A stretch of DNA of 64,000 bases, taken from positions 153,383 to 217,382 of the forward strand of contig DJVI01000003.1 in NCBI GenBank assembly GCA_002441125.1, written 5' to 3'. Positions 1 to 64,000 of the stretch are shown piece after piece. Position numbers and translations under genes: made by a program. The notes beneath the pieces were generated by a model. It worked only from the letters and a program-made list of their open reading frames with translations. It did not search any database and was not told where the DNA came from. The stretch comes from a candidate division WOR-3 bacterium UBA6260. Lineage in GTDB: Bacteria > Hydrothermota > 32-111. Positions within the stretch are counted from its first letter, which is position 1. The number at the start of each line of letters is the position of its first letter.

Positions 1-228
1 TTCCGTGTATCTTTTTCTCGATATTATGTTGTAAAGATACCGTTTAGAATCATATATCTGCGTCTCTTTTTTTAAATTTTCAATAAGGTTATCATCAACC
101 TCTTTGCCAGAAAAGAGATCAAATTTCAACAAAAGTTGATCATAGGTTGAAAGAGAAAATTTTTCATCAATAAAAATATTCACTTTCTCTTTATTTCTCT
201 TTGCTCTCTCTATTTTTGTTATCTTCAA
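1..228 (-). CDS. recX: RecX regulatory protein (5' part; truncated by window edge; not in ORF track)
   Basis: My translation from TTG at 228: [76 protein letters not shown]. It matches the long-type RecX N-terminus, overlaps the recA 3' end and is open to position 1. Confidence 0.8.
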
Positions 229-1216
229 CTATCATCCCCAAAGCTTTTCTTATTTTAGTTTCTATCTCATCCGCCACCTTCTTATTCTCTCTTAAAAATT
301 GTCTCACATTCTCTTTTCCCTGTCCAAGTTTTATATCTCCATAAGAAAACCATGCTCCAGTTTTTTCAATAATGTTCAAACTTGTTCCAAGATCAACTAT
401 CTCGCCATCCTTAGATATTCCCTCTCCAAAATATATTGAAACGAGAGCTTTTTTGAATGGTGGTGCAACTTTGTTTTTTACTACTTTAACCTCAATGTTG
501 TTTCCAACTTCCTCTTCACCAACCTTTATAGAACTTATTCTTCTCACTTCAAGCCTTACTGAAGCATGAAACTTTAGAGCAAGCCCTCCCGGCGTTGTCA
601 TAGGGTTACCAAACATAACACCAATTTTGTATCTCACCTGATTTATAAATATTACTGCAGTCTTTGATCTGTTTATAACAGCGGTAAGTTTTCTCAAAGC
701 TTGAGACATCAACCTCGCCTGCAATCCCATGTGAGAATCACCCATATCTCCCTCTATCTCTGCTTTTGGAACAAGTGCTGCAACCGAATCAATAACTACA
801 ACATCTATACTTCCACTACTAACAAGTTTTTCAGTTATCTCAAGAGCCTGTTCACCCGTATCAGGTTGTGATACAAGAAGGTTATCTATATCTACTCCGA
901 GTTTCGTTGCATAAGTTGGATCGAGAGCATGTTCTGCGTCAATGTAGGCAGCCATCCCTCCATTTTTCTGAGCTTGAGCAACAACCTGTAAAGCGAGTGT
1001 AGTTTTACCACTTGATTCTGCACCATAAATTTCAACTATCCTTCCCCTCGGAATACCACCAACTCCCAAAGCAGCATCTATAGCTATTGAACCTGTTGAA
1101 ATTATATCTCCAGCAACCATACCCTTGTCACCAAGACGCATTATCGCACCTTTTCCAAAATCTTTCTCTATCTGTTTCAATGTCATTTCAAGTGATTTCA
1201 TTTTGTTACTATCCAT
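191..1216 (-). CDS. recA: Recombinase A
   Basis: Walker [62 protein letters not shown]. Confidence 0.99.
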
Positions 1217-1218
1217 AT

Positions 1219-1785
1219 CTATACCTCCTGATTTATTTCATGTAAAGGAATGTAAATTGGTTGATTATCGACAAATTTCGACTCAAAAAGAACCAAGGAA
1301 TTTATAGAGTATTTCTTTGATTCGAAGAAAGTTTTCTTCTCGTTTACAAATTTAAAAAGTAGATTTCCATCGAATTCTTCCTTTATTCTCGCTATAGTTA
1401 TATGAGCGTTAAAATTTTTTCTATCAAAATCTATCCCTTTTTTAATTAGATTTTCCCTTATATTGCCCACAGTATCTTTCAATTCATCAGTTACTTCAAG
1501 GGAATAAAAGAATATCGCAGGATAGTTGTTTTTGTTAAAGAATTTTAAGCCTTCACCTTTTACCTGTATGGATTTGAAATTGACAGAATTCATTATATCT
1601 ATAATCTGTGGAACAACCTTTTCATCCACCTGACCTAAAAAAGCAACTGTTATATGCATGTTATCAGGTTTAACCCAATTTACACCTTTAAGCTCAAGAT
1701 TGTTTTTTATTTTATGTTGAACAAGCAAAAGTTCATTTTTTAAATCTGATGGAATTTTAAAGGCGATGAATAATCTTTTACTCAT
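1219..1785 (-). CDS. thpR: RNA 2',3'-cyclic phosphodiesterase (2H family)
   Basis: RLFIAF start, two 2H motifs HITVAFLG and HITIAR, typical position between cinA and recA. Confidence 0.9.
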
Positions 1786-2959
1786 TCTTTATCCTCCTTA
1801 AAATTGAAAAAATCGAAAGATTAACAGATTTCTGTCTTACTATATCCCTGCTTCCATTAAAAACATACTTCTCAGTTTGTAATCTATTTTTGTAAAATGT
1901 TGAAATGAAAACTGTTCCAACAGGTTTTTCTATACTGCCACCTGAAGGACCAGCGATACCGGTTATTGAAACGGAAATATCAGATCTAAAAATTTTAGAA
2001 CAATTTTTTGCCATCATCTCTGCAACTTCAGAAGAAACTGCACCATATTTTTCTAACAGTTTTCTATCAACTTTCAGAATACTATTTTTTGAACCGTTCG
2101 AATAAACAACTACTCCACCAAGAAAAAATTTACTCGATCCTTCAATGTCTGTAAGGTATTTTGATAAAAGACCTCCAGTGCATGACTCTGCAACGGAGAG
2201 TTTTAAATTCTTCTTTTCCAACTCTCCTTTTAGATAAAGGTTTAAATCTTTAGCATCAGTTTCAAGAAATTTTTCTTTAAATTTATTCTTTAAAAATTTT
2301 AAAATTTCCTTTTTTGAAAAGTATAGATCAATAAAACCAAAGATTGGATAGAAGTGTATATCTGAAATAGTTTTTGAATCGAATTCTTCTTTCAGTAACT
2401 GATATATCTGAGTCTCTGTAGTATCAAAAATTTTTATATTATATTCTTTCCTAACTGCCCTGTTTGGAATAACCTTTTCAAGAACATTATCTGTTATCCA
2501 TTCAACCTCTCTCGTTACACCGGGTAATAAAAATATTTTTACACCTTTATAAACAATAGAATGGCAGAATGCAATTCCTGCGCCATTTTCAAATATTTTT
2601 GAACCATTTATAGTTAATGATTGTCTTATTAGAATTTTGTTATCAGCTTTCATCTTTTTGGAAATTTTTTCATATATCTTCTCAGAAAAAACAAGTTTTC
2701 TTTTTAAGGATTTCGCAACAGCACTTAATGTTATATCATCGACTGTTGGTCCCAAACCACCTGTTATAACTATAATTTTGGAATCTTTAATCGAAAGATG
2801 TAAAACTCTATTTATATTTTTAAAATTGTCTCCAACGAAATATTTGCCTGTTATGAAATATCCTTTTTTCAAAAGCAAATTTGAAATTATCGTTGAATTT
2901 CTTTCAACTATTCTGTTTTTTAAAATCTCATCCCCAACTATTATTATTGATGCTTTCAT
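1778..2959 (-). CDS. cinA: CinA-like competence/damage-inducible protein (MoCF-binding domain plus PncC NMN deamidase domain)
   Basis: IIIVGDEIL, ITGGLGPTVDDIT, LLPGV; C-terminal SVAESCTGG, GAVSSEVAEMMA, ITGIAGPSGG..KPVGTV. Confidence 0.92.
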   Translation of the reverse strand: MKASIIIVGDEILKNRIVERNSTIISNLLLKKGYFITGKYFVGDNFKNINRVLHLSIKDSKIIVITGGLGPTVDDITLSAVAKSLKRKLVFSEKIYEKISKKMKADNKILIRQSLTINGSKIFENGAGIAFCHSIVYKGVKIFLLPGVTREVEWITDNVLEKVIPNRAVRKEYNIKIFDTTETQIYQLLKEEFDSKTISDIHFYPIFGFIDLYFSKKEILKFLKNKFKEKFLETDAKDLNLYLKGELEKKNLKLSVAESCTGGLLSKYLTDIEGSSKFFLGGVVVYSNGSKNSILKVDRKLLEKYGAVSSEVAEMMAKNCSKIFRSDISVSITGIAGPSGGSIEKPVGTVFISTFYKNRLQTEKYVFNGSRDIVRQKSVNLSIFSILRRIKNE

Positions 2960-3396
2960 AAAATAAAAATGATAAAATGTGTTATAAGGTTTGCCAGAAT
3001 TCCTGCCATTATATCATCAAGAAGTATTCCAGTTGCACCTTCAATTTTTTCAAATCTATCGAGAAAAAAAATTTTTGAAATATCGAGGTATCTGAAGATC
3101 AGAATTGAAATAAATATAACTAAGAAATTTTTTGGTAAAAACATTATTGAAATTGTAGCTCCAACAAGTTCATCTATAACTATTCTTTTATCATCTCCAA
3201 AAAATTTTTTCGAGTTGGATATCGAAATATATGAAAGAAAAAGAATCAAAGAGAAAAAATCAAATAGAAGAGTGAAACTACCTTTGGTAAAAAAGAACCA
3301 TAAAAAAAGAAGAAGAAAAGAAACTATTGTTCCGCCACCTTTAATTTTTCCTATAAAAAAAACAGTATTGATAACAGAATAAAAGAATTCGATCAT
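2956..3396 (-). CDS. pgpA: Phosphatidylglycerophosphatase A
   Basis: GGGT, IVIDELVG, FRYLDISK, GILLDDIMAG motifs; membrane protein upstream of cinA. Confidence 0.85.
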   Translation of the reverse strand: MIEFFYSVINTVFFIGKIKGGGTIVSFLLLFLWFFFTKGSFTLLFDFFSLILFLSYISISNSKKFFGDDKRIVIDELVGATISIMFLPKNFLVIFISILIFRYLDISKIFFLDRFEKIEGATGILLDDIMAGILANLITHFIIFIL

Positions 3397-4142
3397 CTGT
3401 AAATCTCTGGAATCTTTTTAAGTTCTTTTATCTCTTCCTGTGAGAAAAGGGTAAGATAGTTTAAAATTATTATAATCCTTTTTTCGTTTTTAAAAATTCC
3501 AACACCTTCTATATATTCCAATTTATTTTCTGGAAGAAAAGGTGGAATACTTTTTATATCTGGTTTTTCAAGCTTAACTATTCCAATGAGTTTATCAACA
3601 TAAAAACCTATCCTAAGTTCGTCGAGTTTCATTATAACTATAGAGCCGTTTTCACTCCTCCTATTAACTTTCAACCCAAACTTTTCTCTAAGATCAAAAA
3701 GAGGAAGAAAACCTTCTTTGTCGTTTAAAACTCCAAAAAAACTTTTGCTTTTCATTCCAATATCCAAAGGATCCTTATATTTTATTATCTGCCTTACAAG
3801 GTCAGAATCAATTCCATACTCCTCTTCGTTCAATTTAAAAGAAACATACTCTTTCTCTTCTTCAGAATCATCTTCCCTTTTTAAAGAATTTTCATCTTTT
3901 GAAAAATACTCACTTTCAACTTTTTGCTCAGGATTTTCTCTCCCTTCCGAAAAATCATCTTTTAAAGGTTTTGAATTTTTTTCATCAACTTTCAGATCTT
4001 TTATCTCTTCTTTTTCAATTAACTTTTCATCTTCACTTTTTGTCACTTCTTTTCTTTCTTCAACTTTTTCTTTTTCCTTATCATCTTTACTTTTTGTTTT
4101 ACCAACATTGAAAAGAGATGAAAGATCAATTTTCTTTTTCAT
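3393..4142 (-). CDS. cheW: CheW-like coupling protein with a long acidic/lysine-rich N-terminal extension
   Basis: C-terminal ~150 aa: YVSFKLNEEEYGID..VRQII, GVLN..G.FLPLFDLREKFGL, IGFYVDKLIGI, YIEGVG; the first ~95 aa are E/K low complexity. Confidence 0.85.
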   Translation of the reverse strand: MKKKIDLSSLFNVGKTKSKDDKEKEKVEERKEVTKSEDEKLIEKEEIKDLKVDEKNSKPLKDDFSEGRENPEQKVESEYFSKDENSLKREDDSEEEKEYVSFKLNEEEYGIDSDLVRQIIKYKDPLDIGMKSKSFFGVLNDKEGFLPLFDLREKFGLKVNRRSENGSIVIMKLDELRIGFYVDKLIGIVKLEKPDIKSIPPFLPENKLEYIEGVGIFKNEKRIIIILNYLTLFSQEEIKELKKIPEIYR

Positions 4143-4971
4143 ACTTTTCCCCCAGAATCTCTTTTAATTTCATTTCAGATTTTTGAGCCCACTTACTGAA
4201 TCTGTTTTTTTTAATAAGGTCTTTCAAAGTATTGATACCTTTTTTTTCCATGCCAGATTTTATATAAACTAATCCCAAATAATAATAAGCTTCAAGTAAA
4301 TTTGGACCTATCTTTATAGCTTCCTTCAAAAAATTAACCGAATCATCAAACATTTCCCTTTCCATGTATATAAGACCGAGATAAAAGTTCGCATACATTA
4401 AAGCAACTTTGTCATTTGAATTTTTTAGAACAAATGTTAGATGTTCTATCGCTTCTCCATAGATACCTTTCTTGAAACAAACAAAACCAAGGTTATTTTT
4501 TGCTATAGAGTTTTCAGGATCTATCTGTAAAACTTTTTGAAAGACTATCATAGCATCATCATACCTTTCCTTGTTTATATAAGCCCATCCCAAAAGATCC
4601 AAAGTCTTGACATCGTTTGGAGCAAGAGAGCTCGCTTTTTCCAAAACCTGAATGGCATCATCGTACTGTTCTTCAACTAAAAAATTCCATCCCTTGTCTA
4701 TATAAGTTGTCAGATCAACTTTCGATATTCTCATATTCTGAACAAAGTTTTCAAAAGAACTTTTATCTGTTTTTTTACTTTTTACCTTTTTGGCTAATTC
4801 TTTTATCTTTAAATTTGACTGAACAAGGAACTCGTTAAGATCTATTATCTCTTTATAAAGGTTTAAAATCTGATTTTTTATAGTTTTCTCATCAAATTTA
4901 TTCGAATCTATCTGGGCTGAAATAATATCTATTTCTTTCTCAAGTTCTTTTTTGAATTCTTTAAATTTCAT
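4126..4971 (-). CDS. Tetratricopeptide-repeat protein with N-terminal coiled coil
   Basis: About 5-6 TPR units (GWAYINKERYDDAMIVFQKVLQIDPEN, NNLGFVCFKKGIYGEAIEHL, AYYYLGLVY). Confidence 0.8.
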   Translation of the reverse strand: MKFKEFKKELEKEIDIISAQIDSNKFDEKTIKNQILNLYKEIIDLNEFLVQSNLKIKELAKKVKSKKTDKSSFENFVQNMRISKVDLTTYIDKGWNFLVEEQYDDAIQVLEKASSLAPNDVKTLDLLGWAYINKERYDDAMIVFQKVLQIDPENSIAKNNLGFVCFKKGIYGEAIEHLTFVLKNSNDKVALMYANFYLGLIYMEREMFDDSVNFLKEAIKIGPNLLEAYYYLGLVYIKSGMEKKGINTLKDLIKKNRFSKWAQKSEMKLKEILGEKYEKEN

Positions 4972-5992
4972 TTACCAGTTCCTCTATCTTTTCTGCTATA
5001 TTTTTTCTATCAAGCACAAAATCAACAGCCCCCGTTTCTTCTGCAGCTTTAGGCATTCCGTATATCAAAGCACTCTCCTTCGATTCAGCAATATTTTTTC
5101 CATTCATCTTCTTTATTATATTAACACCCTCACTTCCATCTTTACCCATCCCCGTAAGAACAACACCTATGATTCTGTTCCTAAAATGTTTTACAGCAGA
5201 TATCATCATTATATCTGCGGAAGGTCTTACAGAATGGTAAGGTGGATCATCCGTATGTATTATGTATCCATTCTCATCAAAAACCATATGTTTTCCACCC
5301 TGAGCAATAACACAATCTCCATTCAAAAGTTTACAGTTATCATAAGACTCAAAAACATTCAACTGTGAAAGGGAATCTAACCTTTCTGCAAAAGATCTCG
5401 TAAAACCTGCAGGCATATGTTGAACTATTGCTATAGCTGCATCTATATTGCCCTTAATTTTTGGAATGATATCCATCAAAGTTTTTGGTCCACCTGTTGA
5501 TGATGCTATAGCAACAAGTTTCGTTGCTTCGATTCTTTCCGATTTAAAAACCTTTTTACTTTTTTCAATCTCAACAATCTCACTACCAACATCTTTCAGG
5601 TTTGCCTTCAACCCTGCTTTCAGTTTTGTCAGGATCTCATTTTTTTTATCCTTGTAATCCAAAGATGAAGGTTTTTCAACAACATCTATTGCACCAAGTT
5701 CAAGTGCTTTTAATGCAATTTTTGAGCCTGTTTTTGTATATGAACTAACAATCAAAACAGGTATATTTTTTATCTTTAAAATATGCTGCAATGCTATAAG
5801 ACCATTTACCTTTGGCATCTCTATATCTAAAGTCACTATATCTGGATCAACTTCTTTTATTTTGTCTATTGCTTCAAGTCCATCACTCGCTTCATCAACA
5901 ACGGTAAACTCCTCATCGGAATTTATAATATCTTTCAAAATCCTTCTAATGAGAGCTGAATCATCAACCACAAGTACTTTAAATTTTTTCAA
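4961..5992 (-). CDS. cheB: Chemotaxis response regulator protein-glutamate methylesterase
   Basis: Receiver VLVVDDS/VTLDIEMP plus esterase triad motifs ASSTGGP, VQHMP, RPSAD, GVVLTGMGKDG. Confidence 0.96.
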   Translation of the reverse strand: MKKFKVLVVDDSALIRRILKDIINSDEEFTVVDEASDGLEAIDKIKEVDPDIVTLDIEMPKVNGLIALQHILKIKNIPVLIVSSYTKTGSKIALKALELGAIDVVEKPSSLDYKDKKNEILTKLKAGLKANLKDVGSEIVEIEKSKKVFKSERIEATKLVAIASSTGGPKTLMDIIPKIKGNIDAAIAIVQHMPAGFTRSFAERLDSLSQLNVFESYDNCKLLNGDCVIAQGGKHMVFDENGYIIHTDDPPYHSVRPSADIMMISAVKHFRNRIIGVVLTGMGKDGSEGVNIIKKMNGKNIAESKESALIYGMPKAAEETGAVDFVLDRKNIAEKIEELVNEI

Positions 5993-6468
5993 ATGTAAAT
6001 CTCTCCATTTTTTATTGAGATAACTCTTAAAATTCCAGTTTTAACATTAAACTCTACAGATCTGCTGTAATCACTTCCAACATCTTCAGCAACAACAGGT
6101 ATCCTGAGTTCCTTAAGCATCCTTCTTGCAATTTCAACATTTCTGTAACCTATAGAATCCTCAACACTCTTTATGAATGTGGAAAACATGTTAGCTCCTC
6201 CAACAAGTTTCGATTCCATTCTGTACTTTTTTGCGCCAAGTTGTTCCATCTCCAAAATAAGGTTAGCAAGACCTGTATCACAGTATTTGTAAGGATTAAA
6301 AACAACATTAGAGTAAGTTCTTGAAGGTAACATGTAGTGTATCATACCACCTATTTTTTTTTCCCTATCGTAAAGAGTCAAAGCGACACAGGACCCAAGT
6401 CCTATTGTCTTTAAAATATCCTCCTCAAAACCTATATTTGCATCAGCAATCTTAATGTTGATTATCAA
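5989..6468 (-). CDS. cheD: Chemoreceptor glutamine deamidase
   Basis: TIGLGSCVALTLYD, GGMIHYMLP, KLVGGANMF, IGYRN, AEDVG. Confidence 0.93.
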   Translation of the reverse strand: MIINIKIADANIGFEEDILKTIGLGSCVALTLYDREKKIGGMIHYMLPSRTYSNVVFNPYKYCDTGLANLILEMEQLGAKKYRMESKLVGGANMFSTFIKSVEDSIGYRNVEIARRMLKELRIPVVAEDVGSDYSRSVEFNVKTGILRVISIKNGEIYI

Positions 6469-7261
6469 TTTTTTTAAAAACCCTCTCTTTAATGTTTATA
6501 GACTTATAAAGTGTTTTTGTGTTACCAGTCAAGATCTCTACCTTGCCAAGTACAAGGATCCCTTCAGGAAGTAAAAGATCATAGAAGACATAAAACATTT
6601 TTTCCTGAAATTCTTTTGAAAAATAGATCAGAACATTCCTACATATTATAAAATCAAATTTGCCAAGAGTAAAGAGTATATTTTCTTCCTTTATATCTAA
6701 AATTTTAAAATATACATTCTCTTTCAATGACTCATCCAAATAGAAGTAATCTCCAATTTTTTTAAAATATTTTTTAACTTCCAAATCGTTAAGCTCTATA
6801 AGTGAATAGTCCCTGTACATACCTAAATGTGCCTTGTTGATAGCATCCTCATCAACATCTATTCCAACTATTTCATAGTTAAAATCTTTTTTAGCACTAA
6901 GTTTTTTCATAATTATGTTTAGAGAGTAAACCTCTTCACCTGTTGAACAACCTACACTTAAAATCCTTATCCTCTCTTTTTTTCTGATTAGTTCTGGGAA
7001 AATATATAGCTCAAGAAAATCGAAAGTTTCCCTGTTTCGAAAAAACCTCGTTACATTTATTGTTAATGTTTCTTTTAATATGTTTAATTCTTCTTTATCA
7101 CTTTTCAAAAATTGCAAATATTCCAAAAAAGTTTTCTTTCCTGTAGCTCTCATCCTTACCATAAGTCTTCTTTTAAAAGGTCTCTCCTTATATATACTTC
7201 CATCTATACCTATCTTTTGACTTATGAAATCCACAAGGATCTTATAATCTATCTCATCCAT
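6452..7261 (-). CDS. cheR: Protein-glutamate O-methyltransferase
   Basis: LTINVTRFFR, ILSVGCSTGEEVYSL, FDFIICRNVLIYF, GILVLGKVE. Confidence 0.95.
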   Translation of the reverse strand: MDEIDYKILVDFISQKIGIDGSIYKERPFKRRLMVRMRATGKKTFLEYLQFLKSDKEELNILKETLTINVTRFFRNRETFDFLELYIFPELIRKKERIRILSVGCSTGEEVYSLNIIMKKLSAKKDFNYEIVGIDVDEDAINKAHLGMYRDYSLIELNDLEVKKYFKKIGDYFYLDESLKENVYFKILDIKEENILFTLGKFDFIICRNVLIYFSKEFQEKMFYVFYDLLLPEGILVLGKVEILTGNTKTLYKSINIKERVFKKIDNQH

Positions 7262-8852
7262 TTTTTACTGTGTTTATAGTTTTTTTCAAAATCTCATTGT
7301 TAGGTTGTAATTTCAAAGCTTCCTCCCAAAATTTAAGAGCATCATCCTTTTTACCTTTTCTGTATTTTATGTTACCCAGTTTATAAAAGACATCAAAATC
7401 ACCTTTGTTAAGGTTTACTATCTGTTCAAGTATAATTTCCGCTGCCTCAAAATTTTTTTCGAGAAAATAAAAATCTACCAAAGATTTGTAAGGGAGAATC
7501 TCATCTCCACAGGTTTCTATACTTTTTTTCAAAAAATTTTCAGCTGTTTCATGTTTTCCAACTGAAAGATAAATCTGGCCGATATTGTAATAGTATTGCC
7601 AAACGGATGGATCATTTTTTGATAGTTCAAAAAATATTTCGGTCGCCTGATTTACCATTCCATATTCAAAGTATATAAGGGCCAAATAGTATTTCGCATA
7701 TTTTAGTCCCTTCTCTATATTCAAAGCCATTCTTAATTTTTCTTCAGCCTCAGTAAAAAGATTCTCCTTAAAAAGTAGAATTCCATAGTTTGCAAGAATC
7801 TTTGGATTTTCAGGCTCCAATTTTACAGCCCTTTCATAAAACTCTTCAGCTCTTTCAAACATACCTAACCTTTCATAGGTGAGAGCAATATTGTTAAAAA
7901 GGGATACATTTACTATGCCCAATTTTAAAAGTTCCTCAAAATATTTTAAAGATTCATTGTAATTGCCCATTCTAAAATATATCAAACCAAGATAAAAATA
8001 AGACTTTGCGTCACTCTTATCTATCTGAATTATGTGCTTAAACTCTCTTATCGCTTCATCATACATCTCCGTTAAAAGGAAGGCAATTCCAAGGTTGTAA
8101 TGTTCCATTATCTTATTATGAGAATCTATAGCTACTTCAGAACTCTTCTCTTCTCCAGAATATATATATCCGAGTTTTAAAAGTGTGTAAAGTTCTTTAC
8201 CTGTTTCATATTTGCCTATAGTTGAGTTTTCAAAAATATCTTTCAATGTTTTATAACCATCAACGAGAGAAAAAATATACCTTGTTGACTGATTTTCAAT
8301 ATCTTCTTCTTTTTTTATACCTGTTTTTACAAGAACCGTTTTTTCGGAAGGTAACTCTTTTTCAATAATTGACCATTCATCTATTTTTCTTGCCTCTTCA
8401 AGTAAAATATCGTCAGCCTCTATCTCAACAGTTATCGTCTCGGTAACTGGTTCTATGTTAGGTTCAAAATTAAAGAATCCACTCTTCCAGGTTAAAAGAG
8501 TAAAGATACTATCTGTTATCTGCTGTTTGATCCTTTTCTCAAGAACCTCTTTAGAAACAAAATTCATCTCAACAAGTATATCGCCCAATCTTTTTGATGA
8601 TTTTATCTCCTCTTGATACTCTAAAGCTTTTTCAAGTTGTTCTTTGGTTATATCGTTTGATTTCAAAAGAAGATTACCTATTCTTTCTTCCCTATTAACT
8701 ATAGAGCAATATATTATTTTTCCATCTTTGAAAAAAATATCTCCAAAGTTCTTTTTGTCTGATACACTTAAAACACCTGTTTTTCTTCCAAGTGAAAGTA
8801 ACTGTATTATATCAGGTAAAGATGCCTCTTGAAGATTTCCTCTTATTGCCAT
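7254..8852 (-). CDS. DUF4388 (PATAN-like) + tandem MshEN-like motif + TPR protein
   Basis: N-terminus IRGNLQEASLPDIIQLLSLGRKTGVL..IFFKDGKII and FTLLTWKSGFFNF (DUF4388); RIGNLL/RLGDIL motifs; ~8 TPRs. Start placed at ATG 8852 (GAGG 7 nt upstream). Confidence 0.8.
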   Translation of the reverse strand: MAIRGNLQEASLPDIIQLLSLGRKTGVLSVSDKKNFGDIFFKDGKIIYCSIVNREERIGNLLLKSNDITKEQLEKALEYQEEIKSSKRLGDILVEMNFVSKEVLEKRIKQQITDSIFTLLTWKSGFFNFEPNIEPVTETITVEIEADDILLEEARKIDEWSIIEKELPSEKTVLVKTGIKKEEDIENQSTRYIFSLVDGYKTLKDIFENSTIGKYETGKELYTLLKLGYIYSGEEKSSEVAIDSHNKIMEHYNLGIAFLLTEMYDEAIREFKHIIQIDKSDAKSYFYLGLIYFRMGNYNESLKYFEELLKLGIVNVSLFNNIALTYERLGMFERAEEFYERAVKLEPENPKILANYGILLFKENLFTEAEEKLRMALNIEKGLKYAKYYLALIYFEYGMVNQATEIFFELSKNDPSVWQYYYNIGQIYLSVGKHETAENFLKKSIETCGDEILPYKSLVDFYFLEKNFEAAEIILEQIVNLNKGDFDVFYKLGNIKYRKGKKDDALKFWEEALKLQPNNEILKKTINTVKNG

Positions 8853-8854
8853 TA

Positions 8855-10513
8855 TCAAACCTCAAACTCTACATACAATCTGTCAGTATCGTTGATCCAT
8901 TCCTTTATCAACTTTGAAGAATCATACTCTCCTTTTTTGACAAACTCTCTTTTTTTAACCGTTCCAGCGGGGAAGACCTTTTTTATGATTTCTTCATTTA
9001 TGTTGTTTTGATATTTTTGTAGTTCAACAAAATATTTTTCAATTTCCGATAACGGTATCGAAACATAATCGAGTAAAAAATTGAAAATAATATCGTTTAA
9101 TTTTATACCATACTTTTGCAGTAAATTTTTATAATAATTTTTTCTTATATAAAGTGTTGTTGGCTGTATATTGTAAGATGTGTACCTGTTAAAAAGATCG
9201 AGGATCTCTCTATCATCTATACTGAATTTTCTTTGGAGTGTTATAACTTTTACGATGTTAGATAAAAGTATATTCTTAACGATTGGAAGGTATTCTTTTT
9301 TTTCATAAATTCTATCAAGATCATCTATAAGAACGATGTCCGATTCATTTAAAAATTTCATCACATAAAAATTGTTAGATGCCTGCTCAATGTTATCTTT
9401 GTTGATGAATATTACCCTTTTATCTGTTAGATTATTAAAAAGTGCGTTCAGAATGTGTGTTTTCCCGGTTCCAGAACTTCCGGTTATTAGAACTATCTTA
9501 TCGACATTTACACCATTAATTATCTCGTTAATTTTGTTAACAACATGTCTGTTGGAAGAATCTATTATAAAATTATCCATATTCATCAGAATACTCGATT
9601 CTTTTTCAAAGAAGGAAAAATAGTTTATCTTTTCTTTTAAAACATTTATCTTCTCTCGTAAAATTTCAACTCTATCTGGATCAAAGAGCATTGTTTCAAT
9701 CTCTTTAGATTCAGCTTTAAACTTTTTTACATTCAAAAGACCATACTCTTTATGGAGTTCAACGAGTTTTTTTACATTTTCTGTAAACTTTTCAAATTCC
9801 CTTTTTATCTGCCCTATATCTTTTGAATTTATAACATTTTTAAGATTTTCAACATTGAAACCTTTCATCTCCCAAACATAAAGTTTTTCGATAAATTCTT
9901 CTCTATTTTCCTGTTCATCAAGCTTTTCTTCAACTCCAGCTTCTTTTTTCACCTGACTTATAAAATCTACAAAATTTATAAAATTGTTCTCATTTTTCTT
10001 CTCTTTTATCAGGTTATAGATTTTTGACTTTTGTAAAAAGAGTTTTATCCTATCAATATTTTTTATCTCATCTATTTTTTTTGATGAAGTTATTAAGAGA
10101 AAAGAGTTAGATTTTAAACTAAAGAAAAGATCCTCTATAATTTTTGAAAGTTCAGGATGTTTTTCTATATCATCAAAATTTTTTACAAGTAGTATATTAG
10201 CGTATGGGAAAATATTTTTGAATTTGACAAGAGTGTCTATCTTTTTCAACTCAAAAACCTGTTTTATATCTATTATAAAAAGATACAATTCTTTATATCT
10301 TTGAGAAAGGTCGAAAAAGAGTTTATCAACAAAATCGTTGGCTGAGTTATCGTTTGAATATATTATAACAGACTTGCTTGTAAGGTAACCTGTAGAAAGA
10401 GTGTAGGAATATTCAGATTTTAAGAATGGATCATTGGGTAAGTTTTCCTTTACCGTCTTTAAATTAAAACATGTAAAATTTTCTTGAAACTCTTTTACTT
10501 CATTTTGGTTCAT
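8855..10513 (-). CDS. DnaA/Hda-like AAA+ ATPase with two ATPase-like modules and no DNA-binding domain IV
   Basis: C-terminal module FIIDSSN..LITGSSGTGKTHILNAL..DIVLIDDLD; N-terminal degenerate module ANILLVKNFDD..FLLITSSK. Confidence 0.7.
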   Translation of the reverse strand: MNQNEVKEFQENFTCFNLKTVKENLPNDPFLKSEYSYTLSTGYLTSKSVIIYSNDNSANDFVDKLFFDLSQRYKELYLFIIDIKQVFELKKIDTLVKFKNIFPYANILLVKNFDDIEKHPELSKIIEDLFFSLKSNSFLLITSSKKIDEIKNIDRIKLFLQKSKIYNLIKEKKNENNFINFVDFISQVKKEAGVEEKLDEQENREEFIEKLYVWEMKGFNVENLKNVINSKDIGQIKREFEKFTENVKKLVELHKEYGLLNVKKFKAESKEIETMLFDPDRVEILREKINVLKEKINYFSFFEKESSILMNMDNFIIDSSNRHVVNKINEIINGVNVDKIVLITGSSGTGKTHILNALFNNLTDKRVIFINKDNIEQASNNFYVMKFLNESDIVLIDDLDRIYEKKEYLPIVKNILLSNIVKVITLQRKFSIDDREILDLFNRYTSYNIQPTTLYIRKNYYKNLLQKYGIKLNDIIFNFLLDYVSIPLSEIEKYFVELQKYQNNINEEIIKKVFPAGTVKKREFVKKGEYDSSKLIKEWINDTDRLYVEFEV

Positions 10514-11115
10514 CTTTTATTTTTTTCAAATCTACTTGTAAGGTTCTTTATAACTGAAAACATAGTTTCTTTTAAAGTCTCAAGGACACCTATACCTTTT
10601 GTTGCAACAGATTCAAAACTCTTCCATTCATTTTTGAGCTGCAATGTTGTTTTTATAGTTTCAATATCCAATGCTGTTGGAATGTCCCTTTTGTTGTACT
10701 GTATTATGAGTGGAATAGTTTCGATAGAGAGATTGTTCTCTTTCAGGTTTACAATTAGATTTTCAAAGGACTCTATGTTATCCTCCATCCTATCAGCCTG
10801 TGAGTCTATTACAAAGACAATTCCGTCCGCTCCCTGTAAAACGAGCTTTCTTGTTGAATCATAATACACCTGACCTGGAACTGTGTAGAGCTGGAACTTT
10901 GCATTAAAGTTACCTATTTTTCCAACATCGAATGGAAGAAAATCAAAAAATAGGGTCCTATCCATTTCGGTTGCGAGTGAAGTCATTTCTCCCCTCTTAT
11001 CAGGTGGTATTCTACTGAATATATATTGAAGGTTTGTTGTTTTTCCAGATCTGCCTGGTCCATAGTATACAATTTTACAGATTATCTCTTTTTTTGCATA
11101 GTTTACAAGTGACAT
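10510..11115 (-). CDS. mglA: MglA-family small Ras-like GTPase
   Basis: KIVYYGPGRSGKTTNL, DRTLFFDF, LYTVPGQVYY, DGIVFVIDSQ, QYNKRD, ESVA; start placed at ATG 11115 after GAGG. Confidence 0.93.
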   Translation of the reverse strand: MSLVNYAKKEIICKIVYYGPGRSGKTTNLQYIFSRIPPDKRGEMTSLATEMDRTLFFDFLPFDVGKIGNFNAKFQLYTVPGQVYYDSTRKLVLQGADGIVFVIDSQADRMEDNIESFENLIVNLKENNLSIETIPLIIQYNKRDIPTALDIETIKTTLQLKNEWKSFESVATKGIGVLETLKETMFSVIKNLTSRFEKNKR

Positions 11116-11122
11116 ATTTACC

Positions 11123-12226
11123 TCAATCACCTTTTATTGTGTTGAAAACATCCGAATCACTTGAATCGATTCCTCTTAATTTTAACTTGAACTCATCAAC
11201 ATTTGTTACAGCTTGTATCGCTTCATCGTAAGAAATTATTCCACTCTTATAGAGTCTCATAATAGATTGATCGAAGGTGTGCATCTGGTACATAGCACCC
11301 TCTTCTATAGCAGTTGGAATAAGAAGAGTTTTAATTGGGTCAAGTAGATACTCTTTTATTGTTGGAGTATTAATCATAACCTCCGTTGCTGGGACTCTTC
11401 CCTTTCCATCTATTCTTGGAAGCAATCTTAAAGATACAACACCAACAAGTGTTGTTGCTAAAAGAACCCTTATATGCTGTTGCTGATGTGGAGGATAGAA
11501 TGAGAGTATTCTGTTAATAGTTTCCGATGCGTTCAATGTATGTAATGTTGAAAGAACGAGATGTCCAGTATCAGCAGCTTTTATGGCAACATCCATAGTA
11601 TCAACATCCCTTATCTCTCCCATGAGTATAATATCTGGGTCCTGCCTCAAAACATGTTTTAAGGCGCTTTCATAGGAATTTGTATCGTTATTAACTTCTC
11701 TCTGTGAAATAACTGATTTTTTATCCCTAAAAAGATACTCTATAGGATCCTCTATCGTAATTATATTTTTTGAATAGTTTTCATTTATGTATTCGATCAT
11801 CGCAGCAAGAGTTGTAGATTTTCCTGAACCTGTTGTTCCTGTAGTTAATATCATTCCTCTCGGTCTTTCAGCCATTTCTTTTAAAACTGGTGGAAGATTC
11901 AATTCATCAATAGATTTCGCTGATATAGGTATTGTTCTCATAGCAATAGCAACACTTCCCCTCTGAAGGTAAACATTGACTCTGAACCTTGATAAACCTG
12001 CAACTCCTATTGCGAAATCTATCTCCTTTTTTGCTGCAAACTCTTCCTGTTGATTTTTGGTCATTATTTTCAAAGCAATATTTTTCAACTCATCTGGACT
12101 CATCGGTTCTTCTTTCAAAATCTGTAATTTTCCATCTATCCTTAAAATTGGAGGAGTCCCAGCTTTCAAATGAAGATCTGATGCTCCATCCTTAACCATC
12201 TTTTCAAGTAAGGTTTTCAATTCCAT
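11123..12226 (-). CDS. PilT/PilU-family type IV pilus retraction ATPase (PilU-like: lacks AIRNLIRE)
   Basis: ASDLHL, GTTGSGKSTTLAAM, TIEDPIEY, LRQDPDIILMGEIRD, TGHLVLSTLHT, MHTFDQS. Confidence 0.92.
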   Translation of the reverse strand: MELKTLLEKMVKDGASDLHLKAGTPPILRIDGKLQILKEEPMSPDELKNIALKIMTKNQQEEFAAKKEIDFAIGVAGLSRFRVNVYLQRGSVAIAMRTIPISAKSIDELNLPPVLKEMAERPRGMILTTGTTGSGKSTTLAAMIEYINENYSKNIITIEDPIEYLFRDKKSVISQREVNNDTNSYESALKHVLRQDPDIILMGEIRDVDTMDVAIKAADTGHLVLSTLHTLNASETINRILSFYPPHQQQHIRVLLATTLVGVVSLRLLPRIDGKGRVPATEVMINTPTIKEYLLDPIKTLLIPTAIEEGAMYQMHTFDQSIMRLYKSGIISYDEAIQAVTNVDEFKLKLRGIDSSDSDVFNTIKGD

Positions 12227-12235
12227 ATTCTCTCC

Positions 12236-12796
12236 TTATTGAACTCTTTCAACATATTCGCCTGTTCTCGTATCGATTCTTATTTTATCTCCAACATTTA
12301 AAAAGAGAGGTACTGTAACCTTTAGACCAGTATCACAAACAGCAGGTTTGCTTCCTCCAGAGACAGTATTCCCTCTCACTCCGGGCTCAGTTTCAACAAT
12401 TTCAAGTTCTACGAATATTGGCACATCGATATCTATGACTCTATCCCCGACAGAAAGAAGTGTTACATCCATATTCTCTTTCAGATAAAATTTTTTTTCC
12501 TGCAAAATATCCTCTCCAACACTTATCTGCTCAAATGTTTCATTGTTCATAAAAACATATTCTTCGCCATCCCTGTACAAAAACTGGAAAGGATTCCTTT
12601 CAAGTTTTATCTCGTTTAAACTCTTTCCAGAATCGAAAGTCATATCAACGATATTACCATTCTCAAGATTCCTCAACTTTGTTCTAACAAAAGCTCCCCC
12701 TTTTCCAGGTTTAACATGTTGAAAATCTATCACAAGATAGATCTTCCCTTCATATTCGAATGCAAACCCTTTTCTAATATCTGCCGTTGTAGCCAT
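12236..12796 (-). CDS. efp: Elongation factor P
   Basis: HVKPGKGGAFVRTKLRNL, PGVRGNT, VPLFL..GDKIRIDTRTGEYVER. Confidence 0.98.
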   Translation of the reverse strand: MATTADIRKGFAFEYEGKIYLVIDFQHVKPGKGGAFVRTKLRNLENGNIVDMTFDSGKSLNEIKLERNPFQFLYRDGEEYVFMNNETFEQISVGEDILQEKKFYLKENMDVTLLSVGDRVIDIDVPIFVELEIVETEPGVRGNTVSGGSKPAVCDTGLKVTVPLFLNVGDKIRIDTRTGEYVERVQ

Positions 12797-12806
12797 TAAA
12801 CCTCCA

Positions 12807-14243
12807 TCACTTTTTTCTTTGATTTATGAATTTTATCCATTCTTGAAAGTTCCCATCAAAGGAAACATTCTCATTTTTCTTCTCATCTTTTCTATTTTCT
12901 TCTTTTTTTTCTTCAACTTTTTCTTCCTTCGGCTCTTCGGTTGTAACTTTTGAACTATCCTCTTTTTTCAAATTGAAATCAACTTCTTTCTTTTCCTCTA
13001 TTTCAGGTTCTTTTTCATCATTTGCTTTCTTTTCTGTTTTTTCCTCTATATTTTCATCAATCTTTTTTTCTTCATCTTTGGAAATGGAATCAACTGCACC
13101 AAACTTTTTCTCAAAATCTTTTTTCTCCTCATCTGTGACACTTTCAACAGACAAAGTTTTATTCCACCTTTCTATAAGTTCAGCCCTGTTCTCTTTCTTC
13201 TCTTCATTGTTATCTTTAAACATCTCCTCATCTACTTCCTCTTTTATCATAAGCTCCCTAAGTGTTCTAATTTTTTCAGCATACTTTTCTTCCTCTGGAT
13301 TTTGGCGGAGAAGTACCTGATATATCTCCAGAGCTTTTTCATATTTTTTCTGCTCTATATAAATATTAGCTATCTCCTCTGAAAAATATTGATATTTTTT
13401 AGCACCACTCAATTCATAAGGTATTATTTTTTTCTCTTCAACTTTCCCCTCTTTTTTTAAAAAAGGATCAACATCTTTCTTTATAAACTTTTCTTCATCA
13501 ATAATATTAAGTTCTTTACTTTCAACAACATTCTCTTTTTTTTCATCTTCATCTTTTTTCAAATCGTAGGATTTTTTTGATCCTTCAAATTCTTTTTCTT
13601 TGTTTTTTTCTATCTCTTTTTCTTGAACTGCTTTTTCCTTTTTCTTTTCCTTCATTTCTTCTTTCTTTTCTTCATCATCAAAACTTATAACATTTGAAGA
13701 ATGTTGAATTATAAAATCATCAATTATATTTTTCTCTTCCTTTTCATCCTTTTGAACAACCTCTTTTTTCTCTTCCTCTTTCTTTAAAATTTTCTCCCTT
13801 TCCTCTTGTATCCTTTTCTCTTCATCGATTTTTCCATTTATTATTTTAATTTCCCTCTTCGCATCCTCATTCAACGGGTCAAGGAAAATTATCGTATCAT
13901 ACAATTTTAAAGCTTCCTGAAGATTACCTTCCCTTTTCCTTATTTCGGCAAGTTCATTGAGTGCAACAATGTTCTGTGGGTCAAGTTTTATAACCTTTTC
14001 AAAATTTTTTGAAGAGTTGGTAAAATCTTTTTTTTCTTTAAGAGCTTTTCCCATAAGTACAAGTGCTGAAACATTATCAGAATTATACCTTAACCCTTCC
14101 TTTAAAACTGAAATGGCATCATCAACCATACCTATTTTAATATAAATGTTTGCAAGTTTTATAAAAGATTTCGACTTTGGATTTTTAGCAATATCTTCAA
14201 GTAACTCTTTTATCTCTTTCTCATACATACTATAAGAATTCAA
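12807..14243 (-). CDS. TPR protein with long acidic low-complexity regions
   Basis: N-terminal TPRs (KLANIYIKIGMVDDAISVLKEGL, VIKLDPQN), internal TPR EEIANIYIEQKKYEKALEIY, C-terminal FQEWIKFI. Start moved to TTG 14243 (GGAGG upstream) because the longer ORF-track start overlaps a consensus promoter. Confidence 0.75.
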   Translation of the reverse strand: MNSYSMYEKEIKELLEDIAKNPKSKSFIKLANIYIKIGMVDDAISVLKEGLRYNSDNVSALVLMGKALKEKKDFTNSSKNFEKVIKLDPQNIVALNELAEIRKREGNLQEALKLYDTIIFLDPLNEDAKREIKIINGKIDEEKRIQEEREKILKKEEEKKEVVQKDEKEEKNIIDDFIIQHSSNVISFDDEEKKEEMKEKKKEKAVQEKEIEKNKEKEFEGSKKSYDLKKDEDEKKENVVESKELNIIDEEKFIKKDVDPFLKKEGKVEEKKIIPYELSGAKKYQYFSEEIANIYIEQKKYEKALEIYQVLLRQNPEEEKYAEKIRTLRELMIKEEVDEEMFKDNNEEKKENRAELIERWNKTLSVESVTDEEKKDFEKKFGAVDSISKDEEKKIDENIEEKTEKKANDEKEPEIEEKKEVDFNLKKEDSSKVTTEEPKEEKVEEKKEENRKDEKKNENVSFDGNFQEWIKFINQRKK

Positions 14244-14274
14244 AATTCCTCCAATAATTACTATTAAAATATAA

Positions 14275-14303
14275 ATTATAATTAAAATAAACAAAAGTGT
14301 CAA
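14275..14303 (-). promoter_or_regulatory. Sigma70-type promoter for the TPR-efp-pilT/U-mglA...recA operon
   Basis: Minus strand TTGACA (14303-14298)-N17-TATAAT (14280-14275), perfect consensus. Confidence 0.75.
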
Positions 14304-14316
14304 CAATTCTTTTGTA

Positions 14317-14344
14317 TTGATTCTTGTTAAAAATATTATATAAT
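14317..14344 (+). promoter_or_regulatory. Sigma70-type promoter, probably leaderless, for the stand-alone receiver gene
   Basis: TTGATT-N16-TATAAT, ATG 6 nt downstream at 14351, no Shine-Dalgarno. Confidence 0.5.
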
Positions 14345-14350
14345 TTTTTT

Positions 14351-14716
14351 ATGAAAAAGATTATTGTTGTTGAAGATGATCCAGATATCGTTGAACTGGT
14401 TACAGATATCCTTTCAGACAGTTACCAGATAACTTATGAAACTGATGTTGAAAAATTGTTTAAAAGGACAGATATGGAAACATTCGATCTTATAATAACT
14501 GATTTCCTTTTGGAAAAATACTCTGCAAAAGATATAACAGAAAAATACAAAAATAAAAAATTTCTTATAATTTCTGCTTTATCTGTTAATTCTTCAAAAA
14601 TCTCATCTTTAGTTGATAACAAGAAAATTTTTTATCTCCAAAAGCCTTTCGTTGTAGATGATTTGATGGATAAAGTGGATAATATTCTTAAGTTAACTTT
14701 TCGAAACTTTTCATAA
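14351..14716 (+). CDS. Single-domain response regulator receiver (CheY-like)
   Basis: IIVVEDD, FDLIITD (phosphoacceptor Asp), IISA, YLQKPF; start placed at ATG 14351. Confidence 0.8.
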   Translation: MKKIIVVEDDPDIVELVTDILSDSYQITYETDVEKLFKRTDMETFDLIITDFLLEKYSAKDITEKYKNKKFLIISALSVNSSKISSLVDNKKIFYLQKPFVVDDLMDKVDNILKLTFRNFS

Positions 14717-15323
14717 TTTCTTTATACTCTTCACCTTTCAACATACTTTGAAAATGGTCAAGTGATAGATAGATATAAATTACAGCAAAAAGTGAAGACA
14801 TCCCAACATATATAGTGCTATAGTTCTTCCAGTAGAGAATTATTGGAAAAATGGAAAAGAGTATCAAACCAAGTAATGCTGGTCTTTTTATTATAGGCGT
14901 TAGCACCATAAAAATAAAAAGATAAGATATCAGAATCTCCGGGAAAATTGCAAGGAGTGCACCTAAAGTTGTTGAGAGCCCTTTTCCTCCCTTAAAATTC
15001 AGAAATATAGGAAAAACATGACCCAAGACTGAAACAAGACCAGAAAAAACTGTTAAAAGATCTTTCTGAATTAGATTGTCGGGACAAAATTTTCTGACAA
15101 GTATAACAGGCAAAGCTCCTTTAGAAATATCAAATATCAATGTTAAAATACCTATAATTTTACCACCTTCAATAAGAACATTAGTAGCACCTATATTTTT
15201 TCTTTTCCCTTCTTTTCTTATATCTTTTCCAGTTTTTAACTTATAAAATAGATAACCTGAAGGGAAAGAGCCGACAAGGTAAGAAAAGAACAAAATCAAA
15301 AATAAATATATGTACACTTTCAT
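14688..15323 (-). CDS. plsY: Glycerol-3-phosphate acyltransferase
   Basis: SYLVGSFPSG, DIR..G..NIGATNV, DISKG, LGHVFPIFLNFKGGKGLST. Confidence 0.92.
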   Translation of the reverse strand: MKVYIYLFLILFFSYLVGSFPSGYLFYKLKTGKDIRKEGKRKNIGATNVLIEGGKIIGILTLIFDISKGALPVILVRKFCPDNLIQKDLLTVFSGLVSVLGHVFPIFLNFKGGKGLSTTLGALLAIFPEILISYLFIFMVLTPIIKRPALLGLILFSIFPIILYWKNYSTIYVGMSSLFAVIYIYLSLDHFQSMLKGEEYKEIMKSFEKLT

Positions 15324-15330
15324 ATAAAAT

Positions 15331-15362
15331 AAAAGAGGGCTTTTTTAAAGCCCTCTTTTTTT
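15331..15362. terminator. Intrinsic terminator after pilQ (bidirectional-looking)
   Basis: AAAAGAGGGCTTT (15331-15343) / AAAGCCCTCTTTT (15347-15359) inverted repeat with flanking A/T tracts. Confidence 0.75.
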
Positions 15363-15363
15363 G

Positions 15364-16965
15364 TTATTTTACTTCTCTTATTATATGCGGTGTTATGAAT
15401 ATCAAAACTTCTTTATTGTTCTTTGAAGAAATATCCCTCTTGAATAGATGTCCTAAAATAGGAATCGCTCTTAGAATCGGTATTCCACTTTCAGATCTCT
15501 GATCCTCCTGCAATATGAAACCTCCCATAACAACAGTTTCACCATCTGAAACCATCTGAACAGTTTTAGCCTGTGTTTTATTTATTATTGGTTGACCAGC
15601 AGCATCTGCAGTAACTGTTGAAAGCTCAGCTTCTATTTCGAGAGTTATATCCTCAGATGAGTTAACATGTGGCACAACATTTAAAATAGTACCAACTGTG
15701 TATTTTGTATAGTTAACTGTTCCATCAGTGTTAATTGTAGTTAAGAAGAATTCTTTTCCACCAAGTATGTTCGCTTGGGTGTTGTTAGTTGTTGTTATTC
15801 TTGGATTTGATACTGTTTTAGATTTACCAACAACCTCAAGAGCATCAAGTTTTGCACTCAACTGACCAAAATCCCTTGTTGTTCCTATACTAACAGTTCC
15901 AGAAGTTGCACTTGAAGGACCCACACCTTGTATACCTCCACCAAGAGTAACCTGATTTATTCCAACATTGTTTAAAGTCCATGATATTCCAAGTTCTTTT
16001 GAATTGTTTAACTGGATCTCAACAACTTTTACAACAATTTCAACCTGAAGATTTTTCTTATCAAGGTCCTCTATTATACCCTGTATCCTGCTTTGAACAT
16101 CCTGAATATCTTTGACTATTATAGAGTTTGTTCTCTCATCTATTGTTATTATTCCCCTTTTTGAAAGAACAGGTCTTAAAGCGTTCTGTAAAACTTTAGG
16201 GTTTGCAAATTCCAACTTATACACTGTTGTTATAAGTGGCAAAGCATCCTGCATTGCTGTTTGTTCAGAAGAAAATTCTTTGTATGTCCCAACTCTTATC
16301 ATATTTGGGTATTCTTGATATGTTAAACCAGCGAGTCTTGTTACCATATCGAATATATCCTTCCATGGGACATCTTTCACATGCACAGTCACCCTTCCGG
16401 TCACGGAACTTGAAATAACAAGGTTGACTCCAACATAGTCAGCTATTCCTCTCAAAAGTGTTACAACATCAGCATTCTCAACATCGAGAGAGATTAAAAA
16501 GTCAGAATTTTTATTTGTAGCACCTTCCATTTGTTCTTTTGCTTCAGGTTTTGAAAGGGATGCCTTCCATAGTGGAATATCTGTCTTTGCTGTTTTATCG
16601 AGTGTTATCACTATGTCATTTCCTTTGTACTCTTTAGAATATGAATACTTATCATCAGTCTCAATCATAATCCTTAAAAAGTTTGTCTCATAATCTTTTA
16701 TGATCTCAAAAGAAACTATTCCAGACCCATTGTTAACTTTATAGTATCCACCATTCAAACCATTATCTATACCGATAAGGTCTATCACTATCATGTTCGG
16801 TGAAGTTATCGAAAAATCAGTAAAATTGGCAACCTTGTCAAGTGAAAATCTTACCTGTGTTTTACCGGCAGATGTGTTAACCTCTATATCGTTAAGAAGC
16901 CCTAAGGAGAAAGCAGAAAGAGAAAGAAAAAGAACAAAGGACAAAATAAAGATTCTCTTAACCAT
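15364..16965 (-). CDS. pilQ: Type IV pilus secretin with AMIN domain
   Basis: Signal peptide, AMIN-like P..IVIDL, ISLDVENADV, IDERTNSIIVKD, SNPRITT.NN..A.I..G, DGETVVMGG, GIPILRAIPILGHLFK, EVLIFITPHII. Confidence 0.93.
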   Translation of the reverse strand: MVKRIFILSFVLFLSLSAFSLGLLNDIEVNTSAGKTQVRFSLDKVANFTDFSITSPNMIVIDLIGIDNGLNGGYYKVNNGSGIVSFEIIKDYETNFLRIMIETDDKYSYSKEYKGNDIVITLDKTAKTDIPLWKASLSKPEAKEQMEGATNKNSDFLISLDVENADVVTLLRGIADYVGVNLVISSSVTGRVTVHVKDVPWKDIFDMVTRLAGLTYQEYPNMIRVGTYKEFSSEQTAMQDALPLITTVYKLEFANPKVLQNALRPVLSKRGIITIDERTNSIIVKDIQDVQSRIQGIIEDLDKKNLQVEIVVKVVEIQLNNSKELGISWTLNNVGINQVTLGGGIQGVGPSSATSGTVSIGTTRDFGQLSAKLDALEVVGKSKTVSNPRITTTNNTQANILGGKEFFLTTINTDGTVNYTKYTVGTILNVVPHVNSSEDITLEIEAELSTVTADAAGQPIINKTQAKTVQMVSDGETVVMGGFILQEDQRSESGIPILRAIPILGHLFKRDISSKNNKEVLIFITPHIIREVK

Positions 16966-16973
16966 TTATTACC

Positions 16974-17549
16974 TCACTTTTTTTTCTTTGTATCAATATT
17001 CTTAACCAATTTGATAACTTTATTTCTAACAACACCATACTCATCAAGTTTAAAAATAACTGAATCCTGTTCTATTTTTAGAAGTATTCCATTTTTTATT
17101 TTCTGTCCTTCGTAAAATATGAAACCTAACCCTGATGCATCTTTCAACAATGCGAGTTTCCCATTTTTGCCTTTTATCATTCCAAAATACATCGCACTCT
17201 CTATATCAATTTGAACTTTCCCTTCCCTCTGTTGTTCAAGTATTGAAACGAAAGGATCATTTTTTGTTTTTGTTTTAAAAGTGTATGTTTCGATTGTAAA
17301 GGGAAGAGTTGTTGTAGTATCGTACGGTAAAGAATCTGAAACAGTTTCCTGATTCTGTGTTTCAACATTCGTATCCGAATTTGAAACCAAACTGTCGGTA
17401 GTTTTTGTATTACCCTTTGGTGTTAACGCTTTGGAAGATTTTTCTATTGCTGAATTTACAGGATTTCCCCTTGAGCATGATATAAAAGAGAATATCAAAA
17501 AAAGCGTTAACGATAAAAGAAGGATTGATCTATTTTTTCTTTTTAACAT
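16974..17549 (-). CDS. pilP: PilP-like pilus assembly lipoprotein
   Basis: Lipobox-like FISC, DPFVSIL, ALLKDASGLGFI; position between pilO and pilQ. Confidence 0.7.
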   Translation of the reverse strand: MLKRKNRSILLLSLTLFLIFSFISCSRGNPVNSAIEKSSKALTPKGNTKTTDSLVSNSDTNVETQNQETVSDSLPYDTTTTLPFTIETYTFKTKTKNDPFVSILEQQREGKVQIDIESAMYFGMIKGKNGKLALLKDASGLGFIFYEGQKIKNGILLKIEQDSVIFKLDEYGVVRNKVIKLVKNIDTKKKK

Positions 17550-18123
17550 TTTTACCTTCCTCTGTTTTTGTTTGGGCTCCTGGACCTTTATAGTAGGTTG
17601 ACATAGTTAAAACAACCTGAATAGTGTTAAGGTTTTCATCTGATGTTTTCAAAGGTTTTATAGCTATACTGTTAACTTTGGTAATCCTCTTTTGATTCCC
17701 CATATCTGTTAAAAACTGTCCAAGAGATGAGTAAGTTGCATTCAATGTTATTTCATGGTTTAGATTAGCATAATCGTTTGTGACTGATACACTCAAAGGT
17801 TTAATATTCATTACTTTAACATTGTTTTTATTAGCGTAAACTGTCAGAGTATCAAGCGCATCTTCAAGGAGTTGGGAGTCTGGTAGCATTTTATTTGCAA
17901 TTTTTAACTGGTTTTCAAGTATTTTCAATCTTTTTGAATATTCAGCATAACTTGCTGCAACCTTTCTCGCTTCGTTAACCTGAGTGTTAAGTTTATCGTT
18001 CTCAGCTTTCAGTTGAGCAATAGTTTTTGAATTTTTTGAATAGTCGAATTTCCAGTATAGAAAGAGGATCGCTATCAGAACAACCACCGTTACGATTGTT
18101 TTTATTAAATTATTTTTTTCCAT
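17530..18123 (-). CDS. pilO: Type IV pilus assembly protein PilO
   Basis: N-terminal TM helix, coiled coil, LPD, ATYSSLGQFL..RIT. Confidence 0.85.
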   Translation of the reverse strand: MEKNNLIKTIVTVVVLIAILFLYWKFDYSKNSKTIAQLKAENDKLNTQVNEARKVAASYAEYSKRLKILENQLKIANKMLPDSQLLEDALDTLTVYANKNNVKVMNIKPLSVSVTNDYANLNHEITLNATYSSLGQFLTDMGNQKRITKVNSIAIKPLKTSDENLNTIQVVLTMSTYYKGPGAQTKTEEGKNVKKKK

Positions 18124-18132
18124 CTGCCACCC

Positions 18133-18711
18133 CTATTTTTTGTAGGTACAATTTATTTCAAAAGAGATTATATCGTAGCCACCCTCTGGTTTGTTGACTA
18201 TATCTTTCAATACAAAATTATCAAAATACTCATTCTCTTTTTTCATGTTTGTCAAAAGTTCTGTTATCATAAGGTTTGAAAAGGTTTTTCCTTTCAACAC
18301 CAACCTTTTCTCTTTTACTGTCAAATCTTCAAGCCAAACATACTCTGGAAGAAGTTGATTTAACTTATCAAGAAGTTGAGCGTAAGCAAACTTTCCGGCT
18401 ATAAGATTTTTTATAGTTTCGATTTTTGCATTTATCTCATTCTCTTTTTCTTTCATCTTCTCAACTTTTGCAACCTCTTCCTGCAATTTTTTGAGTTCAT
18501 TCTGTTTTTCACTTATCTTCTTTTTCAACTGGTTCATCTGTCCAACCTGTGAAAAATGTATTATAAATATCAAAATGAAAAGAAGGACAGCGACACCTAT
18601 CGAAACGAAAAATCCGAGATTGGTTGGAATCTTTATACCTATTTTAGGTATTCCTCCCTCACTCTTTTTTCGCTTTCTCTCTTCTTCTGGAAGTAAATTT
18701 ATCTCTATCAT
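18133..18711 (-). CDS. pilN: Type IV pilus assembly protein PilN
   Basis: MIEINLLP, TM helix, coiled coil, LPEYVWLEDL. Confidence 0.9.
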   Translation of the reverse strand: MIEINLLPEEERKRKKSEGGIPKIGIKIPTNLGFFVSIGVAVLLFILIFIIHFSQVGQMNQLKKKISEKQNELKKLQEEVAKVEKMKEKENEINAKIETIKNLIAGKFAYAQLLDKLNQLLPEYVWLEDLTVKEKRLVLKGKTFSNLMITELLTNMKKENEYFDNFVLKDIVNKPEGGYDIISFEINCTYKK

Positions 18712-18724
18712 CTTTACCTCTCTT

Positions 18725-19753
18725 TTATGGATTTCTTAAACTCAAACCTATAGAAGGAACAAGTAATGGCGAAACTTTTTCCAATTCTTCGAGAGTTAAA
18801 AGCCCTTCTTTAATTTTTATTTTTTTGAAAGGATCAAGTTTCTCAACATTTATTTCAAATCTATTCTTAAAATAATCCAAAATTGCAGGTCCATTCGCTC
18901 CACCACCTGATAGGTATATCTTTTCTATCTTTTCTCTATTTGTAAAAGGAATAGCCCTTTCAATATGTGTGCATATCTCATCATAGAATGAGTCAAGCCC
19001 TTCCTTTATCTTTTCCTCAGGTATTTCGTTTAAAGTTTCACCTTTGAAAACTTTGTCCAACTGTTCTTTTGTTATTCCCGGTATCTTCTGAAGCAAAGAT
19101 TTTATAGCAGTTGTGACATCTCTTGTAAAAAGGTTGTTTGTTCCCTCGATAAAGCTCAATATTGTATTCTCATAACCGATATGGACTAATGTTACCATTT
19201 CGTTTGGAACTGGTTCATAATTCGCTTCAAAACAATTTTGGATAGTGAAAGCTGGAACATCGATAACAGTTGGATTTAACTCCATATCTTTGATAAGAGT
19301 TATGAATGGATGGAGAATCTCCTTTTTAGCTGCCACAAGCAAAACATCTATCTTACCCTGTTCATCTGAAGGTCCTAAAACTTTGTAATCGAGTTGAACA
19401 TCCTCTATACTGTAAGGAATGTTTGTTTCAGCTTCCTGTTTCACCATTATTGAGAGTTCATTATCCTTCATCTGATCCATCTTCAATTTCTTTACTATAA
19501 CTCCCCTTCCAATAAGAGCACAAGAAACATCTTTCTCTTTTACATCCCTTGAAACTAAAAGATTCTTAACTGTATCAACTAGCTGCAATCTGTCCATAAT
19601 CTCACCATCAGCGATGGCGATATCTGAAAGTTCAGAAAACCCAAAATCTTTCAAAACAGGTTCTCCTGTTGAAAGATCTACGATTGAGTATTTTATGAAA
19701 GAACTTCCGATGTCAAGACCGAGATAAGTTTTTTTTCTTTTTTTAAAAGCCAT
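18725..19753 (-). CDS. pilM: Type IV pilus assembly protein PilM
   Basis: LGLDIGSSFIK, DVLLVAAKKE, IDVPAF, VHIG, IYLSGGGA, IGLSLR; start placed at ATG 19753 after AAGGTGG. Confidence 0.93.
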   Translation of the reverse strand: MAFKKRKKTYLGLDIGSSFIKYSIVDLSTGEPVLKDFGFSELSDIAIADGEIMDRLQLVDTVKNLLVSRDVKEKDVSCALIGRGVIVKKLKMDQMKDNELSIMVKQEAETNIPYSIEDVQLDYKVLGPSDEQGKIDVLLVAAKKEILHPFITLIKDMELNPTVIDVPAFTIQNCFEANYEPVPNEMVTLVHIGYENTILSFIEGTNNLFTRDVTTAIKSLLQKIPGITKEQLDKVFKGETLNEIPEEKIKEGLDSFYDEICTHIERAIPFTNREKIEKIYLSGGGANGPAILDYFKNRFEINVEKLDPFKKIKIKEGLLTLEELEKVSPLLVPSIGLSLRNP

Positions 19754-19766
19754 AATACCACCTTTT

Positions 19767-19952
19767 TTATCCTTCAATAAATTTTTTTATTTCCCTGCCT
19801 TCGATATACCATTTCTTTCCAATCTTCTTTCCCTTTAAAAGTTTCATCTTCAAATGCTTTCTAACAGTCTGCTCTGTAACATTCAATATCTCAGCAACCT
19901 CTGAAACAGTATAAAGTTTATTTTCATCTATCTGTGATGGAATGACTGCCAT
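19767..19952 (-). CDS. Small MerR-like/excisionase-type helix-turn-helix DNA-binding protein (HTH_17)
   Basis: LYTVSEVAEILNVTEQTVRKHLKMKLLKGKKIGKKWYI; GAGG SD upstream. Confidence 0.85.
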   Translation of the reverse strand: MAVIPSQIDENKLYTVSEVAEILNVTEQTVRKHLKMKLLKGKKIGKKWYIEGREIKKFIEG

Positions 19953-20001
19953 ATATCCCTCTTTTTGTATTTTTTTATGCTTTTATACATACTTGTATAT
20001 A

Positions 20002-20029
20002 TTTATACACATTTTATCCACAATGTCAA
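20002..20029 (-). promoter_or_regulatory. Putative sigma70 promoter of the HTH-pilMNOPQ operon
   Basis: Minus strand TTGACA (20029-20024)-N16-TATAAA (20007-20002). Confidence 0.55.
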
Positions 20030-20190
20030 TAGGTTGAAAACATTTTTAACATTTTTTTCTAAGTATATATTTGTTTACAACTTTTAAAATTTTTTAATGA
20101 CTGAAAAATATTTTAAACAAAAGGATTCGGAAAAATATTTAATTTTTTGAATATTTTCATTAGAGAAAATTTTTTCAAAAATGTGGATAA
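20003..20190. promoter_or_regulatory. Cluster of three DnaA boxes (TTATNCACA)
   Basis: TTATACACA 20003-20011, TTATCCACA 20014-20022, TGTGGATAA 20182-20190 in a ~290-bp AT-rich intergenic region. Confidence 0.65.
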
Positions 20191-20244
20191 CTTTTTTCTT
20201 GATATTTTAAAAATTTTTCATAAAATGTTCAAAAAGGGGTATAT

Positions 20245-20697
20245 ATGGAAAAAGAAAAGATTTTTGAAGAAGTTTTTGAAAAAATTAGAAATTTTGATCA
20301 TAGTGACAGAAATAGTTTGTTAAAAAATATCGTAAACATTTTAAAAGAAAATTTTGAACATTATGACTGGGTTGGATTTTACCTTGTGAAAGAAGGTAAA
20401 CTTGTCCTTTCAGAGTATAATGGAGAACCAACGATACATACAAAGATAAATTTCGGTGAAGGTATATGTGGGCAGGCTGCTGAAAGAAAAATAACTTTCA
20501 TAGTTAAGGATGTTTCAAAAGAAAAAAATTATTTATCCTGTTCCCCAAAAGTAAAATCTGAAATAGTTGTTCCAATATTTAAAAATAGTAATATCGTCGG
20601 AGAACTTGATATAGATTCTCATAAAATAAACGCTTTCGATGATACTGATAGAAAATATCTTGAAAGTATATGTAAATATCTTGAGAATCTCTTTTAA
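20245..20697 (+). CDS. msrC: GAF-domain protein, free methionine-(R)-sulfoxide reductase-like
   Basis: WVGFY, GEGICGQAA, NYLSCS, SEIVVPI, GELDIDS. Confidence 0.75.
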   Translation: MEKEKIFEEVFEKIRNFDHSDRNSLLKNIVNILKENFEHYDWVGFYLVKEGKLVLSEYNGEPTIHTKINFGEGICGQAAERKITFIVKDVSKEKNYLSCSPKVKSEIVVPIFKNSNIVGELDIDSHKINAFDDTDRKYLESICKYLENLF

Positions 20698-21263
20698 TCT
20701 ATTATCGAATCAAGATAAAAATATTCTCTATTTTTGAAAAATCCTACTATCCCGTATTCAAAATTCAAAATATACTTTTCATAAACTGTTGTATCTTTTT
20801 GATCAACCATCAACAAAATGTTTATAGTCACAAAATATGATGAACTGAAGTCTTTCAATGTTTTTACAGAATCAACAAAACAGGAATAAAAGTATTTTAA
20901 ACCGTTGTTTTCATAACTTTCATATATTTTTTGATCTTTTAAAAGGTAAGTCGGGAAAAATGGAATTTCATAAGGATATCCCTCAAAAATAATCCTTTTA
21001 TATTCAAAATCTCCAAGATGGTAAAACAAATTTTCTTGATAATCAAAATTATACCTTTTATACTCTATTCCTTCTATTGTAGTATCACCTGTAAACTGAA
21101 TAGTTGATATATTATTATTTTTATCAGAATAATACCTTATAGAGTATTTTACATCATCGTTCAGAAAGCTCGTTCCTGTGGTTTTTATTATGTTGTAATC
21201 AAGACCACAGTTAAAAGTCATTAGAGATAATGTTAAGATTAAAAATAAAATTATCTTTTCCAT
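20694..21263 (-). CDS. Hypothetical secreted protein/lipoprotein
   Basis: 190-aa ORF with signal peptide ending TFNC; no recognisable domain. Confidence 0.6.
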   Translation of the reverse strand: MEKIILFLILTLSLMTFNCGLDYNIIKTTGTSFLNDDVKYSIRYYSDKNNNISTIQFTGDTTIEGIEYKRYNFDYQENLFYHLGDFEYKRIIFEGYPYEIPFFPTYLLKDQKIYESYENNGLKYFYSCFVDSVKTLKDFSSSYFVTINILLMVDQKDTTVYEKYILNFEYGIVGFFKNREYFYLDSIID

Positions 21264-21711
21264 CAAAAATTTTCTCCCTCAAATATCCAACAGAGAAACC
21301 AAAAAATGTTTCGAAAAACTTATAATCGAAATTTAAATAAGGTGAAAGAAATTCACAAAAACCTTTTTCAACATTATCGTTATCTCTCTTTTCAATATAT
21401 GAAAGACCTAAATCAGTTTGAAAAGATACTCTGTAATTATCTTTCTCAATGAAAAAAAGTTTGTATCCGCATCCAAAATTTATCAGATTCAGACGGTAGG
21501 TTTCCCTATATGTTTTATAAGAAGAGATCTCTGCTGTTGTTAAAAATGAAAAACTCTTCATCCTTAAAATCTGGTAATCAACTTTTAACCCATTACCATT
21601 TTTAAGATAGTAAGACCAATCACCAAAAGGGATTTTCGTTGTGAATGAAATTCCTAAATCTTTTGAATAAATATTTACACTTAAAGAGAAAATAAATATA
21701 GTTAAAAAAAT
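21211..21711 (-). CDS. Putative outer-membrane beta-barrel protein (start uncertain)
   Basis: Hydrophobic signal-like IFLTIFIFSLSVNIYS, then amphipathic strands with Gly/aromatic alternation and terminal Phe; the ORF-track N-terminus runs through tRNA-Val. Confidence 0.5.
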   Translation of the reverse strand: MFLTIFIFSLSVNIYSKDLGISFTTKIPFGDWSYYLKNGNGLKVDYQILRMKSFSFLTTAEISSYKTYRETYRLNLINFGCGYKLFFIEKDNYRVSFQTDLGLSYIEKRDNDNVEKGFCEFLSPYLNFDYKFFETFFGFSVGYLREKIFDGKDNFIFNLNIISNDF

Positions 21712-21712
21712 T

Positions 21713-21786
21713 TGGGCGAAACAGGATTCGAACCTGTGACCTCCTGCTTGTAAGGCAGGCGCTCTCACCAGCTGAGCTATCCGCCC
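21713..21786 (-). tRNA. tRNA-Val(TAC), CCA not encoded
   Basis: GGGCGGATAGCTCAGCTGGTGAGAGCGCCTGCCTTACAAGCAGGAGGTCACAGGTTCGAATCCTGTTTCGCCCA; cloverleaf checked by hand. Confidence 0.97.
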
Positions 21787-21799
21787 TTTGAAGATGCTT

Positions 21800-21828
21800 A
21801 TTATATTTATTTTTTCCCTTTCAGTCAA
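21800..21828 (-). promoter_or_regulatory. Sigma70 promoter of tRNA-Val
   Basis: TTGACT (21828-21823)-N17-TATAAT (21805-21800), 13 nt upstream of the mature tRNA. Confidence 0.75.
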
Positions 21829-21836
21829 CATAAATT

Positions 21837-23153
21837 TTACCTGAGATCTGTAAAATCACCTTTACAGATATCGATAATACCTTCCTTGATTATCTTCTCT
21901 ATTCTGTATGTTCCCATAGTTGGTGCTCTCATATAGCCATCCCATGCAGCTTCAGCATACCTTCCACTATCAAGAACATAAAACAGCCAATCGTTAACAT
22001 ACTCAGGTTCATCCTGTGCGAAACCTGAACCTATATGTGTCAACCATCTCTGGTTAAAAAATTCATGTGCTCCAACTGGTGGTGCTATTATTATAGGCAA
22101 ACCTAACGCTGTATAGAATGACATCTCTGATGGTTTCGTCCAAATGATATCAACATCTCTCAACTCTCTGTTAAAACTTTCAAAATATAACATTTTTGAA
22201 CTTTCATAGATGATTTTCAAATTTTCATTTTTGTTAAGAGATAGTTTCTCAAGTTCAACCTCAAAATAATTTTTAACATCCTCCCTTATTCCAGCAACAA
22301 GAATCAACTTTATTTTCCCTTCCTCTATTTTTTCTTTTAAAGATTTTACAACCTTTATACCTATATCTTTCTGAGCACCTGCACCTCCAACCATATAGCA
22401 TAAGGTCAAAGGTCTTGAAACTTTTGAAGGTAACTCTCCAAGATATTTTCTTATAACATCCTTGTAAATACTAATGAATCTTTCCTTTGGATCGAGTATC
22501 CTTATCCTTTTCAAAAGGTCTGTTTTTAATATCTCTTGATTTTCTCCAATGTTTTCCTTTGGTAAAGGAAAACCAGTTATGAATATGTTACAACTCTCAA
22601 CCCCATATTTTAAAAGTCTAATTGAAGCATGTCTTGTAGGTGTTAAAAATTTTATCTTCGATTTTTTAGGATCATCCGAAACCCACACCCTGTTAATATC
22701 CGTATCAGTTATTATAGAAAAAACATTTTCAAAACCATTGTAATCCGCAGCGAGGGATGGAATAAAATGTGTCGTAATTATGGGAATATCTTTCTCTTTA
22801 ACATGTTCAAGCAACTCTTTACAAAGCCCCATATTAATAAGAGTTTTTAAAAAGTAAACATTACCGTTTGGTTTTTCCAGAAGGTTAAAAGGATAAAATG
22901 GAGAAATCGATTGGAGTTTGTCGTAAAGGTTAAAGATAGATTCACCTATAAGTGGAATATTTTTCGCTCTTGAAACAGCTTCATATCCTGATTGTGATGC
23001 TCTCCATAACAACCTTTCTTTCGTGTTAGAAACATAATCAACATTCGCTGTCAAAATTTTTTCCTCAGCAATATCCTTTAGAGGGTATGCAGCTCTTTGG
23101 TGACCATAACCCATATCGACCGATAAAACCCATGCTCTTTTATCCATAATCAC
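21837..23153 (-). CDS. GT-B glycosyltransferase, MGDG-synthase/UgtP-like
   Basis: SVDMGYGHQRAA, IITTHF, IITD, ITGFPL, VGGAG, WTKPSE, ALGLPIII..P..HE..N. Confidence 0.6.
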   Translation of the reverse strand: MIMDKRAWVLSVDMGYGHQRAAYPLKDIAEEKILTANVDYVSNTKERLLWRASQSGYEAVSRAKNIPLIGESIFNLYDKLQSISPFYPFNLLEKPNGNVYFLKTLINMGLCKELLEHVKEKDIPIITTHFIPSLAADYNGFENVFSIITDTDINRVWVSDDPKKSKIKFLTPTRHASIRLLKYGVESCNIFITGFPLPKENIGENQEILKTDLLKRIRILDPKERFISIYKDVIRKYLGELPSKVSRPLTLCYMVGGAGAQKDIGIKVVKSLKEKIEEGKIKLILVAGIREDVKNYFEVELEKLSLNKNENLKIIYESSKMLYFESFNRELRDVDIIWTKPSEMSFYTALGLPIIIAPPVGAHEFFNQRWLTHIGSGFAQDEPEYVNDWLFYVLDSGRYAEAAWDGYMRAPTMGTYRIEKIIKEGIIDICKGDFTDLR

Positions 23154-23431
23154 TTTAAAATTTTTTCTCCATTACCTATCATATTAAGATTCTCTCTGAC
23201 GATTTTTTCAATATAACTTTTATCATTTTTTAAAAGGTATATTCTCCTTCTCAGAAGAATATTTTCAACTTTTGTCTTTTTTAACTCGTATTGAAGATTT
23301 TTTTCATCAAATTTTGCCTTCATAAGATAAACTATCCCCATCTTTGGTTGAAAAAACAAAGATAATAAAGATATGACAAAAATCACAAAAAAGATTTTAA
23401 AAAAATTTTTATTTTCTCTTCTTCTAAGCAT
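23150..23431 (-). CDS. ftsB: Septum formation initiator (FtsB/DivIC family)
   Basis: One TM helix, coiled coil, YIEKIVRENLNMI..GE; directly after eno. Confidence 0.7.
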   Translation of the reverse strand: MLRRRENKNFFKIFFVIFVISLLSLFFQPKMGIVYLMKAKFDEKNLQYELKKTKVENILLRRRIYLLKNDKSYIEKIVRENLNMIGNGEKILK

Positions 23432-24709
23432 TCACTTCTTTAAATTGTAAAAAGACTCTAATCCCAAAAATTTTGTGTTGTTATCAAACTCTTCTATCCT
23501 TATAAGCTGATTATATTTTGCTATCCTCTCACTCCTTGAAAGTGAACCTGTTTTTATAAATCCAGTGTTCATTCCAACAGCGAGATCAACAATCGTTACA
23601 TCTTCAGTTTCTCCAGACCTATGAGAAACAACAGCTGTCCAACCAGCTTTTTGTGCCATACTTATAGCTTCAACAGTTTCAGTCAATGTCCCTATTTGGT
23701 TAAGTTTTATAAGAACAGAGTTAGCGATTTTTTCTTCAATACCTTTTCTGATAAGTTTTGGATTTGTAACAAAAATATCATCTCCGACAATCTGTATCTT
23801 TTTCCCTAACCTTTCATACATTTTTTTCCAACCATTCCAATCATTTTCACCTAAACCATCCTCTATTGAGATTATCGGATACTTTTCTACCCATTTTTCA
23901 TAAACATCTATCATATATCCACTTTCAACGAGTTGATTTTCAAACCTATATTTACCATCCTCATAAAAACTGCTCGCTGCACTATCAAGAGCGATATAAA
24001 TATCTTTTCCGGGTTGATATCCTGCCTTAGAAATAGCATCCACTAAAATTTTCAAACCTTCCTCATTGTTCTTTAGAGTTGGAGCAAAACCACCCTCATC
24101 ACCAACTCCAGTAAAATATTTATTATCCTTTAAAATTTTCTTCAAAGTACCGAATACTTCGCAGTTCATCCTTATAGCATCGGAAAAAGTTTTTGCATTT
24201 ACCGGAACTATCATATATTCCTGTATATCTAAATTGTTATCAGCATGAGATCCACCATTAATAACATTTGACATTGGAACTGGTAGAATGTGTGAATAGA
24301 AACCACCAATATATTTGTAAAGAGGTATCTGGAGCTCAGAAGCCATAGATTTTGCAACCGCAACAGAAACTCCCAATATAGCGTTAGCACCAAGTTTAGA
24401 TTTGTTTTCAGTTCCATCGAGTTCTATCAATTTTTTATCAATACCTATCTGATCGAAAGCATCATATCCAACAAGTTCCAAGGCGATAATTTCGTTGACA
24501 TTTTTTACAGCAGTTAAAACACCTTTACCCAAAAATCTCTTCTTATCGTTATCTCTAAGTTCAAGAGCTTCCCTTTCACCAGTTGAAGCCCCAGATGGAA
24601 CAGCAAACCTTCCAACACTTCCACTTTCACAAACAACATCAACTTCTATAGTTGGATTTCCCCTCGAATCTATTATCTCTCTTGCTCTAATTTCCTCAAT
24701 AATTGACAT
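23432..24709 (-). CDS. eno: Enolase
   Basis: [64 protein letters not shown]. Confidence 0.99.
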
Positions 24710-24717
24710 TTTTCCTC

Positions 24718-26139
24718 CTATTTTTTTAAAATCTCTTTTAACTTTTCATTTATCAGTTTCGGATTTGCTCTATTTTTAGTTTTTTTCATACACTGCCCAA
24801 CGAGATAACCAAAAAGTTTATCTTCACCATTTTTATATCTTTCAACTTCCTTACCGTTCTCTTCAATTACTTCCATTATCATATTCTCAACATCTTTTTC
24901 GTTTAAAGATAAATTTTCCCCTTCAGATTTAATTATAGTATCTGGGGCATTCCCTGTCAAAGACATTTTTTTCAAAATATCCTGAGCAAAATTCAAATTA
25001 ACTTTTTCTTCATCTATCATCAATAAAAGTTTGTTCAGATCTTTGTGGTTGAATTTTAAATCTTTCACTCCCATTTTTTTCTCATTCAATATTGCCGGAA
25101 TCTCTCTTATAAAAAATTTAGTAACCCTTTTCAAATTCTTAACTCCATCAATACTATTTTCAAAAAAATCAGCGAAATCTTTATCCGATGCTATAATTTC
25201 GCTTTCCTCAAAATTCAAACCATAATCTTTTTGGAATCTTTCCATCTTCTGAAGTGGTAATTCAACAATACTTTTCTTAACATCTTCAATAAAATTTTCC
25301 GAAAGAATAAGATCCGGAAGATCAGGCTCAGGGAAATACCTGTATTCAGAAACACTTTCCTTCTTTCTCATCGGTCTTAATTCCTGTTTCTTCTCGTCAA
25401 AAAGCATTGTGACTGAAACTATTTTTTCACCTTTTGATAAAAGATCCTTCTGTCTTTCTATTTCAAGTATTATCCCTTTTTCAATAGATTTAAAGGAGTT
25501 AAGATTTTTTATCTCAGTTTTTGTTCCAAGTTTTTCATCATCTTTTTTTCTGAGAGAGATGTTTGGTTCTCCCCTCAACTCTCCAAACTCCATATTGGCT
25601 GTTGAAACATCAAGGTATCTCACTATTCTCTGCAGATTTTCAAGATACTCTATAACCTCTTTCTCCGAGTTGAAATCAGGCTCAGTAACTATCTCCATCA
25701 AAGGAACTCCAGCCCTGTTAAAATCGAGTAAACTGTTTTGGTCCTGATCATGTATCATCTTTCCTGTATCCTCTTCAAGATGTATCCTTCTTATCCTTAC
25801 CTTTTTTCCAGACCTTAGTTGCATATAACCTGAAGTTGCAAGAGGAAATTCATGTTGGGTAATCTGGTAACCTTTTGGAAGATCAGGATAAAAATAATTT
25901 TTTCTTGCGAAACCAGAAATTCTGTTTATGTTGCAGTTCAAAGCGAGAGCAGTTTTTATAGCGAGAGGAACAACTTCAAAATTCAATGTCGGCATAACAC
26001 CGGGCATACCCATACAAATAGGGCAAACATTTTTGTTAGGTTCATCGGTAAATTCTGCAGAACATTTGCAAAAAATTTTGCTCTTAGTTTTTATCTGAAT
26101 ATGAGTTTCTACACCTATCGTTACAATGTATTCATTCAT
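24718..26139 (-). CDS. gatB: Asp/Glu-tRNA amidotransferase subunit B
   Basis: [59 protein letters not shown]. Confidence 0.98.
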
Positions 26140-27520
26140 CCTTTTTTATCTCCTCTTCAATAATTTTAACCCAATCTAAAAGGTTATCATCATCGTTTCT
26201 TTTTCCTATGAATTGTACTCCAATCGGAAGTTTTCCATAATAACCTGCGTTTATATTGATAGCTGGTACATTTGCAAGATTTGCAAACGCTGTGAGAGAA
26301 TCTGAAAGATGCATCATAACTGGGTCATCAACCCTTTCCCCTATTTTAAAAGGTAAAGATAATGATGTTGGTAAAACCATCATATCAAAATTTTCAAATA
26401 TCCTATCAACACTGTTTGATATGTAATCTCTCAATTTAAAAGATAGGGAATAGTATTTACCATTTTCATACATCAAAAGATATGTTCCAGTCATTATCCT
26501 TCTTTTAACTTCTTTTCCGAACCCCTCGCCTCTAACCTTTGAATATATATCGAAAAGGTCATTTCCTGAAACTTTCTGTAAACCATACTTTATACCATCA
26601 TACCTTGCAAGGTTAGATGAAGCTTCACACATAGTCTGTATCTTGTATGCAGCCATAGATAGATCTATGAAATCAAGGTTAACAGGTTGCAAAGAAAATC
26701 CCATCCTCTCAAGTTTGGAGCAGATTTCCTCATACTTTTTCGTAACTTTTAAATCAGCGTGTGGAATATCTTTAACAAAACAGATCTTTTTCAAATCCCT
26801 TTTTTCATTTTTATAATCATCTATAGTACTATCATGTTCATCGTTGCCTCTTACAATTTTGAAAACTTTTTTACAATCTGAAACATTTAAGGTTATTATT
26901 CCAACAGTATCAAGTGAAGAAGAAAAAGCAACAAGACCATACCTTGAAATCTTCCCGTAAGTTGGTTTGAATCCCACAACCCCGCAGAAAGAAGCAGGTT
27001 GCCTGACAGAACCACCAGTATCTGAACCTATTGAAAATGTAGAATGTTTTGAAGCAACAGAAACTGCACTTCCTCCACTCGAACCACCAGGAACATATTC
27101 TCTGTCACATGGATTTTTAACAACTCCAAAAAATGATGTCTCGTTCGACGAACCCATAGCGAACTCATCGAGATTGTTCTTTCCTATAAGAACCGCTCCA
27201 CATTTTTTTAACCTTTGATAGACAGTTGAATCGTAGGGACTTATAAAATCTGATAAGATCTTTGAACCGCAAGTCATCCTTAACCCTTTCACAGCAAAAT
27301 TATCTTTAAGAGAAAAAGGTATCCCATCTATATCTGAAACTGTATCTCCCTTTTTATACCTTTTTTCTGAAAGGTATGCAGTTTCGTATGCAATATTTTT
27401 AGATAGAGTTATAAAATCGTTTAGATCATCCTCATCAATCTTTTTGTATAAATTATCAACTATTTCAACAGGGGAAACTTTTCCTGTAATAAAAGATTCT
27501 CTCAAATCCTCAATATTCAT
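26132..27520 (-). CDS. gatA: Asp/Glu-tRNA amidotransferase subunit A
   Basis: KDNF, GKNNLDEFAMGSS, PGGSSGGSA, GSDTGGSVRQPASFCG, RYDG, EVKRRI. Confidence 0.98.
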   Translation of the reverse strand: MNIEDLRESFITGKVSPVEIVDNLYKKIDEDDLNDFITLSKNIAYETAYLSEKRYKKGDTVSDIDGIPFSLKDNFAVKGLRMTCGSKILSDFISPYDSTVYQRLKKCGAVLIGKNNLDEFAMGSSNETSFFGVVKNPCDREYVPGGSSGGSAVSVASKHSTFSIGSDTGGSVRQPASFCGVVGFKPTYGKISRYGLVAFSSSLDTVGIITLNVSDCKKVFKIVRGNDEHDSTIDDYKNEKRDLKKICFVKDIPHADLKVTKKYEEICSKLERMGFSLQPVNLDFIDLSMAAYKIQTMCEASSNLARYDGIKYGLQKVSGNDLFDIYSKVRGEGFGKEVKRRIMTGTYLLMYENGKYYSLSFKLRDYISNSVDRIFENFDMMVLPTSLSLPFKIGERVDDPVMMHLSDSLTAFANLANVPAININAGYYGKLPIGVQFIGKRNDDDNLLDWVKIIEEEIKKDE

Positions 27521-27810
27521 TCTTTCTCCTTAATTATCTTTGGTAGAACTATATAATTATTTTTAACATTTTTGGAGTTCATAAGCATATCTTCACTTGT
27601 AAAAATTTTTTCCGGAGTATCATTGTTGAAAAGAGTTAAGTACCTTTTATAGTAATCTCCATCCTTTATCTCTTTAAGATCAACTTTTTTCAAAATCCTT
27701 TCTATATCTGCAAAGATATCATTTATCTGCTCAAGAAATTTAGATTTTTCATCCTCTTCCAATTCTATGAAAGAATGTTTCGCGAGTTCTTCCAAAAGTT
27801 TTTTATCCAT
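27517..27810 (-). CDS. gatC: Asp/Glu-tRNA amidotransferase subunit C
   Basis: 97 aa immediately upstream of gatA; LAK..IEL, C-terminal YIVLPKII. Confidence 0.8.
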   Translation of the reverse strand: MDKKLLEELAKHSFIELEEDEKSKFLEQINDIFADIERILKKVDLKEIKDGDYYKRYLTLFNNDTPEKIFTSEDMLMNSKNVKNNYIVLPKIIKEKE

Positions 27811-27811
27811 T

Positions 27812-29956
27812 TCACTTCCTTGTTAAATTCGCATATTCAGCAAAAATTTTTTTAACATCACCATTCAAAAATTGTATTATGAGTATTTCATCCTCTCCAG
27901 AACCTTTTTTCCCTTTAATTATACCTTCACCGAAAATGGGATGTATAACTCTTTCGTTTATATTAAATTTACTCTTCTTTTCTATTTTTGTTTCATTCTC
28001 AAAATCATATTTTCTTGTAGAGATACTTTTCATTCTATCGAAATGGTCAACTATTTTATTCTCAAAACCTATCTCTTTCAAAAACCTTGAAGGTACTCTG
28101 AAAGATGACTCCTGATAATAGAATCTTTCAACAGCATAAGTTAAAAAAAGATTTTTTTTCGCTCTCGTTAAAGCAACATATAAAAGTCTCCTCTCCTCTT
28201 CACAGTTAGAGTCCTCTTCAAAAGAGTTTCTATGAGGGAAAAGACCATCTTCGAGCCCTGTCACAAAAACATTTTCAAACTCGAGTCCCTTTGCATTATG
28301 AACAGTCATTAAAAGAAGAGAATCGTCATCTTTATAATCATCAATATCGGTGTAGAGAGAGATCATATCAAGGTATGATGATATAGATTTGTCATCATTT
28401 TTCAAAACGAACTCCTTAGCGGAGTTTAATAATTCCTGTATGTTTTCGAGTCTCGAATATTTTTCATCCTTTTCCATCTTTTCGAAAAGTTTTTCAAAAT
28501 CTATAGAATCTACCAAAAATTCCAAAGCATTATAAACATTATCTTTATTTTTTTCAACATTTTCAATTATATCCACAAACTCTTTTAAACTAATTTTAAC
28601 TTTTGTGTTTTCAGAAAAATCCGTATCAAAATTTTTCAAACTATCCCATATCGAAAGGTCTTTAGATCTCGCATTCTCTATAATATATTTTAATGTAACA
28701 TCGCCTATTCCTCTCTTTGGAAAATTTATTATCCTTTTTAAAGAGATCTCATCGTTCTTATTCACTGTAAAGGATAAGTATGAAAGAAGATCTTTTATCT
28801 CTTTTCTTTCAAAAAATTTTATGTTACCTATTATAGTATACCTTACATTGTTTTTTCTCAAAATCTCTTCAAAAGGTCTTGATTGTGCATTAGTCCTATA
28901 GAGTATAGCAAAATCTTTCAACCTTTTACCTCGACTGTTTTTAATCTCGAGTATCTTATCAACAACAAAAAGTGCTTCATCCCTCTCATCTTTACATCTA
29001 ACAATTCTAACATTCTCCCCATCCTCAAAAGATGACCATAAAACTTTTTCTTTCCTTTTTAAATTGTTTTTAATAACTTTGTTCGCTATATTCAGAATAT
29101 TTCTTGTCGAACGATAGTTCTGTTCAAGTTTCACTATTTTTGTTTCCGGAAAATGCTTTTCGAATTCGAGGATATTTTTTATCTCTGCACCTCTGAAACC
29201 GTATATCGATTGATCATCATCACCAACTACCGTTATATGGTTTTTCCCATCGTATATACTTTTTAAAATCAAAAATTGAGCATAGTTTGTATCCTGATAT
29301 TCGTCAACAAGGATATATTTGATTCTTTCGGAAAATTTTTTTCTGAAGATTTCATTCTCATCAAAAATCCTTATAGTTTCTAAAAGCAGATCATCAAAAT
29401 CGTAAGCATCATTTTTTTTCAAAGTTTCCTGATACTGAATATATATATCTTTTATTTTTTTAAATGAATAATCTTCAGAGTCAAGATCGTCAGGGGAAAT
29501 CATTTTGTTTTTCAAAGATGAAATTATCCTACAAACAACCTTTGGTTCAAGATCATGAATATTTTTTTCTTTTAAAATATTTTTTATAACACTTTTAGAA
29601 TCATCAACATCGTATATTGAAAAATATGGATTTTTCATCCTTTCCCATCTGAACCTTTTTATTATCCTTACACACATAGAATGGAAAGTTCCTATCATCA
29701 TATTTTTCACAGGATACCCTAAAAGCTTTTCAACTCTTTCTTTCATCTCATCCGCAGCTTTGTTTGTAAAAGTTACAGCAAAGATGTTCTCCGGGTTTGA
29801 AAGATCCTTTTTTAAAAGATAAAAAATTTTGTATGTTAAAACTCTTGTTTTTCCAGAACCTGCTCCAGCAAGAACGAGTAATGGAGATTTTAGGTATAAA
29901 ACCGCCTCTCTCTGTTTTTCGTTCAATTCATTTAAGAAACTGTTATCAACATCCAT
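27812..29956 (-). CDS. pcrA: ATP-dependent DNA helicase PcrA/UvrD
   Basis: LAGAGSGKTRVL, VTFTNKAA, LVDEYQDTN, VGDDDQSIYGFRGA, LEQNYRST, LMTVHNAKGLEF, EERRLLYVALTRA, C-terminal Tudor V.HP.FG.G. Confidence 0.96.
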   Translation of the reverse strand: MDVDNSFLNELNEKQREAVLYLKSPLLVLAGAGSGKTRVLTYKIFYLLKKDLSNPENIFAVTFTNKAADEMKERVEKLLGYPVKNMMIGTFHSMCVRIIKRFRWERMKNPYFSIYDVDDSKSVIKNILKEKNIHDLEPKVVCRIISSLKNKMISPDDLDSEDYSFKKIKDIYIQYQETLKKNDAYDFDDLLLETIRIFDENEIFRKKFSERIKYILVDEYQDTNYAQFLILKSIYDGKNHITVVGDDDQSIYGFRGAEIKNILEFEKHFPETKIVKLEQNYRSTRNILNIANKVIKNNLKRKEKVLWSSFEDGENVRIVRCKDERDEALFVVDKILEIKNSRGKRLKDFAILYRTNAQSRPFEEILRKNNVRYTIIGNIKFFERKEIKDLLSYLSFTVNKNDEISLKRIINFPKRGIGDVTLKYIIENARSKDLSIWDSLKNFDTDFSENTKVKISLKEFVDIIENVEKNKDNVYNALEFLVDSIDFEKLFEKMEKDEKYSRLENIQELLNSAKEFVLKNDDKSISSYLDMISLYTDIDDYKDDDSLLLMTVHNAKGLEFENVFVTGLEDGLFPHRNSFEEDSNCEEERRLLYVALTRAKKNLFLTYAVERFYYQESSFRVPSRFLKEIGFENKIVDHFDRMKSISTRKYDFENETKIEKKSKFNINERVIHPIFGEGIIKGKKGSGEDEILIIQFLNGDVKKIFAEYANLTRK

Positions 29957-29957
29957 A

Positions 29958-30920
29958 TCAAAATCTATAATATTCTTTAAACCAAAGGTAAAACTTCCTT
30001 ATCCCTTCTTCAATATCAGTCCTGGGTTCATAGTTTAAAATCTTTTTACTTTTTTTTATATCGGCGAATGTTTTTTTCATATCAAAACTTTTTCTTTCCT
30101 CTTCAACATATTTGAAATCTGGAATCAGTTTTTTTATTATCCTCAAAACTTCCTCTATTTTCACAGGTTTTGAACATCCTATGTTTAAAATATCCAAACC
30201 TTTTAAGTTTTCAACATACTCTATCGATCTTTTTATCATCTCAACTCCATCATCTATGTATGTGAAATCCCTTTCAGTGTTTGGAAATACAACAGATCTT
30301 TTCCCTTTATAATGGTTTAAAAAAAATTTATGTAACATCAGATCTGGTCTCTGTGAAGGTCCATAGAATGTGAACAACCTCAAAATAAGAAAATCCATAC
30401 CAAAATTTTCACAGAAGAATTTTGCGATATTTTCTCCTTCAACTTTTGTAAAGCCATAAAAAGATATTGGAGATGGAGTAAAATTTTCTTTGAAAGGAAC
30501 TCTATTGTTACCATAAATCGAAGATGAAGAAGAAAAAATAATTTTTTCAATTCTATATTTTTTTGCCATTTCAAAAATGTTGAAACTTCCTTTTACATTA
30601 TTCTCAAAATAATCTCGCATCATTTCGTTTGAAAAATGGACACCGGGAAGTGCTGCAAGATGTATAATAAGATCTATTTTATACTCTTTAAAAAAATCCT
30701 CTAAATTTTTTTTGTCCTTTATATCAATATTAAAAATGTTTTTGTAATTTTTATTTTTTTCTATCTTTTTTGTCAGATAAAGATTGTAAAGCTTCTGTCT
30801 AACATCATAATAATCTGAAAAATTATCAATGATGAAAATATTATATTTCTTTTGATCGAGTTTTTTATAGAGAGAACTCCCTATAAAACCAGCACCACCT
30901 GTTATAAGAATATTTTTCAT
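29958..30920 (-). CDS. NAD-dependent nucleotide-sugar epimerase (UDP-glucuronate 4-epimerase-like)
   Basis: ITGGAGFIGS, HLAA, SSSSIYG, YGFTK (YxxxK), RLFTFYGP..RPD, RDFTYIDD. Confidence 0.85.
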   Translation of the reverse strand: MKNILITGGAGFIGSSLYKKLDQKKYNIFIIDNFSDYYDVRQKLYNLYLTKKIEKNKNYKNIFNIDIKDKKNLEDFFKEYKIDLIIHLAALPGVHFSNEMMRDYFENNVKGSFNIFEMAKKYRIEKIIFSSSSSIYGNNRVPFKENFTPSPISFYGFTKVEGENIAKFFCENFGMDFLILRLFTFYGPSQRPDLMLHKFFLNHYKGKRSVVFPNTERDFTYIDDGVEMIKRSIEYVENLKGLDILNIGCSKPVKIEEVLRIIKKLIPDFKYVEEERKSFDMKKTFADIKKSKKILNYEPRTDIEEGIRKFYLWFKEYYRF

Positions 30921-30928
30921 ATCTTTTT

Positions 30929-30956
30929 ATCATAACAGAATATTGAATGTTGTCAA
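30929..30956 (-). promoter_or_regulatory. Sigma70 promoter, probably leaderless, for the epimerase-pcrA-gatCAB-eno operon
   Basis: TTGACA (30956-30951)-N16-TATGAT (30934-30929), ATG 8 nt downstream, no SD. Confidence 0.55.
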
Positions 30957-31268
30957 CTTTCATCACTTTTAAAATTAACCCCTATTTTGATCCATTTGTG
31001 TTAACTACATTTTTCAAATATTTCTATTATAGTGTTATGTGGTATTCAACTTATTTTAAAATTTTAATTTTTTAAAATAAAATTATATTTTAATGAAAGT
31101 AAATTTCCGCTGATCTATCTTTAAAAATTTTCAAAACATTTTCATGTTGAACACTAAAACATTTAACATGTTCAGAAAAATATAGTATCTAAACTTCACC
31201 GCTTTAAATTGTAAAATTTAATTTTGAAATTCAAATTTTTATCTTCAGATCTATTTGCTGTCACAATA

Positions 31269-31297
31269 TTGACATAGATTTGAATAGATATTATCAT
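31269..31297 (+). promoter_or_regulatory. Sigma70 promoter of the flavin oxidoreductase-CGGC operon
   Basis: TTGACA-N17-TATCAT. Confidence 0.6.
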
Positions 31298-31385
31298 AAA
31301 AAATGTCAAAAGTAATAATAAAGGGTTACAAGCAAAATATTTATAAGATATTCTCAACATATTGAAAAACAAAAAAGGATAATAT

Positions 31386-33299
31386 ATGAATTATAAACAT
31401 TTATTTTCAGAAATTAAAGTTGGGAATCTGATGTTGAAAAACCGAATAATTTTTCCGCCAATTTCAACAAATCTTGCATTAAACTCAGGAGAGATTGATT
31501 CTGCATTTGTATATCACTACACAAGAAGAGCTAAAGGTGGTGCCGCTCTTGTTATTCTTGAAAATATGTGTATTCAATTTCCTGAGGCAAGGAATGGTGC
31601 TTTACAACCGAGGATAGACAGCGATATATTTATTCCAGGTTTGAGCAAAATTGCTTACAGTATACATAATTATGGTAGTTTAGCGTTTATGGAACTCACC
31701 CATCCGGGTCTTTTTGCAGAACTTGAATACACTGACAGAAAAATCCCAGTTGCTCCTTCGGTAGTAAGTTTAAGACCTGACAATATCATCCCAAAAGAGC
31801 TTACAAAAGAAGAGATCTATAATATTGCCGAATCATTTGCCCAAGCGGCATTAAGAGCAAAAAAGGCTTTATTTGACGGTGTAGAAATTGAAGCCGCACA
31901 TGGTCTTCTCGTTAATCAATTCCTATCACCTCTTTCAAACAAAAGAACAGATGAGTTTGGAGGTAATTTAGAAAACAGAGTAAGATTTGCAAAGATTATT
32001 ATTGATAATATAAAAAAATTATGTGGGAAAGATTTTACTGTAACAGCAAGAGTTGGTGTAATCGACTTTATAAATGGAGGTATAGATATAAAAGAAGGGG
32101 TAAAGATCGCTAAAGCTTTTGAAGAAATTGGCTATGCCGCTGTTCATGCAGATGTTGGATTTGGAAACAAAGAATATAGACTTGAACCTATGCAATACTT
32201 TGAGGCTTGGAGAACAGATTTTGCGAGTTCTTTAAAAAAAGAATTAAAGATACCGGTAATCGCAGTAGGTATGATCAGAACACCAAAAACTGCTGACGAA
32301 ATTATAGCTTCTGGAAAAGCAGATATAGTAGCATTAGGAAGAACTCTGATAGCAGATCCAGATTTCCCTATTAAGGCAGAAAGTGGTAGAGAAGATGAAA
32401 TAAAAAAATGTATCGGATGTAGCGAATGTATAAAAGCTCGTCACGATGAAGAAGTTGTAATAAGGTGCGGGATAAACCCTTTGGTCGGCAAAAGCGAGTA
32501 TGAGGAAATATTTATTCCATCCACAAAGCAAAAGAAAATACTGGTCGTAGGTGCAGGGCCCGCTGGACTGGAAGCTGCGATAACGATGGCTAAAAGGGGA
32601 CATAAAGTTTATATATGGGAAAAAGAGGATCATATCGGTGGAGCGCTGAAACTTGCAACTCTCCCACCAGGAAAAGAAAAACTTCAATGGCTTTTGGAAT
32701 ATTACTCAAATATGACAAAAAAATTAGGTATCCAAATTACATTGAATAAAGAAGCAACGGAGGAAAATATAGACAGTTTTAAACCAGATACGGTGATTTT
32801 AGCAAACGGAAGCAAAGCTTTTATACCGCCAATTAAAGGTATAAACAATAAAAACTCGATCACCTTTGAAAAAATTCTAAATGGTACAATCGAAATTACG
32901 AACAAAAAAGTTATCGTTGGTGGAGGGGGACTGGTAGGTTGTGAAACAGCACTCTATCTCGCTTCAAAAGGTAATGATGTAACTATTCTTGAAATGCTCT
33001 CAGAAATCGCAGGGGGAATGGAGAAAATAAGTAAAAATTATTTGTTGAAAGAACTCTCTGAAAGAAATGTGAAATACTTTGTAAACTCTCCAATAAAAGA
33101 AATCACTGAAAAGTTTGTAACCTTCGGAGAAGGGAATAGTATTGAAATGGATTATTTTATTGTCTCTTTTGGAGGAGTTTCCAACCATAATCTATATGAA
33201 AAAACAAAATATGAAACCTATTTAGTTGGAGATGCTCTAAAACCAAATAAAATAATAGATGCTGTGCATACAGGATTTGCAATAGGTAAAATAGTATAA
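31386..33299 (+). CDS. NADH:flavin oxidoreductase (OYE-like TIM barrel + 4Fe-4S + FAD domain; FadH/BaiH family)
   Basis: LKNRI, AHGLLVNQFLSP..NKRTDEFGG.LENR.RF, GRTLIADP, CIGCSEC..C.INP, VVGAGPAGLEAA, VGGGLVGCETA. Confidence 0.9.
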   Translation: MNYKHLFSEIKVGNLMLKNRIIFPPISTNLALNSGEIDSAFVYHYTRRAKGGAALVILENMCIQFPEARNGALQPRIDSDIFIPGLSKIAYSIHNYGSLAFMELTHPGLFAELEYTDRKIPVAPSVVSLRPDNIIPKELTKEEIYNIAESFAQAALRAKKALFDGVEIEAAHGLLVNQFLSPLSNKRTDEFGGNLENRVRFAKIIIDNIKKLCGKDFTVTARVGVIDFINGGIDIKEGVKIAKAFEEIGYAAVHADVGFGNKEYRLEPMQYFEAWRTDFASSLKKELKIPVIAVGMIRTPKTADEIIASGKADIVALGRTLIADPDFPIKAESGREDEIKKCIGCSECIKARHDEEVVIRCGINPLVGKSEYEEIFIPSTKQKKILVVGAGPAGLEAAITMAKRGHKVYIWEKEDHIGGALKLATLPPGKEKLQWLLEYYSNMTKKLGIQITLNKEATEENIDSFKPDTVILANGSKAFIPPIKGINNKNSITFEKILNGTIEITNKKVIVGGGGLVGCETALYLASKGNDVTILEMLSEIAGGMEKISKNYLLKELSERNVKYFVNSPIKEITEKFVTFGEGNSIEMDYFIVSFGGVSNHNLYEKTKYETYLVGDALKPNKIIDAVHTGFAIGKIV

Positions 33300-33334
33300 A
33301 TACTTTCATCTTTAAAAATTAAAGAGGAGGAATA

Positions 33335-33781
33335 ATGGAAGAAAAAATTAAAATTGGAATTATTATTTGTGATAGGTATAAAAGCTGTGCAGGTGGAAAA
33401 TGTTTCAGATCACTAAAAGAGAGAGTTGGAGCGTTCAGCAATTATCAAGGGAAAGAGGTTGAAATTGTTGGATACACTTCCTGCGGTGGTTGCCCTGGCC
33501 CAAATATAGAATACGCTCCAGAAGAGATGAAAAAAAATGGAGCGAATGTAATCCACTTCGCAACCGGAATGGTTGTGGGTTATCCCCCTTGCCCATATAT
33601 TCAACACTTTAAGGAGTTCATAGAAGAAAAATACAAGATGCAGGTTGTTATAGGAACACATCCAATACCTCAAAAATATTTTCTTACCCATCAAAAACTT
33701 GGAACATGGAATACACCTGAACGGGAGGAAATGATAAAAGCAACATTAACAGATGAAAAGATAAGGATTTCATACGATTGA
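33335..33781 (+). CDS. CGGC-domain protein
   Basis: IGIIICDRY..CAGGKC, SCGGCPG, IHFATG..CP, GTH. Confidence 0.85.
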   Translation: MEEKIKIGIIICDRYKSCAGGKCFRSLKERVGAFSNYQGKEVEIVGYTSCGGCPGPNIEYAPEEMKKNGANVIHFATGMVVGYPPCPYIQHFKEFIEEKYKMQVVIGTHPIPQKYFLTHQKLGTWNTPEREEMIKATLTDEKIRISYD

Positions 33782-33809
33782 TCATAAACGATCAAAAAAA
33801 TTTAAAGGG

Positions 33810-34763
33810 CTATCTGAATTTTCTTATGTAATAGACATGCCCCTGATGATAAACTTTTATAAGTTTACCTTTTTTTATAAGTGAATCGACTATGTGTAAA
33901 TTTTTTCTGTCTTTTTCTAAAAACTCTTTTACCGCATCTTCCCTCATTGGATGAACAGCAGTTATACTTAACAGATCTTCCTCCACATTACCTGAGTAAG
34001 CAAAAGCATTTCCTTCATATCCTATAAGATACTCTACCCTGCCCTTCAATTTATTTTCAAATATTTGAAAAAATGAGTTGATAGTTTCTTCTTTTGGAGA
34101 ATTAGCCCATTTTTCAGCAGTTGGTCTTGTTGGAATCGATAGGTAAGAGGTCTTTAAATTTTTCAGGTTCGACAAATATTCCGCAATCTTTTTAAATTCA
34201 TCCCCATAATCAAAATTATCGATAACCATAGTTTCAGAGATAAGAATACCTTTAAATTCAGAGCTGAACTTTTCAACACCTTCAAGAATCTTATCCAGAT
34301 CAAGTTTTTTAAACCCTCTATCAATCTGTTTCCATATATCTGTAGAAACCGCATCAACTTTTATGGAAACAAGATCAAAATTCATTAAGGCTTTTCTTAC
34401 CTCTTCATCCCACATTAAACTCGAGTTTGTAATAATCGCAACAGGGAGAGATAATTGTTTTATTAATGAAACTTCTTTCTCTAAATTTATATCGAGAGTT
34501 GGTTCCCCATCTGGAACAAAAGTGATATAATCTATCTTTTCTCTTCTTTCAATAGCAACCCTAACCTTTTCATTTACACTTTTAAAAATTTCTTCTGGTG
34601 TATAAAACGGTTTTCTATCTATTGTTATTTTCAAACTCCTACCCAGTTGACAATAAACACATGAGTAACTACAGATTTTAAAAGGAATATTGTTTACCCC
34701 TAAGCTTTTTCCTAATCTTCTTGATGGCACAGGTCCAAAAGCGATACCTTTTGTTTTTCTCAT
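33810..34763 (-). CDS. Radical SAM protein (COG0731-like)
   Basis: FGPVPSRRLGKSLGVN, CSYSCVYC (CX3CX2C), DGEPTL, ITNSSL, HPMRE. Confidence 0.88.
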   Translation of the reverse strand: MRKTKGIAFGPVPSRRLGKSLGVNNIPFKICSYSCVYCQLGRSLKITIDRKPFYTPEEIFKSVNEKVRVAIERREKIDYITFVPDGEPTLDINLEKEVSLIKQLSLPVAIITNSSLMWDEEVRKALMNFDLVSIKVDAVSTDIWKQIDRGFKKLDLDKILEGVEKFSSEFKGILISETMVIDNFDYGDEFKKIAEYLSNLKNLKTSYLSIPTRPTAEKWANSPKEETINSFFQIFENKLKGRVEYLIGYEGNAFAYSGNVEEDLLSITAVHPMREDAVKEFLEKDRKNLHIVDSLIKKGKLIKVYHQGHVYYIRKFR

Positions 34764-34772
34764 ATCGTTTCT

Positions 34773-35633
34773 TTAAAAAATCTTTGAAACTTTTTCCCAC
34801 ACCCTTTTTATCTCTTTTGATACTTTACTGTCTGGAACAAACTTTACAACAGGTTCTCCATTTGCCATAGCGTTTGTAACTGAAGGGTCAAAAGGAATCT
34901 TTCCTACAACCTCATAATTTTTCAAGTGACAGAAATCTTCAATCTCTTTTGTTTTCTCTATGTTTATATCAAATTTATTGATCAATATAAAAGGTTTTAT
35001 CCTGAAATGTTCCATCAATTCGAGTATTCTTTTAAGGTCATGAACACCCGATACTGTTGGTTCAGTAACTATCACACCAGCACTCGTTCCAGTAATAGAA
35101 GAAATAACAGGACAGCTGATGCCGGGAGCCCCATCGATAATTATTTTCCCAATATTCTTACTTACAGCAACTTCTTTAGCCTGATCTCTTACAAAAGTAA
35201 CAAGTTTGCCAGAATTTTCTTCACCTGGATCAAGCATAGCATGAGACATAAAACCATTTTCAATTTTGGAAAGGTATATGTTTCCAGAAACCTTTTGTTT
35301 CATTTCTATAGCTTTCACAGGACAAATAAGTCCACAGACGCCACACCCTTCACAACTGTGTGGTTCAACAATAAAATCGTCAGAAATTGCATCAAACCTG
35401 CAATTTTCTCTGCAAAGGTTACATTCCACACACCTTTTTTTATCTATCAACGCTGCTTTCGAGCCCTTGAATTCAGATTTTTTAATTAACTCTGGATGTA
35501 AAAGAAGGTGTAGATCCGGAGCATCAACATCACAATCTGCAACAATTACTTTATCTGCAAGTACTGAAAATGAAGCTGTTATCGTTGTTTTTCCCGTGCC
35601 TCCCTTACCACTGACAATAACTAACTCTTTCAT
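34773..35633 (-). CDS. MinD-superfamily P-loop ATPase with inserted 2x[4Fe-4S] ferredoxin (COG1149-like)
   Basis: SGKGGTGKTT, DCDVDAPDL, CVECNLC..C / CEGCGVC..CP, GEENSGKLV, DGAPGISCPV, VTEPT.SG.HDL. Confidence 0.9.
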   Translation of the reverse strand: MKELVIVSGKGGTGKTTITASFSVLADKVIVADCDVDAPDLHLLLHPELIKKSEFKGSKAALIDKKRCVECNLCRENCRFDAISDDFIVEPHSCEGCGVCGLICPVKAIEMKQKVSGNIYLSKIENGFMSHAMLDPGEENSGKLVTFVRDQAKEVAVSKNIGKIIIDGAPGISCPVISSITGTSAGVIVTEPTVSGVHDLKRILELMEHFRIKPFILINKFDINIEKTKEIEDFCHLKNYEVVGKIPFDPSVTNAMANGEPVVKFVPDSKVSKEIKRVWEKVSKIF

Positions 35634-36466
35634 TTTTGTATCTTCTCTTTTATCGTGTTAAAAAGTTTTTGAAATTTTTCTTTCCATTCTGCCATTTCTA
35701 AAACAAATGGAATACCTTTAGAATAGAGTTCTGCTATTTTTCTTTCAAATGGGATCTCAAGTAAAATATCTATACCTTCTTTTTTGCAATAATCGTATAT
35801 TTTTCTATCCCCTATATCTGCTCTATTTACCACTACACCAAAAGGTATTTTCATCTCCCTCAAAAGACTTATCGCAATTTTTAAATCATGCAAACCAAAT
35901 GGTGTTGGTTCTGTAACCAATACACTAAAATCACTATTCTTGACAGATTCTATAACCGGACAAGATGCCCCGGGTGGAGAATCTATGATAACATTTTTGT
36001 TTTTGTTCATTCTCGATTTTACTTCCCTAACAACATTTGAAGCAACAGCATCACCTACTTCAAGTTCACCATATATAATTTCTATCCCATTTGAATTCCC
36101 ATAATAAATTGTACCGGTTTTATGTAGTTCCTCTTTTATTGCACCTTTAGGGCATACGATTTTGCATCCTCCACAGCTATGACAAAGTTCAGGTAAGATA
36201 AAGGTTTTCTCCCTGCTTACAAAAATTGCATTGAATTCACAAAACTTTGCACATTTACCACAGTTATCACATAGAGATTCATTAATAGATGGAACCAAAA
36301 TGAAAAGATTCTCAGTTTTGTTAATCTCTGGTTTTAAAAACAGATAAGAATTAGGTTCCTCCACATCGCAATCTAAAAGTTGAACATTATCAATAGATAA
36401 TGCTAAATTTGTAGCAAACGAGGTTTTGCCTGTTCCACCTTTTCCACTTGCAACAGAGATTATCAT
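35630..36466 (-). CDS. MinD-superfamily P-loop ATPase with inserted 2x[4Fe-4S] ferredoxin (second paralogue)
   Basis: SGKGGTGKT, DCDVEEPN, CDNCGKC..C / CHSCGGC..CP, DSPPGASCPV, VTEPTPFGLHDL. Confidence 0.9.
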   Translation of the reverse strand: MIISVASGKGGTGKTSFATNLALSIDNVQLLDCDVEEPNSYLFLKPEINKTENLFILVPSINESLCDNCGKCAKFCEFNAIFVSREKTFILPELCHSCGGCKIVCPKGAIKEELHKTGTIYYGNSNGIEIIYGELEVGDAVASNVVREVKSRMNKNKNVIIDSPPGASCPVIESVKNSDFSVLVTEPTPFGLHDLKIAISLLREMKIPFGVVVNRADIGDRKIYDYCKKEGIDILLEIPFERKIAELYSKGIPFVLEMAEWKEKFQKLFNTIKEKIQK

Positions 36467-36474
36467 ATTTTAGA

Positions 36475-36798
36475 TTACCCCAATAAACCTTTTTTAAACT
36501 TTTCAACCAATTCTTTAACCGTTCCGTTTACTCCGACGATAACCTTTATATTTGAAGTATTTAAAATTCTTAAAGCGTTTGGTCCTACATCACCAGTGAT
36601 AATGACATCTACTCCTTTATCTATTAAAGTTTGTGAAGATTTCACGCCGGCTCCACCACCAGCGTTTACAGAATCGTTTGGAATAGATTCAAAATCCATA
36701 CTATCAGGATCTATTATGATAAAGTATGCGCATCTGCCAAATCTTGGATCCATTGCGGAATCAATAGACTGACCAGTCGAAGTTACACAAATTTTCAT
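36475..36798 (-). CDS. NifB/NifX-family (dinitrogenase FeMo-cofactor-binding-like, COG1433) protein
   Basis: DPRFGRCAYF, GGGAG, VIITGDVGP.A. Confidence 0.88.
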   Translation of the reverse strand: MKICVTSTGQSIDSAMDPRFGRCAYFIIIDPDSMDFESIPNDSVNAGGGAGVKSSQTLIDKGVDVIITGDVGPNALRILNTSNIKVIVGVNGTVKELVEKFKKGLLG

Positions 36799-36912
36799 CC
36801 TTGCCTCCTCTTGTTGCCACCATTAATAATTTTGTTAAAAATTTTTCCCTTGAAATTGTTCCTTCTCTTAATTTGTAAAAATCAATATAAAGTTTAATAT
36901 ATAAATTTTCAT

Positions 36913-37263
36913 TTAAAAATTTCCCTTGCCACGTCCTCTACCTTTACCTTGTCCATATCCGAATATTCCTCTTCTCAATCCTCTACCTCTACCAAATCCT
37001 CTTCCTTGTCCTGAAACGAATGTACCACCATTTTCACCATTAAAATATCTGCCTAAATTATTATGGCTATTAATATTTGGTATATTAACATTCTCCATAG
37101 ACAGTGCCCCTTTGGGACATTTATCTATACAAAAACCACAATCGGTACATTTTGTCTTATCAACAAAAGCCTTCCTATTTGAAATTGCTATAGCATTTAC
37201 AGGACAAAAATCAACACATATCCCACATCCAACACATTTGGTTTTATCAACATTAACCGACAT
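36913..37263 (-). CDS. 2x[4Fe-4S] ferredoxin with Gly/Arg-rich C-terminal tail
   Basis: CVGCGICVDFCP, CTDCGFCIDKCP, tail GQGRGFGRGRGLRRG...GQGKGRGRGKG. Confidence 0.85.
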   Translation of the reverse strand: MSVNVDKTKCVGCGICVDFCPVNAIAISNRKAFVDKTKCTDCGFCIDKCPKGALSMENVNIPNINSHNNLGRYFNGENGGTFVSGQGRGFGRGRGLRRGIFGYGQGKGRGRGKGNF

Positions 37264-37290
37264 ATTTTAACCTCTCCAAGTTTGGTTAGC

Positions 37291-37329
37291 AAAAAGACGG
37301 TGGAGATAAAAAAACAAACCTCCATCGTC
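37291..37329. terminator. Terminator-like hairpin between DUF5320 and ferredoxin genes
   Basis: 10-bp arms 37296-37305 and 37320-37329 (one A.C mismatch in the minus-strand RNA) followed by U5 on the minus strand. Confidence 0.45.
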
Positions 37330-37348
37330 ATATTTAATAGTTCTATTC

Positions 37349-37672
37349 TTAATCTTGTGTCTTTTCTTTTTCTAAAACCTCAATCCTTTTTTGAATATCC
37401 TCAAGTTGATTTTTTAAAATTTCTGCTTGAGAACGAAGAAGTTCCGCTTCATTTTTTGCTAAGTGTTCCAATGGAACATTTTCATAAGGAAAATAAGAAA
37501 ACAAAGATCTTCCAAATCTAAAGCCAAATCCTCTTCCAAAACCTCTTCTATACCCAAAACCACCCCTGTAAGAATTCATGTAACCTGACTGTGCATATCC
37601 TGCACAATACCCTAAGCCTCTACCTGTCATCGGTCCCAATCCCCAAGGACCCCTTCTGTCTCCTAGTGGCAT
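37349..37672 (-). CDS. DUF5320-family protein
   Basis: MPLGDRRGPWGLGPMTGRGLGYCAG, G/R-rich centre, C-terminal coiled coil; AGGAGG SD. Confidence 0.85.
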   Translation of the reverse strand: MPLGDRRGPWGLGPMTGRGLGYCAGYAQSGYMNSYRGGFGYRRGFGRGFGFRFGRSLFSYFPYENVPLEHLAKNEAELLRSQAEILKNQLEDIQKRIEVLEKEKTQD

Positions 37673-37834
37673 TCTAACCTCCTTTTTATAGTGAATTAAA
37701 ATTTATCTTTCCTTTTGTTTAACATCTTTAAACTTTTCGATTATTAACATCAATCTTTTTTTATATTCTTTTTTTTCAAGGTTTTATTTATTCAACTATC
37801 TATAAAATATTCAATTCTATCGTTTTCAACCTGT

Positions 37835-37872
37835 CATTATTAGTTATATCTAATAATGTTAGTTTTATCTAA
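37835..37872. promoter_or_regulatory. Two tandem TTAG-N6-CTAA palindromic operator-like sites
   Basis: CATTATTAG-TTATAT-CTAATAATG (37835-37858, perfect 9-bp arms) and TTAG-TTTTAT-CTAA (37859-37872). Confidence 0.55.
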
Positions 37873-37899
37873 TTATAACTATCAAACAAATTTTGTCAA
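37872..37899 (-). promoter_or_regulatory. Sigma70 promoter of the DUF5320 operon
   Basis: TTGACA (37899-37894)-N16-TATAAT (37877-37872). Confidence 0.65.
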
Positions 37900-38235
37900 G
37901 TCTAAAAACGACACTTTAAATAAATCATTCAACATCCAATACTTTTTATGTCTTCCTTTTTTAATTTTTTAGAGAGTTGAATATGTTATCTGTTTTTTTA
38001 ATGGTTTTAGGCAAAAATACTTCTATATCTACATTATGTTTTTTTATAGTGTTAATTTAAATAATATTTCGACTTTTGGATACAATTTTTATTTTTTATT
38101 AAAAAATGTTTATAAAATTGGATAAAAGAAAAAAGTTGAAAACACTTTTTTTCGTTTTGAAAAGTATTATAATATTTGTTTATTAATTAAGAGTTTAACC
38201 GTTAGATATCGATTAACAATTTTAAGGAGGTAGAA

Positions 38236-38676
38236 ATGAAATGGGTTACAAGAGCACACGTTCATGTGGACAGGGTTGCATGTCCCTGGCTTATAAAAAG
38301 GTTTATCGATTCTGAGGCAGAGTTTTTATTTGTTGCTCCATCTATGGTAAAGAAAACAGCAGAAGAAACAGGAGCAATCCCTTTTGATGCTGAAGGGATT
38401 GAGTTAGGTCATAAAGATGGAAATTGTAGTTTTGTCACGATCTTAGAAAAATATGGGCTAAAGGATCCAGTACTTCGCAAAATTGCTGATATAGTAAATG
38501 CAGCAGATACTAACAACCTTGATATGAACACTTATGCGGCAGGGCTTGAAGCAATCGCATCTGGATTTTCTATTATTTTTTCTGATGATTACGAAAATTT
38601 AAAAAAACAATTTTTGGTTTACGATGCACTATACGCATTTTTAAAATTACAATTAGCAAAGGAAAACAAAAAATAA
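38236..38676 (+). CDS. Stand-alone ChrB (chromate-resistance, Chrome_Resist) domain protein
   Basis: MKWVTR..HVDRVACPWLIKRFID..AEFLFV, GAIPFD, H..G.CSF..I, IVNAAD. Confidence 0.85.
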   Translation: MKWVTRAHVHVDRVACPWLIKRFIDSEAEFLFVAPSMVKKTAEETGAIPFDAEGIELGHKDGNCSFVTILEKYGLKDPVLRKIADIVNAADTNNLDMNTYAAGLEAIASGFSIIFSDDYENLKKQFLVYDALYAFLKLQLAKENKK

Positions 38677-38678
38677 AG

Positions 38679-39905
38679 ATGGACTCAGCAAAAAGAAACA
38701 TTTTAAAAAGAATAATCGAATTTCTTGGCTTGAACAGAACAATGCTTTCGATGCTTATTATGGTTATATTCTTGGGAGTCGGCGAGAAAATGGCAGAAAG
38801 ATTCCTCCCACTCTATATAGTTTCTCTCGGTGGATCTTCTGCATTTGTTGCATTTTTAAATGGAATGGACAACCTTTTAGGTGCTCTTTACTCTTTCCCG
38901 GGTGGATACATTAGTGACAAGATAGGTTACAAAAAATCTTTAATAGTTTTCATATTGATGGCAATAATCGGTTATCTTTTTGTGATAGTTTTTTCTGGAT
39001 GGCAAGCTGTACTTATAGGTGCAATCTTTTTTATTTCATGGAGTGCGATATCTCTTCCAGCAATAATGAGTCTCGTTTCCAAGTCTGTAAAAAAAGAAAA
39101 ACAAACAATGGGAGTATCCTTACATTCTCTTGTTAGAAGAATACCTATGGGACTCGGACCCATCCTCGGTGGAGCTTTAATAGGAATATATGGAACAATT
39201 ATAGGAGTAAAAATTGCTTTTTTATGTGCTTTTGTTCTTGCTTTGGTATCTATTTTCTTTATTAAAAAATATATGGCCGACGATCCGATCATTAAAGGCA
39301 AAGGAATAAGTATAAAGGAGTCCTTTTCTGGAATAAATCCAAACTTAAGAGTTTTACTGATTTCAGATATTCTTATAAGATTTGCTGAACAAATACCATA
39401 TGCGTTTGTTGTAATATGGGTTGTTAATTGTTTACATCTCAGCGCATTTCAATTTGGTATTCTTACAGCAATTGAAATGGTAACAGCGATGATCGTCTAT
39501 ATCCCCATAGCCTACCTTGCTGACAAATTTGGAAAGAAACCATTTGTGGTTATTACTTTTATATTTTTTACAATATTCCCTTTGATTATTTACTATTCAA
39601 GAACTTTTGGAATGCTTGTTATAGCATTTATTATAAGAGGCTTAAAGGAATTTGGAGAACCAACAAGAAAATCTCTCATCCTCGACCTTGCGCCTATCGA
39701 ATCAAAAGCTTCAACTTTTGGTACTTATTATCTTATCCGTGATGTAACTGTATCCGTAGCAGCTTTCTCTGCAGGTTTTTTGTGGAATATAAGCCCAAAG
39801 GTAAACTTTATGACTGCATTCGCATTTGGCATTACTGGAACATTAATTTTTCTCTTCTTCGGTAAAGAAAAAATAAAAAGAACAGAAGTAAAACATACAA
39901 TTTAA
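38679..39905 (+). CDS. MFS transporter
   Basis: About 12 TM helices; motif A-like GGYISDKIGYKK and YLADKFGKK. Confidence 0.9.
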   Translation: MDSAKRNILKRIIEFLGLNRTMLSMLIMVIFLGVGEKMAERFLPLYIVSLGGSSAFVAFLNGMDNLLGALYSFPGGYISDKIGYKKSLIVFILMAIIGYLFVIVFSGWQAVLIGAIFFISWSAISLPAIMSLVSKSVKKEKQTMGVSLHSLVRRIPMGLGPILGGALIGIYGTIIGVKIAFLCAFVLALVSIFFIKKYMADDPIIKGKGISIKESFSGINPNLRVLLISDILIRFAEQIPYAFVVIWVVNCLHLSAFQFGILTAIEMVTAMIVYIPIAYLADKFGKKPFVVITFIFFTIFPLIIYYSRTFGMLVIAFIIRGLKEFGEPTRKSLILDLAPIESKASTFGTYYLIRDVTVSVAAFSAGFLWNISPKVNFMTAFAFGITGTLIFLFFGKEKIKRTEVKHTI

Positions 39906-40017
39906 ATGTTGAATTTCTTCTATTATGTTAAAGAAATGGGAAAATCCGTGATGGAAGATAATTTATGGAGTTTTTTAAATTGTTGAAAAATTTGATAAGT
40001 CGAATAGAGTTTTCAAA

Positions 40018-42069
40018 CTATTTTATGTACTGCAACTTGTAGAGTTCCCAGTAGTAGTTTTTCTTGGCTATAAGTTCTTTGTGATTGCCTTCTTCAACAA
40101 TCCTTCCCTTATTCAAAACATATATTTTATCAGCATCCTGTATGGTTGATAACCTGTGTGCAATTGCGATCGTTGTTCTATCCTTCATTATCTTTGAGAT
40201 AGCATCCTGTATAAGATGCTCAGTTTCAGAATCTATATTCGAGGTTGCCTCATCAAGTATAAGAATTTTTGGTTCACCAACAAGAGCCCTTGCAAAAGCT
40301 ATCAACTGTCTCTGTCCGGTTGAAAGGTTTGTTCCCCTTTCGTTAAGTAAAGTATCATACCTTTCAGGTAACTTTTCTATAAATTTGTCAGCGTTAACAT
40401 ATTTTGAATATTTTTCCATCCTTTCAAAAGGTATATCTCTTGAAAGTAGTATGTTGTATTTGATATCTCCTGAAAATATTACTACATCCTGTAAAACCAA
40501 ACCAAAGAAATCCCTAAGTTCTTTTAAAGGTAACTCTTTTATATTTACACCATCTATCAAGATCTCCCCTTCGTTTGGTTCAAAGAATCTTAAAAGCAGA
40601 TTTATTATTGTTGTTTTACCAGCACCCGTAGCACCAACAAAAGCGGCAGATGTGTTTGGTTCTATCTTGAAAGTAACATTCTTTAGAACCGGCTCACCCT
40701 TCTTGTATTCGAATGAAACATTTCTGAATTCAACTTCACCTTTAAACTCTTTCAAAGTTTTTGGCTCTTTACTCTCAACTATCGAAGATCTTTCATCAAG
40801 TAGTATGAATATCTTTTCTGATGCCGCCATAGCACCCTGATAGATGTTATACTTTTCAGAGAAATCGAATATAGGTCTGAAGAAAAGTTCTATATATGAG
40901 AAAAAAGCAAAAAGTATCCCTAAAGTGAATTCTCCTTTAAAAATACCCTGACTACCAAAATATATTAAAACAGCTAATGTTAGTGATGATATCACATCTA
41001 TCAATGGTCTGAAAATTGAGAAAATAAAAAGCTGGTTCATATTAGCATCATAAAACTCTTTTCCAATTCTGTTAAAATCGTCGAAAGATTCCTTTTCTTT
41101 GTGGAAAGATTGTATCAAAGAAACTCCACTGATAGATTCAGAAATGAAAGCGTTCAATTTTGCAACAGCTACCCTAACTTTTCTGTATGAGATTCTTGCA
41201 AAATTTTGGAAGAAGATCAAAATTAAAATCACGAATGGTAAGGTTAGAAGAATTATAAGGCTTAGTTTTAAAGACATTCTAACCATCATCACTATTATAC
41301 CAATTATAGTTAAAATATCTTTCGCAGAATAAACGAAAACATCAGTGAAGAGTTCTCTTAATGCTGCAACATCGTTTGTTGCTCTTGTAACGAGTTTTCC
41401 TATAGGATTCCTGTTGAAAAAATCCATCGAGAGGTTAAGCATGTGTTTCAAAATATCCTCTCTCATATCGAACATTATTTTTTCGGAAACAACTGAAAGT
41501 ATAAGAACTTGAACATAGTTGAAAATGAATAGTAGAAGAAGGATTAAGACATAAAGTAATGCGAACTTCCTAACATTGAAAATATCCTGCTTTCTAACTT
41601 CATAGAGGGTCTTTCTATCAAGTTTTAAAAGTTCATTTTCTGGAATAAAGATATTTTTTTCACTTTCAAAATATTCTATATTTTTATTTTTGACTTCATT
41701 TAAAAATTGTTTCTCAATTGGGAAATATTTCAGGTCATCTATCAAAGAATCTTTTTCAAGTTGGATAAGATCAGCTTTAGTTAATATTTTTGATGGGATC
41801 AGGAAAAATGAATCTATCTTTTGGGTATAGGAAGAATTTTTAATGAAAATATTTTCAGTTTTATCATTAAAAATTATTTTAGAATAATTTTTTCTTATAT
41901 ACCCATCTATAGCCCTTCTTGATATTTGTGGTAAAACAACCTGCAAACCACTTATAAAGAGAAGTAATATAAAGGTAAAAATTATCTGCCAAAAATATTT
42001 TTTAGAATAATCCCATATTCCTTGTAAAATTCTTTTATCTGACAGTTTATAACTTCTTTCCTCTTCCAT
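40018..42069 (-). CDS. Type IV ABC exporter subunit (TMD+NBD) with enlarged first external loop
   Basis: GATGAGKTT, LSTGQRQ, LILDEATS, IAHRLST. Confidence 0.92.
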   Translation of the reverse strand: MEEERSYKLSDKRILQGIWDYSKKYFWQIIFTFILLLFISGLQVVLPQISRRAIDGYIRKNYSKIIFNDKTENIFIKNSSYTQKIDSFFLIPSKILTKADLIQLEKDSLIDDLKYFPIEKQFLNEVKNKNIEYFESEKNIFIPENELLKLDRKTLYEVRKQDIFNVRKFALLYVLILLLLFIFNYVQVLILSVVSEKIMFDMREDILKHMLNLSMDFFNRNPIGKLVTRATNDVAALRELFTDVFVYSAKDILTIIGIIVMMVRMSLKLSLIILLTLPFVILILIFFQNFARISYRKVRVAVAKLNAFISESISGVSLIQSFHKEKESFDDFNRIGKEFYDANMNQLFIFSIFRPLIDVISSLTLAVLIYFGSQGIFKGEFTLGILFAFFSYIELFFRPIFDFSEKYNIYQGAMAASEKIFILLDERSSIVESKEPKTLKEFKGEVEFRNVSFEYKKGEPVLKNVTFKIEPNTSAAFVGATGAGKTTIINLLLRFFEPNEGEILIDGVNIKELPLKELRDFFGLVLQDVVIFSGDIKYNILLSRDIPFERMEKYSKYVNADKFIEKLPERYDTLLNERGTNLSTGQRQLIAFARALVGEPKILILDEATSNIDSETEHLIQDAISKIMKDRTTIAIAHRLSTIQDADKIYVLNKGRIVEEGNHKELIAKKNYYWELYKLQYIK

Positions 42070-42070
42070 A

Positions 42071-43792
42071 CTACTCTTCCAATTTTTGAATTCTGTAAAA
42101 TTCCCTGTAAACAGGTGATTTCAATATCAACTCTTCGTGTTTTCCAGAGCTTTCAATCTTTCCGTCTTTTAGAACATATATATTATCAGCATTTATGAAT
42201 GAAGAGATCCTATGTGAAATAACTATTGTTGTTATATTTTTTGAATAGTTGTAAAGGTTTTTCAGGATCTCTTTTTCAGTATTAGTGTCAACAGCACTCA
42301 AGGCATCATCGAGAATCAGGATTTTTGGTTTTCTTACCAGAGCTCTCGCTATACATAATCTCTGTTTTTGACCACCGGAAAGTGTTACACCTCTTTCTCC
42401 AACAAGAGTGTTGAGCCCATCTTTAAAATCTTTTAGATCCTTATCGAATGATGATATTCTTATAACTTCATCTATAAATTTATCATCAGCATCTTTATTA
42501 GCAAACCTAATGTTATCCCTTATGGTCATAGAAAAGAGAAAAGAATCCTGTGGGACATATCCAATAGTGTCCCTTATACCTTCTATCATAATATCGTTAG
42601 CATCTATACCGTCAAAAAGAATTTTCCCTTCCCTCTCGATAAGTATCCTTAGTATAAGTTTTATCAATGTTGTTTTTCCTGTTCCTATCCTTCCTATGAT
42701 TCCAACATATTCTCCTTTGTTTATCTTTAAGGAGACCTTATCGAGAATGTAGTTACCTTTATCATAGTAGAACGAAACATCTTTAAACTCTATATCACCT
42801 TCAGGTAGAATGTATTTCGCATCTTTCTTATTTTTAATCTTCGGTTCCTCTTTCAAGAATTCATAAACTCTTTTAAAAGAAGCATTTCCTCTCTGGAATA
42901 TGTTTGATGCGAAACCAACAGCCATCATAGGCCAAGTTATGATGCCAAGGTAAACAAAAAATGCAATGAATTGTCCTGTCGATATTTCTCCCAAAATCGT
43001 CTGCTGTCCTCCGAAAAATAAAACTATCGCTGCTCCCAAATCTGAAAAGAAGAAAATCAATGGGAACATTATTCCCCAAATCTTTATTAGAATAATATTC
43101 TTATCAACATAATCTTTACTGATTATATTAAACCTTTGGATTTCCTTTTCCTGCTGGTTGAACGATTGGACTATCTTTATTCCAGATATCAACTCTTGAA
43201 CTTTATCTGTCATATTTGAAAAAGATTCCTGAACTTTTTTGAAATATTTAAAATTCAACTTCATAGAAATAAGTGTTATTATAGATACAAAAGGTAAAGG
43301 GAGGAGTGCCAAAAGAGTTAGTTTAACATTCATCCTCAACATGAAAATTAGAGTTGCAAGGAAAAGAAAAACAGAATCGAACGCTGAAATTATACCAAAA
43401 GCTGTTGACATTCTAATAGCCTGCATATCGTTGGTCATATGTGCCATAAGATCACCTGTTTTAACCCTGTTGAAGAATGAAACATCAAGTTTCAAAAGGT
43501 GATCATATAACTTATTTTTAAAATCGTATTCTATAAAATGTGACATCCCGAGTATTATCATTCTCCAAGAGAATCTCAAAATACCTATACTTAAAGCGAG
43601 TAGACCTATTATAATTGTTAGAAAAACTATTTTATCAAAATAATCTTTTCCAAGAACTATGTAATCTATAGATTTCTGGGCAACACGGGGAATTATAAGC
43701 TGTACGATATCAACCAAAATAAGCATCAAAAAACCAAATATTATTCTGAGAGGTGTTTTTTTATAATAAGAAAGAATAAATTTTATAAGCAT
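42071..43792 (-). CDS. Type IV ABC exporter subunit (TMD+NBD), degenerate-site partner
   Basis: GRIGTGKTT, LSGGQKQR, LILDDALS (catalytic Glu replaced by Asp), ISHRIS. Confidence 0.92.
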   Translation of the reverse strand: MLIKFILSYYKKTPLRIIFGFLMLILVDIVQLIIPRVAQKSIDYIVLGKDYFDKIVFLTIIIGLLALSIGILRFSWRMIILGMSHFIEYDFKNKLYDHLLKLDVSFFNRVKTGDLMAHMTNDMQAIRMSTAFGIISAFDSVFLFLATLIFMLRMNVKLTLLALLPLPFVSIITLISMKLNFKYFKKVQESFSNMTDKVQELISGIKIVQSFNQQEKEIQRFNIISKDYVDKNIILIKIWGIMFPLIFFFSDLGAAIVLFFGGQQTILGEISTGQFIAFFVYLGIITWPMMAVGFASNIFQRGNASFKRVYEFLKEEPKIKNKKDAKYILPEGDIEFKDVSFYYDKGNYILDKVSLKINKGEYVGIIGRIGTGKTTLIKLILRILIEREGKILFDGIDANDIMIEGIRDTIGYVPQDSFLFSMTIRDNIRFANKDADDKFIDEVIRISSFDKDLKDFKDGLNTLVGERGVTLSGGQKQRLCIARALVRKPKILILDDALSAVDTNTEKEILKNLYNYSKNITTIVISHRISSFINADNIYVLKDGKIESSGKHEELILKSPVYREFYRIQKLEE

Positions 43793-43818
43793 AGAAAAAT
43801 ATTAATCCAAAAAAATAT

Positions 43819-44841
43819 TTAGTCAACATTGGATGCTGACATTTCCCAATCCTTAATTTTTAAAAATGAGAACAATCCAAGAAAAGCTGGTATATATGTT
43901 GATATTAATCTGAAAAGAAATATATATATAAGAATATTCTCTTTTCCAACTATCTGAGAGAAAAATAAAGCTGTACCTCCCTCAGCAACTCCACTCGATC
44001 CGGGAGTTGGAACGAAAGCTGAAAGGTATGTTAATAAAAATTGCAGGGAAAATGCTTTCATAAAATCAACATCAGAGTTGAAAAGTTTTATAACAAAATA
44101 AGAGAGGGCAAAATAGGAGTAAAGTGATATGAAAGTTGAAATCAAAGAAATAATGTTTTCTTTTATACCATCTGTGAAAATTGTTTTAATTCCACCTGTA
44201 AAGTTAGAAAAGAAATTTACAATTTTTATCAAAATTTTTTTTAAAAGGTTATCTGACAATTTTTTTTCTAATATAATTTTCAATTTGTTATTAAAAATAA
44301 CAATAAAAATTAAAATTGTAAAAGCGAAAGAATAAATTATCATAAAATATTTTTTTAGGTTTCCAACATAAGATGTAGAAAGAACATTTTGAAGGTATAT
44401 AAGCATAAAGGGAATAGTTAAAATAAAAACTATAACTGACTGAAAGCCTCTCATAAGAAGAACAGATGTTGCGTTACCGAGATTAATCTTCTTTTTTGAA
44501 AGAAGAAAGAGTTGGAATGGCATACCACCAGATTGAAAAGGAGTTATAAGAGCGAGAAGAACTCCTCCAAGAGTAAAAATATAACTATCTGAAAAATTGA
44601 ATTCCCTGTTAAAAATTTTCCCAAGAAAATAAACCCTTAAAATGTTGAAAAAGTTTGATAAAAAAAATAGTAAAATGATTGCAAAAAGGTTCAAAAATTC
44701 AAAATGAATTTTTATATTTTTTGGTGTATCTTTTACATAGAAAAAAAAGATTATTATGTAAGCTGAAAGGGTAAAGATAAAAAAAAGTAAAAGTCCTTTT
44801 TTTATTTTACTTTTCAACCTTATTTTCTCCCGGGGATTCAT
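43819..44841 (-). CDS. Lysylphosphatidylglycerol-synthase TM/flippase-like (UPF0104) membrane protein
   Basis: ITPFQSGGMPFQ, FVPTPGSSGVAEGG, FRLISTY. Confidence 0.82.
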   Translation of the reverse strand: MNPREKIRLKSKIKKGLLLFFIFTLSAYIIIFFFYVKDTPKNIKIHFEFLNLFAIILLFFLSNFFNILRVYFLGKIFNREFNFSDSYIFTLGGVLLALITPFQSGGMPFQLFLLSKKKINLGNATSVLLMRGFQSVIVFILTIPFMLIYLQNVLSTSYVGNLKKYFMIIYSFAFTILIFIVIFNNKLKIILEKKLSDNLLKKILIKIVNFFSNFTGGIKTIFTDGIKENIISLISTFISLYSYFALSYFVIKLFNSDVDFMKAFSLQFLLTYLSAFVPTPGSSGVAEGGTALFFSQIVGKENILIYIFLFRLISTYIPAFLGLFSFLKIKDWEMSASNVD

Positions 44842-45871
44842 CTATGATCTGCTCAATACTCTTTCCAGTTTTCTGAACTATCTTCAAAGTCAATATCCCT
44901 CCTATAAAGGCACCGATGGTGAAAGTGAAAAATCTCCAAATTATAGCATAAATTCCAAGAATTTCCTTTGGACATATATCTTTAAAAAGGATTGCAAAAA
45001 CTGTTTCAGCTATACCACTGGCTCCAGGTGTTGGCATAAAATATACCAAAAAATTATGTAAAAACTGCAGGTTTGCAACTGCAAGGGGATGTGTAACTTT
45101 AACGCCGAGCCCGAAAAGTATTAAAACTGCTATCGATAAGAAAATTGTATATGAAAAAAAAGTTAAAAAAAGTAAAATAAACAGAAGAGTTTTTCTTTTT
45201 TTAAAATAATATTTTAAACCATCCTTGAAATAGTTGATCTCTCTTTTTACAAAATCTGAAAATCTTTTGATTGGACTTTTTCCACTTTTATTTTTAGAAA
45301 AAAATCTGTTATCCAGATTTTCAAGAAACTTTAAAAATTTTTCGGGAAGAAAATATATTATAGTAGAAACTATCAATAAAAGAGGATAAAAAATGATAAT
45401 GTATTTTATGATCCATTCAACAACATTATTTTTTAGAAGATATGAGTATGTTAAAAAAATGAAAGGAAGAGCAACTATATGGAAAATAACTGCAAGAATT
45501 CCCCTCATGAACAAAATGAGTGTCCCCTCTCCATAAGGAATTCCATTCTTTTTTAAATAGTATACCTGAACAGGGTAACCTCCAGTTTGAAAAGGCGTTA
45601 TAGCTGCAAGAAAAATACCAGAAACAACAACTTCAACACCTGTAAAAACTGAGATGTTATACCCAAGTCCCTTTGCAAGATATTTTACCCTAACACCATC
45701 AAGATAATAATAAAAAAGTAGTGCAATCAGTGTTAAAAGAAAATAAATTGGTTTTATACTTTTCAAGTGTTCCCATGTATCTTTTGATACAGTCAATATA
45801 AGGATCAATGTGCTTGCAATTACAGTTATTAAAATGAATATCTTTATTCCCTGTTTTATGTTGATCTTCAT
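44807..45871 (-). CDS. Lysylphosphatidylglycerol-synthase TM/flippase-like (UPF0104) membrane protein, paralogue
   Basis: ITPFQTGGYPVQ, FMPTPGASGIAE, IWRFFTF. Confidence 0.82.
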   Translation of the reverse strand: MKINIKQGIKIFILITVIASTLILILTVSKDTWEHLKSIKPIYFLLTLIALLFYYYLDGVRVKYLAKGLGYNISVFTGVEVVVSGIFLAAITPFQTGGYPVQVYYLKKNGIPYGEGTLILFMRGILAVIFHIVALPFIFLTYSYLLKNNVVEWIIKYIIIFYPLLLIVSTIIYFLPEKFLKFLENLDNRFFSKNKSGKSPIKRFSDFVKREINYFKDGLKYYFKKRKTLLFILLFLTFFSYTIFLSIAVLILFGLGVKVTHPLAVANLQFLHNFLVYFMPTPGASGIAETVFAILFKDICPKEILGIYAIIWRFFTFTIGAFIGGILTLKIVQKTGKSIEQIIDESPGENKVEK

Positions 45872-48423
45872 CTTATACCTTTTAAAATCTCCCTCACCCT
45901 ATCAAGTTTTAATAAAAACTCTTCTATCTTTCTTTTCGTTTCCTCAACAACTTCATTTTCAGCTTTTTTTATAAAGTTTTCATTCTCCAAAAGTTTTCTA
46001 TTCTTATCTATCTCTTTTTCAAGTTCCTCTTTTTCTTTTTCAAGTTTTTTAATAAAAGACTGGATATCCTCTATATCTTTTGAATTTATATATACTATCC
46101 CCTCTTCAAAAGGTTTTGCTACAACACTCTGTGGTATATCTTTTTTGAATTCAATTGTATCAACCTTTGATAGTTTTTTTATAAGTTCAATATTCCTATT
46201 CAAAAATTCAAAATCTTTCCCATCATATCTCACAAAAATGTTTTTAACTCCAGTTTCAGAAACTATATTTCTAATAGAAACTACCAAAGATTTGAACATC
46301 TCAACATTTTCAAAACTCCTTTCGTCAAAATATTCGAAACTCTTATACTCCTCTTCATGAATCATTTTTTCACTACCGAGAAGAGAATTGATCTCCTCAG
46401 AAATGTATGGCATATAAGGGTTAAGATTTCTTAAAAATCTTTTCAATACAAAAAGAGAGTTTCCGTTTCCCTTTTCTTTCACTTTCATTATTTCAAGGTA
46501 CCAATCACAAAAATCTTTCCAGAAGAAATTGTAAAGTTCCTCTGCTCCTTCAGACAATCTATAGTTTTCAACAGAGTTTTGAAAATCTTTTTCAAATTTA
46601 GATAGAAGATGTAAAATCCATCTATCGAAATCATCTTTTTCCTCTTTTTCTATAACAATTTCATTCTCATTTTGACCAAGAATAAGTCTCGTTGCATTCC
46701 ATATCTTGTTTGCAAAATTTCTTCCGAGTTCAAAAGATTTTTCAGAAATCTTCGGATCCGTTCCCTGACCAGAAAGAAATATAAGAGTGAACCTCAAAGC
46801 ATCCGCTCCGAATTTGTTGATTATTATCAAAGGATCTATTCCATTACCAAGAGATTTGGACATTTTTATTCCACGACTATCCCTTATAGTTCCATGAATG
46901 TAAATATCTTTAAATGGAAGTTCACCTGTGAATTCGATTCCAGCCATTATCATTCTCGCGATCCAGAAGAAAAGAATCTCTGATGCTGAAACTATAACTT
47001 TTGTTGGATAAAAATATTTAAAATCTTCTTTCCCATCTATCCATCCGAGTGTTGCGAAAGGCCATAACCATGATGAAAACCATGTATCGAGAACATTCTC
47101 ATCCTGATGAACTTTCCCACCACATTCTGGACAAACTTCTATCTTATCAACTGAAACCACCTCTTTTTTGCAACTATCACAATAGTAAACAGGTATCCTA
47201 TGTCCCCACCATAACTGTCTTGAAATACACCAGGGTTTTATATTTGAAAGCCAGTGGTTGTAAACACCCTGCCACCTTTGTGGGAAAAATCTCAACTCTT
47301 TTTCAATTGAAGCTTTCAGTGCAGGTTTCGCAAGTTCATCCATCTTAACAAACCATTGTTCAGAAAGGTATGGCTCAACCACAGTTTTACATCTGTAACA
47401 TTCTCCAACAGAATTCTCATAATCCTCTATCTTTTCCAAAAGATTCAAACTCTCCAAATCTTTTAAAATCTCTTCTCTCGCTTTGTATCTGTCAAGACCT
47501 TTATATTTCCCACCATTTTCGTTTATGAAACCTTTTGTATCAAGCACTATTATCTTTTCAAGTGAATGTTTTTCGCCCATAACAAAATCGTTGGGATCAT
47601 GAGCAGGGGTAACCTTAACGAATCCTGTTCCAAAATTTATATCAACAAAATCATCACCTATTATTTTTATCTCTCGGTTTATAAGAGGAACTATTACACT
47701 CTCACCAATAAGTTTATTCTTTGTCTCATCTGAAGGGTTTACAGCCACTGCGGTATCACCAAGCATTGTTTCTGGTCTTGTTGTTGCAACAACTATATAA
47801 CCATCCCTCTTTTTAAAAGGATATCTTATATAGTACAATTTTCCTTTTTTGGGATTGTAATCAACCTCTTCATCAGACAAAGCTGTATGGCATCTTGGAC
47901 ACCAGTTGACTATATAGTTACCTTTGTATATGTAACCTTTTTCGTATAATTTTTTAAAAACAAAAGCAACGGTTCTCGACATGTCCTCATCGAGAGTAAA
48001 TTTTGTTCTATCCCAATCACAGGTTGCTCCAAGAGCTTTCAACTGGTTTAAAATTATATTTTTATGCTCTTCAGCCCAATTCCAAACCTCTTTCTCAAAA
48101 TGTTCTCTTCCAAGGTCATCTTTTTTCTTACCTTCCTTCTTCAAATTCCTTTCAACAACAACCTGTGTCGCTATTCCAGCATGATCCGTTCCGGGGACCC
48201 ATAGAGCGTTGTACCCTTTATTCCTATGGTACCTTATCAAAATATCCTGTATCGTATTGTTGAAAGCATGTCCAAGATGTAAAATATCTGTAACATTTGG
48301 AGGGGGGATCACAATAGTGTAAGGTTTTTTGGAATGATCTATTTTAACCTTGAAAGGTTTTCTTTCATTATAGATACTGTTCCATTTCTCTTCACATCTT
48401 TTGAAATCGTAAACTTTATCCAT
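45868..48423 (-). CDS. valS: Valine--tRNA ligase
   Basis: IPPPNVT..LHLGH, PGTDHAGIATQ, TTRPETMLGD, WCISRQLWWGHRIP, DTWFSS, KMSKSLGN; start placed at ATG 48423 after GGAG. Confidence 0.98.
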   Translation of the reverse strand: MDKVYDFKRCEEKWNSIYNERKPFKVKIDHSKKPYTIVIPPPNVTDILHLGHAFNNTIQDILIRYHRNKGYNALWVPGTDHAGIATQVVVERNLKKEGKKKDDLGREHFEKEVWNWAEEHKNIILNQLKALGATCDWDRTKFTLDEDMSRTVAFVFKKLYEKGYIYKGNYIVNWCPRCHTALSDEEVDYNPKKGKLYYIRYPFKKRDGYIVVATTRPETMLGDTAVAVNPSDETKNKLIGESVIVPLINREIKIIGDDFVDINFGTGFVKVTPAHDPNDFVMGEKHSLEKIIVLDTKGFINENGGKYKGLDRYKAREEILKDLESLNLLEKIEDYENSVGECYRCKTVVEPYLSEQWFVKMDELAKPALKASIEKELRFFPQRWQGVYNHWLSNIKPWCISRQLWWGHRIPVYYCDSCKKEVVSVDKIEVCPECGGKVHQDENVLDTWFSSWLWPFATLGWIDGKEDFKYFYPTKVIVSASEILFFWIARMIMAGIEFTGELPFKDIYIHGTIRDSRGIKMSKSLGNGIDPLIIINKFGADALRFTLIFLSGQGTDPKISEKSFELGRNFANKIWNATRLILGQNENEIVIEKEEKDDFDRWILHLLSKFEKDFQNSVENYRLSEGAEELYNFFWKDFCDWYLEIMKVKEKGNGNSLFVLKRFLRNLNPYMPYISEEINSLLGSEKMIHEEEYKSFEYFDERSFENVEMFKSLVVSIRNIVSETGVKNIFVRYDGKDFEFLNRNIELIKKLSKVDTIEFKKDIPQSVVAKPFEEGIVYINSKDIEDIQSFIKKLEKEKEELEKEIDKNRKLLENENFIKKAENEVVEETKRKIEEFLLKLDRVREILKGIR

Positions 48424-48491
48424 AAAAACTCCAAATTTTTTCAATTATATGCAAATATTTAAAAAAGTAAATAAAAAGCTTTTATTTTAAA

Positions 48492-49301
48492 TTAACCATT
48501 TTTTTTAGCAATAAATAAAATCGATGGACTATAGAAAGATGAATTGAGATTTACACTTTCAGGTAAGAAGTTGAAAAGAAGATAGAGTATCTTTTGAAAT
48601 TTCATAAAAAGATTATATATTTTCTTTTTCTTTAACGATGGGTTTATCTGATAAATATCAAAAATTCCTATATAACCTAAAAAAATAATAGAGAGATTAT
48701 TTTCTTCCGCAAATTTTTTAAAGAACTTTAAATTCATAACTTTTAAATTATGACCTTCTAACGATTCACTTTTAAAAAATTTTGATAAAAATCTATTTAA
48801 ATTTTTTTTGTTTGGAACTGTAACAATAATGAATCCATCATTTCTTAAAATTAAAAGATGCCTTTTCAAAACATCCGATGGATTATCAAAATGTTCGATA
48901 AAACCTCTTGAAATAACAGCATCAAAATAATTAGAAAATGTCTCTATATCTTTGTCGAAAAAATCTTTAAACAAAACATTTTCTTCATTGTAACCATAAA
49001 AGGTGAATATTCTTTTATTCATTTCATAACCATTTTCTGATTTTTCTATTCCAAATGGCTGTGCTGAAAAAATTTTTGCAATCTCAATAAGAAAAAAACC
49101 TGGTGCAGATCCAATTTCAACAATTTTCAAAATTTTTTCATTTCTCAAGTATTTTTTTATTTTTTTTATCTGATCGGTATATAAAAATGGAATAAAGAAT
49201 TTCGAGAACTTTTTTGGTAAGTTTGAATGGTAGAGCCCATCATATAGAGAGCCTTTTTCATATTTTTTGTTCCAATATTTATCATCCAATAGATTTTTCA
49301 T
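48492..49301 (-). CDS. Class I SAM-dependent methyltransferase
   Basis: VEIGSAPG motif I, FDAVISRGFIEHF, IIVTVPN. Confidence 0.8.
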   Translation of the reverse strand: MKNLLDDKYWNKKYEKGSLYDGLYHSNLPKKFSKFFIPFLYTDQIKKIKKYLRNEKILKIVEIGSAPGFFLIEIAKIFSAQPFGIEKSENGYEMNKRIFTFYGYNEENVLFKDFFDKDIETFSNYFDAVISRGFIEHFDNPSDVLKRHLLILRNDGFIIVTVPNKKNLNRFLSKFFKSESLEGHNLKVMNLKFFKKFAEENNLSIIFLGYIGIFDIYQINPSLKKKKIYNLFMKFQKILYLLFNFLPESVNLNSSFYSPSILFIAKKNG

Positions 49302-49305
49302 AAAT

Positions 49306-50424
49306 TCAACTCAACTTTTTATAGAAACATCTCCTTCTTTTATGCTGTCTGTGTTCGAAATATTTCCAGAAAGATTGTATCTTTAAATTGTTTTCAAGTT
49401 CCCCACTCGTTTCCGCTGAAACTATTCTATTTTTAATGCACGATTTTGTAATCTCTGTAATAAGAAGAGCGTTGACTCCACTACCCATATATTCCTTTTT
49501 AACGGCAACAAGGTAAAGGTCTATCTTTTTGGGAAACTTCAAAGCCCATAAAAGATGTATAAAACCGAATGGGAAGATTTTTCCTTTCGATTTTTGCAAC
49601 GCTTCAGATAGAGATGGCATAGCAATACCGAAACCTATTGGATTTTTTTCTTTATCAACAACTATTTTAACATAATCTGGATTTATAAAACCAAAATATT
49701 GCTGAGTGTATGACTCCATCTGCTCTTTTTCAAGAGGTACAAATCCATACAAAGTAGAGTATGATTCATTCAGAATTTCAAAAATCTTCATAGCATATTT
49801 TTTAAGTTCTTTAGCCTTTTTAATATCCAAAATGGAAACATTTAGTTTCTCTTGAACAATATTGTTAACCCTTAAAATTTTCTCAGGAATTTTAGATGGA
49901 ACTTTTACTTCAAACTCAACCCAGTCTATATCCTTAACATATCCAAGTTTTTCAAGATGTTTGGGATAATATTCATAGTTGTATATCATCGGGAGTGTGC
50001 CAAGTTCGTCAAAACCTTCTATAAGCATACCTTCTGGGTCAAGATCGGTAAAACCCATTGGTCCATGGCTTTCAAATATACCATTTTTTTTAAGCCAATT
50101 TTCATAGGTTGAAAATAATAGACCAGAAACCTCAAAATCATCAACAAAATCAACCCATCCGAACCTTCCAATATTTTTTTCCCAAATCTCTATCTCTTTT
50201 CTGTTAATTATTCCGACCAATCTCCCAAGAACATTTTTATTCTCCTCAACCATCCATATCATAACATCAGAATATTTGAATGCGGGATTTTTTTCTCTGT
50301 TTAAAGTGTTGAAAGTGTCATCCCTTAAAGGTGGAACAAAATATTTGCAATCTTTATAAAGTGAATATTGAAAATCTATAAACCTTTTTAAATCTTTTTT
50401 ATCCTTCACTTCTACGATTTTCAT
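49306..50424 (-). CDS. GNAT-fold N-acyltransferase, YghO/bacterial ceramide synthase-like family
   Basis: FIDFQY.LY, GRFGWVDF.DD.EV, GPMGFTDLD.EGMLIEGF, YNY.YYP, DWVEF, LYLVAV..EY.G.GV, ELENN. Confidence 0.7.
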   Translation of the reverse strand: MKIVEVKDKKDLKRFIDFQYSLYKDCKYFVPPLRDDTFNTLNREKNPAFKYSDVMIWMVEENKNVLGRLVGIINRKEIEIWEKNIGRFGWVDFVDDFEVSGLLFSTYENWLKKNGIFESHGPMGFTDLDPEGMLIEGFDELGTLPMIYNYEYYPKHLEKLGYVKDIDWVEFEVKVPSKIPEKILRVNNIVQEKLNVSILDIKKAKELKKYAMKIFEILNESYSTLYGFVPLEKEQMESYTQQYFGFINPDYVKIVVDKEKNPIGFGIAMPSLSEALQKSKGKIFPFGFIHLLWALKFPKKIDLYLVAVKKEYMGSGVNALLITEITKSCIKNRIVSAETSGELENNLKIQSFWKYFEHRQHKRRRCFYKKLS

Positions 50425-51335
50425 AATATTTCAATCATTCTTTCAATTGATTTTAAAGCTTTTAATCTTATAGTTTCCTCTATAAAAATATTCTCTCCAC
50501 CTTCTCCCCTCAAAGAAAGAAGAATATCTTCCAATGTGGTTTTTTTCATGTTGTTACATATAGCTTTTGGTTTCTCTCTTAAAGGAAAAAACTTTTTATC
50601 AGGATACAATTTTTCTAACCTGTATATCATACCTTCCTCAGTTCCAACAACGAACTGGTTATTTTTACTCTCTTTTGGATATTTAACCATTCCACCTGTA
50701 GAAAGTATAACATCACATAAAAGCTGCACATCCTCAGGTGCTTCAGGGTGTATCATTATTGTTGCATCAGTATATTTTTCTCTCGCTCTCCTAACATCAA
50801 GAATATTGAACTGGTTATGAACATAGCAGAAACCTTCATAACTTATAATCTTTTTATCAGTATTCCTTCTTACAAAAGCAGCAAGATTTTTATCAGGTAA
50901 AAATATTATTTCCTTTTCTTTCAAAGAATTAACAACTTTAACAGCGTTTGCAGATGTACAACATATATCACAAATAGATTTTACAAGAGCGGTTGTGTTC
51001 ACATAACAAACAGTTTTGGCATTTTTATTTTCTTCCTGCAATTTTTTTACTTTCTCTATTTCAACCATATCTGCCATTTCACAACCTGCTGATGAAACTG
51101 GTAGTATTATATTCTTTTCTGGTGAAAGTATCTTTGCAGTTTCAGCCATAAACCTTACACCCGCAAAAATAACATTTTTTTTATCAATATCTTTTATAAC
51201 TCTACTCAGTTCAAGTGAATCGCCAACAAAATCTGCAACATCCTGAATATCTCCTATCTGATAGTTGTGTGCTATTATAACAAAATCTTTTTCCTTTTTT
51301 AATTTTAAAATTTCTTCTTTAAATTTATTTTCCAT
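50421..51335 (-). CDS. nadA: Quinolinate synthase A
   Basis: IAHNYQ, DFVGDSL, GVRFMAETAKIL, AGCEMA, YVNT, CTSANA, CYVH, HPE, CNNMKK. Confidence 0.96.
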   Translation of the reverse strand: MENKFKEEILKLKKEKDFVIIAHNYQIGDIQDVADFVGDSLELSRVIKDIDKKNVIFAGVRFMAETAKILSPEKNIILPVSSAGCEMADMVEIEKVKKLQEENKNAKTVCYVNTTALVKSICDICCTSANAVKVVNSLKEKEIIFLPDKNLAAFVRRNTDKKIISYEGFCYVHNQFNILDVRRAREKYTDATIMIHPEAPEDVQLLCDVILSTGGMVKYPKESKNNQFVVGTEEGMIYRLEKLYPDKKFFPLREKPKAICNNMKKTTLEDILLSLRGEGGENIFIEETIRLKALKSIERMIEIL

Positions 51336-51912
51336 TATTTATCTCCATCAAAATTTTGCCAGATCTCATATAGATGAACTTGTCTTTATATAATTTAATT
51401 ACTAAACTTTTTTTTTCATCTTTCCATAATATTGTATCATTGAAATATGCTCTTTTCAATTCATAATCACCATGTATCATAGAACATCTATAAAAATCTT
51501 TATCGTAATACTTTAGAAAGAACGGGAGGATGAGCCAATCGTTAGGCTCAAATTTTAAAGAATCGTAAAATTTTTTATTCTCACCTGTCAAAGATGTCTC
51601 TATTGAATTTTCAAAAAATTTTACAACACCTTCACTTTTTTTACCTGCTTTGTTATATTTTGAAATTATTACGATAGGTTTTAGTTCTTTCAAATATATC
51701 TTCCCAAGATTTTCTATTTTAAATGTGCCAAAAGCCACATCTGTTTTTATCTCTATAAAAAGTGTGTCATCAAAAACATTTTCTTTAATAACACTTTTAC
51801 CTGAAAAAAGTTCCATTTTAACTTTATATGAATACTCTTCCGAAAATATTGGAATCAAAAGAAAGATTAAAAATAAAAGTTTAATCGACCTTTGCAAACT
51901 TTTTCTTCCCAA
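51325..51912 (-). CDS. Hypothetical secreted protein
   Basis: Hydrophobic N-terminal segment LLFLIFLLIPIFS, beta-rich body; no confident family. Confidence 0.55.
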   Translation of the reverse strand: MGRKSLQRSIKLLFLIFLLIPIFSEEYSYKVKMELFSGKSVIKENVFDDTLFIEIKTDVAFGTFKIENLGKIYLKELKPIVIISKYNKAGKKSEGVVKFFENSIETSLTGENKKFYDSLKFEPNDWLILPFFLKYYDKDFYRCSMIHGDYELKRAYFNDTILWKDEKKSLVIKLYKDKFIYMRSGKILMEINNGK

Positions 51913-53086
51913 CCTGAATTATATCACCCTTTTTTGGTGTGTATTGATAGTTAAAATCATCTATAACGACATTGTTAATTTTCAGTCCTTTTCCTTTTAT
52001 AATCCTACTCGCCTCAGATGTTGATTCTGTTAATTCATACTTTTTTAAAAAATTAGTTATTTTGATATCCTTATCTTCAGGAGAAACTTTTATCAAAGGG
52101 ATGTTATCTGGAATTCCCTTCTCTTTAAAAATTCTGTTGAACTCCTCTTCACACCTTTCACTTTCCTCTTTTGAGTAATACATCTGGACAATCGTTTTAG
52201 CAAGAATTACTTTATAATCTTTTGGATTTTTACCATCTTTCATTTCCATTTCATACTTTTTTATCATATCCTCAGGTATATCTGTTGTAAGAAGCATATA
52301 TTTTGTAATAAGGTTATCAGGGATGGACATCAATTTTCCAAATATCTGTGTAGGATTTTCAGTTATTCCAACATAGTTATCATAAGATTTTGACATTTTC
52401 CTTGTTCCATCTATTCCCTCAAGAAGAGGGAGTGTCATAATCACTTGTCCGGGTATACCATACTCTTCCTGTATCTCCCTACCAAGAAGAAGGTTGAACT
52501 TCTGATCGGTGCCTCCAAGCTCTATATCAGCTTTAACTGCGACTGAATCGTAAGCTTGAAATAAAGGATAAAGAAATTCATGGAGGGATATAGGTATTCC
52601 ACTTTTGTATCTCTGTTCGAAATAATCCCTTTCAAGCATTCTTGCAACCGTCATCTTTGAAGAGAGTTTAATAATATCCTGTGGAGAAAGTTTATCAGAC
52701 CATTCTCCATTCAATCTTATTTCTGTTTTCTGGGGATCAAGAATTTTGAAAACCTGCTCTTTGTAATTTTTTAAATTCTCTTTTATCTCTTCATCTGAAA
52801 GTTGTGGTCTTGTTTTATTCTTCCCTGTAGGATCACCGATTTTACCTGTAAAATCACCGAATATTAAAACAGCCGTATGTCCAAACTCTTGAAACTTTTT
52901 CAACTTCCTTAAAGGTATTGTGAACCCAAGATGTATGTAGGGACCTGAGGCATCTATTCCGAGTTTAACTCTTAAAGGTCTATTCTCTTTTTCAGAGATC
53001 AAAAGTTTTTTTTCAAGTTCACCCTCAGGAAGTATATCTACGCAACCTCTTGAAAGTTCTGACAAAATTTCTTTTAAATTTTCCAT
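51881..53086 (-). CDS. tyrS: Tyrosine--tRNA ligase
   Basis: VKLGID, HLGF, GDFTG.IGDPTG, EFLYPL.QAYDS, GGTDQKFN, KMSKS, C-terminal S4 domain. Confidence 0.98.
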   Translation of the reverse strand: MENLKEILSELSRGCVDILPEGELEKKLLISEKENRPLRVKLGIDASGPYIHLGFTIPLRKLKKFQEFGHTAVLIFGDFTGKIGDPTGKNKTRPQLSDEEIKENLKNYKEQVFKILDPQKTEIRLNGEWSDKLSPQDIIKLSSKMTVARMLERDYFEQRYKSGIPISLHEFLYPLFQAYDSVAVKADIELGGTDQKFNLLLGREIQEEYGIPGQVIMTLPLLEGIDGTRKMSKSYDNYVGITENPTQIFGKLMSIPDNLITKYMLLTTDIPEDMIKKYEMEMKDGKNPKDYKVILAKTIVQMYYSKEESERCEEEFNRIFKEKGIPDNIPLIKVSPEDKDIKITNFLKKYELTESTSEASRIIKGKGLKINNVVIDDFNYQYTPKKGDIIQVGKKKFAKVD

Positions 53087-53098
53087 AGTTTAAAAAAA

Positions 53099-53171
53099 TG
53101 ACGGCACAGGGACTCGAACCCCGGACACGAGGATTATGATTCCTCTGCTCTACCGACTGAGCTATGCCGCC
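53099..53171 (-). tRNA. tRNA with CAT anticodon, probably elongator tRNA-Met; CCA not encoded
   Basis: GGCGGCATAGCTCAGTCGGTAGAGCAGAGGAATCATAATCCTCGTGTCCGGGGTTCGAGTCCCTGTGCCGTCA. Paired 1:72 and no GGG/CCC anticodon stem, so not initiator; Ile2 cannot be strictly excluded. Confidence 0.92.
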
Positions 53172-53178
53172 ATCTTGA

Positions 53179-54960
53179 TCATCTATAATCTGTTACAGAA
53201 TATTTTTTTCTTAACTGGTTCATCCAATCGTTTATAACCGATTGTTGTTTTGCCTGATGCAAAGCCTGAAAATATTTTACATAATAGTCTTGCATCTTTT
53301 CCTTTGAAGGTTCTTCTATCTTCAAAACTCTAAAAATGTATCCATTGTTTTCACCTGTAAGATAGTAAACCTTTTGAGGTGCTGCTGCAAAAATTGCCCC
53401 AAAGAATTGATACTGGTTATCAACATCCAACAACTTTTCAGAGATCGTTTGAAAACCTGTTTTGTGGTAAATAAGTTTATTCTTTTTTGCAAAATTTTCA
53501 AGAGATATGTTCTCTTTGCTTATTATTTCAACATATTTGGATAATTTTAAAGCTGATAATATTTTTCTCTTCTTTCCTATCATATAATTTTTTACCTGCT
53601 CTTTGACATCCTCAAACTTTACATCCTTAGAAATATTCTTTTTATCTATCCTTGCTATAACAAATCTGTCTGAAAGTTCTATAACCTTCACATCCCCTTC
53701 TTTTGAGCTGTTAACAAAATTTATTATCCTTTGAGGGTTATCAAAATCAGGTATGTAACCATCTTCAGGATCAAAAGGTTTGGTTGTAAAAACTTTCAAA
53801 GATTCACTCTCTGCAACCTTTTCAAGCCCTTTTTCCTTTATTTTGTTTAAAAGGTTATCACATCTCTGTTTAATAGAGGAAACCGTTTCATAGGATGGGA
53901 GTGTTCTTATAAGTATATGACTTGCTTTTATAGAATCTCTTTTTATATCCTCAACTCTTATCAAATGCCATCCGAATACAGTTTTAACTGGAGCAGAGAT
54001 CTCGTTAACCTTCAAACCGAAAGCCGCATCTTCGAACTCTTTTACCATTTGACCTTTTTTGAAATATCCTAAAGAACCTCCGTTGACTGCTGAACCATAA
54101 TCATCCGAATAGAGTTGTGCAGCTTTTTCAAAAGTTAAATTACCATTTATGATGTCGTTTCTTAAACCTTCAATATTCTCTTTTGCATTCAAAATATCCT
54201 CTGTAGACGGATTTTTACTAATTTCAATGTAGGAAAGAACAACCTCTCTATTTTTTTCAAAAATATATTTTTTATTGTCGAAATATTCTTTCGCTTCCTC
54301 ATCGGAAACTGTTGGTGGAACATCTATAATCGTTGGAACAACAACATACTCAACCTGAACCTTAGTTTCATTCAACTTGATCAATCTTCCAATTTCATCA
54401 TTCTGGATCTTTATACCTGAAACAAGGTCTGATTGTATTTTAACCTTTGGAAGATTTTCAACTATCTGGTTATAATATGAAATTTTGAACTCTGCATTGT
54501 TTGGATCATCTATTATCTGCTTATAAAGCTGGTAATCAAATTTTCCTTCCTTATAAAATCTCTCATCATTTTTTATCTCCTGAGGAGGAACATTGTAAAG
54601 TATATCAAGTATTTCCTGTCTATCTACATTATAATTGTATTTTTTAATTATATCATCGAAAATTGTTTTTGTTACCAACTGGTTGAAAGCCTGATCGAGC
54701 AGCTCGTTTTCAGTCTGCTGATCGAGATTTGTTCTGTTGGAATTCGCAAGATATGTTTTTCTCAATTTTAAGAACTGATCGTTCAACTGGTTATAGGTTA
54801 TCTTCGTTTTGTTCACTTTACCTATAAAATTTCCTTTTTCAGTATTGTTCGATGAAGCAAGGTTCATACCCCAATCAAGAAAAATGAATAGAACGAATGA
54901 AAGAATAACTATAACAAATACTATAGTCATATTTTTTCTCAATTTAGACATCATAAACAA
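53179..54960 (-). CDS. PpiD/SurA-like periplasmic peptidyl-prolyl isomerase chaperone
   Basis: N-terminal TM anchor, SurA-N region, parvulin motif FEKAAQLYSDD..SAVNGGSLG....MVKEFEDAAF..PVKTVFGWHLI. Confidence 0.88.
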   Translation of the reverse strand: MFMMSKLRKNMTIVFVIVILSFVLFIFLDWGMNLASSNNTEKGNFIGKVNKTKITYNQLNDQFLKLRKTYLANSNRTNLDQQTENELLDQAFNQLVTKTIFDDIIKKYNYNVDRQEILDILYNVPPQEIKNDERFYKEGKFDYQLYKQIIDDPNNAEFKISYYNQIVENLPKVKIQSDLVSGIKIQNDEIGRLIKLNETKVQVEYVVVPTIIDVPPTVSDEEAKEYFDNKKYIFEKNREVVLSYIEISKNPSTEDILNAKENIEGLRNDIINGNLTFEKAAQLYSDDYGSAVNGGSLGYFKKGQMVKEFEDAAFGLKVNEISAPVKTVFGWHLIRVEDIKRDSIKASHILIRTLPSYETVSSIKQRCDNLLNKIKEKGLEKVAESESLKVFTTKPFDPEDGYIPDFDNPQRIINFVNSSKEGDVKVIELSDRFVIARIDKKNISKDVKFEDVKEQVKNYMIGKKRKILSALKLSKYVEIISKENISLENFAKKNKLIYHKTGFQTISEKLLDVDNQYQFFGAIFAAAPQKVYYLTGENNGYIFRVLKIEEPSKEKMQDYYVKYFQALHQAKQQSVINDWMNQLRKKYSVTDYR

Positions 54961-55002
54961 TCTCCTTTTTAGAAGGTAAATATATCATATATAAAAAATT
55001 TT

Positions 55003-58000
55003 TCAACTATCTTTAGTCAACTCTTCCAATCTTAAAAAATTGTTATAATTTTTGAACTTTTCATAAAATTTTTCATAAATTTTCAAAGCCTCTTTCCTGA
55101 AATCTTCCCTCTTCGTCTTTTTGTAAAGAGTATAGTAAATTTCACCTTTTATACTCTCTTCATCATATTTAAAAATCAAATCTTTAACTTTATCTATAAA
55201 TTCATTCTCATCTTTTATTTCATAAAAAAGTTTCAAAAGAGTATATTTAACAAAATATTCCTCATATTCTTTTCTACTTTTTAAAAACTCTATCCCTTCA
55301 TCAAGAAGTTTTAAACCGTTTTCAAAGTCACCCATTTTAAGAAGGATTTCTCCTTTTAACAGCAAAGAATGATAGTAGTACTGTTTCAACTCAATTTCTT
55401 CCAAAAGTGATAAAGCTTCCTCTACATGTTTTAAAGAAAGTTCAAAAAGATTGTTTATAAAATATGTCTGTGATAGGTAATAGTTGTTTAAAGCTATACC
55501 CATCTTATCATCTATCTGTTTTGCAATTTCTATACTCTCTTTCAGGTATGAAACGGAAACATCAAAATCTCCAAGAAGTCCATAGAGTTGCCCCAAATTT
55601 GACAGAACGGTTCTTTTCCCTTTTCTATCCCCAAGATCTTCAGCTATCTTTAAAGATTCTTTATAGAATTCAGATTCTGCTACATAATCCCCTTTTATGT
55701 TGGCTATTCCTCCAAGGTTATTTAAAACTATCCTTATACTCTTTCTATCGTTCAACTCCCTCGAAATTTTAAGTTGTTTTGAAAAATAATCTTCAGCTTT
55801 TGTGTAATCTTTTAAGGAATAATAGAGAGCACCAAGATTTCCATAAAGATATGATAAAGGAGTTTTAGAGTTTACATCTTTCATAATTTTTTCGTTCTCA
55901 AGATAGTAAGATAATGCCTTTTCAAAATCCCCTTTCATCCAGTTTATAAGACCAAGATTTCCATAAACTGCATTTAAAGTTAAAAGTAGATTGTTCTTTT
56001 TGGCAACCTTTAAAACAACTTCATAATTTTTTACAGACTCATCGTAATCACCCATATCTTTGGCAATATTCCCTTTTGTTAAAAAAGCGTTAGCATAAGT
56101 TTCAGGATCACTATTTTCATCAACTATCTCTAAAATCTTCTCAACATTCTCCATAGCTTTTTTATATTCGTTCTTTCTCCACAATATTTGTCCCTTAATA
56201 CTCAAAATATCTGCTATTTTTTCTTTATCTTTGAACCTTACAAAAATTTCATAAGATTTATCAAGATATTTTTCACATTCTTCGTAAAATCCCATCTGGA
56301 AAAGAAGGTCACCATAATCTTTTAAAATTTCAGCTTTCAACTCATTTTCAGGATAATCAACGATTTCATTTAAGATCTGTTCATAATCTTTCTTAGCATC
56401 AATCCACATACCAAGTAACATTTCCATCCTTAAAAAATTTATTCTAATTGATAATTTTTCGGAAAAATCAAAAGCATAGTTTAAAGCTTTTTTATAAAAA
56501 TTCAAACCATCAGAGAAACGGAATTTTTTATGAGAATAATCACCAGATTTTCTATAAAAAATTTTTGCCTTTTCAAAATTTTCTCCTTTCTCATAATGGA
56601 AGGCTATGTCTTTAAACCTTTCCTCATCATTGATAAAGAGTTTTTCCATTACTTCACCAACAATCAGATGATACTCTTTCAACTTTTTTTTAAGTATCAT
56701 ATTGTATACTGTATCTTTTATAAGGGAGTGTTTGAATATGAGTTTAATCTCATTTATTTTCAATAGAATATTTTCCCTTGTTATCTTTTCTATACCTTCT
56801 TCAAAATCAGAAACATCAACAACCCTTTTTAAAACTTCATTTTCAACTTCGTAACCTATAACTGAAGATTTTTCAACCAAACTTTTCAGTTCAGCGTTCA
56901 ATCTGTCTATTCTTGCAATAATTATGGAACTTATTGTTGAAGGAATATTTTTAATCTCTTTGGATATCACATTCTTTCCGTTTTCATTTTTTATAAAATC
57001 GTTTTCAAGAAGATATATTGAAAACTGTTCAACATAGAATGGGTTACCTTCGGTTCTTTCAAAAATGAATCTCACAGTATCCTCTGATGGAGAAAAGATA
57101 AGCTGGTTTTCTATATAAGATTTACAACTCACATAATCAAAATTTTTAAGTTCAATCACTTGGACTGGAAATTTTTCATAAAGATTCAAAAGCTTTTTAC
57201 TCCCGTCATAATCGTACCTTGAAGTGAAAATTATCATAAATGGATAATTTTCAACCTCTCTTGAAAGTATCTCAAAAAACTGGTTACTCTTTTCATCCTG
57301 ATACTGAAGATCCTCTACGATTATAACCAAAGGTTTTTTCTGGCATAGAAATATAAAAAATTCTTTCAATGAAAAGAATATCTCTTCCTCTAAATTCTTC
57401 CTATTCAACTTATAAATGGCTGAATCCTGATCTACAAGGTTTAGCAAAAATTTAAAGGTTTCTTTTAAATTTTCTTTTGTTTTGCGATCTTCAAAAATCG
57501 TGTCAAAAATTTTTCTGTTCTCATTTTTTGAAAGAAACCTGTCCTGTTTAAAAAAATCGAACAAAAACCTTTTTATAGATGAGAACTCTTCTTTATCAAC
57601 ATTTTCGTTTTTGAAAATTAAAAACTGAAAATTCTCACTATTCCTTGAAACTATCTCAAAACAGATCCTTGATTTTCCAACACCAGCATCTCCAAAAATG
57701 TATACACATCCTCCATTTTTGCCTTCAGAAAGGAGTTTTAAAGAATTTTCAACTACTTCAATCTCTTTTTCCCTTCCAACTATCTCGTTTTCGAAATAAA
57801 TTTTTGTATCAAAAATCTCTTCATTTAAAACTTTGAAAATCTTTTCTTTTTCACTTTTTCCTTTTAACAACTTTTCTTTTTTAAAAACAGTTCTAAATGA
57901 AGTACCTAAAAATTCTTCGGTGAACCAATCCACACAAACCTCACCATAATCACTTTCAACCATTATCCTTGCGGATACATTCACTCTATCTCCCAAAACT

Positions 58001-58995
58001 GTATAGGTTGATCTTACCGGTGAACCTACATAACCTGCATAAACCTTACCATAAGTTAAGCCGCTTTTAATAAAATTTCTATATCTGTCGAGTTTCTTAT
58101 CATAAAAAAGCATCAAACCTCTTTTAAGATCATTCTCATAACTTTTGGGTGCACCAAAGATTATGAAAATTTTGCCTCCCTTATCTCCAAAATCCACAAG
58201 GTCAAAATAACCTTTATATTTTTTGGAAAGTTCAAAAACTGTTAGTAAAAACTCTTCCTGATCCTTTTCATCAACTCCATCAAAGGAAATGAACATTGAT
58301 GCAACATCCCTGAACTCTCCTCCAAACTCTTTCGGAAGATCTGTATATATAAAACTTTTCAAAATTTTTTCATCGATTTCTTCACTATTTAATTCACCTT
58401 CTTTTTTAAAAATATCTTTTTTACCATTATATTTGTAAACATCTTTAAAATTTGTAAAAAGTTCTTCTGAAAAAAATTTTTTTGCTTCAAGTGAAAAAAC
58501 CGCTTCATTTTCACCACAAAATTTTTCCATTTTTGCTGCAACATTTATAGGTTCACCTTTAAAATAATAAATTTTCTCCACATCTCCTAAAATTGCCCAT
58601 TCAAGATCCCCAAAGGAAACACCAATTTTAAAGGATAATTCAAATTCTCCATCTAAAGTCTTTATCCTCCCCTTCTCTTTTGAAAAGGCTAATATAGAAT
58701 CTACAATATCTATCAAACCACTGTAACCATCTTCCTTTATAACACCTGTAAAAGCATCTCCAGCAAAATTTAAAATATCCCCACCTTTCAAGTAAACAAT
58801 TTTTATCAGTTCTCCAAAAAATGAGTTTATAATTTCAGAAAGTGTTTCACTCCCTTTAAAATCATTTTTCATCAAATTTTCAGTAATGTTTGTGAAACCT
58901 TTTATGTCAACAAAAAAAACAAAAAACTCATCCTTTCCCTTTGGCTGGTTATTTCTTATTTTTTCAAAAATTAAATCAGGAATTATTTTAAACAT
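55003..58995 (-). CDS. Class III adenylate cyclase (tandem C1-C2) + P-loop NTPase + TPR; soluble-AC-like architecture
   Basis: C1 VDIKGFT and FAGDA; C2 GDKG, FGAP, YTVLGDRVNVSARIM; P-loop VGREKE..GDAGVGKSR; GNPFY; many TPRs. Confidence 0.9.
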   Translation of the reverse strand: MFKIIPDLIFEKIRNNQPKGKDEFFVFFVDIKGFTNITENLMKNDFKGSETLSEIINSFFGELIKIVYLKGGDILNFAGDAFTGVIKEDGYSGLIDIVDSILAFSKEKGRIKTLDGEFELSFKIGVSFGDLEWAILGDVEKIYYFKGEPINVAAKMEKFCGENEAVFSLEAKKFFSEELFTNFKDVYKYNGKKDIFKKEGELNSEEIDEKILKSFIYTDLPKEFGGEFRDVASMFISFDGVDEKDQEEFLLTVFELSKKYKGYFDLVDFGDKGGKIFIIFGAPKSYENDLKRGLMLFYDKKLDRYRNFIKSGLTYGKVYAGYVGSPVRSTYTVLGDRVNVSARIMVESDYGEVCVDWFTEEFLGTSFRTVFKKEKLLKGKSEKEKIFKVLNEEIFDTKIYFENEIVGREKEIEVVENSLKLLSEGKNGGCVYIFGDAGVGKSRICFEIVSRNSENFQFLIFKNENVDKEEFSSIKRFLFDFFKQDRFLSKNENRKIFDTIFEDRKTKENLKETFKFLLNLVDQDSAIYKLNRKNLEEEIFFSLKEFFIFLCQKKPLVIIVEDLQYQDEKSNQFFEILSREVENYPFMIIFTSRYDYDGSKKLLNLYEKFPVQVIELKNFDYVSCKSYIENQLIFSPSEDTVRFIFERTEGNPFYVEQFSIYLLENDFIKNENGKNVISKEIKNIPSTISSIIIARIDRLNAELKSLVEKSSVIGYEVENEVLKRVVDVSDFEEGIEKITRENILLKINEIKLIFKHSLIKDTVYNMILKKKLKEYHLIVGEVMEKLFINDEERFKDIAFHYEKGENFEKAKIFYRKSGDYSHKKFRFSDGLNFYKKALNYAFDFSEKLSIRINFLRMEMLLGMWIDAKKDYEQILNEIVDYPENELKAEILKDYGDLLFQMGFYEECEKYLDKSYEIFVRFKDKEKIADILSIKGQILWRKNEYKKAMENVEKILEIVDENSDPETYANAFLTKGNIAKDMGDYDESVKNYEVVLKVAKKNNLLLTLNAVYGNLGLINWMKGDFEKALSYYLENEKIMKDVNSKTPLSYLYGNLGALYYSLKDYTKAEDYFSKQLKISRELNDRKSIRIVLNNLGGIANIKGDYVAESEFYKESLKIAEDLGDRKGKRTVLSNLGQLYGLLGDFDVSVSYLKESIEIAKQIDDKMGIALNNYYLSQTYFINNLFELSLKHVEEALSLLEEIELKQYYYHSLLLKGEILLKMGDFENGLKLLDEGIEFLKSRKEYEEYFVKYTLLKLFYEIKDENEFIDKVKDLIFKYDEESIKGEIYYTLYKKTKREDFRKEALKIYEKFYEKFKNYNNFLRLEELTKDS

Positions 58996-59001
58996 AAGAA
59001 T

Positions 59002-59028
59002 AAAAAAGGGGTATCAAAAGATACCCCT
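59002..59028 (-). terminator. Intrinsic terminator
   Basis: Minus strand AGGGGTATC-TTTT-GATACCCCT followed by TTTTT. Confidence 0.8.
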
Positions 59029-59050
59029 AAAAATTTTCAATCGAAGCAGA

Positions 59051-59128
59051 TTATTTTTTCTTAGTTGTTTTTTTTGGTGCTGCTTTTTTTGTTGTTTTTT
59101 TTGCACAACCAGCTTTTTTTGTTGCCAC
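59051..59128 (-). CDS. 25-aa Lys/Ala/Thr-rich histone-H1-like micro-protein (not in ORF track)
   Basis: GTG start 4 nt after AGGAGG; MATKKAGCAKKTTKKAAPKKTTKKK*; own promoter and terminator. Confidence 0.7.
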   Translation of the reverse strand: MATKKAGCAKKTTKKAAPKKTTKKK

Positions 59129-59259
59129 ATTTCCTCCTTTCGTGACTTTTGGTTTATCTTTTACAAAAATTTGGTCAAAAAAATCAAACATCTAAATACC
59201 CTCTTATTTTGCTTAAAAATATTTTTTTCGGGAATTATTTTTTAACCTCATCGAGATTT

Positions 59260-59288
59260 ATTATATACTTTCAGGTTACAAAAGTCAA
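59260..59288 (-). promoter_or_regulatory. Sigma70 promoter of the micro-protein gene
   Basis: TTGACT (59288-59283)-N17-TATAAT (59265-59260). Confidence 0.7.
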
Positions 59289-60616
59289 TAGTTTATATCA
59301 TACTTTTTCATTTTATACCTTATAACTCTCTCTGAAGTTTTTAAATATAAAGCTGTGTCTTTAACGGAGTGGTTATTTTTTTCAAGGGCATCAATTATTA
59401 ATTTTTTTTCAAAATCTGAAACCATTTCCTCAAAAGAATCGAAATTTTTCTTTTCATTATTTTCTGTTTTTTCAACAACTATATCGTTCTCTTGAATAAT
59501 CTCACCATTCCCAAGTATAACAGCCCTTTGAATTATATTCTGCAACTCTCTAACATTTCCCGGATAAGAATAGCTTAACAGTTTTTCAAAAGCTTTTTTT
59601 GAAAAGTTTTTAAATCTTTTGTTATTCTCTTTAGAATATTTGTTCAAAAAAAATAGTGCCAACTTTTCAATATCCTCTTTCCTTTCTCTCAAAGGTGGAA
59701 TTTTTAAAGTTATAACATTCAATCTGAAATAAAGATCCTCTCTGAATTTTTTTTCCTCTATGAGTTTCAAAAGATCCTGATTGGTTGCTGAAATAACTCT
59801 AACATCAACTTTTATTCTCTCATTTCCTCCGACCCTTTCAAATTCTCTCTCCTGTAAAACTCTCAAAAGTTTAACTTGCATGTTCAACGATACATCTCCT
59901 ATTTCATCAAGGAATATGGTTCCCTTATGTGCAATTTCAAACCTTCCCTTTCTTCTTTCATATGCACCAGTGAAAGCGCCTTTTTCATAACCGAAAAGTT
60001 CAGTTTCAAGAAGATTCTCATTAAGTGCTCCACAGTTTACAGCAACAAAAAGTTTATCTTTTCTGCTACTGAAAGAATGGATCATCTTTGCTACCAGCTC
60101 TTTACCTGTTCCACTCTCACCAACAATAAGGATGTTAGCGTTTGAGTTAGCTATCTTTTTTACATTTTCAACAACTTCCTTCATCTTTTCAGACCCATAG
60201 ACGAATTCAGAGAATTCCTCCCTCTCTTTAAGCATCATATTTTCATTCTGAACATCTATTATCTTTTCAATCTTTTCTATCTTTATCTGGAGATCGTCGA
60301 GATTTATAGGTTTTTGGATATAATCATAGCCACCATTCTTTAAAATGTAAACCGAATCCTCAACAGAGGAATATGCTGTTATAAGTATAAAGAAAGTTTT
60401 CAAATTTTTTTCATTGATAAAATCGAGAATATCTTTGCCGCTTCCATCGTTTAGTTTCATATCGGAAATAACTATATCAAAACTTTTTTTGCTAATGAGT
60501 TCCTTTGCATTCTTAACAGAATCAGATTCACTAACTCTATGTTCAAGACCTTTTAAAAAATCGGACAGATTTTTTCTCTGTATCTTCTCATCCTCTACAA
60601 GAAGTATTTCAACCAT
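59285..60616 (-). CDS. Sigma54-dependent NtrC-family response regulator
   Basis: Receiver ILLVEDE/ISDMKL, GESGTGKELVA, GAFTGA, FLDEIGD, RVGG, FREDLYFRLNV, PGNVRELQN, Fis-type HTH. Confidence 0.96.
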   Translation of the reverse strand: MVEILLVEDEKIQRKNLSDFLKGLEHRVSESDSVKNAKELISKKSFDIVISDMKLNDGSGKDILDFINEKNLKTFFILITAYSSVEDSVYILKNGGYDYIQKPINLDDLQIKIEKIEKIIDVQNENMMLKEREEFSEFVYGSEKMKEVVENVKKIANSNANILIVGESGTGKELVAKMIHSFSSRKDKLFVAVNCGALNENLLETELFGYEKGAFTGAYERRKGRFEIAHKGTIFLDEIGDVSLNMQVKLLRVLQEREFERVGGNERIKVDVRVISATNQDLLKLIEEKKFREDLYFRLNVITLKIPPLRERKEDIEKLALFFLNKYSKENNKRFKNFSKKAFEKLLSYSYPGNVRELQNIIQRAVILGNGEIIQENDIVVEKTENNEKKNFDSFEEMVSDFEKKLIIDALEKNNHSVKDTALYLKTSERVIRYKMKKYDINY

Positions 60617-62408
60617 CTTTCATTTCCTCCATAAAAATTTTTATTTTTGTCCCAACCCCCTTTTCAGATTCAACTTCTATTTTACCTTTATGATCCTCTA
60701 TTATCCTTTTCGCTGTTGCCAAACCTATCCCGGAGCCATTCTCTTTTGTTGTATAGAAAAGATCAAAGATTTTTTCTTTCTGATCGTATTCCATTCCTAT
60801 ACCATGATCAATAATCTCTATTAAAACTTTTCCATCTTCAGAATCAACTTTTATTTCAACACTTTTTCCTTCAGTTGATGCTTCTATTCCATTCAAAACT
60901 ATATTTTTGAAAGCAATGTTCAACATCTGTCTATCACCAAATAAAAATTTATCACCTTCTGAAATAAACTTTATTCCGATTTTCCTTTCATCAAGCAAAA
61001 TTTTTAGTGATCTTATTATTTCCTCAAAAGTTTCCCTCAAGGAGACCTTTTCAAACCTGTACTGATAAGGTTTTGAAAATCTTGTAAACTCTATTATCCT
61101 TTTATTCATTCTTTCAACTTCATCGAGAGCTTCCTTCAACATAACTTTTTCATCACCATCAAAAAAGTTCTTTCTCATCATCCTTTGCAAGATAATAGAT
61201 ATACCATTCAATGGATTTTTTAACTCATGAGAAATTCTGAAAGTCATTTCTCCAAGCCGTGATTGGAATTCCATCCTTTTCTTTTCCTCTTTCAAATTTT
61301 CAAATTCAGTAATATCTTTTATATATAGAACCAATTTTTTGTTATCCGATGTTTTAGTAGATGAAACGAGAAATTTATAATTTTTATGAATGACCTGCAA
61401 ATCTTTTACCTCTTTCAAATTCTCAGCAATATCTTTTATTCCTTCTATTTCAAGCAAAGAAAATTTGAATTTCTTTTCAAATCTGTTATCGAAACTTTTA
61501 ATCTCTCTATCATCGATATTCTCAATAAAAACAAACTCGTCAAGAAGTGACATTATCTTCAATTTTTCGCTACTCTCTTCCAAAAGTTTTTGTGAAAGTC
61601 GAATGTTGTTGGAGTAGAAAGATAAAATAGCTATCAAAAGAACAAAAAGTGAAAAAGTAAAAAACAGATTGGTCAAAAAATTTATCATGTTCCCTTTCTT
61701 TAACCTATTAATCTCATCCGTTCCAAATCCTACCCTTAAAAGTAGATTTTCATCTTTAACAGGTTTTATTATCTCAAAAACTTTCCTGCCTTCAAAATAA
61801 TGTATCCTGAAAGTATCAACCCTTTCAAAAAATGAATACATTAAAAGAGAGTCAAAAAAGATACTTTTCATCTGATTAACATTGAATGAAGCGTAAATTA
61901 TACCGAAATTATCCTGAAAAAGAATGTATTCTATTTCCGGTAAGGATGAAAGATCGTCCAAATAGTTTTTAAGACCACCCTCTTTCAAAAGATTTCTAAA
62001 ATTATCTTTCGATCTTGATATCCTGTACAAACCTTTTTGATCCTTTTCATAAATTACAAAAGAATCCTTGTTATAATTTTCAGAAAAAGAGAAACCTTCA
62101 GTGAAAAGACCCCCTTTAAAAAGGTTTTTAAAATTATTTTTATATAAGTATTTTTCTTTATTTTTTTCAACATCGAAAACCATCTCGTTAAAAATGAATT
62201 TCTCTATGGAAACTATATTCTGTGAAACATTTTTATATGTTTTGCCTATAATATCTGTTATGATTTCAGATCTTGTTAAAAATTCTTTTTCAAGTGATCT
62301 TTTTTTTGAAATGAATTCAAATGTTTGAAAGAATATCAAAACCAAAAGTATAAGAAAAAGTAAAAGGGTTTGAAAATTTTTTATGTTTAAAATATTTTTC
62401 GATTTCAT
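60609..62408 (-). CDS. Membrane sensor histidine kinase
   Basis: Two TM helices, H-box SHELKNPL, N-box NIVLNGIEA, DHGIG, FYTTKENGSGIGLA. Confidence 0.93.
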   Translation of the reverse strand: MKSKNILNIKNFQTLLLFLILLVLIFFQTFEFISKKRSLEKEFLTRSEIITDIIGKTYKNVSQNIVSIEKFIFNEMVFDVEKNKEKYLYKNNFKNLFKGGLFTEGFSFSENYNKDSFVIYEKDQKGLYRISRSKDNFRNLLKEGGLKNYLDDLSSLPEIEYILFQDNFGIIYASFNVNQMKSIFFDSLLMYSFFERVDTFRIHYFEGRKVFEIIKPVKDENLLLRVGFGTDEINRLKKGNMINFLTNLFFTFSLFVLLIAILSFYSNNIRLSQKLLEESSEKLKIMSLLDEFVFIENIDDREIKSFDNRFEKKFKFSLLEIEGIKDIAENLKEVKDLQVIHKNYKFLVSSTKTSDNKKLVLYIKDITEFENLKEEKKRMEFQSRLGEMTFRISHELKNPLNGISIILQRMMRKNFFDGDEKVMLKEALDEVERMNKRIIEFTRFSKPYQYRFEKVSLRETFEEIIRSLKILLDERKIGIKFISEGDKFLFGDRQMLNIAFKNIVLNGIEASTEGKSVEIKVDSEDGKVLIEIIDHGIGMEYDQKEKIFDLFYTTKENGSGIGLATAKRIIEDHKGKIEVESEKGVGTKIKIFMEEMKDG

Positions 62409-62417
62409 AGTTATAGG

Positions 62418-62446
62418 TTGACTTAAAATATTATTTTATATAGAAT
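62418..62446 (+). promoter_or_regulatory. Sigma70 promoter of fba-dgt
   Basis: TTGACT-N17-TAGAAT. Confidence 0.65.
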
Positions 62447-62490
62447 ATTATAGTATGGAAAAAAAATAAATCAAATGGAAAGGAGTTCTT

Positions 62491-63543
62491 ATGGATTTTG
62501 CAAAATACAAAAATGATCTTATTCTAAAAAAACTTGGAAGCAGATCAAGCATAAATCTTATCTCAAGTAAGGAGATGTTCAACAGAATCAAAGAAATCCC
62601 TGTTATTATAATGGCTTGCAACATAAGAATAAAACATGTTGTTCCCGGAATAATGAAGGCAAGTGAAGAGTTGAACTCCATAATTGGTTTTGAACTTGCA
62701 AAATCTGAAGGTGATCTTTCCGGTGGATACACAGGTCAAACTCCTGAAGATTTTGTCAACATGTTACTCGATTATGCTGATAAGTATAAATTTTCAATGC
62801 CATTTTTCATACATGCCGATCACATTACAGTTAAAGATACGAGTGAAAAAAATGTTGAGGGAGCAAAAAAACTTATATATGCCCAGATAAAAGCAGGGTT
62901 TACATCTTTTGCCATCGATGCTTCTTTCAATGAAATACCCGACAATATAAAGATAACAACTTACCTCTCAAAAGAAATAGTTGATAACGGATTTGGACTT
63001 GAAACGGAAGTAGGAGAGGTTAAATCAACAGGTCAGGAGGCTGAGATTACAACTGTTGAAGAGGCTGTAGAATACATTGAAGGATTAAAAAGCAATAATG
63101 TTTTTCCACAACTTCTTGCTATAAACAATGGATCAAAACATGGTAACTATAAACCGGGGGAAGAGGTTCACATAGATCTCAAAAGAACTCTTGATATATA
63201 TAACGCGATCAAAAAACATAATGTATGCATAGCACAACATGGAATAACCGGAACACCTTTGAACATAATTGGACAGTTTGCTGATTGTGGAATAAGAAAA
63301 GGGAATGTTGGAACAGAATGGCAAAATATTGCACATAGAGGTCTTCCACCTGAACTTATGGCAAAAATGAAAATGTGGGCAGAAAACAATGGTAAAGATA
63401 TAAAATTCGCTACAAAAGAGTTTAAAAAAGAGATTGATGATATACCTTCAGAATACTCACAGAAGATAATGGATGAGGCATATATCAAAACAAAAGAGTT
63501 CATTTTGGCGTTCAGAAGTAAAGATAGTGCAAACCTTTTATAA
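62491..63543 (+). CDS. fba: Class II fructose-bisphosphate aldolase family protein
   Basis: [45 protein letters not shown]. Confidence 0.8.
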
Positions 63544-63548
63544 AAAAT

Positions 63549-64000
63549 ATGAAAACTGTTGATCAACTACTCAGAGAAGAAAAACAGATACTTGCCCCTT
63601 ATGCTGTTTTCTCTTCAGAATCCAAAGGAAGAAAATATGAAATAGGACAATCAAGACATAGGACTCCATTCCAGAGAGATAGGGACAGGATAATACACTG
63701 CCAGGCATTCCGTAGACTCGAGTATAAAACACAGGTTTTTGTTAACCACGAAGGGGATTATTATAGAACAAGATTAACACACACTATAGAGGTTGCCCAG
63801 ATAGCTAAATCAATTGCAAAATCTTTAAGATTGAATGAGGATCTTGCTGAAGCGATATCTTTAGCTCACGATATTGGTCACACCCCTTTCGGTCATGCTG
63901 GAGAGAAAGCACTCCATGAGATAATGGAAGATTTTGGCGGTTTTGAACACAACTCTCAATCTTTAAGGGTAGTAGATTACCTTGAAGAGAGATATAACGA
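63549..64000 (+). CDS. dgt: Deoxyguanosinetriphosphate triphosphohydrolase (HD family), 5' part, truncated by window edge
   Basis: My translation: [78 protein letters not shown]. Confidence 0.93.

Follow-up and report, generated by a model that had tools for sequence, protein, structure and literature searches.

A pilT-mglA-che gene cluster as the probable first half of a two-operon chemosensory-polarity system

We propose that a run of nine genes from pilT to cheW, lying in a 64-kb stretch of DNA (the whole of the analyzed sequence, here termed the window), constitutes one half (half-1) of a two-operon chemosensory-polarity system, the other half of which (half-2) is known from relatives. 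On the evidence of gene content and order this reading is probable, with the system most likely controlling the place and timing of type IV pilus action. The view taken in the preliminary description, namely that these genes form a chemotaxis module lacking both receptor and kinase, does not hold when the loci of relatives are compared. The gene run itself is real, conserved, and apparently undescribed, and we found no paper in the literature that describes either the run or the system.

Gene content and transcription unit

As the preliminary description had it, the run from pilT to cheW is contiguous, with all nine genes on the minus strand. Its members and the neighboring features are as follows, with the principal evidence in parentheses.

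15364..19777, minus strand: pilM-pilN-pilO-(pilP)-pilQ, type IV pilus assembly, genomic context (directly upstream)
14372..14716, plus strand: stand-alone CheY-like receiver, 114 aa (Pfam Response_reg)
14275..14303, minus strand: sigma-70-type promoter, TTGACA-17-TATAAT (12/12 match)
12807..14306, minus strand: TPR protein (TPR499), first gene of the operon (Pfam TPR matches)
11123..12226, minus strand: PilT/PilU-family type IV pilus retraction ATPase (T2SSE; TIGR01420)
10510..11115, minus strand: MglA small GTPase, 201 aa (MglA structures; kept catalytic residues)
8855..10513, minus strand: tandem AAA+ protein with a predicted DnaA/Hda fold, 552 aa (AlphaFold2 and Foldseek; weak Pfam/NCBIfam matches)
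7254..8858, minus strand: PATAN (DUF4388) domain with an MshEN-like insert and about eight TPR repeats, here PATAN-TPR (Pfam; NF053729)
6452..7261, minus strand: CheR methyltransferase (Pfam; SAM motifs intact)
5989..6468, minus strand: CheD deamidase (Cys/His intact)
4961..5992, minus strand: CheB methylesterase, receiver and Ser/His/Asp triad intact (NF001965)
4126..4971, minus strand: TPR protein, 281 aa (TPR281; TPR repeats)
3393..4142, minus strand: CheW-domain protein (Pfam CheW)

The promoter, which is the sole 12/12 match to TTGACA-17-TATAAT in 20 kb (at 14303..14275), likely marks the start of a long operon, and a hairpin terminator at 15331-15359 lies between it and the upstream pilQ. 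The transcription unit exceeds the span originally noted and comprises TPR499, efp, the cluster, pgpA, cinA, ligT, and recA, with genes that overlap or are spaced by at most 10 nt all the way from the promoter to recA; in the window's clade this operon runs on to cinA, recA, and recX. Since the operon is translationally coupled to these housekeeping genes, tight packing by itself proves little, and co-transcription alone is no evidence of a shared function. The first gene, TPR499, codes for a protein whose long middle region is highly charged and rich in Lys and Glu, is conserved in the window's clade at 54-76% identity, and probably has its true start at Met27, near 14228; in locus L028 its position is occupied by a 549-aa gene without a Pfam match. 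With pilT on the cluster side and pilMNOPQ upstream, the cluster is adjoined by pilus genes.

A complete MCP-CheW-CheA core is not present here, since neither the cluster nor the rest of the 64-kb window encodes CheA or an MCP: phmmer searches of all six-frame ORFs of the window recovered neither an MCP nor a second CheW nor a roadblock protein, and no CheA domain was detected among 40 of its ORFs scanned with Pfam (the cluster, its flanks, and large ORFs). The preliminary description was thus right about CheA and MCP, but not quite right in placing CheY among the missing components, as a divergently transcribed stand-alone receiver with its DD, D, S, and K residues present lies 2 kb upstream and is kept in loci L005-L009.

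Adaptation enzymes, GTPase switch, and associated proteins

Alignment to reference structures upheld the contention that CheR, CheD, and CheB are catalytically intact. CheR (Pfam CheR, 154.8 bits; CheR_N, 43.7 bits) keeps the CSTGEE, DVD, and CRNVLIYF motifs when checked against 5FTW and 1AF7, and CheD retains its Cys and His in the motifs GLGSCVA and MIHYMLP, which align to Thermotoga maritima CheD (2F9Z). CheB (NCBIfam NF001965, 359 bits against a cut-off of 293), compared with 1A2O, has equivalents of the catalytic Ser, His, and Asp in SSTGG, QHMP, and GMGKDG, and its receiver domain keeps the DD, D (TLDIEMP), S, and K residues; such an intact receiver implies phosphotransfer from CheA. The CheW domain (Pfam CheW, 80.6 bits against a cut-off of 23.5) spans residues 98-236 and follows an N-terminal extension of 95 residues rich in Lys, Glu, and Asp. 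TPR281, with a predicted N-terminal helical (coiled-coil-like) region followed by TPR repeats, is a conserved member of the module, its orthologues standing after cheB in loci of three of the variants defined below (A, B, and D). None of the cluster proteins of the window contains an MCP-type methylation motif.

The pilus ATPase matches T2SSE (E=1e-50) and TIGR01420 (457.5 bits against a cut-off of 319.1), which assigns it to a PilT/PilU family in which the two are not told apart, and it is 61-96% identical across related pilT-bearing loci. MglA, which retrieves the Myxococcus xanthus and Thermus thermophilus MglA structures (6h17/3t12) with E=2e-66 and shares about 60% identity with the M. 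xanthus protein, has a P-loop reading GPGRSGKT, its intrinsic Arg in TEMDRTLFFDF, and its catalytic Gln in TVPGQ. A neighboring mglB is common in the MglA family though not obligatory; no cognate MglB stands beside this mglA, there being no roadblock ORF in the 64-kb window, and in relatives MglB is placed either adjoining (variant D) or within half-2.

The AAA+ protein comprises an N-terminal AAA-like domain (residues 1-170) whose P-loop is gone, a helical middle domain specific to the family (approximately residues 200-305), where conservation is highest, and an intact C-terminal domain with Walker A (GSSGTGKT, 345-352) and Walker B (393-398) motifs. In Foldseek searches with an AlphaFold2 model (mean pLDDT of 80.7), the C-terminal domain superposes on domain III of T. 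maritima DnaA (2z4r; TM 0.70), and the full chain resembles the p97-like tandem AAA proteins. The likeness to DnaA domain III and Hda thus lies in the superposition of the C-terminal AAA+ domain with its Walker A and B motifs, whereas the tandem AAA+ architecture and the helical middle domain set the protein apart. Membership in the DnaA/Hda family was rejected (54.5 against 194.8 bits for Hda and 37.8 against 410 for DnaA), and searches with Pfam, NCBIfam, and Foldseek gave no sign of domain I or of the DNA-binding domain IV of DnaA. By its predicted structure, the protein is DnaA-like in fold and lies outside the DnaA/Hda family.

PATAN-TPR is recognized by Pfam PF14332 (DUF4388; 129.9 bits against a cut-off of 25), and its residues 59-113 match NCBIfam NF053729, a "c-di-GMP motif, MshE-related" (49.2 bits against a cut-off of 38), as well as the MshEN-like region of PilF (6f8l). 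The insert is made up of two tandem 24-residue motifs (59-82 and 90-113), conserved in 27 orthologues, of the same RLGxxLLxx-LxxxxLxxxLxxQ type as in MshEN, the c-di-GMP receptor domain of MshE/PilB-type ATPases; at motif position 10, the conserved Gly is replaced by Asn. MshEN forms the N-terminus of those secretion ATPases, whereas here the motif is inserted within the PATAN domain.

Gene order in relatives and the second operon

The locus set comprises window-type loci (variant A; L005-L009 and L028/29) and variants B-E. A core order of MglA and/or MglB, AAA+, PATAN-TPR, CheR, CheD, and CheB recurs in about 30 loci from TA06, WOR-3, and Stahlbacteria, which bears out the conservation across lineages on which the preliminary description had hinged its case. 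An MglA or an MglB-type roadblock gene lies directly upstream of the AAA+ gene, and of the 27 loci that extend far enough, 25 have PATAN-TPR directly after the latter. Of the 23 in which the gene after that can be seen, 21 have CheR in this position. Around this core the flanks switch entirely (efp/pgpA, recJ-like/suhB, or glutamate dehydrogenase/peptidase), and the recurrence of the same order with different flanks indicates that the linkage is selected. Adjacency to cinA/recA is confined to variants A and B, and pilT adjoins the cluster in these two variants as well as the L013 type and is absent from the neighborhood in variants C, D, and E.

Variant B has the same flanks as the window (pilT ... 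pgpA/cinA), and its slot between cheW and pgpA/cinA holds a 560-aa HAMP-MCP and a second cheW. This receptor displays canonical EE/QE sites (among them SSTTEELTAS, TASVQEISAS, ASAMEEIGAS, and GASTEEQMAA); it has been lost from the cluster in the window's clade. Neither CheW nor MCP is close by in variants C, D, and E, where CheR, whether or not accompanied by CheD and CheB, adjoins AAA+ and PATAN-TPR; in variants C and D neither of the two occurs within 10 kb, and variant E retains only CheR, beside MglB, AAA+, and PATAN-TPR.

The complementary operon, half-2, contains a soluble MCP, CheW, CheY, CheA, CheC, TPR, PATAN, and three roadblock/MglB-like genes. Its order is identical in three lineages (L045-47, L056/L062, and L057/58), CheA and CheY are separate genes, and CheR, CheD, and CheB are never included. 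Both halves are found in the MAG GCA_021163525.1 (WOR-3 AUK059), half-1 on contig JAGGTX010000165.1 (L011; 41.7% GC) and half-2 on JAGGTX010000242.1 (L056/L062; 40.7% GC), the two contigs being joined only by metagenomic binning. The soluble MCP of this relative has no strict methylation motif and shows loose QEE/EE sites (IVRQEELA and SEAEEGIS). The idea that CheR, CheB, and CheD were repurposed to a non-MCP substrate for want of a receptor and kinase is not supported, given the MCP of variant B and the half-2 of this MAG. The cheA and mcp genes elsewhere in the genome, which the preliminary description recognized would tell against it, are thus found in a relative (GCA_021163525.1).

Possible mechanism, alternatives, and related systems

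Taking these findings together, half-1 would supply CheR, CheD, CheB, an extra CheW-type adaptor, MglA, and PilT, along with two module-specific partners, the tandem DnaA-fold AAA+ ATPase and the PATAN/MshEN-like/TPR adaptor; half-2 would supply the signaling core, another PATAN protein, a large TPR scaffold, and three proteins of the roadblock/MglB-like kind. CheA, under the control of MCP arrays, would phosphorylate CheY and, as the intact residues suggest, the CheB receiver, and the modification state of the receptors would be set by the CheR, CheD, and CheB of half-1, consistent with their intact residues and the canonical MCP sites in relatives. Phosphorylated CheY might then act through the roadblock/MglB-PATAN-TPR proteins on the GTP cycle of MglA, as Frz acts on MglA/MglB in Myxococcus. 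In M. xanthus, MglA recruits PilB via the TPR protein SgmX (PMC11580455), and by analogy MglA-GTP could bind the TPR part of PATAN-TPR. The PATAN domain would contact the PilB/PilC pilus motor, as in cyanobacteria, where PATAN domains of Synechocystis bind PilB1 and PilC (bioRxiv 10.1101/2021.06.11.447907), and the MshEN-like insert would probably bind c-di-GMP. More speculatively, the AAA+ protein, which always lies between MglA/MglB and PATAN-TPR, would probably be an ATP-dependent switch or assembly factor of the complex. The parts of the cluster fit the earlier suggestion of a controller of pili or polarity into which GTP, ATP, and probably c-di-GMP feed.

The enzymes could instead belong to a self-contained module without receptor or kinase, with CheR, CheD, and CheB modifying the AAA+ protein, PATAN-TPR, or the coiled-coil TPR protein and thereby switching pilus polarity. 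Methylation of a non-MCP protein by CheR has a precedent in Salmonella, where a report includes PhoP as a substrate (PMC8546571). The window without CheA or MCP would be accommodated, as would the position of cheR, which in almost every locus directly follows the PATAN-TPR gene and overlaps its codons, the lack of any CheW or MCP within 10 kb in variants C and D, the retention of CheR alone in variant E, the loss of the in-cluster MCP from the window's clade, and the soluble MCP without strict motifs. However, the operon of variant B includes an MCP with canonical EE/QE sites, the complementary CheA/CheY/MCP operon lacking CheR, CheD, and CheB occurs in the same MAG as half-1, the intact CheB receiver implies CheA phosphotransfer, and the cluster proteins themselves carry no MCP-type methylation motif. 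Further, a CheW gene is present, and to our knowledge CheW has no role other than coupling CheA to MCPs. We consider such a module quite unlikely.

Another possibility is that the Che genes serve a conventional chemosensory pathway that has nothing to do with MglA and PilT, and were brought alongside by operon compaction in a small, gene-dense genome. In its favor, the transcription unit also takes in efp, pgpA, cinA, ligT, and recA, whose codons overlap or abut, but MglA/MglB, AAA+, PATAN-TPR, and CheR/CheD/CheB stay together despite wholly different flanks, and half-2 is, in three lineages, a separate case of Che genes combined with those for PATAN, TPR, and roadblock proteins, making this explanation very unlikely. 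A chemosensory-polarity circuit might also have an output other than twitching, such as pilus-mediated DNA uptake, adhesion, or another polar process. The continuation of the operon into cinA, recA, and recX in the window's clade and the lack of a neighboring pilT in variants C, D, and E point in this direction; against it, pilT adjoins in variants A and B and the L013 type with pilMNOPQ directly upstream here, the known outputs of MglA and PATAN are pilus motors, and the adjacency to cinA/recA is lost outside variants A and B. Such an output is accordingly judged unlikely.

Extending the two-operon reading, one tentative and rather doubtful possibility is that, in TA06, WOR-3, Stahlbacteria, and allied lineages, the AAA+ protein with its invariant helical middle domain and PATAN-MshEN-TPR are obligatory, unrecognized core partners of an entire subfamily of MglA/MglB switches, forming an ATP- and c-di-GMP-gated switch hard-wired to a two-operon chemosensory pathway, and that in variant E, with CheR alone beside them, or in the window's clade, with its in-cluster MCP lost, CheR/CheD/CheB may also modify a component of this complex. 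If so, receptor-style adaptation would act directly on the polarity switch.

Among the closest parallels is the M. xanthus Frz pathway with MglA/MglB (RomR/RomX, MglC) and SgmX, which shares a Che pathway with CheR/CheB adaptation, a Ras-like MglA switch, a roadblock-type MglB, and TPR effectors acting on polar type IV pili. In Myxococcus, however, the genes lie scattered and the connection between them is a genetic one, whereas here Che and polarity genes are physically combined in two complementary operons. Frz also lacks CheD and CheC, both of which occur in the present system, where no RomR or RomX was seen, where MglB is not beside MglA in the window's clade, and where the tandem DnaA-fold AAA+ protein and PATAN-MshEN-TPR are two extra conserved partners. 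Frz-type systems are marked by a FrzE-type CheA-CheY fusion, a cytoplasmic FrzCD receptor, a CheR-TPR fusion, and the lack of CheD. Assignment to this type (the ACF class) was rejected, given the presence of CheD, a CheR without a TPR fusion, and no CheA in the cluster; the system may work like Frz without being its orthologue. The cyanobacterial Tax/Pix systems with PatA-type (PATAN-REC) regulators likewise have a PATAN output linking a Che-like pathway to PilB1/PilC. They lack CheR and CheB and do not involve MglA, whereas half-1 has all three, and their PATAN domain is fused to a receiver, whereas the version described here is fused to TPR repeats and bears an MshEN-like c-di-GMP motif.

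Gene content of the cluster and its transcription unit

In the window, which has a GC content of about 31%, the named genes of the cluster were all confirmed on the minus strand by Pfam, NCBIfam, and comparison with PDB sequences. The PilT protein clears the cutoff of the PilT/PilU family (TIGR01420; 457 bits versus 319), and MglA, with its start at the Met at window position 11115 and a length of 201 aa, matches the MglA proteins of Myxococcus xanthus and T. thermophilus (E = 2e-66) and keeps the P-loop, the intrinsic arginine, and the catalytic glutamine. Likewise retained are the SAM-binding motifs of CheR, the catalytic Cys and His of CheD, and both the receiver residues and the Ser/His/Asp triad of CheB. 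The product of the final gene consists of a 95-residue charged extension followed by the CheW domain. In the PATAN-TPR protein, the helical insert of the PATAN (DUF4388) domain carries two tandem 24-residue motifs, RIGNLLLKSNDITKEQLEKALEYQ and RLGDILVEMNFVSKEVLEKRIKQQ, which score above the curated cutoff of the model for the MshE-related c-di-GMP motif, also match the corresponding part of T. thermophilus PilF, and are kept in 27 orthologues.

The transcription unit extends past the span originally reported for the cluster: a perfect sigma-70-type promoter (14303..14275) stands ahead of a charged TPR gene, and the series continues with efp, the cluster, pgpA, cinA, ligT, and recA, where neighboring genes overlap or are no more than 10 nt apart. 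The pilMNOPQ genes lie just upstream of this promoter, beyond a terminator. The preliminary description had seen no CheY in the cluster; a stand-alone receiver gene is present 2 kb upstream on the opposite strand.

Features of the window in and around the transcription unit
3393-12226, minus strand: the cluster, from pilT to cheW
8855-10513, minus strand: the AAA+ gene
12807-14306, minus strand: TPR499, the charged TPR gene, with TPR repeats at both ends of its product, separated by about 250 residues in which Lys, Glu, and Asp are extremely abundant; kept only in the window's clade
14275-14344, both strands: back-to-back promoters, a perfect minus-strand TTGACA-17-TATAAT for the long operon and a plus-strand 10/12 promoter for the stand-alone receiver gene
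21837-23153, minus strand: gene for a 438-aa protein whose sole family match is DUF6938, sitting among housekeeping genes

Given the overlap with the promoter, the first 26, hydrophobic, residues of the predicted TPR499 open reading frame are probably untranslated.

Conserved gene order and the AAA+ family

The gene order is shared with other genomes, as established by a neighborhood analysis of about 45 related loci, which were collected by scanning genomes and metagenomes and by looking up exact proteins and had their genes assigned with Pfam and through BLAST comparison with the proteins of the window. Of the 27 loci that extend far enough, 25 have the PATAN-TPR gene directly after the AAA+ gene. 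The gene after PATAN-TPR is visible in 23 loci and is cheR in 21 of them, usually with cheD, cheB, and the gene for the 281-aa TPR protein thereafter. The AAA+ gene is always directly preceded by mglA, an MglB-type roadblock gene, or both. What flanks this block varies between the variants.

Gene orders of the locus variants
Variant A (window's clade): efp, pilT, mglA, AAA+, PATAN-TPR, cheR, cheD, cheB, TPR, cheW, pgpA, cinA
Variant B: pilT, accC, thiE, mglA, AAA+, PATAN-TPR, cheR, cheD, cheB, TPR, AAA_22 gene, cheW, mcp, cheW, pgpA (where present), cinA
Variant C: roadblock gene, AAA+, PATAN-TPR, cheR, cheD, cheB
Variant D: recJ-like gene, mglA, mglB, AAA+, PATAN-TPR, cheR, cheD, cheB, TPR, suhB
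Variant E (Hydrothermales): mglB, AAA+, PATAN-TPR, cheR only

As the order is kept while the flanks differ, the linkage of the Che enzyme genes to those for MglA/MglB, the AAA+ protein, and the PATAN protein is selected rather than a by-product of a compact genome.

Several loci show peculiarities of their own. In the variant B relatives (L010:6835-8776, L014, L022, and L023), the genes between pilT and mglA encode a biotin carboxylase (accC) and a thiamine-phosphate synthase (thiE). The variant D MglA proteins (loci L031-L042) have the P-loop GTGLCGKT versus GPGRSGKT in the window-type MglA, and the pattern TExDR[TS]L[FY]FD, which surrounds the intrinsic arginine and is kept in the window-type MglA, was compared as a whole and gave no match in them. 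In two variant D loci (L032:12344-14779 and L042:12511-14947), mglA, mglB, the AAA+ gene, and the PATAN-TPR gene are followed directly by a suhB-sized gene, without cheR, cheD, or cheB; genes of CheD-like and CheB-like size lie 7 kb upstream and have no match to the window's proteins. The reduced module of the variant E loci, L050-L054 from Hydrothermales WOR-3 (e.g., L050:7275-13698), encodes only MglB, the AAA+ protein, PATAN-TPR, and CheR and is followed by a gene for a 606-aa protein, with no CheD, CheB, CheW, or MglA found near it; such a solitary CheR beside polarity genes is odd. The 606-aa protein was considered as an MCP, as was the product of a 525-aa gene after cheB in another locus, L017. 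The former is not MCP-like and has no family match, and the latter is a polytopic membrane protein that is not MCP-like; both are probably unrelated. The one Gemmatimonadota locus retrieved (L016) has the PATAN-TPR and AAA+ genes only, without Che genes.

The AAA+ protein had been labeled DnaA-like, which is apt for the fold of its C-terminal half, resembling DnaA domain III, but not at the level of family membership, as the Hda and DnaA cutoffs are missed by far. Sequence comparison with the PDB returned P-loop noise only, and a fold search was therefore needed. In the AlphaFold2 model (mean pLDDT, 80.7), the N-terminal domain is an AAA-like alpha/beta domain that lacks a P-loop; a disordered linker leads from it to a helical middle domain, and the Walker A and B motifs lie in the AAA+ domain at the C terminus. 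In Foldseek searches, the C-terminal half matched T. maritima DnaA domain III (TM, 0.70) and the whole chain matched p97-type tandem AAA proteins. In our alignment of the family (A3), an N-terminal P-loop (GxxGxGK[ST], near residues 34 to 41) is kept in 6 of 14 distant homologues of 588 to 697 aa and is lost in all those of 552 to 559 aa, the window's protein included. Since distant homologues still possess this P-loop, the family is one of tandem AAA+ proteins. The helical middle domain is the best conserved part across 35 sequences, its invariant residues including K210, Y212, W214, E215, M216, K217, F219, E273, F277, and P279.

Receptor and kinase in relatives

The absence of a receptor and a kinase, on which the preliminary description built its case, holds for the window itself: phmmer searches of all six-frame open reading frames of the 64 kb found no MCP, second CheW, or roadblock protein, and no CheA domain was found among the 40 window open reading frames scanned with Pfam, large ones included. 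It does not extend to the relatives. Variant B has the same flanks, and the slot that separates cheW from pgpA/cinA is occupied there by the gene for a 560-aa HAMP-MCP and by another cheW; this receptor bears canonical methylation/deamidation motifs (SSTTEELTAS, TASVQEISAS, ASAMEEIGAS, and GASTEEQMAA). There are three strict motifs in the version from GCA_021163525.1 and four in the orthologue from locus L010. The window's clade has lost the HAMP-MCP from the locus, and no MCP-type methylation motif is found in the proteins of the window's cluster.

For the kinase operon, a profile of the variant C and D MglB proteins was searched against a representative library. A word-based search with the WOR-3 MglB profile gave tight orthologues only, and a full HMMER search gave AT-rich candidates, two of which led to a second operon in other organisms. 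Three lineages have exactly the same gene order in this operon, with only 39 to 50% identity among their CheA proteins, and CheR, CheD, and CheB are never present in the copies recovered.

Gene order of the second operon
Soluble MCP of about 1,050 aa with C-terminal SBP_bac_5, CheW, CheY, CheA, CheC, TPR protein of about 880 aa, PATAN, TPR/roadblock, roadblock-like, MglB-like, TamB

The SBP_bac_5 domain of this soluble MCP (L062:5337-8501; also in loci L045, L047, and L057) is a peptide-binding-protein domain. One relative's metagenome-assembled genome, GCA_021163525.1, has both operons: the variant B counterpart of the window's cluster on contig JAGGTX010000165.1, supplying the adaptation enzymes, MglA, and PilT, and the CheA operon on contig JAGGTX010000242.1, from which the receptor comes along with the kinase, the response regulator, the phosphatase, and MglB-like proteins. 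Both operons include PATAN and TPR proteins of their own. Che sets without CheA and Che cores without methylation enzymes have both been described from these genomes; they appear to be two halves of one system, which corrects a misreading that has recurred. The window's own genome very probably has CheA and MCP genes.

Proposed circuit and alternatives

CheR, CheB, and CheD act on Glu/Gln residues of MCPs, to which CheA is coupled by CheW; CheA also phosphorylates the receiver of CheB. In M. xanthus, the MglA/MglB polarity module is the target of the Frz pathway, and MglA-GTP recruits PilB via the TPR protein SgmX (PMC11580455; PMC4316618). In cyanobacterial regulators, the PATAN domain binds PilB1 and PilC, and it suffices to reverse pilus polarity (bioRxiv 10.1101/2021.06.11.447907). 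Drawing on gene content, motifs, and conservation, we propose as most likely a split circuit, in which the receptor array and CheA of the second operon would be adapted by CheR, CheD, and CheB of the first. The output, CheY-P, would reach MglA by way of the roadblock/MglB, PATAN, and TPR proteins, and MglA-GTP would act on the pilus motors through the PATAN-MshEN-TPR adaptor, with c-di-GMP as a second input. More speculatively, the AAA+ protein might connect MglA/MglB with the adaptor, as a switch or an assembly factor that depends on ATP.

Two other readings retain some weight because the in-cluster MCP is gone from the window's clade, the soluble MCP of GCA_021163525.1 has loose QEE and EE sites only, without a strict methylation motif, and in variant E cheR is the one Che gene retained next to those for the AAA+ and PATAN proteins. 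One is a reduced form of the earlier proposal that the Che enzymes are repurposed, acting on a non-MCP substrate; with a canonical receptor encoded in the same slot of variant B, we consider this quite improbable. The broader one, that the AAA+ and PATAN-MshEN-TPR proteins are core partners of MglA/MglB and that the Che enzymes may also modify their complex, is a tentative option, unlikely but less so than the first.

The split circuit is of a known kind, namely, chemosensory control of the MglA polarity switch for type IV pili; what is new is the two conserved parts and the unusual division between two operons. The chemosensory-MglA link has been worked out mainly in Myxococcus, whose genes for it lie dispersed and whose connecting proteins were identified singly. 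In these uncultured lineages, the entire circuit appears to be encoded in two compact, complementary operons, giving a parts list with a soluble receptor, three roadblock proteins, and, as two candidate connectors, the DnaA-derived ATPase and the PATAN-TPR adaptor of the c-di-GMP type. Should the AAA+ and PATAN-TPR proteins, which when purified are open to direct testing, be true core partners of MglA, they would point to ATP and c-di-GMP as inputs to bacterial front-rear polarity. Our literature search found no description of the AAA+ family, the fusion with Che enzymes, or the two-operon split; it found only the remark that some MglA genes "occasionally" neighbor PATAN genes (PMC4316618).

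Metagenomes from sludge, wastewater, sediment, hot springs, groundwater, and oil facilities (runs X1-X19) contain near-identical copies of the 8.8-kb stretch, and the organism is therefore widespread in anaerobic habitats, both engineered and subsurface.

Follow-up and report, generated by a model that had tools for sequence, protein, structure and literature searches.

Gene X, which lies in the window (the whole 64,000-nt stretch of DNA analysed here), encodes an uncharacterised protein whose core consists of two copies of the DnaA ATPase domain, one of which is now a pseudo-ATPase. X has left replication, and we consider it most likely to be a new nucleotide-gated, hydrolysis-poor adaptor in a polarity module that combines an MglA paralogue with PATAN-TPR and serves type IV pili; all functional links are drawn from guilt by association. 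The family itself is conserved and selected: a DnaA core has been duplicated, has lost its DNA-binding domain and now has a fixed place in a pilus/chemosensory operon, with a small GTPase on one side and a PATAN/TPR scaffold on the other. To our knowledge, only DNA transactions have so far been described for AAA+ proteins of the initiator clade (DnaA, Hda, DnaC, IstB, Orc/Cdc6), and literature searches on MglA with DnaA, MglA with PATAN, DUF835 and WOR-3 pili turned up no description of protein X. The coordinates of all features are collected in Table 1.

Table 1. Features of gene X, its protein product (residue numbers, res.) and the neighbouring genes in the window
Feature	Position	Strand	Basis
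Gene X, tandem DnaA-domain-III-derived protein, 552 aa	8855..10513	-	Stop codon TGA 8855-8857; ORF list
N module, res. 1-170, DnaA/Hda-fold pseudo-ATPase without lid	10004..10513	-	AF2, Foldseek, hhalign, motif table
Low-confidence connector, res. 171-200, with conserved FxxFIxxVKxEAGV	9914..10003	-	pLDDT <50 for residues 171-201
M domain, res. 201-305, helical, EKLYVWEMKGFNV...LHKEYGLL...LFDPD	9599..9913	-	Conservation, AF2
C module, res. 309-515, DnaA-type AAA+ core and lid	8969..9589	-	Bac_DnaA, Hda model, hhalign
Walker A of C module, GSSGTGKTH, res. 345-353	9455..9481	-	G345, G348, G350, K351, T352, H353 invariant in 21 sequences
Walker B of C module, IVLIDDLD, res. 393-400	9314..9337	-	DD in 16/21 homologues, DN in 5/21
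Disordered spacer, res. 516-535	8909..8968	-	pLDDT ~35; dN/dS ~0.2, highest in X
C-terminal short linear motif DSSKLIKEWINDTDRLYVEFEV (W-x7-D-R-L-Y-V-E-F-E-V-COOH)	8858..8908	-	Conservation
mglA paralogue dedicated to X, 206 aa	10510..11130	-	Arf/Ras matches
PilT-family pilus ATPase	11123..12226	-	T2SSE E 1e-50; conserved upstream of mglA
PATAN (DUF4388)-TPR protein, MshEN-like c-di-GMP motif	7254..8858	-	DUF4388 E 7e-38 and TPRs; likely start ATG at 8852
cheR	6452-7261	-	ORF; Pfam of orthologous genes; conserved order
cheD	5989-6468	-	ORF; Pfam of orthologous genes; conserved order
cheB	4961-5992	-	ORF; Pfam of orthologous genes; conserved order
TPR gene	4126-4971	-	ORF; Pfam of orthologous genes; conserved order
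cheW	3393-4142	-	ORF; CheW match; conserved order
efp	12236-12796	-	Part of conserved head of gene row
TPR/coiled-coil gene upstream of efp	12807-14306	-	Part of conserved head of gene row

Analysis of the gene neighbourhood revealed the order pilT-mglA-X-PATAN/TPR-cheR-cheD-cheB-TPR-cheW at 21 of 24 genome loci and also at metagenome loci; homologues of X are tied to mglA and pil genes by this conserved order. The PATAN/TPR gene was directly downstream of X in 21/24 loci, and mglA was immediately upstream of it in the 41 genomes for which both coordinates were listed. The ATG of X overlaps the TGA of mglA as ATGA, which agrees with the translational coupling proposed from the sequence alone, and the TGA of X stands 2 nt ahead of the ATG of the PATAN/TPR gene. 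The product of the latter was also recognised by NF053729 (49 bits, cut-off 38). The pilMNO-Q genes are found 1 kb upstream. No replication gene occurred as a conserved neighbour of X at the 24 genome loci.

The fixed partner of gene X is a dedicated MglA paralogue and not a replication gene. By hand count, at least two MglA genes were present in 80 of 98 X-bearing genomes vs. 12 of 174 genomes without X, and the second copy in X-bearing genomes formed an mglB-mglA pair in all cases (21/21). The X-coupled and MglB-coupled proteins make up separate lineages in the tree (100/99 support). The intrinsic Arg (DRTLFFD) and Gln (VPGQ) are retained in the X-coupled MglA, whose P-loop reads GPGRSGKT and whose C terminus is extended by a basic stretch. 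The association of X with a separate MglA lineage, in genomes that retain the canonical mglB-mglA pair, points to where its partner may lie. The same data bear on whether X acts on the neighbouring MglA paralogue as its GAP or GEF, replacing MglB (GAP) or RomR-RomX (GEF), with ATP setting its activity. This would fit the ATGA overlap, the invariant Arg that replaces Leu in the P-loop of this lineage, and the fact that mglB never adjoins the X-coupled mglA but always accompanies the other paralogue. Yet X lacks a Roadblock/longin fold, gave no match to the Robl_LC7 domain of MglB/Roadblock-LC7 proteins and resembles no known GAP or GEF, and three additional Roadblock genes at other genomic sites could provide for the X-coupled MglA, so that we judge a GAP or GEF function to be unlikely. 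Five Roadblock genes in all lie elsewhere in the genome, three of them on another contig with the Che core and a second PATAN gene. A GAP or GEF activity would be a special case of the adaptor function and not an exclusive alternative to it.

Full-length homologues of X (n = 25) showed 40-88% identity, and dN/dS values of 0.05-0.2 were obtained across every region of the protein. Purifying selection acts on all its parts, with the tail and the M domain ranking highest in conservation. By fold, X is a member of the AAA+ initiator clade (DnaA/Hda/DnaC/IstB/Orc-Cdc6), and the domain III fold of DnaA (TIGR00362, PF00308; 8btg, 3r8f, 2hcb, 2z4r) is common to both its modules. In contrast to DnaA, X is devoid of domains I, II and IV, the last responsible for DnaA-box binding; it contains the AAA+ core twice, the two copies being separated by a novel helical domain, and its gene belongs to a motility/polarity operon. 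Pfam scans of separate N-terminal, middle and C-terminal pieces (residues 1-180 and 406-552 included) gave no match to DnaA_N or Bac_DnaA_C, in line with the missing domain IV helix-turn-helix of the sequence-only reading, and past the C-module lid the AF2 model contains only disorder. DnaA whole-protein models did not recognise X (NF001154, 37.8 bits vs. cut-off of 410; TIGR00362 not listed), nor did the IstB/DnaC loader model (IS21_help_AAA, 20 bits vs. 200). With whole X as query, phmmer against PDB sequences returned P-loop-level matches alone (KaiC, zeta toxin).

The N module adopts the DnaA/Hda fold with confidence (pLDDT 91.6 for the AF2 model of residues 1-177). In the Foldseek search against PDB, ranks 1-18 were all occupied by DnaA (8btg, 3r8f, 8bv3, 1l8q, 2hcb, 2z4r) or Hda (5x06, 3bos, 3sc3) structures with TMq of 0.56-0.69, followed by DnaC, ORC, DnaI and IstB, with p97 far lower; this check for another AAA+ clade thus came out as DnaA/Hda. 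The module has SNDNSAND at the Walker A position and LLVKN at the Walker B position, and the lid subdomain is absent. The earlier proposals of a shared fold with a decayed Walker A, and of an initiator-clade double module without a DNA-binding domain, are therefore upheld by fold, motifs and domain scans. The N module has lost every catalytic motif. The Pfam scan of the separate piece gave no sequence-family match. Nevertheless, dN/dS of 0.12 and the confident predicted fold rule out that the module is decaying junk. Comparison by hhalign with the intact N modules of relatives placed the motifs in register (probability 86%, E 5e-6). In the maximum-likelihood module tree, intact N modules and C modules split only weakly (79/91), and the window-type N module, with a branch length of 2.4, fell within a region of the C side that the tree does not resolve, apart from the intact N modules; its orthology therefore rests on position and on the hhalign result.

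The C module is the only part of X with DnaA-type Walker A and Walker B motifs. It was recognised by Pfam Bac_DnaA (25.7 bits, gathering score 23), had the Hda model TIGR03420 as its best NCBIfam match (E 1.2e-14, residues 311-502) and aligned with intact DnaA-like modules with an hhalign probability of 99%. The previously noted GSSGTGKT and Walker B thus do stand in a DnaA-type context, and the F..F..N lead-in, the 'xxR' after sensor I and the 'IQP' motif are retained as well. The likeness to DnaA domain III holds for these elements but not for the arginine finger (R to L), sensor I Asp (D to Q/Y/H) and sensor II Arg (R to S), all of which are replaced. Alignment to the genome's own DnaA showed TRF changed to DLF in box VII and VRELN to LSEIE in box VIII, and across 21 homologues the finger and sensor II columns show no conserved Arg. 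In DnaA, the sensor I Asp aids tight nucleotide binding, and the arginine finger is the residue by which DnaA protomers and Hda act on the ATP of a neighbour. On the evidence of its motifs, the C module looks able to bind nucleotide, against which stand the replaced sensor I Asp and the DN form of Walker B in 5 of 21 homologues, and its catalytic set is incomplete. X resembles Hda/HdaA in being a DnaA-type AAA+ protein without a DNA-binding domain; in contrast to Hda (~230 aa, single module), it has 552 aa and two modules, lacks the N-terminal clamp-binding motif and the arginine finger, which is the working residue of Hda, and lies in a different genomic context. Accordingly, TIGR03420 scored far below its cut-off on X (54.5 vs. 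194.8 bits).

These features are relevant to three further explanations. The first is that X is an assembly or remodelling ATPase, which builds or dismantles TPR/PATAN or pilus-motor complexes by mechanical work. The full-length AF2 model (pTM 0.47, relative placement of the domains not fixed by the model) had tandem AAA+ unfoldases such as p97 as its best PDB matches, but these were of TMq 0.24-0.28 and rmsd 22-27 Å and reflect merely two AAA-like modules in a row. X does not have the superposable stacked-ring arrangement of p97/NSF-type tandem AAA+ proteins, and the p97-type clade assignment was rejected, as the N module alone gives DnaA/Hda. With one module dead and the other without arginine finger and sensor II, sustained hydrolysis by X is unlikely, and we regard a remodelling function as very unlikely.

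The second explanation, put forward in part by the sequence-only reading, is that X ties replication or the cell cycle to pilus activity, either by co-assembly with DnaA or by acting in an Hda-like manner on DnaA-ATP or the sliding clamp. The DnaA/Hda fold of both modules would agree with it, as would the less diverged relatives, which are very DnaA-like, with finger and sensor II intact. On the other hand, both of these elements are gone from both modules of X, the segment matching the basic K/R-x-R-[ST]-Q-E-E stretch of DnaA (after Walker B) is deleted in the C module, regular-expression searches found no clamp-binding motif of the QL[SP]LPL type anywhere in X, the protein has neither domain I nor domain IV, and its conserved neighbours include no replication gene. 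Moreover, the genome encodes an ordinary full-length DnaA at a separate location. Coupling through co-oligomerisation with DnaA was not supported and is highly improbable. Of the earlier proposal of an initiator-clade ATPase co-opted for motility or polarity, or for cell-cycle coupling, the part that endures is the former, by virtue of the conserved, coupled synteny with mglA, pilT, PATAN/TPR and che genes. The third explanation, that X binds ssDNA or RNA by its initiator-specific helices and serves pilus-dependent DNA uptake or another nucleic-acid transaction, draws on ssDNA binding by DnaA domain III (3r8f is among the fold matches) and on the nearby pilT and pilMNOQ genes, but the two helices linking beta2 with beta3 are shortened, the basic segment that follows them is missing from the C module, and the conserved neighbours are signalling genes (MglA, PATAN, Che) and not competence genes, which leaves it hardly any probability.

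Four characters define the family, and X has them all: at least one DnaA-type module, the M domain (WEMKGFN...LFDP), the [DE][RK]L..[ED][YF] tail and the mglA-X-PATAN/TPR position. Less diverged relatives have two intact modules, with arginine finger and sensor II in place, score best on the DnaA model, then on Hda and then on IstB, and exceed the DnaA model's own cut-off. One of them, L031 (labelled Gemmatimonadetes), reached 616 bits on TIGR00362, with both modules mapping to DnaA positions 103-341; the window form differs from it in the dead, lid-less N module and in the C module without finger and sensor II. Since the best-scoring model for these relatives, in which both modules are intact, is that of DnaA, the family descends from DnaA domain III, and X is a descendant of a duplicated copy of it. 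In the models of X, each module has a pair of short helices inserted after its second strand and before its third, the insertion that marks the ASCE core of the initiator clade. Across the family the motifs form a decay series, from intact tandem modules to a dead N module with a stripped C module, and no lineage has lost the M domain, the tail or its last intact P-loop. The window-type form (dead lid-less N module, stripped C module) is restricted to its own taxonomic family (13 genomes, 5 genera). Pfam scans of the large relatives for fusions to MglA, PATAN or TPR found none, only DnaA-type AAA+, DUF835 and zinc ribbons. Three relatives occur in different contexts: L031 adjoins a TPR gene only, and L036/L037 are fused to LptB. 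If the adaptor interpretation is right, the family offers a natural series, from fully catalytic tandem to pseudo-ATPase plus binder, that probes roles of the initiator fold besides hydrolysis.

The M domain and the C-terminal tail are two unannotated elements defined by the family, and both are directly testable. The M domain (~105 aa, LYVWEMKGFN) has a mean pairwise identity of 62% and was modelled as helices with pLDDT of 79-94; the connector preceding it has six invariant residues (F181, F184, K189, E191, A192, G193). A helical element joining the modules had been described as a linker. It is present, but it is not a mere linker, since it recurs in other proteins as an autonomous conserved domain: outside X it occurs by itself or as 1-11 copies per protein, among others in archaeal DUF835 proteins. 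The M-domain profile gave no credible match to Pfam or PDB sequences; the best match, ribosomal L29 (E 0.004), was dismissed, as it looks like noise from helical composition. The W-containing tail, also pointed out before, does close the protein and tops its conservation, with 79% mean pairwise identity and dN = 0 vs. the closest relatives, and the pattern W..[DE][RK]L..[ED][YF]-COOH was found in every architecture of the X family. Likeness of the tail to the chemoreceptor NWETF pentapeptide was considered because cheR and cheB sit in the operon, but its aromatic residues are spaced differently, and the idea was set aside as speculation.

In the adaptor mechanism that we favour, the C module would bind ATP and hydrolyse it slowly or only when a partner helps, so that X would be a switch rather than a motor. 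In DnaA, Orc/Cdc6 and DnaC, initiator-type modules pair through the nucleotide-bound face; by analogy, this face of the C module may pair with the pseudo-ATPase N module, either within one chain or between two, and such pairing would alter the shape or oligomeric state of X, with the M domain spacing or dimerising both modules. The disordered arm and the invariant acidic-aromatic C-terminal motif would dock on a partner. Since every tail-retaining X gene has a TPR gene beside it, the adjacent TPR protein comes first among the candidates. The resulting assembly could connect the X-coupled MglA (own P-loop Arg, basic tail, no adjacent MglB) to the PATAN/TPR scaffold and PilT, and the polarity module with X would then steer type IV pili (PilT), controlled by a Frz-like Che pathway. 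If so, the MglA polarity paradigm gains an ATP switch. More tentatively, and with considerable doubt, the pseudo-ATPase/ATPase pair of X may have co-evolved with its own MglA paralogue as a second switch, one based on ATP, with the invariant C-terminal peptide docking on the c-di-GMP-sensing PATAN-TPR scaffold. Together these would make up, in WOR-3, TA06, Stahlbacteria and Gemmatimonadota, a polarity device for type IV pili that uses two nucleotides (ATP and GTP), with the M domain as a new interaction module that archaeal DUF835 proteins have as well. If true, such a device would be a never-described use of the initiator fold.

A known counterpart of this arrangement is the polarity module of Myxococcus xanthus with its pilus effectors (MglA, MglB, RomR/RomX, SgmX, FrzS, SopA) under the Frz chemosensory system, in which the small GTPase MglA likewise has links to pilus ATPases, Che-type enzymes and TPR proteins. 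We know of no AAA+ protein among the Myxococcus polarity components, and, in contrast to them, the second MglA lineage described here is paired with a DnaA-derived protein and not with MglB. PATAN proteins co-occur with SgmX (PMC11580455) and with MglA/MglB (PMC4316618). In the window genome, a che core and mglB genes are found at loci other than that of X.

The gene for X, an ORF of 552 codons encoding a tandem protein derived from domain III of DnaA, begins with an ATG that overlaps, as ATGA, the stop codon (TGA) of the mglA-like gene before it, and its own TGA ends two bases ahead of the next ATG. Upstream in the gene row are a TPR gene, efp, a pilT-family ATPase gene and mglA; X is followed by a PATAN(DUF4388)/TPR gene, cheR, cheD, cheB, a TPR gene and cheW. 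The sequence-only reading had placed X in a motility operon, and its homologues proved to be tied to mglA and pilT: the order pilT-mglA-X-PATAN/TPR-cheR-cheD-cheB-TPR-cheW was found in 21 of the 24 genome loci (WOR-3, TA06, Stahlbacteria and unclassified MAGs) and in every metagenome locus examined, and extends to relatives that match just 40% of X, at 36% identity. Wherever X has the C-terminal tail and the downstream neighbour was read, including the 697-aa relative L031, a TPR gene adjoins it. The PATAN-domain insertion of the PATAN/TPR neighbour matches NCBIfam NF053729 with 49 bits (cut-off 38), and for this reason the protein may be a c-di-GMP sensor. The efp gene is also a fixed member of the row and is found at this point in L001, L004 and L014-L025 too, even across genomes whose X proteins are just 40% identical.

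Coordinates of the features discussed (window positions unless another source is named; G000, the window's own genome; C13 and C29, two of its contigs outside the window)
Feature	Position	Strand	Remarks
X	8855-10513	-	552 aa
X, alpha/beta domain	residues 1-167		AF2 full-length model
X, connector	residues 171-201		AF2 full-length model; low confidence
X, helical region	residues 201-305		AF2 full-length model
X, second alpha/beta domain and helical lid	residues 319-513		AF2 full-length model
X, disordered end	residues 518-552		AF2 full-length model
PATAN/TPR protein	7254-8858	-	
NF053729 match	8520-8684	-	residues 59-113 of PATAN/TPR protein; MshE-related c-di-GMP-binding motif
efp (elongation factor P)	12236-12796	-	between TPR/coiled-coil gene and pilT
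Receiver-domain gene	14324-14716	+	divergent; between pilM-pilQ operon and gene row
211-aa ORF	14688-15323	-	between pilM-pilQ operon and gene row
pilM-pilN-pilO-(unassigned 191-aa ORF)-pilQ operon	15364-19777	-	~1 kb upstream of gene row; pilQ, secretin with AMIN domain
Che locus (L038)	C13, 102-120 kb		MCP(1117 aa)-cheW-cheY-cheA-cheC-TPR(902 aa)-PATAN(371 aa)-three Roadblock/LC7 genes-TPR
mglB (165 aa)-mglA (195 aa) canonical pair	G000 C29, ~54.4-56.1 kb (L039 1318-4094)		convergent with 562-aa MCP gene
LptB fusion, related MAG	L036, 1948-3771		
LptB fusion, related MAG	L037, 5329-7158		

Pfam matches are confined to the C-terminal half of X, with generic P-loop/AAA families and Bac_DnaA (25.7 bits; gathering score 23), and the NCBIfam Hda model TIGR03420 matches residues 311-502 (E 1.2e-14), far under the family cut-off. 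No clamp-binding motif was found in X. The full-length AF2 model, with 21 homologues as input, reached a mean pLDDT of 78.6 and a pTM of 0.47; when the N module (residues 1-177) was modelled alone, the values were 91.6 and 0.88. In a Foldseek search of the PDB, ranks 1-18 for this module were exclusively DnaA/Hda (TMq 0.56-0.69), not another AAA+ clade, and DnaC, ORC, DnaI and IstB appeared below rank 18. Its profile also aligned to the intact DnaA-like N modules that distant relatives carry (probability 86%, E 5e-6), and in this alignment the Walker positions coincide.

To read the catalytic motifs, both modules were aligned with the DnaA encoded in the same genome. The N module has SNDNSAND at the Walker A position and LLVKN at the Walker B position, and is without a lid. 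The C module keeps both motifs intact, GSSGTGKTH as Walker A and LIDD as Walker B, the latter being DN in 5 of 21 homologues. Its box VII arginine finger is replaced by Leu, the sensor I Asp by Q/Y/H and the sensor II Arg by Ser; the segment aligning with the basic stretch after DnaA Walker B is missing, and the helix pair ahead of that strand is shorter than in DnaA. From the motif alignment and the Pfam scans of the pieces of X, the anatomy described in the sequence-only reading is therefore correct: intact Walker A/B in the C module, a decayed P-loop in the N module and no DnaA_N or Bac_DnaA_C domain. To this we add that the catalytic set of the C module is incomplete too.

The stretch regarded earlier as a linker is a separate domain (M domain, ~105 aa). 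An X-family profile search of 1.8 billion representative proteins gave 852 proteins at E <= 0.001, many of which matched only at profile positions 200-300, often repeatedly, and re-scanning with a model of the M region gave 1-11 copies per protein. The large multi-copy proteins (P0032, P0034, P0035, P0038, P0098) combine these tandem repeats with at least one of DUF835, a Bac_DnaA-type AAA+ module and zinc ribbons. The sole multi-copy cluster with an organism name, P0034/P0178, is labelled Thermoplasmata archaeon; an archaeal protein with a DnaA-type AAA+ module is unusual in itself. Among Pfam families and PDB sequences the M domain had no match.

The C-terminal end, W-x(5-8)-[DE][RK]-L-x-x-[ED]-[YF]-COOH, is common to the family architectures except the LptB fusions, and in the window's X reads EWINDTDRLYVEFEV. 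Within the window's clade the tail has the highest mean pairwise identity (79%), followed by the M domain (62%), and the pseudo-ATPase the lowest (40%). All regions of X show dN/dS of 0.05-0.2, and in the tail dN = 0 vs. the closest relatives. As a conserved peptide ending a disordered arm, the tail is a putative docking motif.

Three distant relatives found in the protein search and a dozen on genome contigs have the middle region and gene position of X but other module states. L031 has two complete DnaA-type modules, both mapping to DnaA positions 103-341; against the DnaA equivalog model it reaches 616 bits and passes the cut-off. DnaA models outscored Hda in all five relatives scanned, and IstB matched three of the five, below the Hda score. 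In other lineages the finger, sensor II or both are gone from one module, and some (L033-L035) have the N module and middle domain alone (~385-400 aa), yet every form of the family has at least one intact P-loop. In two related MAGs (L036, L037), an LptB-like ABC ATPase carries one DnaA-like AAA+ module and the M domain fused in-frame to its N-terminus. These fusions differ from the window's X in lacking the family tail and in gene context, the L037 gene lying inside an lptC-lptA-lptB-rpoN operon with no mglA within the 12-kb locus. A maximum-likelihood module tree split intact N modules and DnaA weakly from C modules, and could not place the window-type N module, which lies on a very long branch; the evidence for its probable orthology with the other N modules is therefore its position and the profile alignment.

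Relatives of X occur in 98 of 272 species genomes of the window's phylum, nearly always in single copy, and the window-type form (552-560 aa) only in the family to which the window belongs (13 genomes from 5 genera). In 41 genomes, those with both coordinates listed, mglA lies directly upstream of X. The window's genome has two MglA genes, one 58% identical to the other; as the canonical mglB-mglA pair is on C29, the window's MglA is a second paralogue. By a hand count that ignores kinship, at least two MglA matches were present in 80/98 genomes with X vs. 12/174 without it. The copy away from X is preceded by mglB in 21/21 genomes (the window's own and 20 further ones), and in a tree of 30 MglAs one branch with support of 100/99 parts MglB-coupled from X-coupled copies. 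The X-coupled lineage retains the intrinsic Arg and Gln, has Arg for Leu in its P-loop (GPGRSGKT vs. GPGLGGKT in MglB-coupled copies) and, in the aligned copies, carries a basic C-terminal extension. Thus, X has a constant neighbour in an MglA lineage of its own, and holds the position that MglB has beside the canonical copy. The genome's one CheA and three Roadblock/LC7 genes sit together on C13, away from the window, so the system has its Che/MglB half outside the window's operon.

Two functions had been proposed for X. Coupling of the pilus to the cell cycle by co-oligomerisation with DnaA, or an Hda-like action, finds no support, because X no longer has the residues on which such contacts depend; an ordinary dnaA reading frame of 456 codons is also present in the genome. 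Co-option for motility or polarity is supported, and the evidence favours X having left replication and being part of a Frz-type MglA/PATAN-TPR/pilus signalling system. There, X would act as a switch and adaptor, not a motor, with one probable nucleotide site without the residues for fast hydrolysis and the pseudo-ATPase N module as a partner beside it. The M domain could serve as a spacer or dimerisation domain and the tail as a docking peptide, for which the neighbouring TPR protein would be the first candidate receptor.

X-family proteins are named in databases 'DnaA/Hda family protein', 'AAA family ATPase' or hypothetical, and text searches of the literature found no further description of the family. 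A survey of prokaryotic small GTPases reported PATAN genes in the neighbourhood of some mglA genes; DnaA does not appear in its main text, and the only AAA hit it has, AAA_21, refers to ABC transporters that were excluded (PMC4316618). New from the window is a derived variant, in which the N module is dead and lid-less and the C module is stripped. New, too, are the M domain and tail as constants of the family, and the finding that X is paired with an MglA lineage distinct from the canonical one. The database representative P0001, given as 100% identical to the window's X, differs from it by S145L (LLITSSKK vs. LLITSLKK) and D373N (INKDNIE vs. INKNNIE), which indicates that a strain near-identical to the window's genome exists in public data.

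Follow-up and report, generated by a model that had tools for sequence, protein, structure and literature searches.

A 46-codon reading frame beside a cyclase gene in candidate division WOR-3 bacteria very probably encodes an unnamed lysine-rich micro-protein

Between the gene for a sigma-54 response regulator and that for a large cyclase, in the window analysed here (the whole stretch of 64,000 nucleotides from a candidate division WOR-3 genome), lies a short stretch that raises three questions: whether it encodes a genuine protein, how long that protein is and what it might do. In a preliminary description the stretch was read as a TTGACT-N17-TATAAT promoter, an AGGAGG Shine-Dalgarno sequence, a GTG start, a lysine-rich peptide, a TAA stop codon and a terminator, and every one of these features is present on the minus strand (Table 1). 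Since promoter, frame and hairpin are kept in relatives, the features go beyond chance, and the view that a very basic small protein has its own transcription unit at this position holds. The peptide read from the GTG is indeed (M)ATKKAGCAKKTTKKAAPKKTTKKK, in which there are 11 Lys and a single Cys, and the tail that it covers contains no acidic residue. The 25-aa GTG-started product itself, however, has to be replaced by a conserved product of 46 aa, whose N-terminal module is both aromatic and acidic.

Table 1. Coordinates of the features of the small transcription unit and of the gene downstream of it, numbered along the window
Feature	Position	Strand	Remarks
-35 hexamer TTGACT	59283..59288	-	shares bases with the stop codon TGA (59287-59285) that ends the sigma-54 response-regulator gene
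-10 hexamer TATAAT	59260..59265	-	17-nt spacer
Candidate leaderless upstream ORF, 12 codons, MRLKNNSRKKYF	59213..59251	-	ATG 59251-59249, TAA 59215-59213
TTCCC island in the 5' leader	59230..59234	-	invariant in 7 loci (window lineage and L011)
Weak Shine-Dalgarno GAGGG	59199..59203	-	7 nt before the ATG at 59191
46-codon small gene, MFDFFDQIFVKDKPKVTKGGNVATKKAGCAKKTTKKAAPKKTTKKK	59051..59191	-	ATG at 59191, TAA at 59053-59051
N-terminal module, residues 1-21	59129..59191	-	conserved in three lineages; pN/pS 0.1-0.4
Lys/Thr/Ala/Pro polycationic tail, residues 22-46, KKAGCAKKTTKKAAPKKTTKKK	59054..59128	-	motif TKKAGC-x-KK
Internal AGGAGG-N4-GTG	59126..59138	-	codes K18-G19-G20-N21-V22
AGGAGG of that site	59138-59133	-
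GTG start proposed earlier	59128	-
Intrinsic terminator, 9-bp stem AGGGGTATC/GATACCCCT	58997..59028	-	4-nt loop, T run
Cyclase-STAND-TPR gene, 1330 aa	55003..58995	-	two class III cyclase domains, AAA_16 (STAND), TPR repeats

The small gene begins at an ATG located 63 nt upstream of, and in frame with, the GTG (ORF 59191..59051). Because this ATG and the 21 residues that it adds are conserved, the leader of ~125 nt in the preliminary description shrinks to an untranslated leader of ~62 nt followed by 63 nt of coding sequence. Public collections (NCBI, IMG, ENA and Logan) contain the identical 46-aa sequence on eight contigs, and the 25-aa form is absent from the protein collections of the same four sources. 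The label "unannotated" does not apply, as the 46-aa ORF has already been called, under the name "hypothetical protein", in MEO0236869.1 and in other public records from WOR-3 genomes.

The pattern of substitutions among relatives indicates that the 46-codon frame is almost certainly a real protein-coding gene. Comparison with related genomes, which had been put forward as a check, bears this out: changes are mostly third-position changes (7, 3 and 16 variable alignment columns at codon positions 1, 2 and 3, respectively), and the ATG, the frame and the position of the stop are kept in 11 related loci from three lineages. In the DNA alignment of relatives the stop codon is TAA, TAG or TGA, always at a single fixed position, and among close loci the conservation extends from the ATG downstream, with the ~60 nt upstream of the ATG being divergent. 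Nei-Gojobori counts give a pN/pS of ~0.15-0.3 for codons 1-21 and codons 22-46 alike, and 0.2-0.4 for the N-terminal head within a group of four loci designated clade 2. The frame also survives the length differences between lineages, in which the protein has 42, 43, 46, 59 or 67 aa. From these evolutionary signatures alone we infer that the gene is translated.

The internal site from which the 25-aa peptide would be translated merits separate consideration, and locus L011, a more distant relative recovered by profile search, bears on it. There the internal AGGAGG is gone and the GTG has become GTA (AAAGGGAAAAAAGTA), yet the upstream ATG is kept with a better ribosome-binding site (AAAGGTG) and the N-terminal 21 residues are retained (MFDFVDKFFV…ITKG); what is conserved is therefore not the 25-aa peptide. 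Read in the frame of the ORF, AGGAGG is simply the codon run of Lys-Gly-Gly. A 25-aa tail-only peptide from the GTG, whether as sole product or as second isoform, is accordingly considered unlikely overall, although several observations speak for it: the AGGAGG-N4-GTG arrangement is present and its 4-nt spacing is shared by genes of the window (AGGAGGAAAA-ATG), AGGAGG-N4-ATG occurs in clade 2 at the homologous position, codon 22, which is where the public call for locus L026 starts, and third positions vary little around the site (1 of 12 in codons 15-26 vs 15 of 34 elsewhere, p=0.035 in a post hoc comparison). Besides the loss of both elements in L011, the purifying selection on the 21 upstream codons in all three lineages and the presence of the upstream ATG with a Shine-Dalgarno element in 11/11 loci stand against it, and as the sole product the 25-aa peptide is scarcely credible. 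It is less improbable, though still not likely, that some lineages make it as an additional isoform; internal initiation to give a tail-only isoform is possible, but not required. A Gly-Gly codon pair that mimics a ribosome-binding site can thus mislead the choice of start in a reading from sequence only.

Word-indexed and profile searches with the 46-aa protein returned close relatives only, each of 46 aa and from candidate division WOR-3, and scans of the collections by pattern likewise yielded nothing beyond close relatives. When 1.84 billion representatives were searched exhaustively with a profile, a single more distant relative was gained, P0012 (42 aa, 67% identity), encoded at L011. 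In these searches the family comprises five clusters among 5.8 billion proteins and two representatives among the 1.84 billion. The clade 2 loci were missed by profile searches and were reached solely via orthologues of the downstream cyclase (38-40% identity); their small Lys-rich ORFs encode 59 aa (L020 and L027), 43 aa (L028) and 67 aa (L026), and in the last of these the public call begins at the internal ATG, with the in-frame head intact. As this example illustrates, low-complexity filtering and short length render homology searches insensitive, so the spread of the family is probably underestimated. On present evidence it is a small unnamed family that is confined to a few WOR-3-type uncultured bacteria, and no paralogue of the small gene was found within the 64-kb window. 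One WOR-3 strain has been brought into culture (PMC12285271).

A joint alignment of the family defines a head of the form M-F-x-[FY]-[FV]-[DE]…K-x-x-x-[VIL]-[TK]-K-G-[GK]-x-[VM], an optional Cys segment (the window lineage has a single Cys and L028 has none, three clade 2 loci carrying C-x-C-x-C) and a tail of KK-x-x repeats that are variable in number. The tail length and the Cys segment differ by lineage, giving totals of 42-67 aa. Lysine richness persists at a locus with 40% G+C and is therefore not an artefact of A+T-rich DNA. In the window the protein has a mass of 5089 Da, a pI of 10.3 and a net charge of +12, with 15 Lys, 3 Asp and neither Arg nor Glu; its head consists of the aromatic/acidic segment MFDFFDQIFV followed by K-V-T-K-G-G (pattern K-x-T/K-K-G-G). 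AlphaFold2, run with 8 and then with 11 sequences, places a helix at residues 3-11 or 4-11 and coil elsewhere, at low confidence (pLDDT 57-58), and the tail is predicted to be disordered.

For five family members no match was obtained in Pfam (E up to 10), NCBIfam or PDB sequences, the weak hits to Spore_YhcN_YlaJ (E = 0.017) and Rv3852_fam (E = 6-10) lying far below cut-offs. The kinship with histone H1, Hc1 and Hc2 that had been suggested earlier finds no match in any of the three collections, so that the likeness to H1 is one of composition only. Membership of the linker histone H1/H5 family (PF00538) is further contradicted by length (46 residues vs a winged-helix domain of ~75) and by the single short helix; Hc1 (PF07432) and Hc2 (PF07382) were rejected for lack of a Pfam or NCBIfam match, and proteins of the AlgP/PhaF type with KPAA repeats because the tail has one Pro and no KPAA unit. 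The ribosomal proteins bTHX, bS21, bS22, bL37 and the like were also discarded, there being no Pfam, NCBIfam or PDB-sequence match. Dimerization through the Cys, also raised in the preliminary description, is unlikely to be a core feature, L028 having no Cys and other members three. A lipobox reading of the A-G-C in the tail was rejected for want of a signal peptide.

By its sequence the promoter of the small gene is of the sigma-70 type. It matches 11/12 positions and was the best of 10 promoter-like sites found by pattern scan in 1.3 kb (shuffled sequence: 5.1 +/- 1.8 such sites). The -35 element appears as TTGAC or TTGAT in 11/11 loci and the -10 element as TATAAT or TAAAAT at about the same spacing, for example TTGATT-16-TATAAT in L011. 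No sigma-54 promoter was found before the small gene, though a sigma-54 activator gene adjoins it.

Within the leader, a second ATG is found 8 nt past the -10 element in the window and 7-8 nt after it in 11/11 loci, which places it at, or adjacent to, the expected start of transcription. The frame that it opens runs for 12-30 codons and ends between -21 and +8 nt relative to the main ATG, with a TGATG overlap between the two in three clade 2 loci, while the remaining two frames over the same stretch contain 1-5 stops. The encoded peptide is unconserved (pN/pS 0.5 to >1); the joint chance of this layout over four lineages, from shuffling, is 2.4e-4. These sequences probably represent a leaderless upstream ORF whose translation, rather than its product, matters. 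An AAGG, AGGA or AGGTG element is located 5-12 nt ahead of the main ATG in 11/11 loci, and a comparable Shine-Dalgarno element precedes about half of the long ORFs of the window. Outside the TTCCC island the leader is divergent across the seven loci in which the island is invariant, and the alignment fold gives no supported pairing for the island.

The suggestion that the leader is regulatory, or that the transcript is a small RNA, is not borne out by structure. The fold of the whole transcript is no better than that of shuffled sequences (z = -1.18), the alignment fold reaches only -0.08 kcal/mol with no compensatory pair or covariation, and no Rfam 15 family matches over the unit, the best overlap being L20_leader at 22.1 bits vs a threshold of 58.7. 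A riboswitch or other structured leader was rejected on the same grounds. As for transcripts, two sludge runs filed as 'METAGENOMIC RNA-Seq', which are not certainly RNA, contain a few read-length contigs at a depth of 2-3, no denser over the small gene than over neighbouring genes; no matching sequence was found in the metatranscriptome of a hot spring that came from a study on a relative.

The terminator stem (59028..59007) has 9 pairs, five of them G-C, and is the sole terminator-like hairpin found (0.3 in shuffles); it is located 22 nt past the stop codon of the small gene and is common to the window lineage and L011, its place in clade 2 being taken by another G+C-rich hairpin that lacks a T run. 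In the window lineage the ATG of the cyclase lies 12 nt past the terminator stem, with no promoter or Shine-Dalgarno sequence of its own, so that expression of the cyclase needs read-through. In clade 2 a separate promoter past the hairpin serves the cyclase, whose ATG follows the -10 element by exactly 6 nt. Homologues of the downstream cyclase include vertebrate soluble adenylyl cyclase (sAC).

The small gene lies directly upstream of the cyclase gene, on the same strand, in 11/11 loci, and this adjacency holds for cyclase orthologues down to 38-40% identity. The neighbour on the other side switches from the response regulator in the window lineage to a DUF2207 or ROK gene in clade 2, indicating that it is the cyclase that the small gene tracks. 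No such small ORF was found upstream of cyclase homologues at <=35% identity among the loci examined, and fusion of the small protein to a cyclase homologue was seen in 0/67 cases. Relative to L011, identity is 67% for the small protein, 72% for the response regulator and 51% for the cyclase. In L008 the cyclase is a pseudogene (ATG lost, a frameshift and a stop) and the small ORF remains undamaged, its changes being conservative, from which it follows that, in that strain at least, the small protein is of use even when the cyclase is lost. The head was also compared with the cyclase N-terminus as a possible copy or mimic (MFDFF-DQIFVK vs MFKIIPDLIFEK), an idea that was dropped after shuffling (p = 0.07-0.7, seven genomes).

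For the function of the protein, it is proposed that the tail binds a polyanion electrostatically, which could be DNA, RNA or the ribosome, polyphosphate or an acidic membrane, and that the conserved head would supply a specific protein contact or self-association. For polyanion binding by the tail the prospects are evenly balanced, and the gene model and this mechanism, taken jointly, have about an even chance of being right. That the small gene and the cyclase gene have stayed adjacent across deep divergence suggests that their products are tied, and could also reflect inherited synteny alone. The intact gene beside the cyclase pseudogene in L008 argues against an obligatory partnership, and a functional tie of the small protein to the cyclase is accordingly proposed tentatively, as possible if somewhat doubtful. 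A general protein of the nucleoid or the ribosome would not usually have so narrow a distribution as this family.

A more elaborate proposal is that the micro-protein serves as a dedicated adaptor of the cyclase. The TPR or STAND sensor would be the docking site of the conserved aromatic/acidic head, and the polycationic tail would report on, or tether the complex to, the nucleoid, RNA or polyphosphate, such that cAMP synthesis would be tied to their state. The dose of the adaptor might be set by the leaderless upstream ORF, with its end at the main start, together with the internal ribosome-binding site, a tail-only isoform competing with the full-length form. Docking, tethering and dose layout taken jointly, this is distinctly unlikely.

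Other functions can be envisaged for the same sequences. The short frame could be a cis-acting leader peptide or attenuator, in which translation of AAA Lys codons decides read-through into the cyclase and the peptide itself is functionless. The read-through needed by the window-lineage cyclase would fit such a role, as would the A7-A8 runs within the ORF and two read-length contigs that cross the terminator. However, purifying selection acts on the amino-acid sequence over the whole ORF, the stop codon is separated from the hairpin by those 22 nt, and only the terminator hairpin is predicted, with no antiterminator alternative in either the single-sequence or the alignment fold (~0 kcal/mol). 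Moreover, the small gene is still kept in clade 2, with its separate cyclase promoter and a hairpin that lacks the T run, and is intact in L008 despite the cyclase pseudogene; attenuation is hence very improbable. That the RNA itself is the conserved element, as a non-coding or dual-function small RNA, would agree with a discrete unit of ~250 nt bounded by promoter and terminator, but hardly with codon-phased substitutions, three different stop codons at one position and in-frame indels, nor with a fold no better than shuffles and the lack of covariation or an Rfam family, and this explanation is barely tenable.

Two further explanations grant that a protein is made and assign it elsewhere than to the polyanion-binding role preferred here. 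Small basic ribosome-associated proteins such as bTHX, bS22 and bL37 offer an analogy for a lineage-specific protein of the ribosome rather than of the nucleoid, and the size, charge and disorder of the small protein and its strong, constitutive-type promoter are as expected of one. Nevertheless, no ribosomal family and no PDB chain, not even one from a ribosome structure, gives a match, the distribution is narrow, the neighbouring genes (histidine kinase, sigma-54 regulator and cyclase in the window) are concerned with signalling and not with translation, and tail length and Cys content vary, making such an assignment quite improbable. It is highly improbable that the protein is a membrane-active peptide of the type I toxin kind, or that it is exported, be it as a cationic peptide or as the precursor of a bacteriocin with a double-glycine leader. 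The aromatic N-terminus and polybasic tail do resemble membrane-targeting sequences, K-G-G occupies residues 18-20 and Rfam returns an fstAT match, albeit at chance level (E = 4.2; 18.7 bits vs a cut-off of 72). The hydrophobic stretch, however, is only ~10 residues long with 2-3 acidic ones among them, so that there is neither a transmembrane helix nor a signal peptide, and conserved antisense promoters or RNAs were not found; type I toxins such as Fst, Hok and TisB were rejected for the absence of a hydrophobic helix of ~20 residues and the chance-level fstAT match. Likewise, the GG is GK in L011 and none of the adjacent genes is for a transporter, a peptidase or a modification function, and the reading as a double-glycine bacteriocin or RiPP precursor was set aside on that substitution and on neighbours that include neither a C39-peptidase transporter nor a modification enzyme.

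Very small proteins are under-annotated and have hardly been studied in uncultured phyla, and the family described here is under purifying selection and unnamed in databases. If the link to the cyclase is functional, it would offer a first case of a polycation, encoded in the genome, that is connected to cAMP signalling and would provide a handle on what bacterial relatives of sAC sense. If there is no such link, the protein would join a growing number of stand-alone lysine-rich micro-proteins that may have a role at the nucleoid, the ribosome or polyphosphate.

Among known systems, in the trpL, hisL and thrL attenuators, too, a short ORF with an abundance of one amino acid precedes the terminator and the gene beyond it. 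The small protein differs in being under purifying selection, in having no antiterminator and in preceding a cyclase, which is not a lysine-pathway gene, and its ORF is kept where the terminator is without a T run. In RRNPP-type pairs (Phr-Rap, NprX-NprR and PapR-PlcR) a small peptide gene is located beside the gene for a TPR receptor. The retention of the small gene beside that for a large TPR signalling protein is reminiscent of such pairs and may serve as a lead as to how the system works; however, the small protein carries no signal peptide or export signal, its gene is upstream and not downstream, and the putative receptor is a cyclase-STAND protein rather than an RRNPP regulator.

In composition the closest parallels are other polycations. 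The chlamydial proteins Hc1 (HctA) and Hc2 (HctB) are likewise very basic, Lys/Ala-rich and of low complexity, the tail of the small protein being built of short KK-x-x units. The tail of Hc2 varies in length by repeat units between relatives (PMC2848022), as does that of the small protein in clade 2 (43, 59 and 67 aa). The chlamydial proteins are, however, 3-5 times longer and give no profile match, whereas the small protein has a non-repeat aromatic/acidic head and a fixed place upstream of a cyclase. AlgP of Pseudomonas, an H1-like protein with KPAA repeats, spaces polyphosphate granules (PMC9239181). With AlgP and the C-terminal tail of eukaryotic H1 the small protein shares a predicted disordered polycation of Lys, Ala, Pro and Thr that could bind DNA or polyphosphate, but it has no KPAA repeat, no globular H1 domain and no detected homology to either, and its tail comprises only ~25 residues. 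The 46-aa protein is a new, unnamed variant among the lysine-rich small basic proteins.

In all 11 loci compared, the -10 of the small-gene promoter is followed 7-8 nt further on by an ATG, found in the window and at the equivalent position in L001, L005, L008, L009, L011, L013, L020, and L026-L028 (related loci in other genomes). This ATG opens a frame of 12-30 codons that terminates at or near the main start of the small gene, the two signals overlapping as TGATG in three loci, and the encoded peptide is not conserved among the 11 loci. Judged from its sequence context, the candidate upstream ORF looks like a leaderless, regulatory reading frame. The leader also contains a TTCCC pentamer, unchanged throughout the window lineage and in L011, a separate and more distant lineage, while the leader on either side of it is divergent; a pairing partner for the pentamer was sought and none with support was found.

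Features of the small-gene region and its relatives
Feature	Location	Strand	Remarks
Histidine kinase and sigma-54-dependent response regulator	window 59285-62408	-	599 aa and 443 aa; directly upstream of small gene
Candidate upstream ORF	window 59213-59251	-	ATG close behind -10; frame ends near main start
TTCCC pentamer	window 59230-59234	-	in small-gene 5′ leader
Public small-gene call	L026 2252-2392		46 aa; begins at internal ATG behind AGGAGG
Cyclase promoter TTGATT-N16-TATAAT	L020 3967-4003; L026, L027, L028 ~2467-2503		clade 2
Cyclase orthologue, pseudogene	L008 3142-3778
Repeated units, ~1 kb	L020 2430-3500		flanked by truncated DUF2207-like ORF and small gene

Clade 2 comprises L020 and L026-L028. 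In L026 the conserved head lies in frame and opens 63 nt upstream of the public start, giving a total of 67 aa, and the NCBI record of L020 has no gene call for the small gene. The downstream sAC-like cyclase has a separate promoter in this clade, its ATG lying exactly 6 nt past the -10, which implies that the cyclase mRNA is leaderless. No such promoter precedes the cyclase in the window lineage, where its ATG (58995) adjoins the small-gene terminator, without a ribosome-binding site.

In the window the kinase and regulator genes overlap by 8 nt, and the order kinase-regulator-small gene-cyclase is conserved within the window lineage; a sigma-54 promoter was sought around the small gene and none was found. 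At L020, other genes separate the small gene from the kinase and regulator, which are located ∼2 kb upstream of it. Small ORFs recur in the L020 repeated units (e.g., MIKRRSGVCEPTL and MIHESYKSARTL), which may represent a repeat array or mobile remnants. The L008 cyclase has an ATG to ATT change, a frameshift, an in-frame stop, and an altered FVDIKGFT catalytic motif, and the small gene upstream of this pseudogene is intact.
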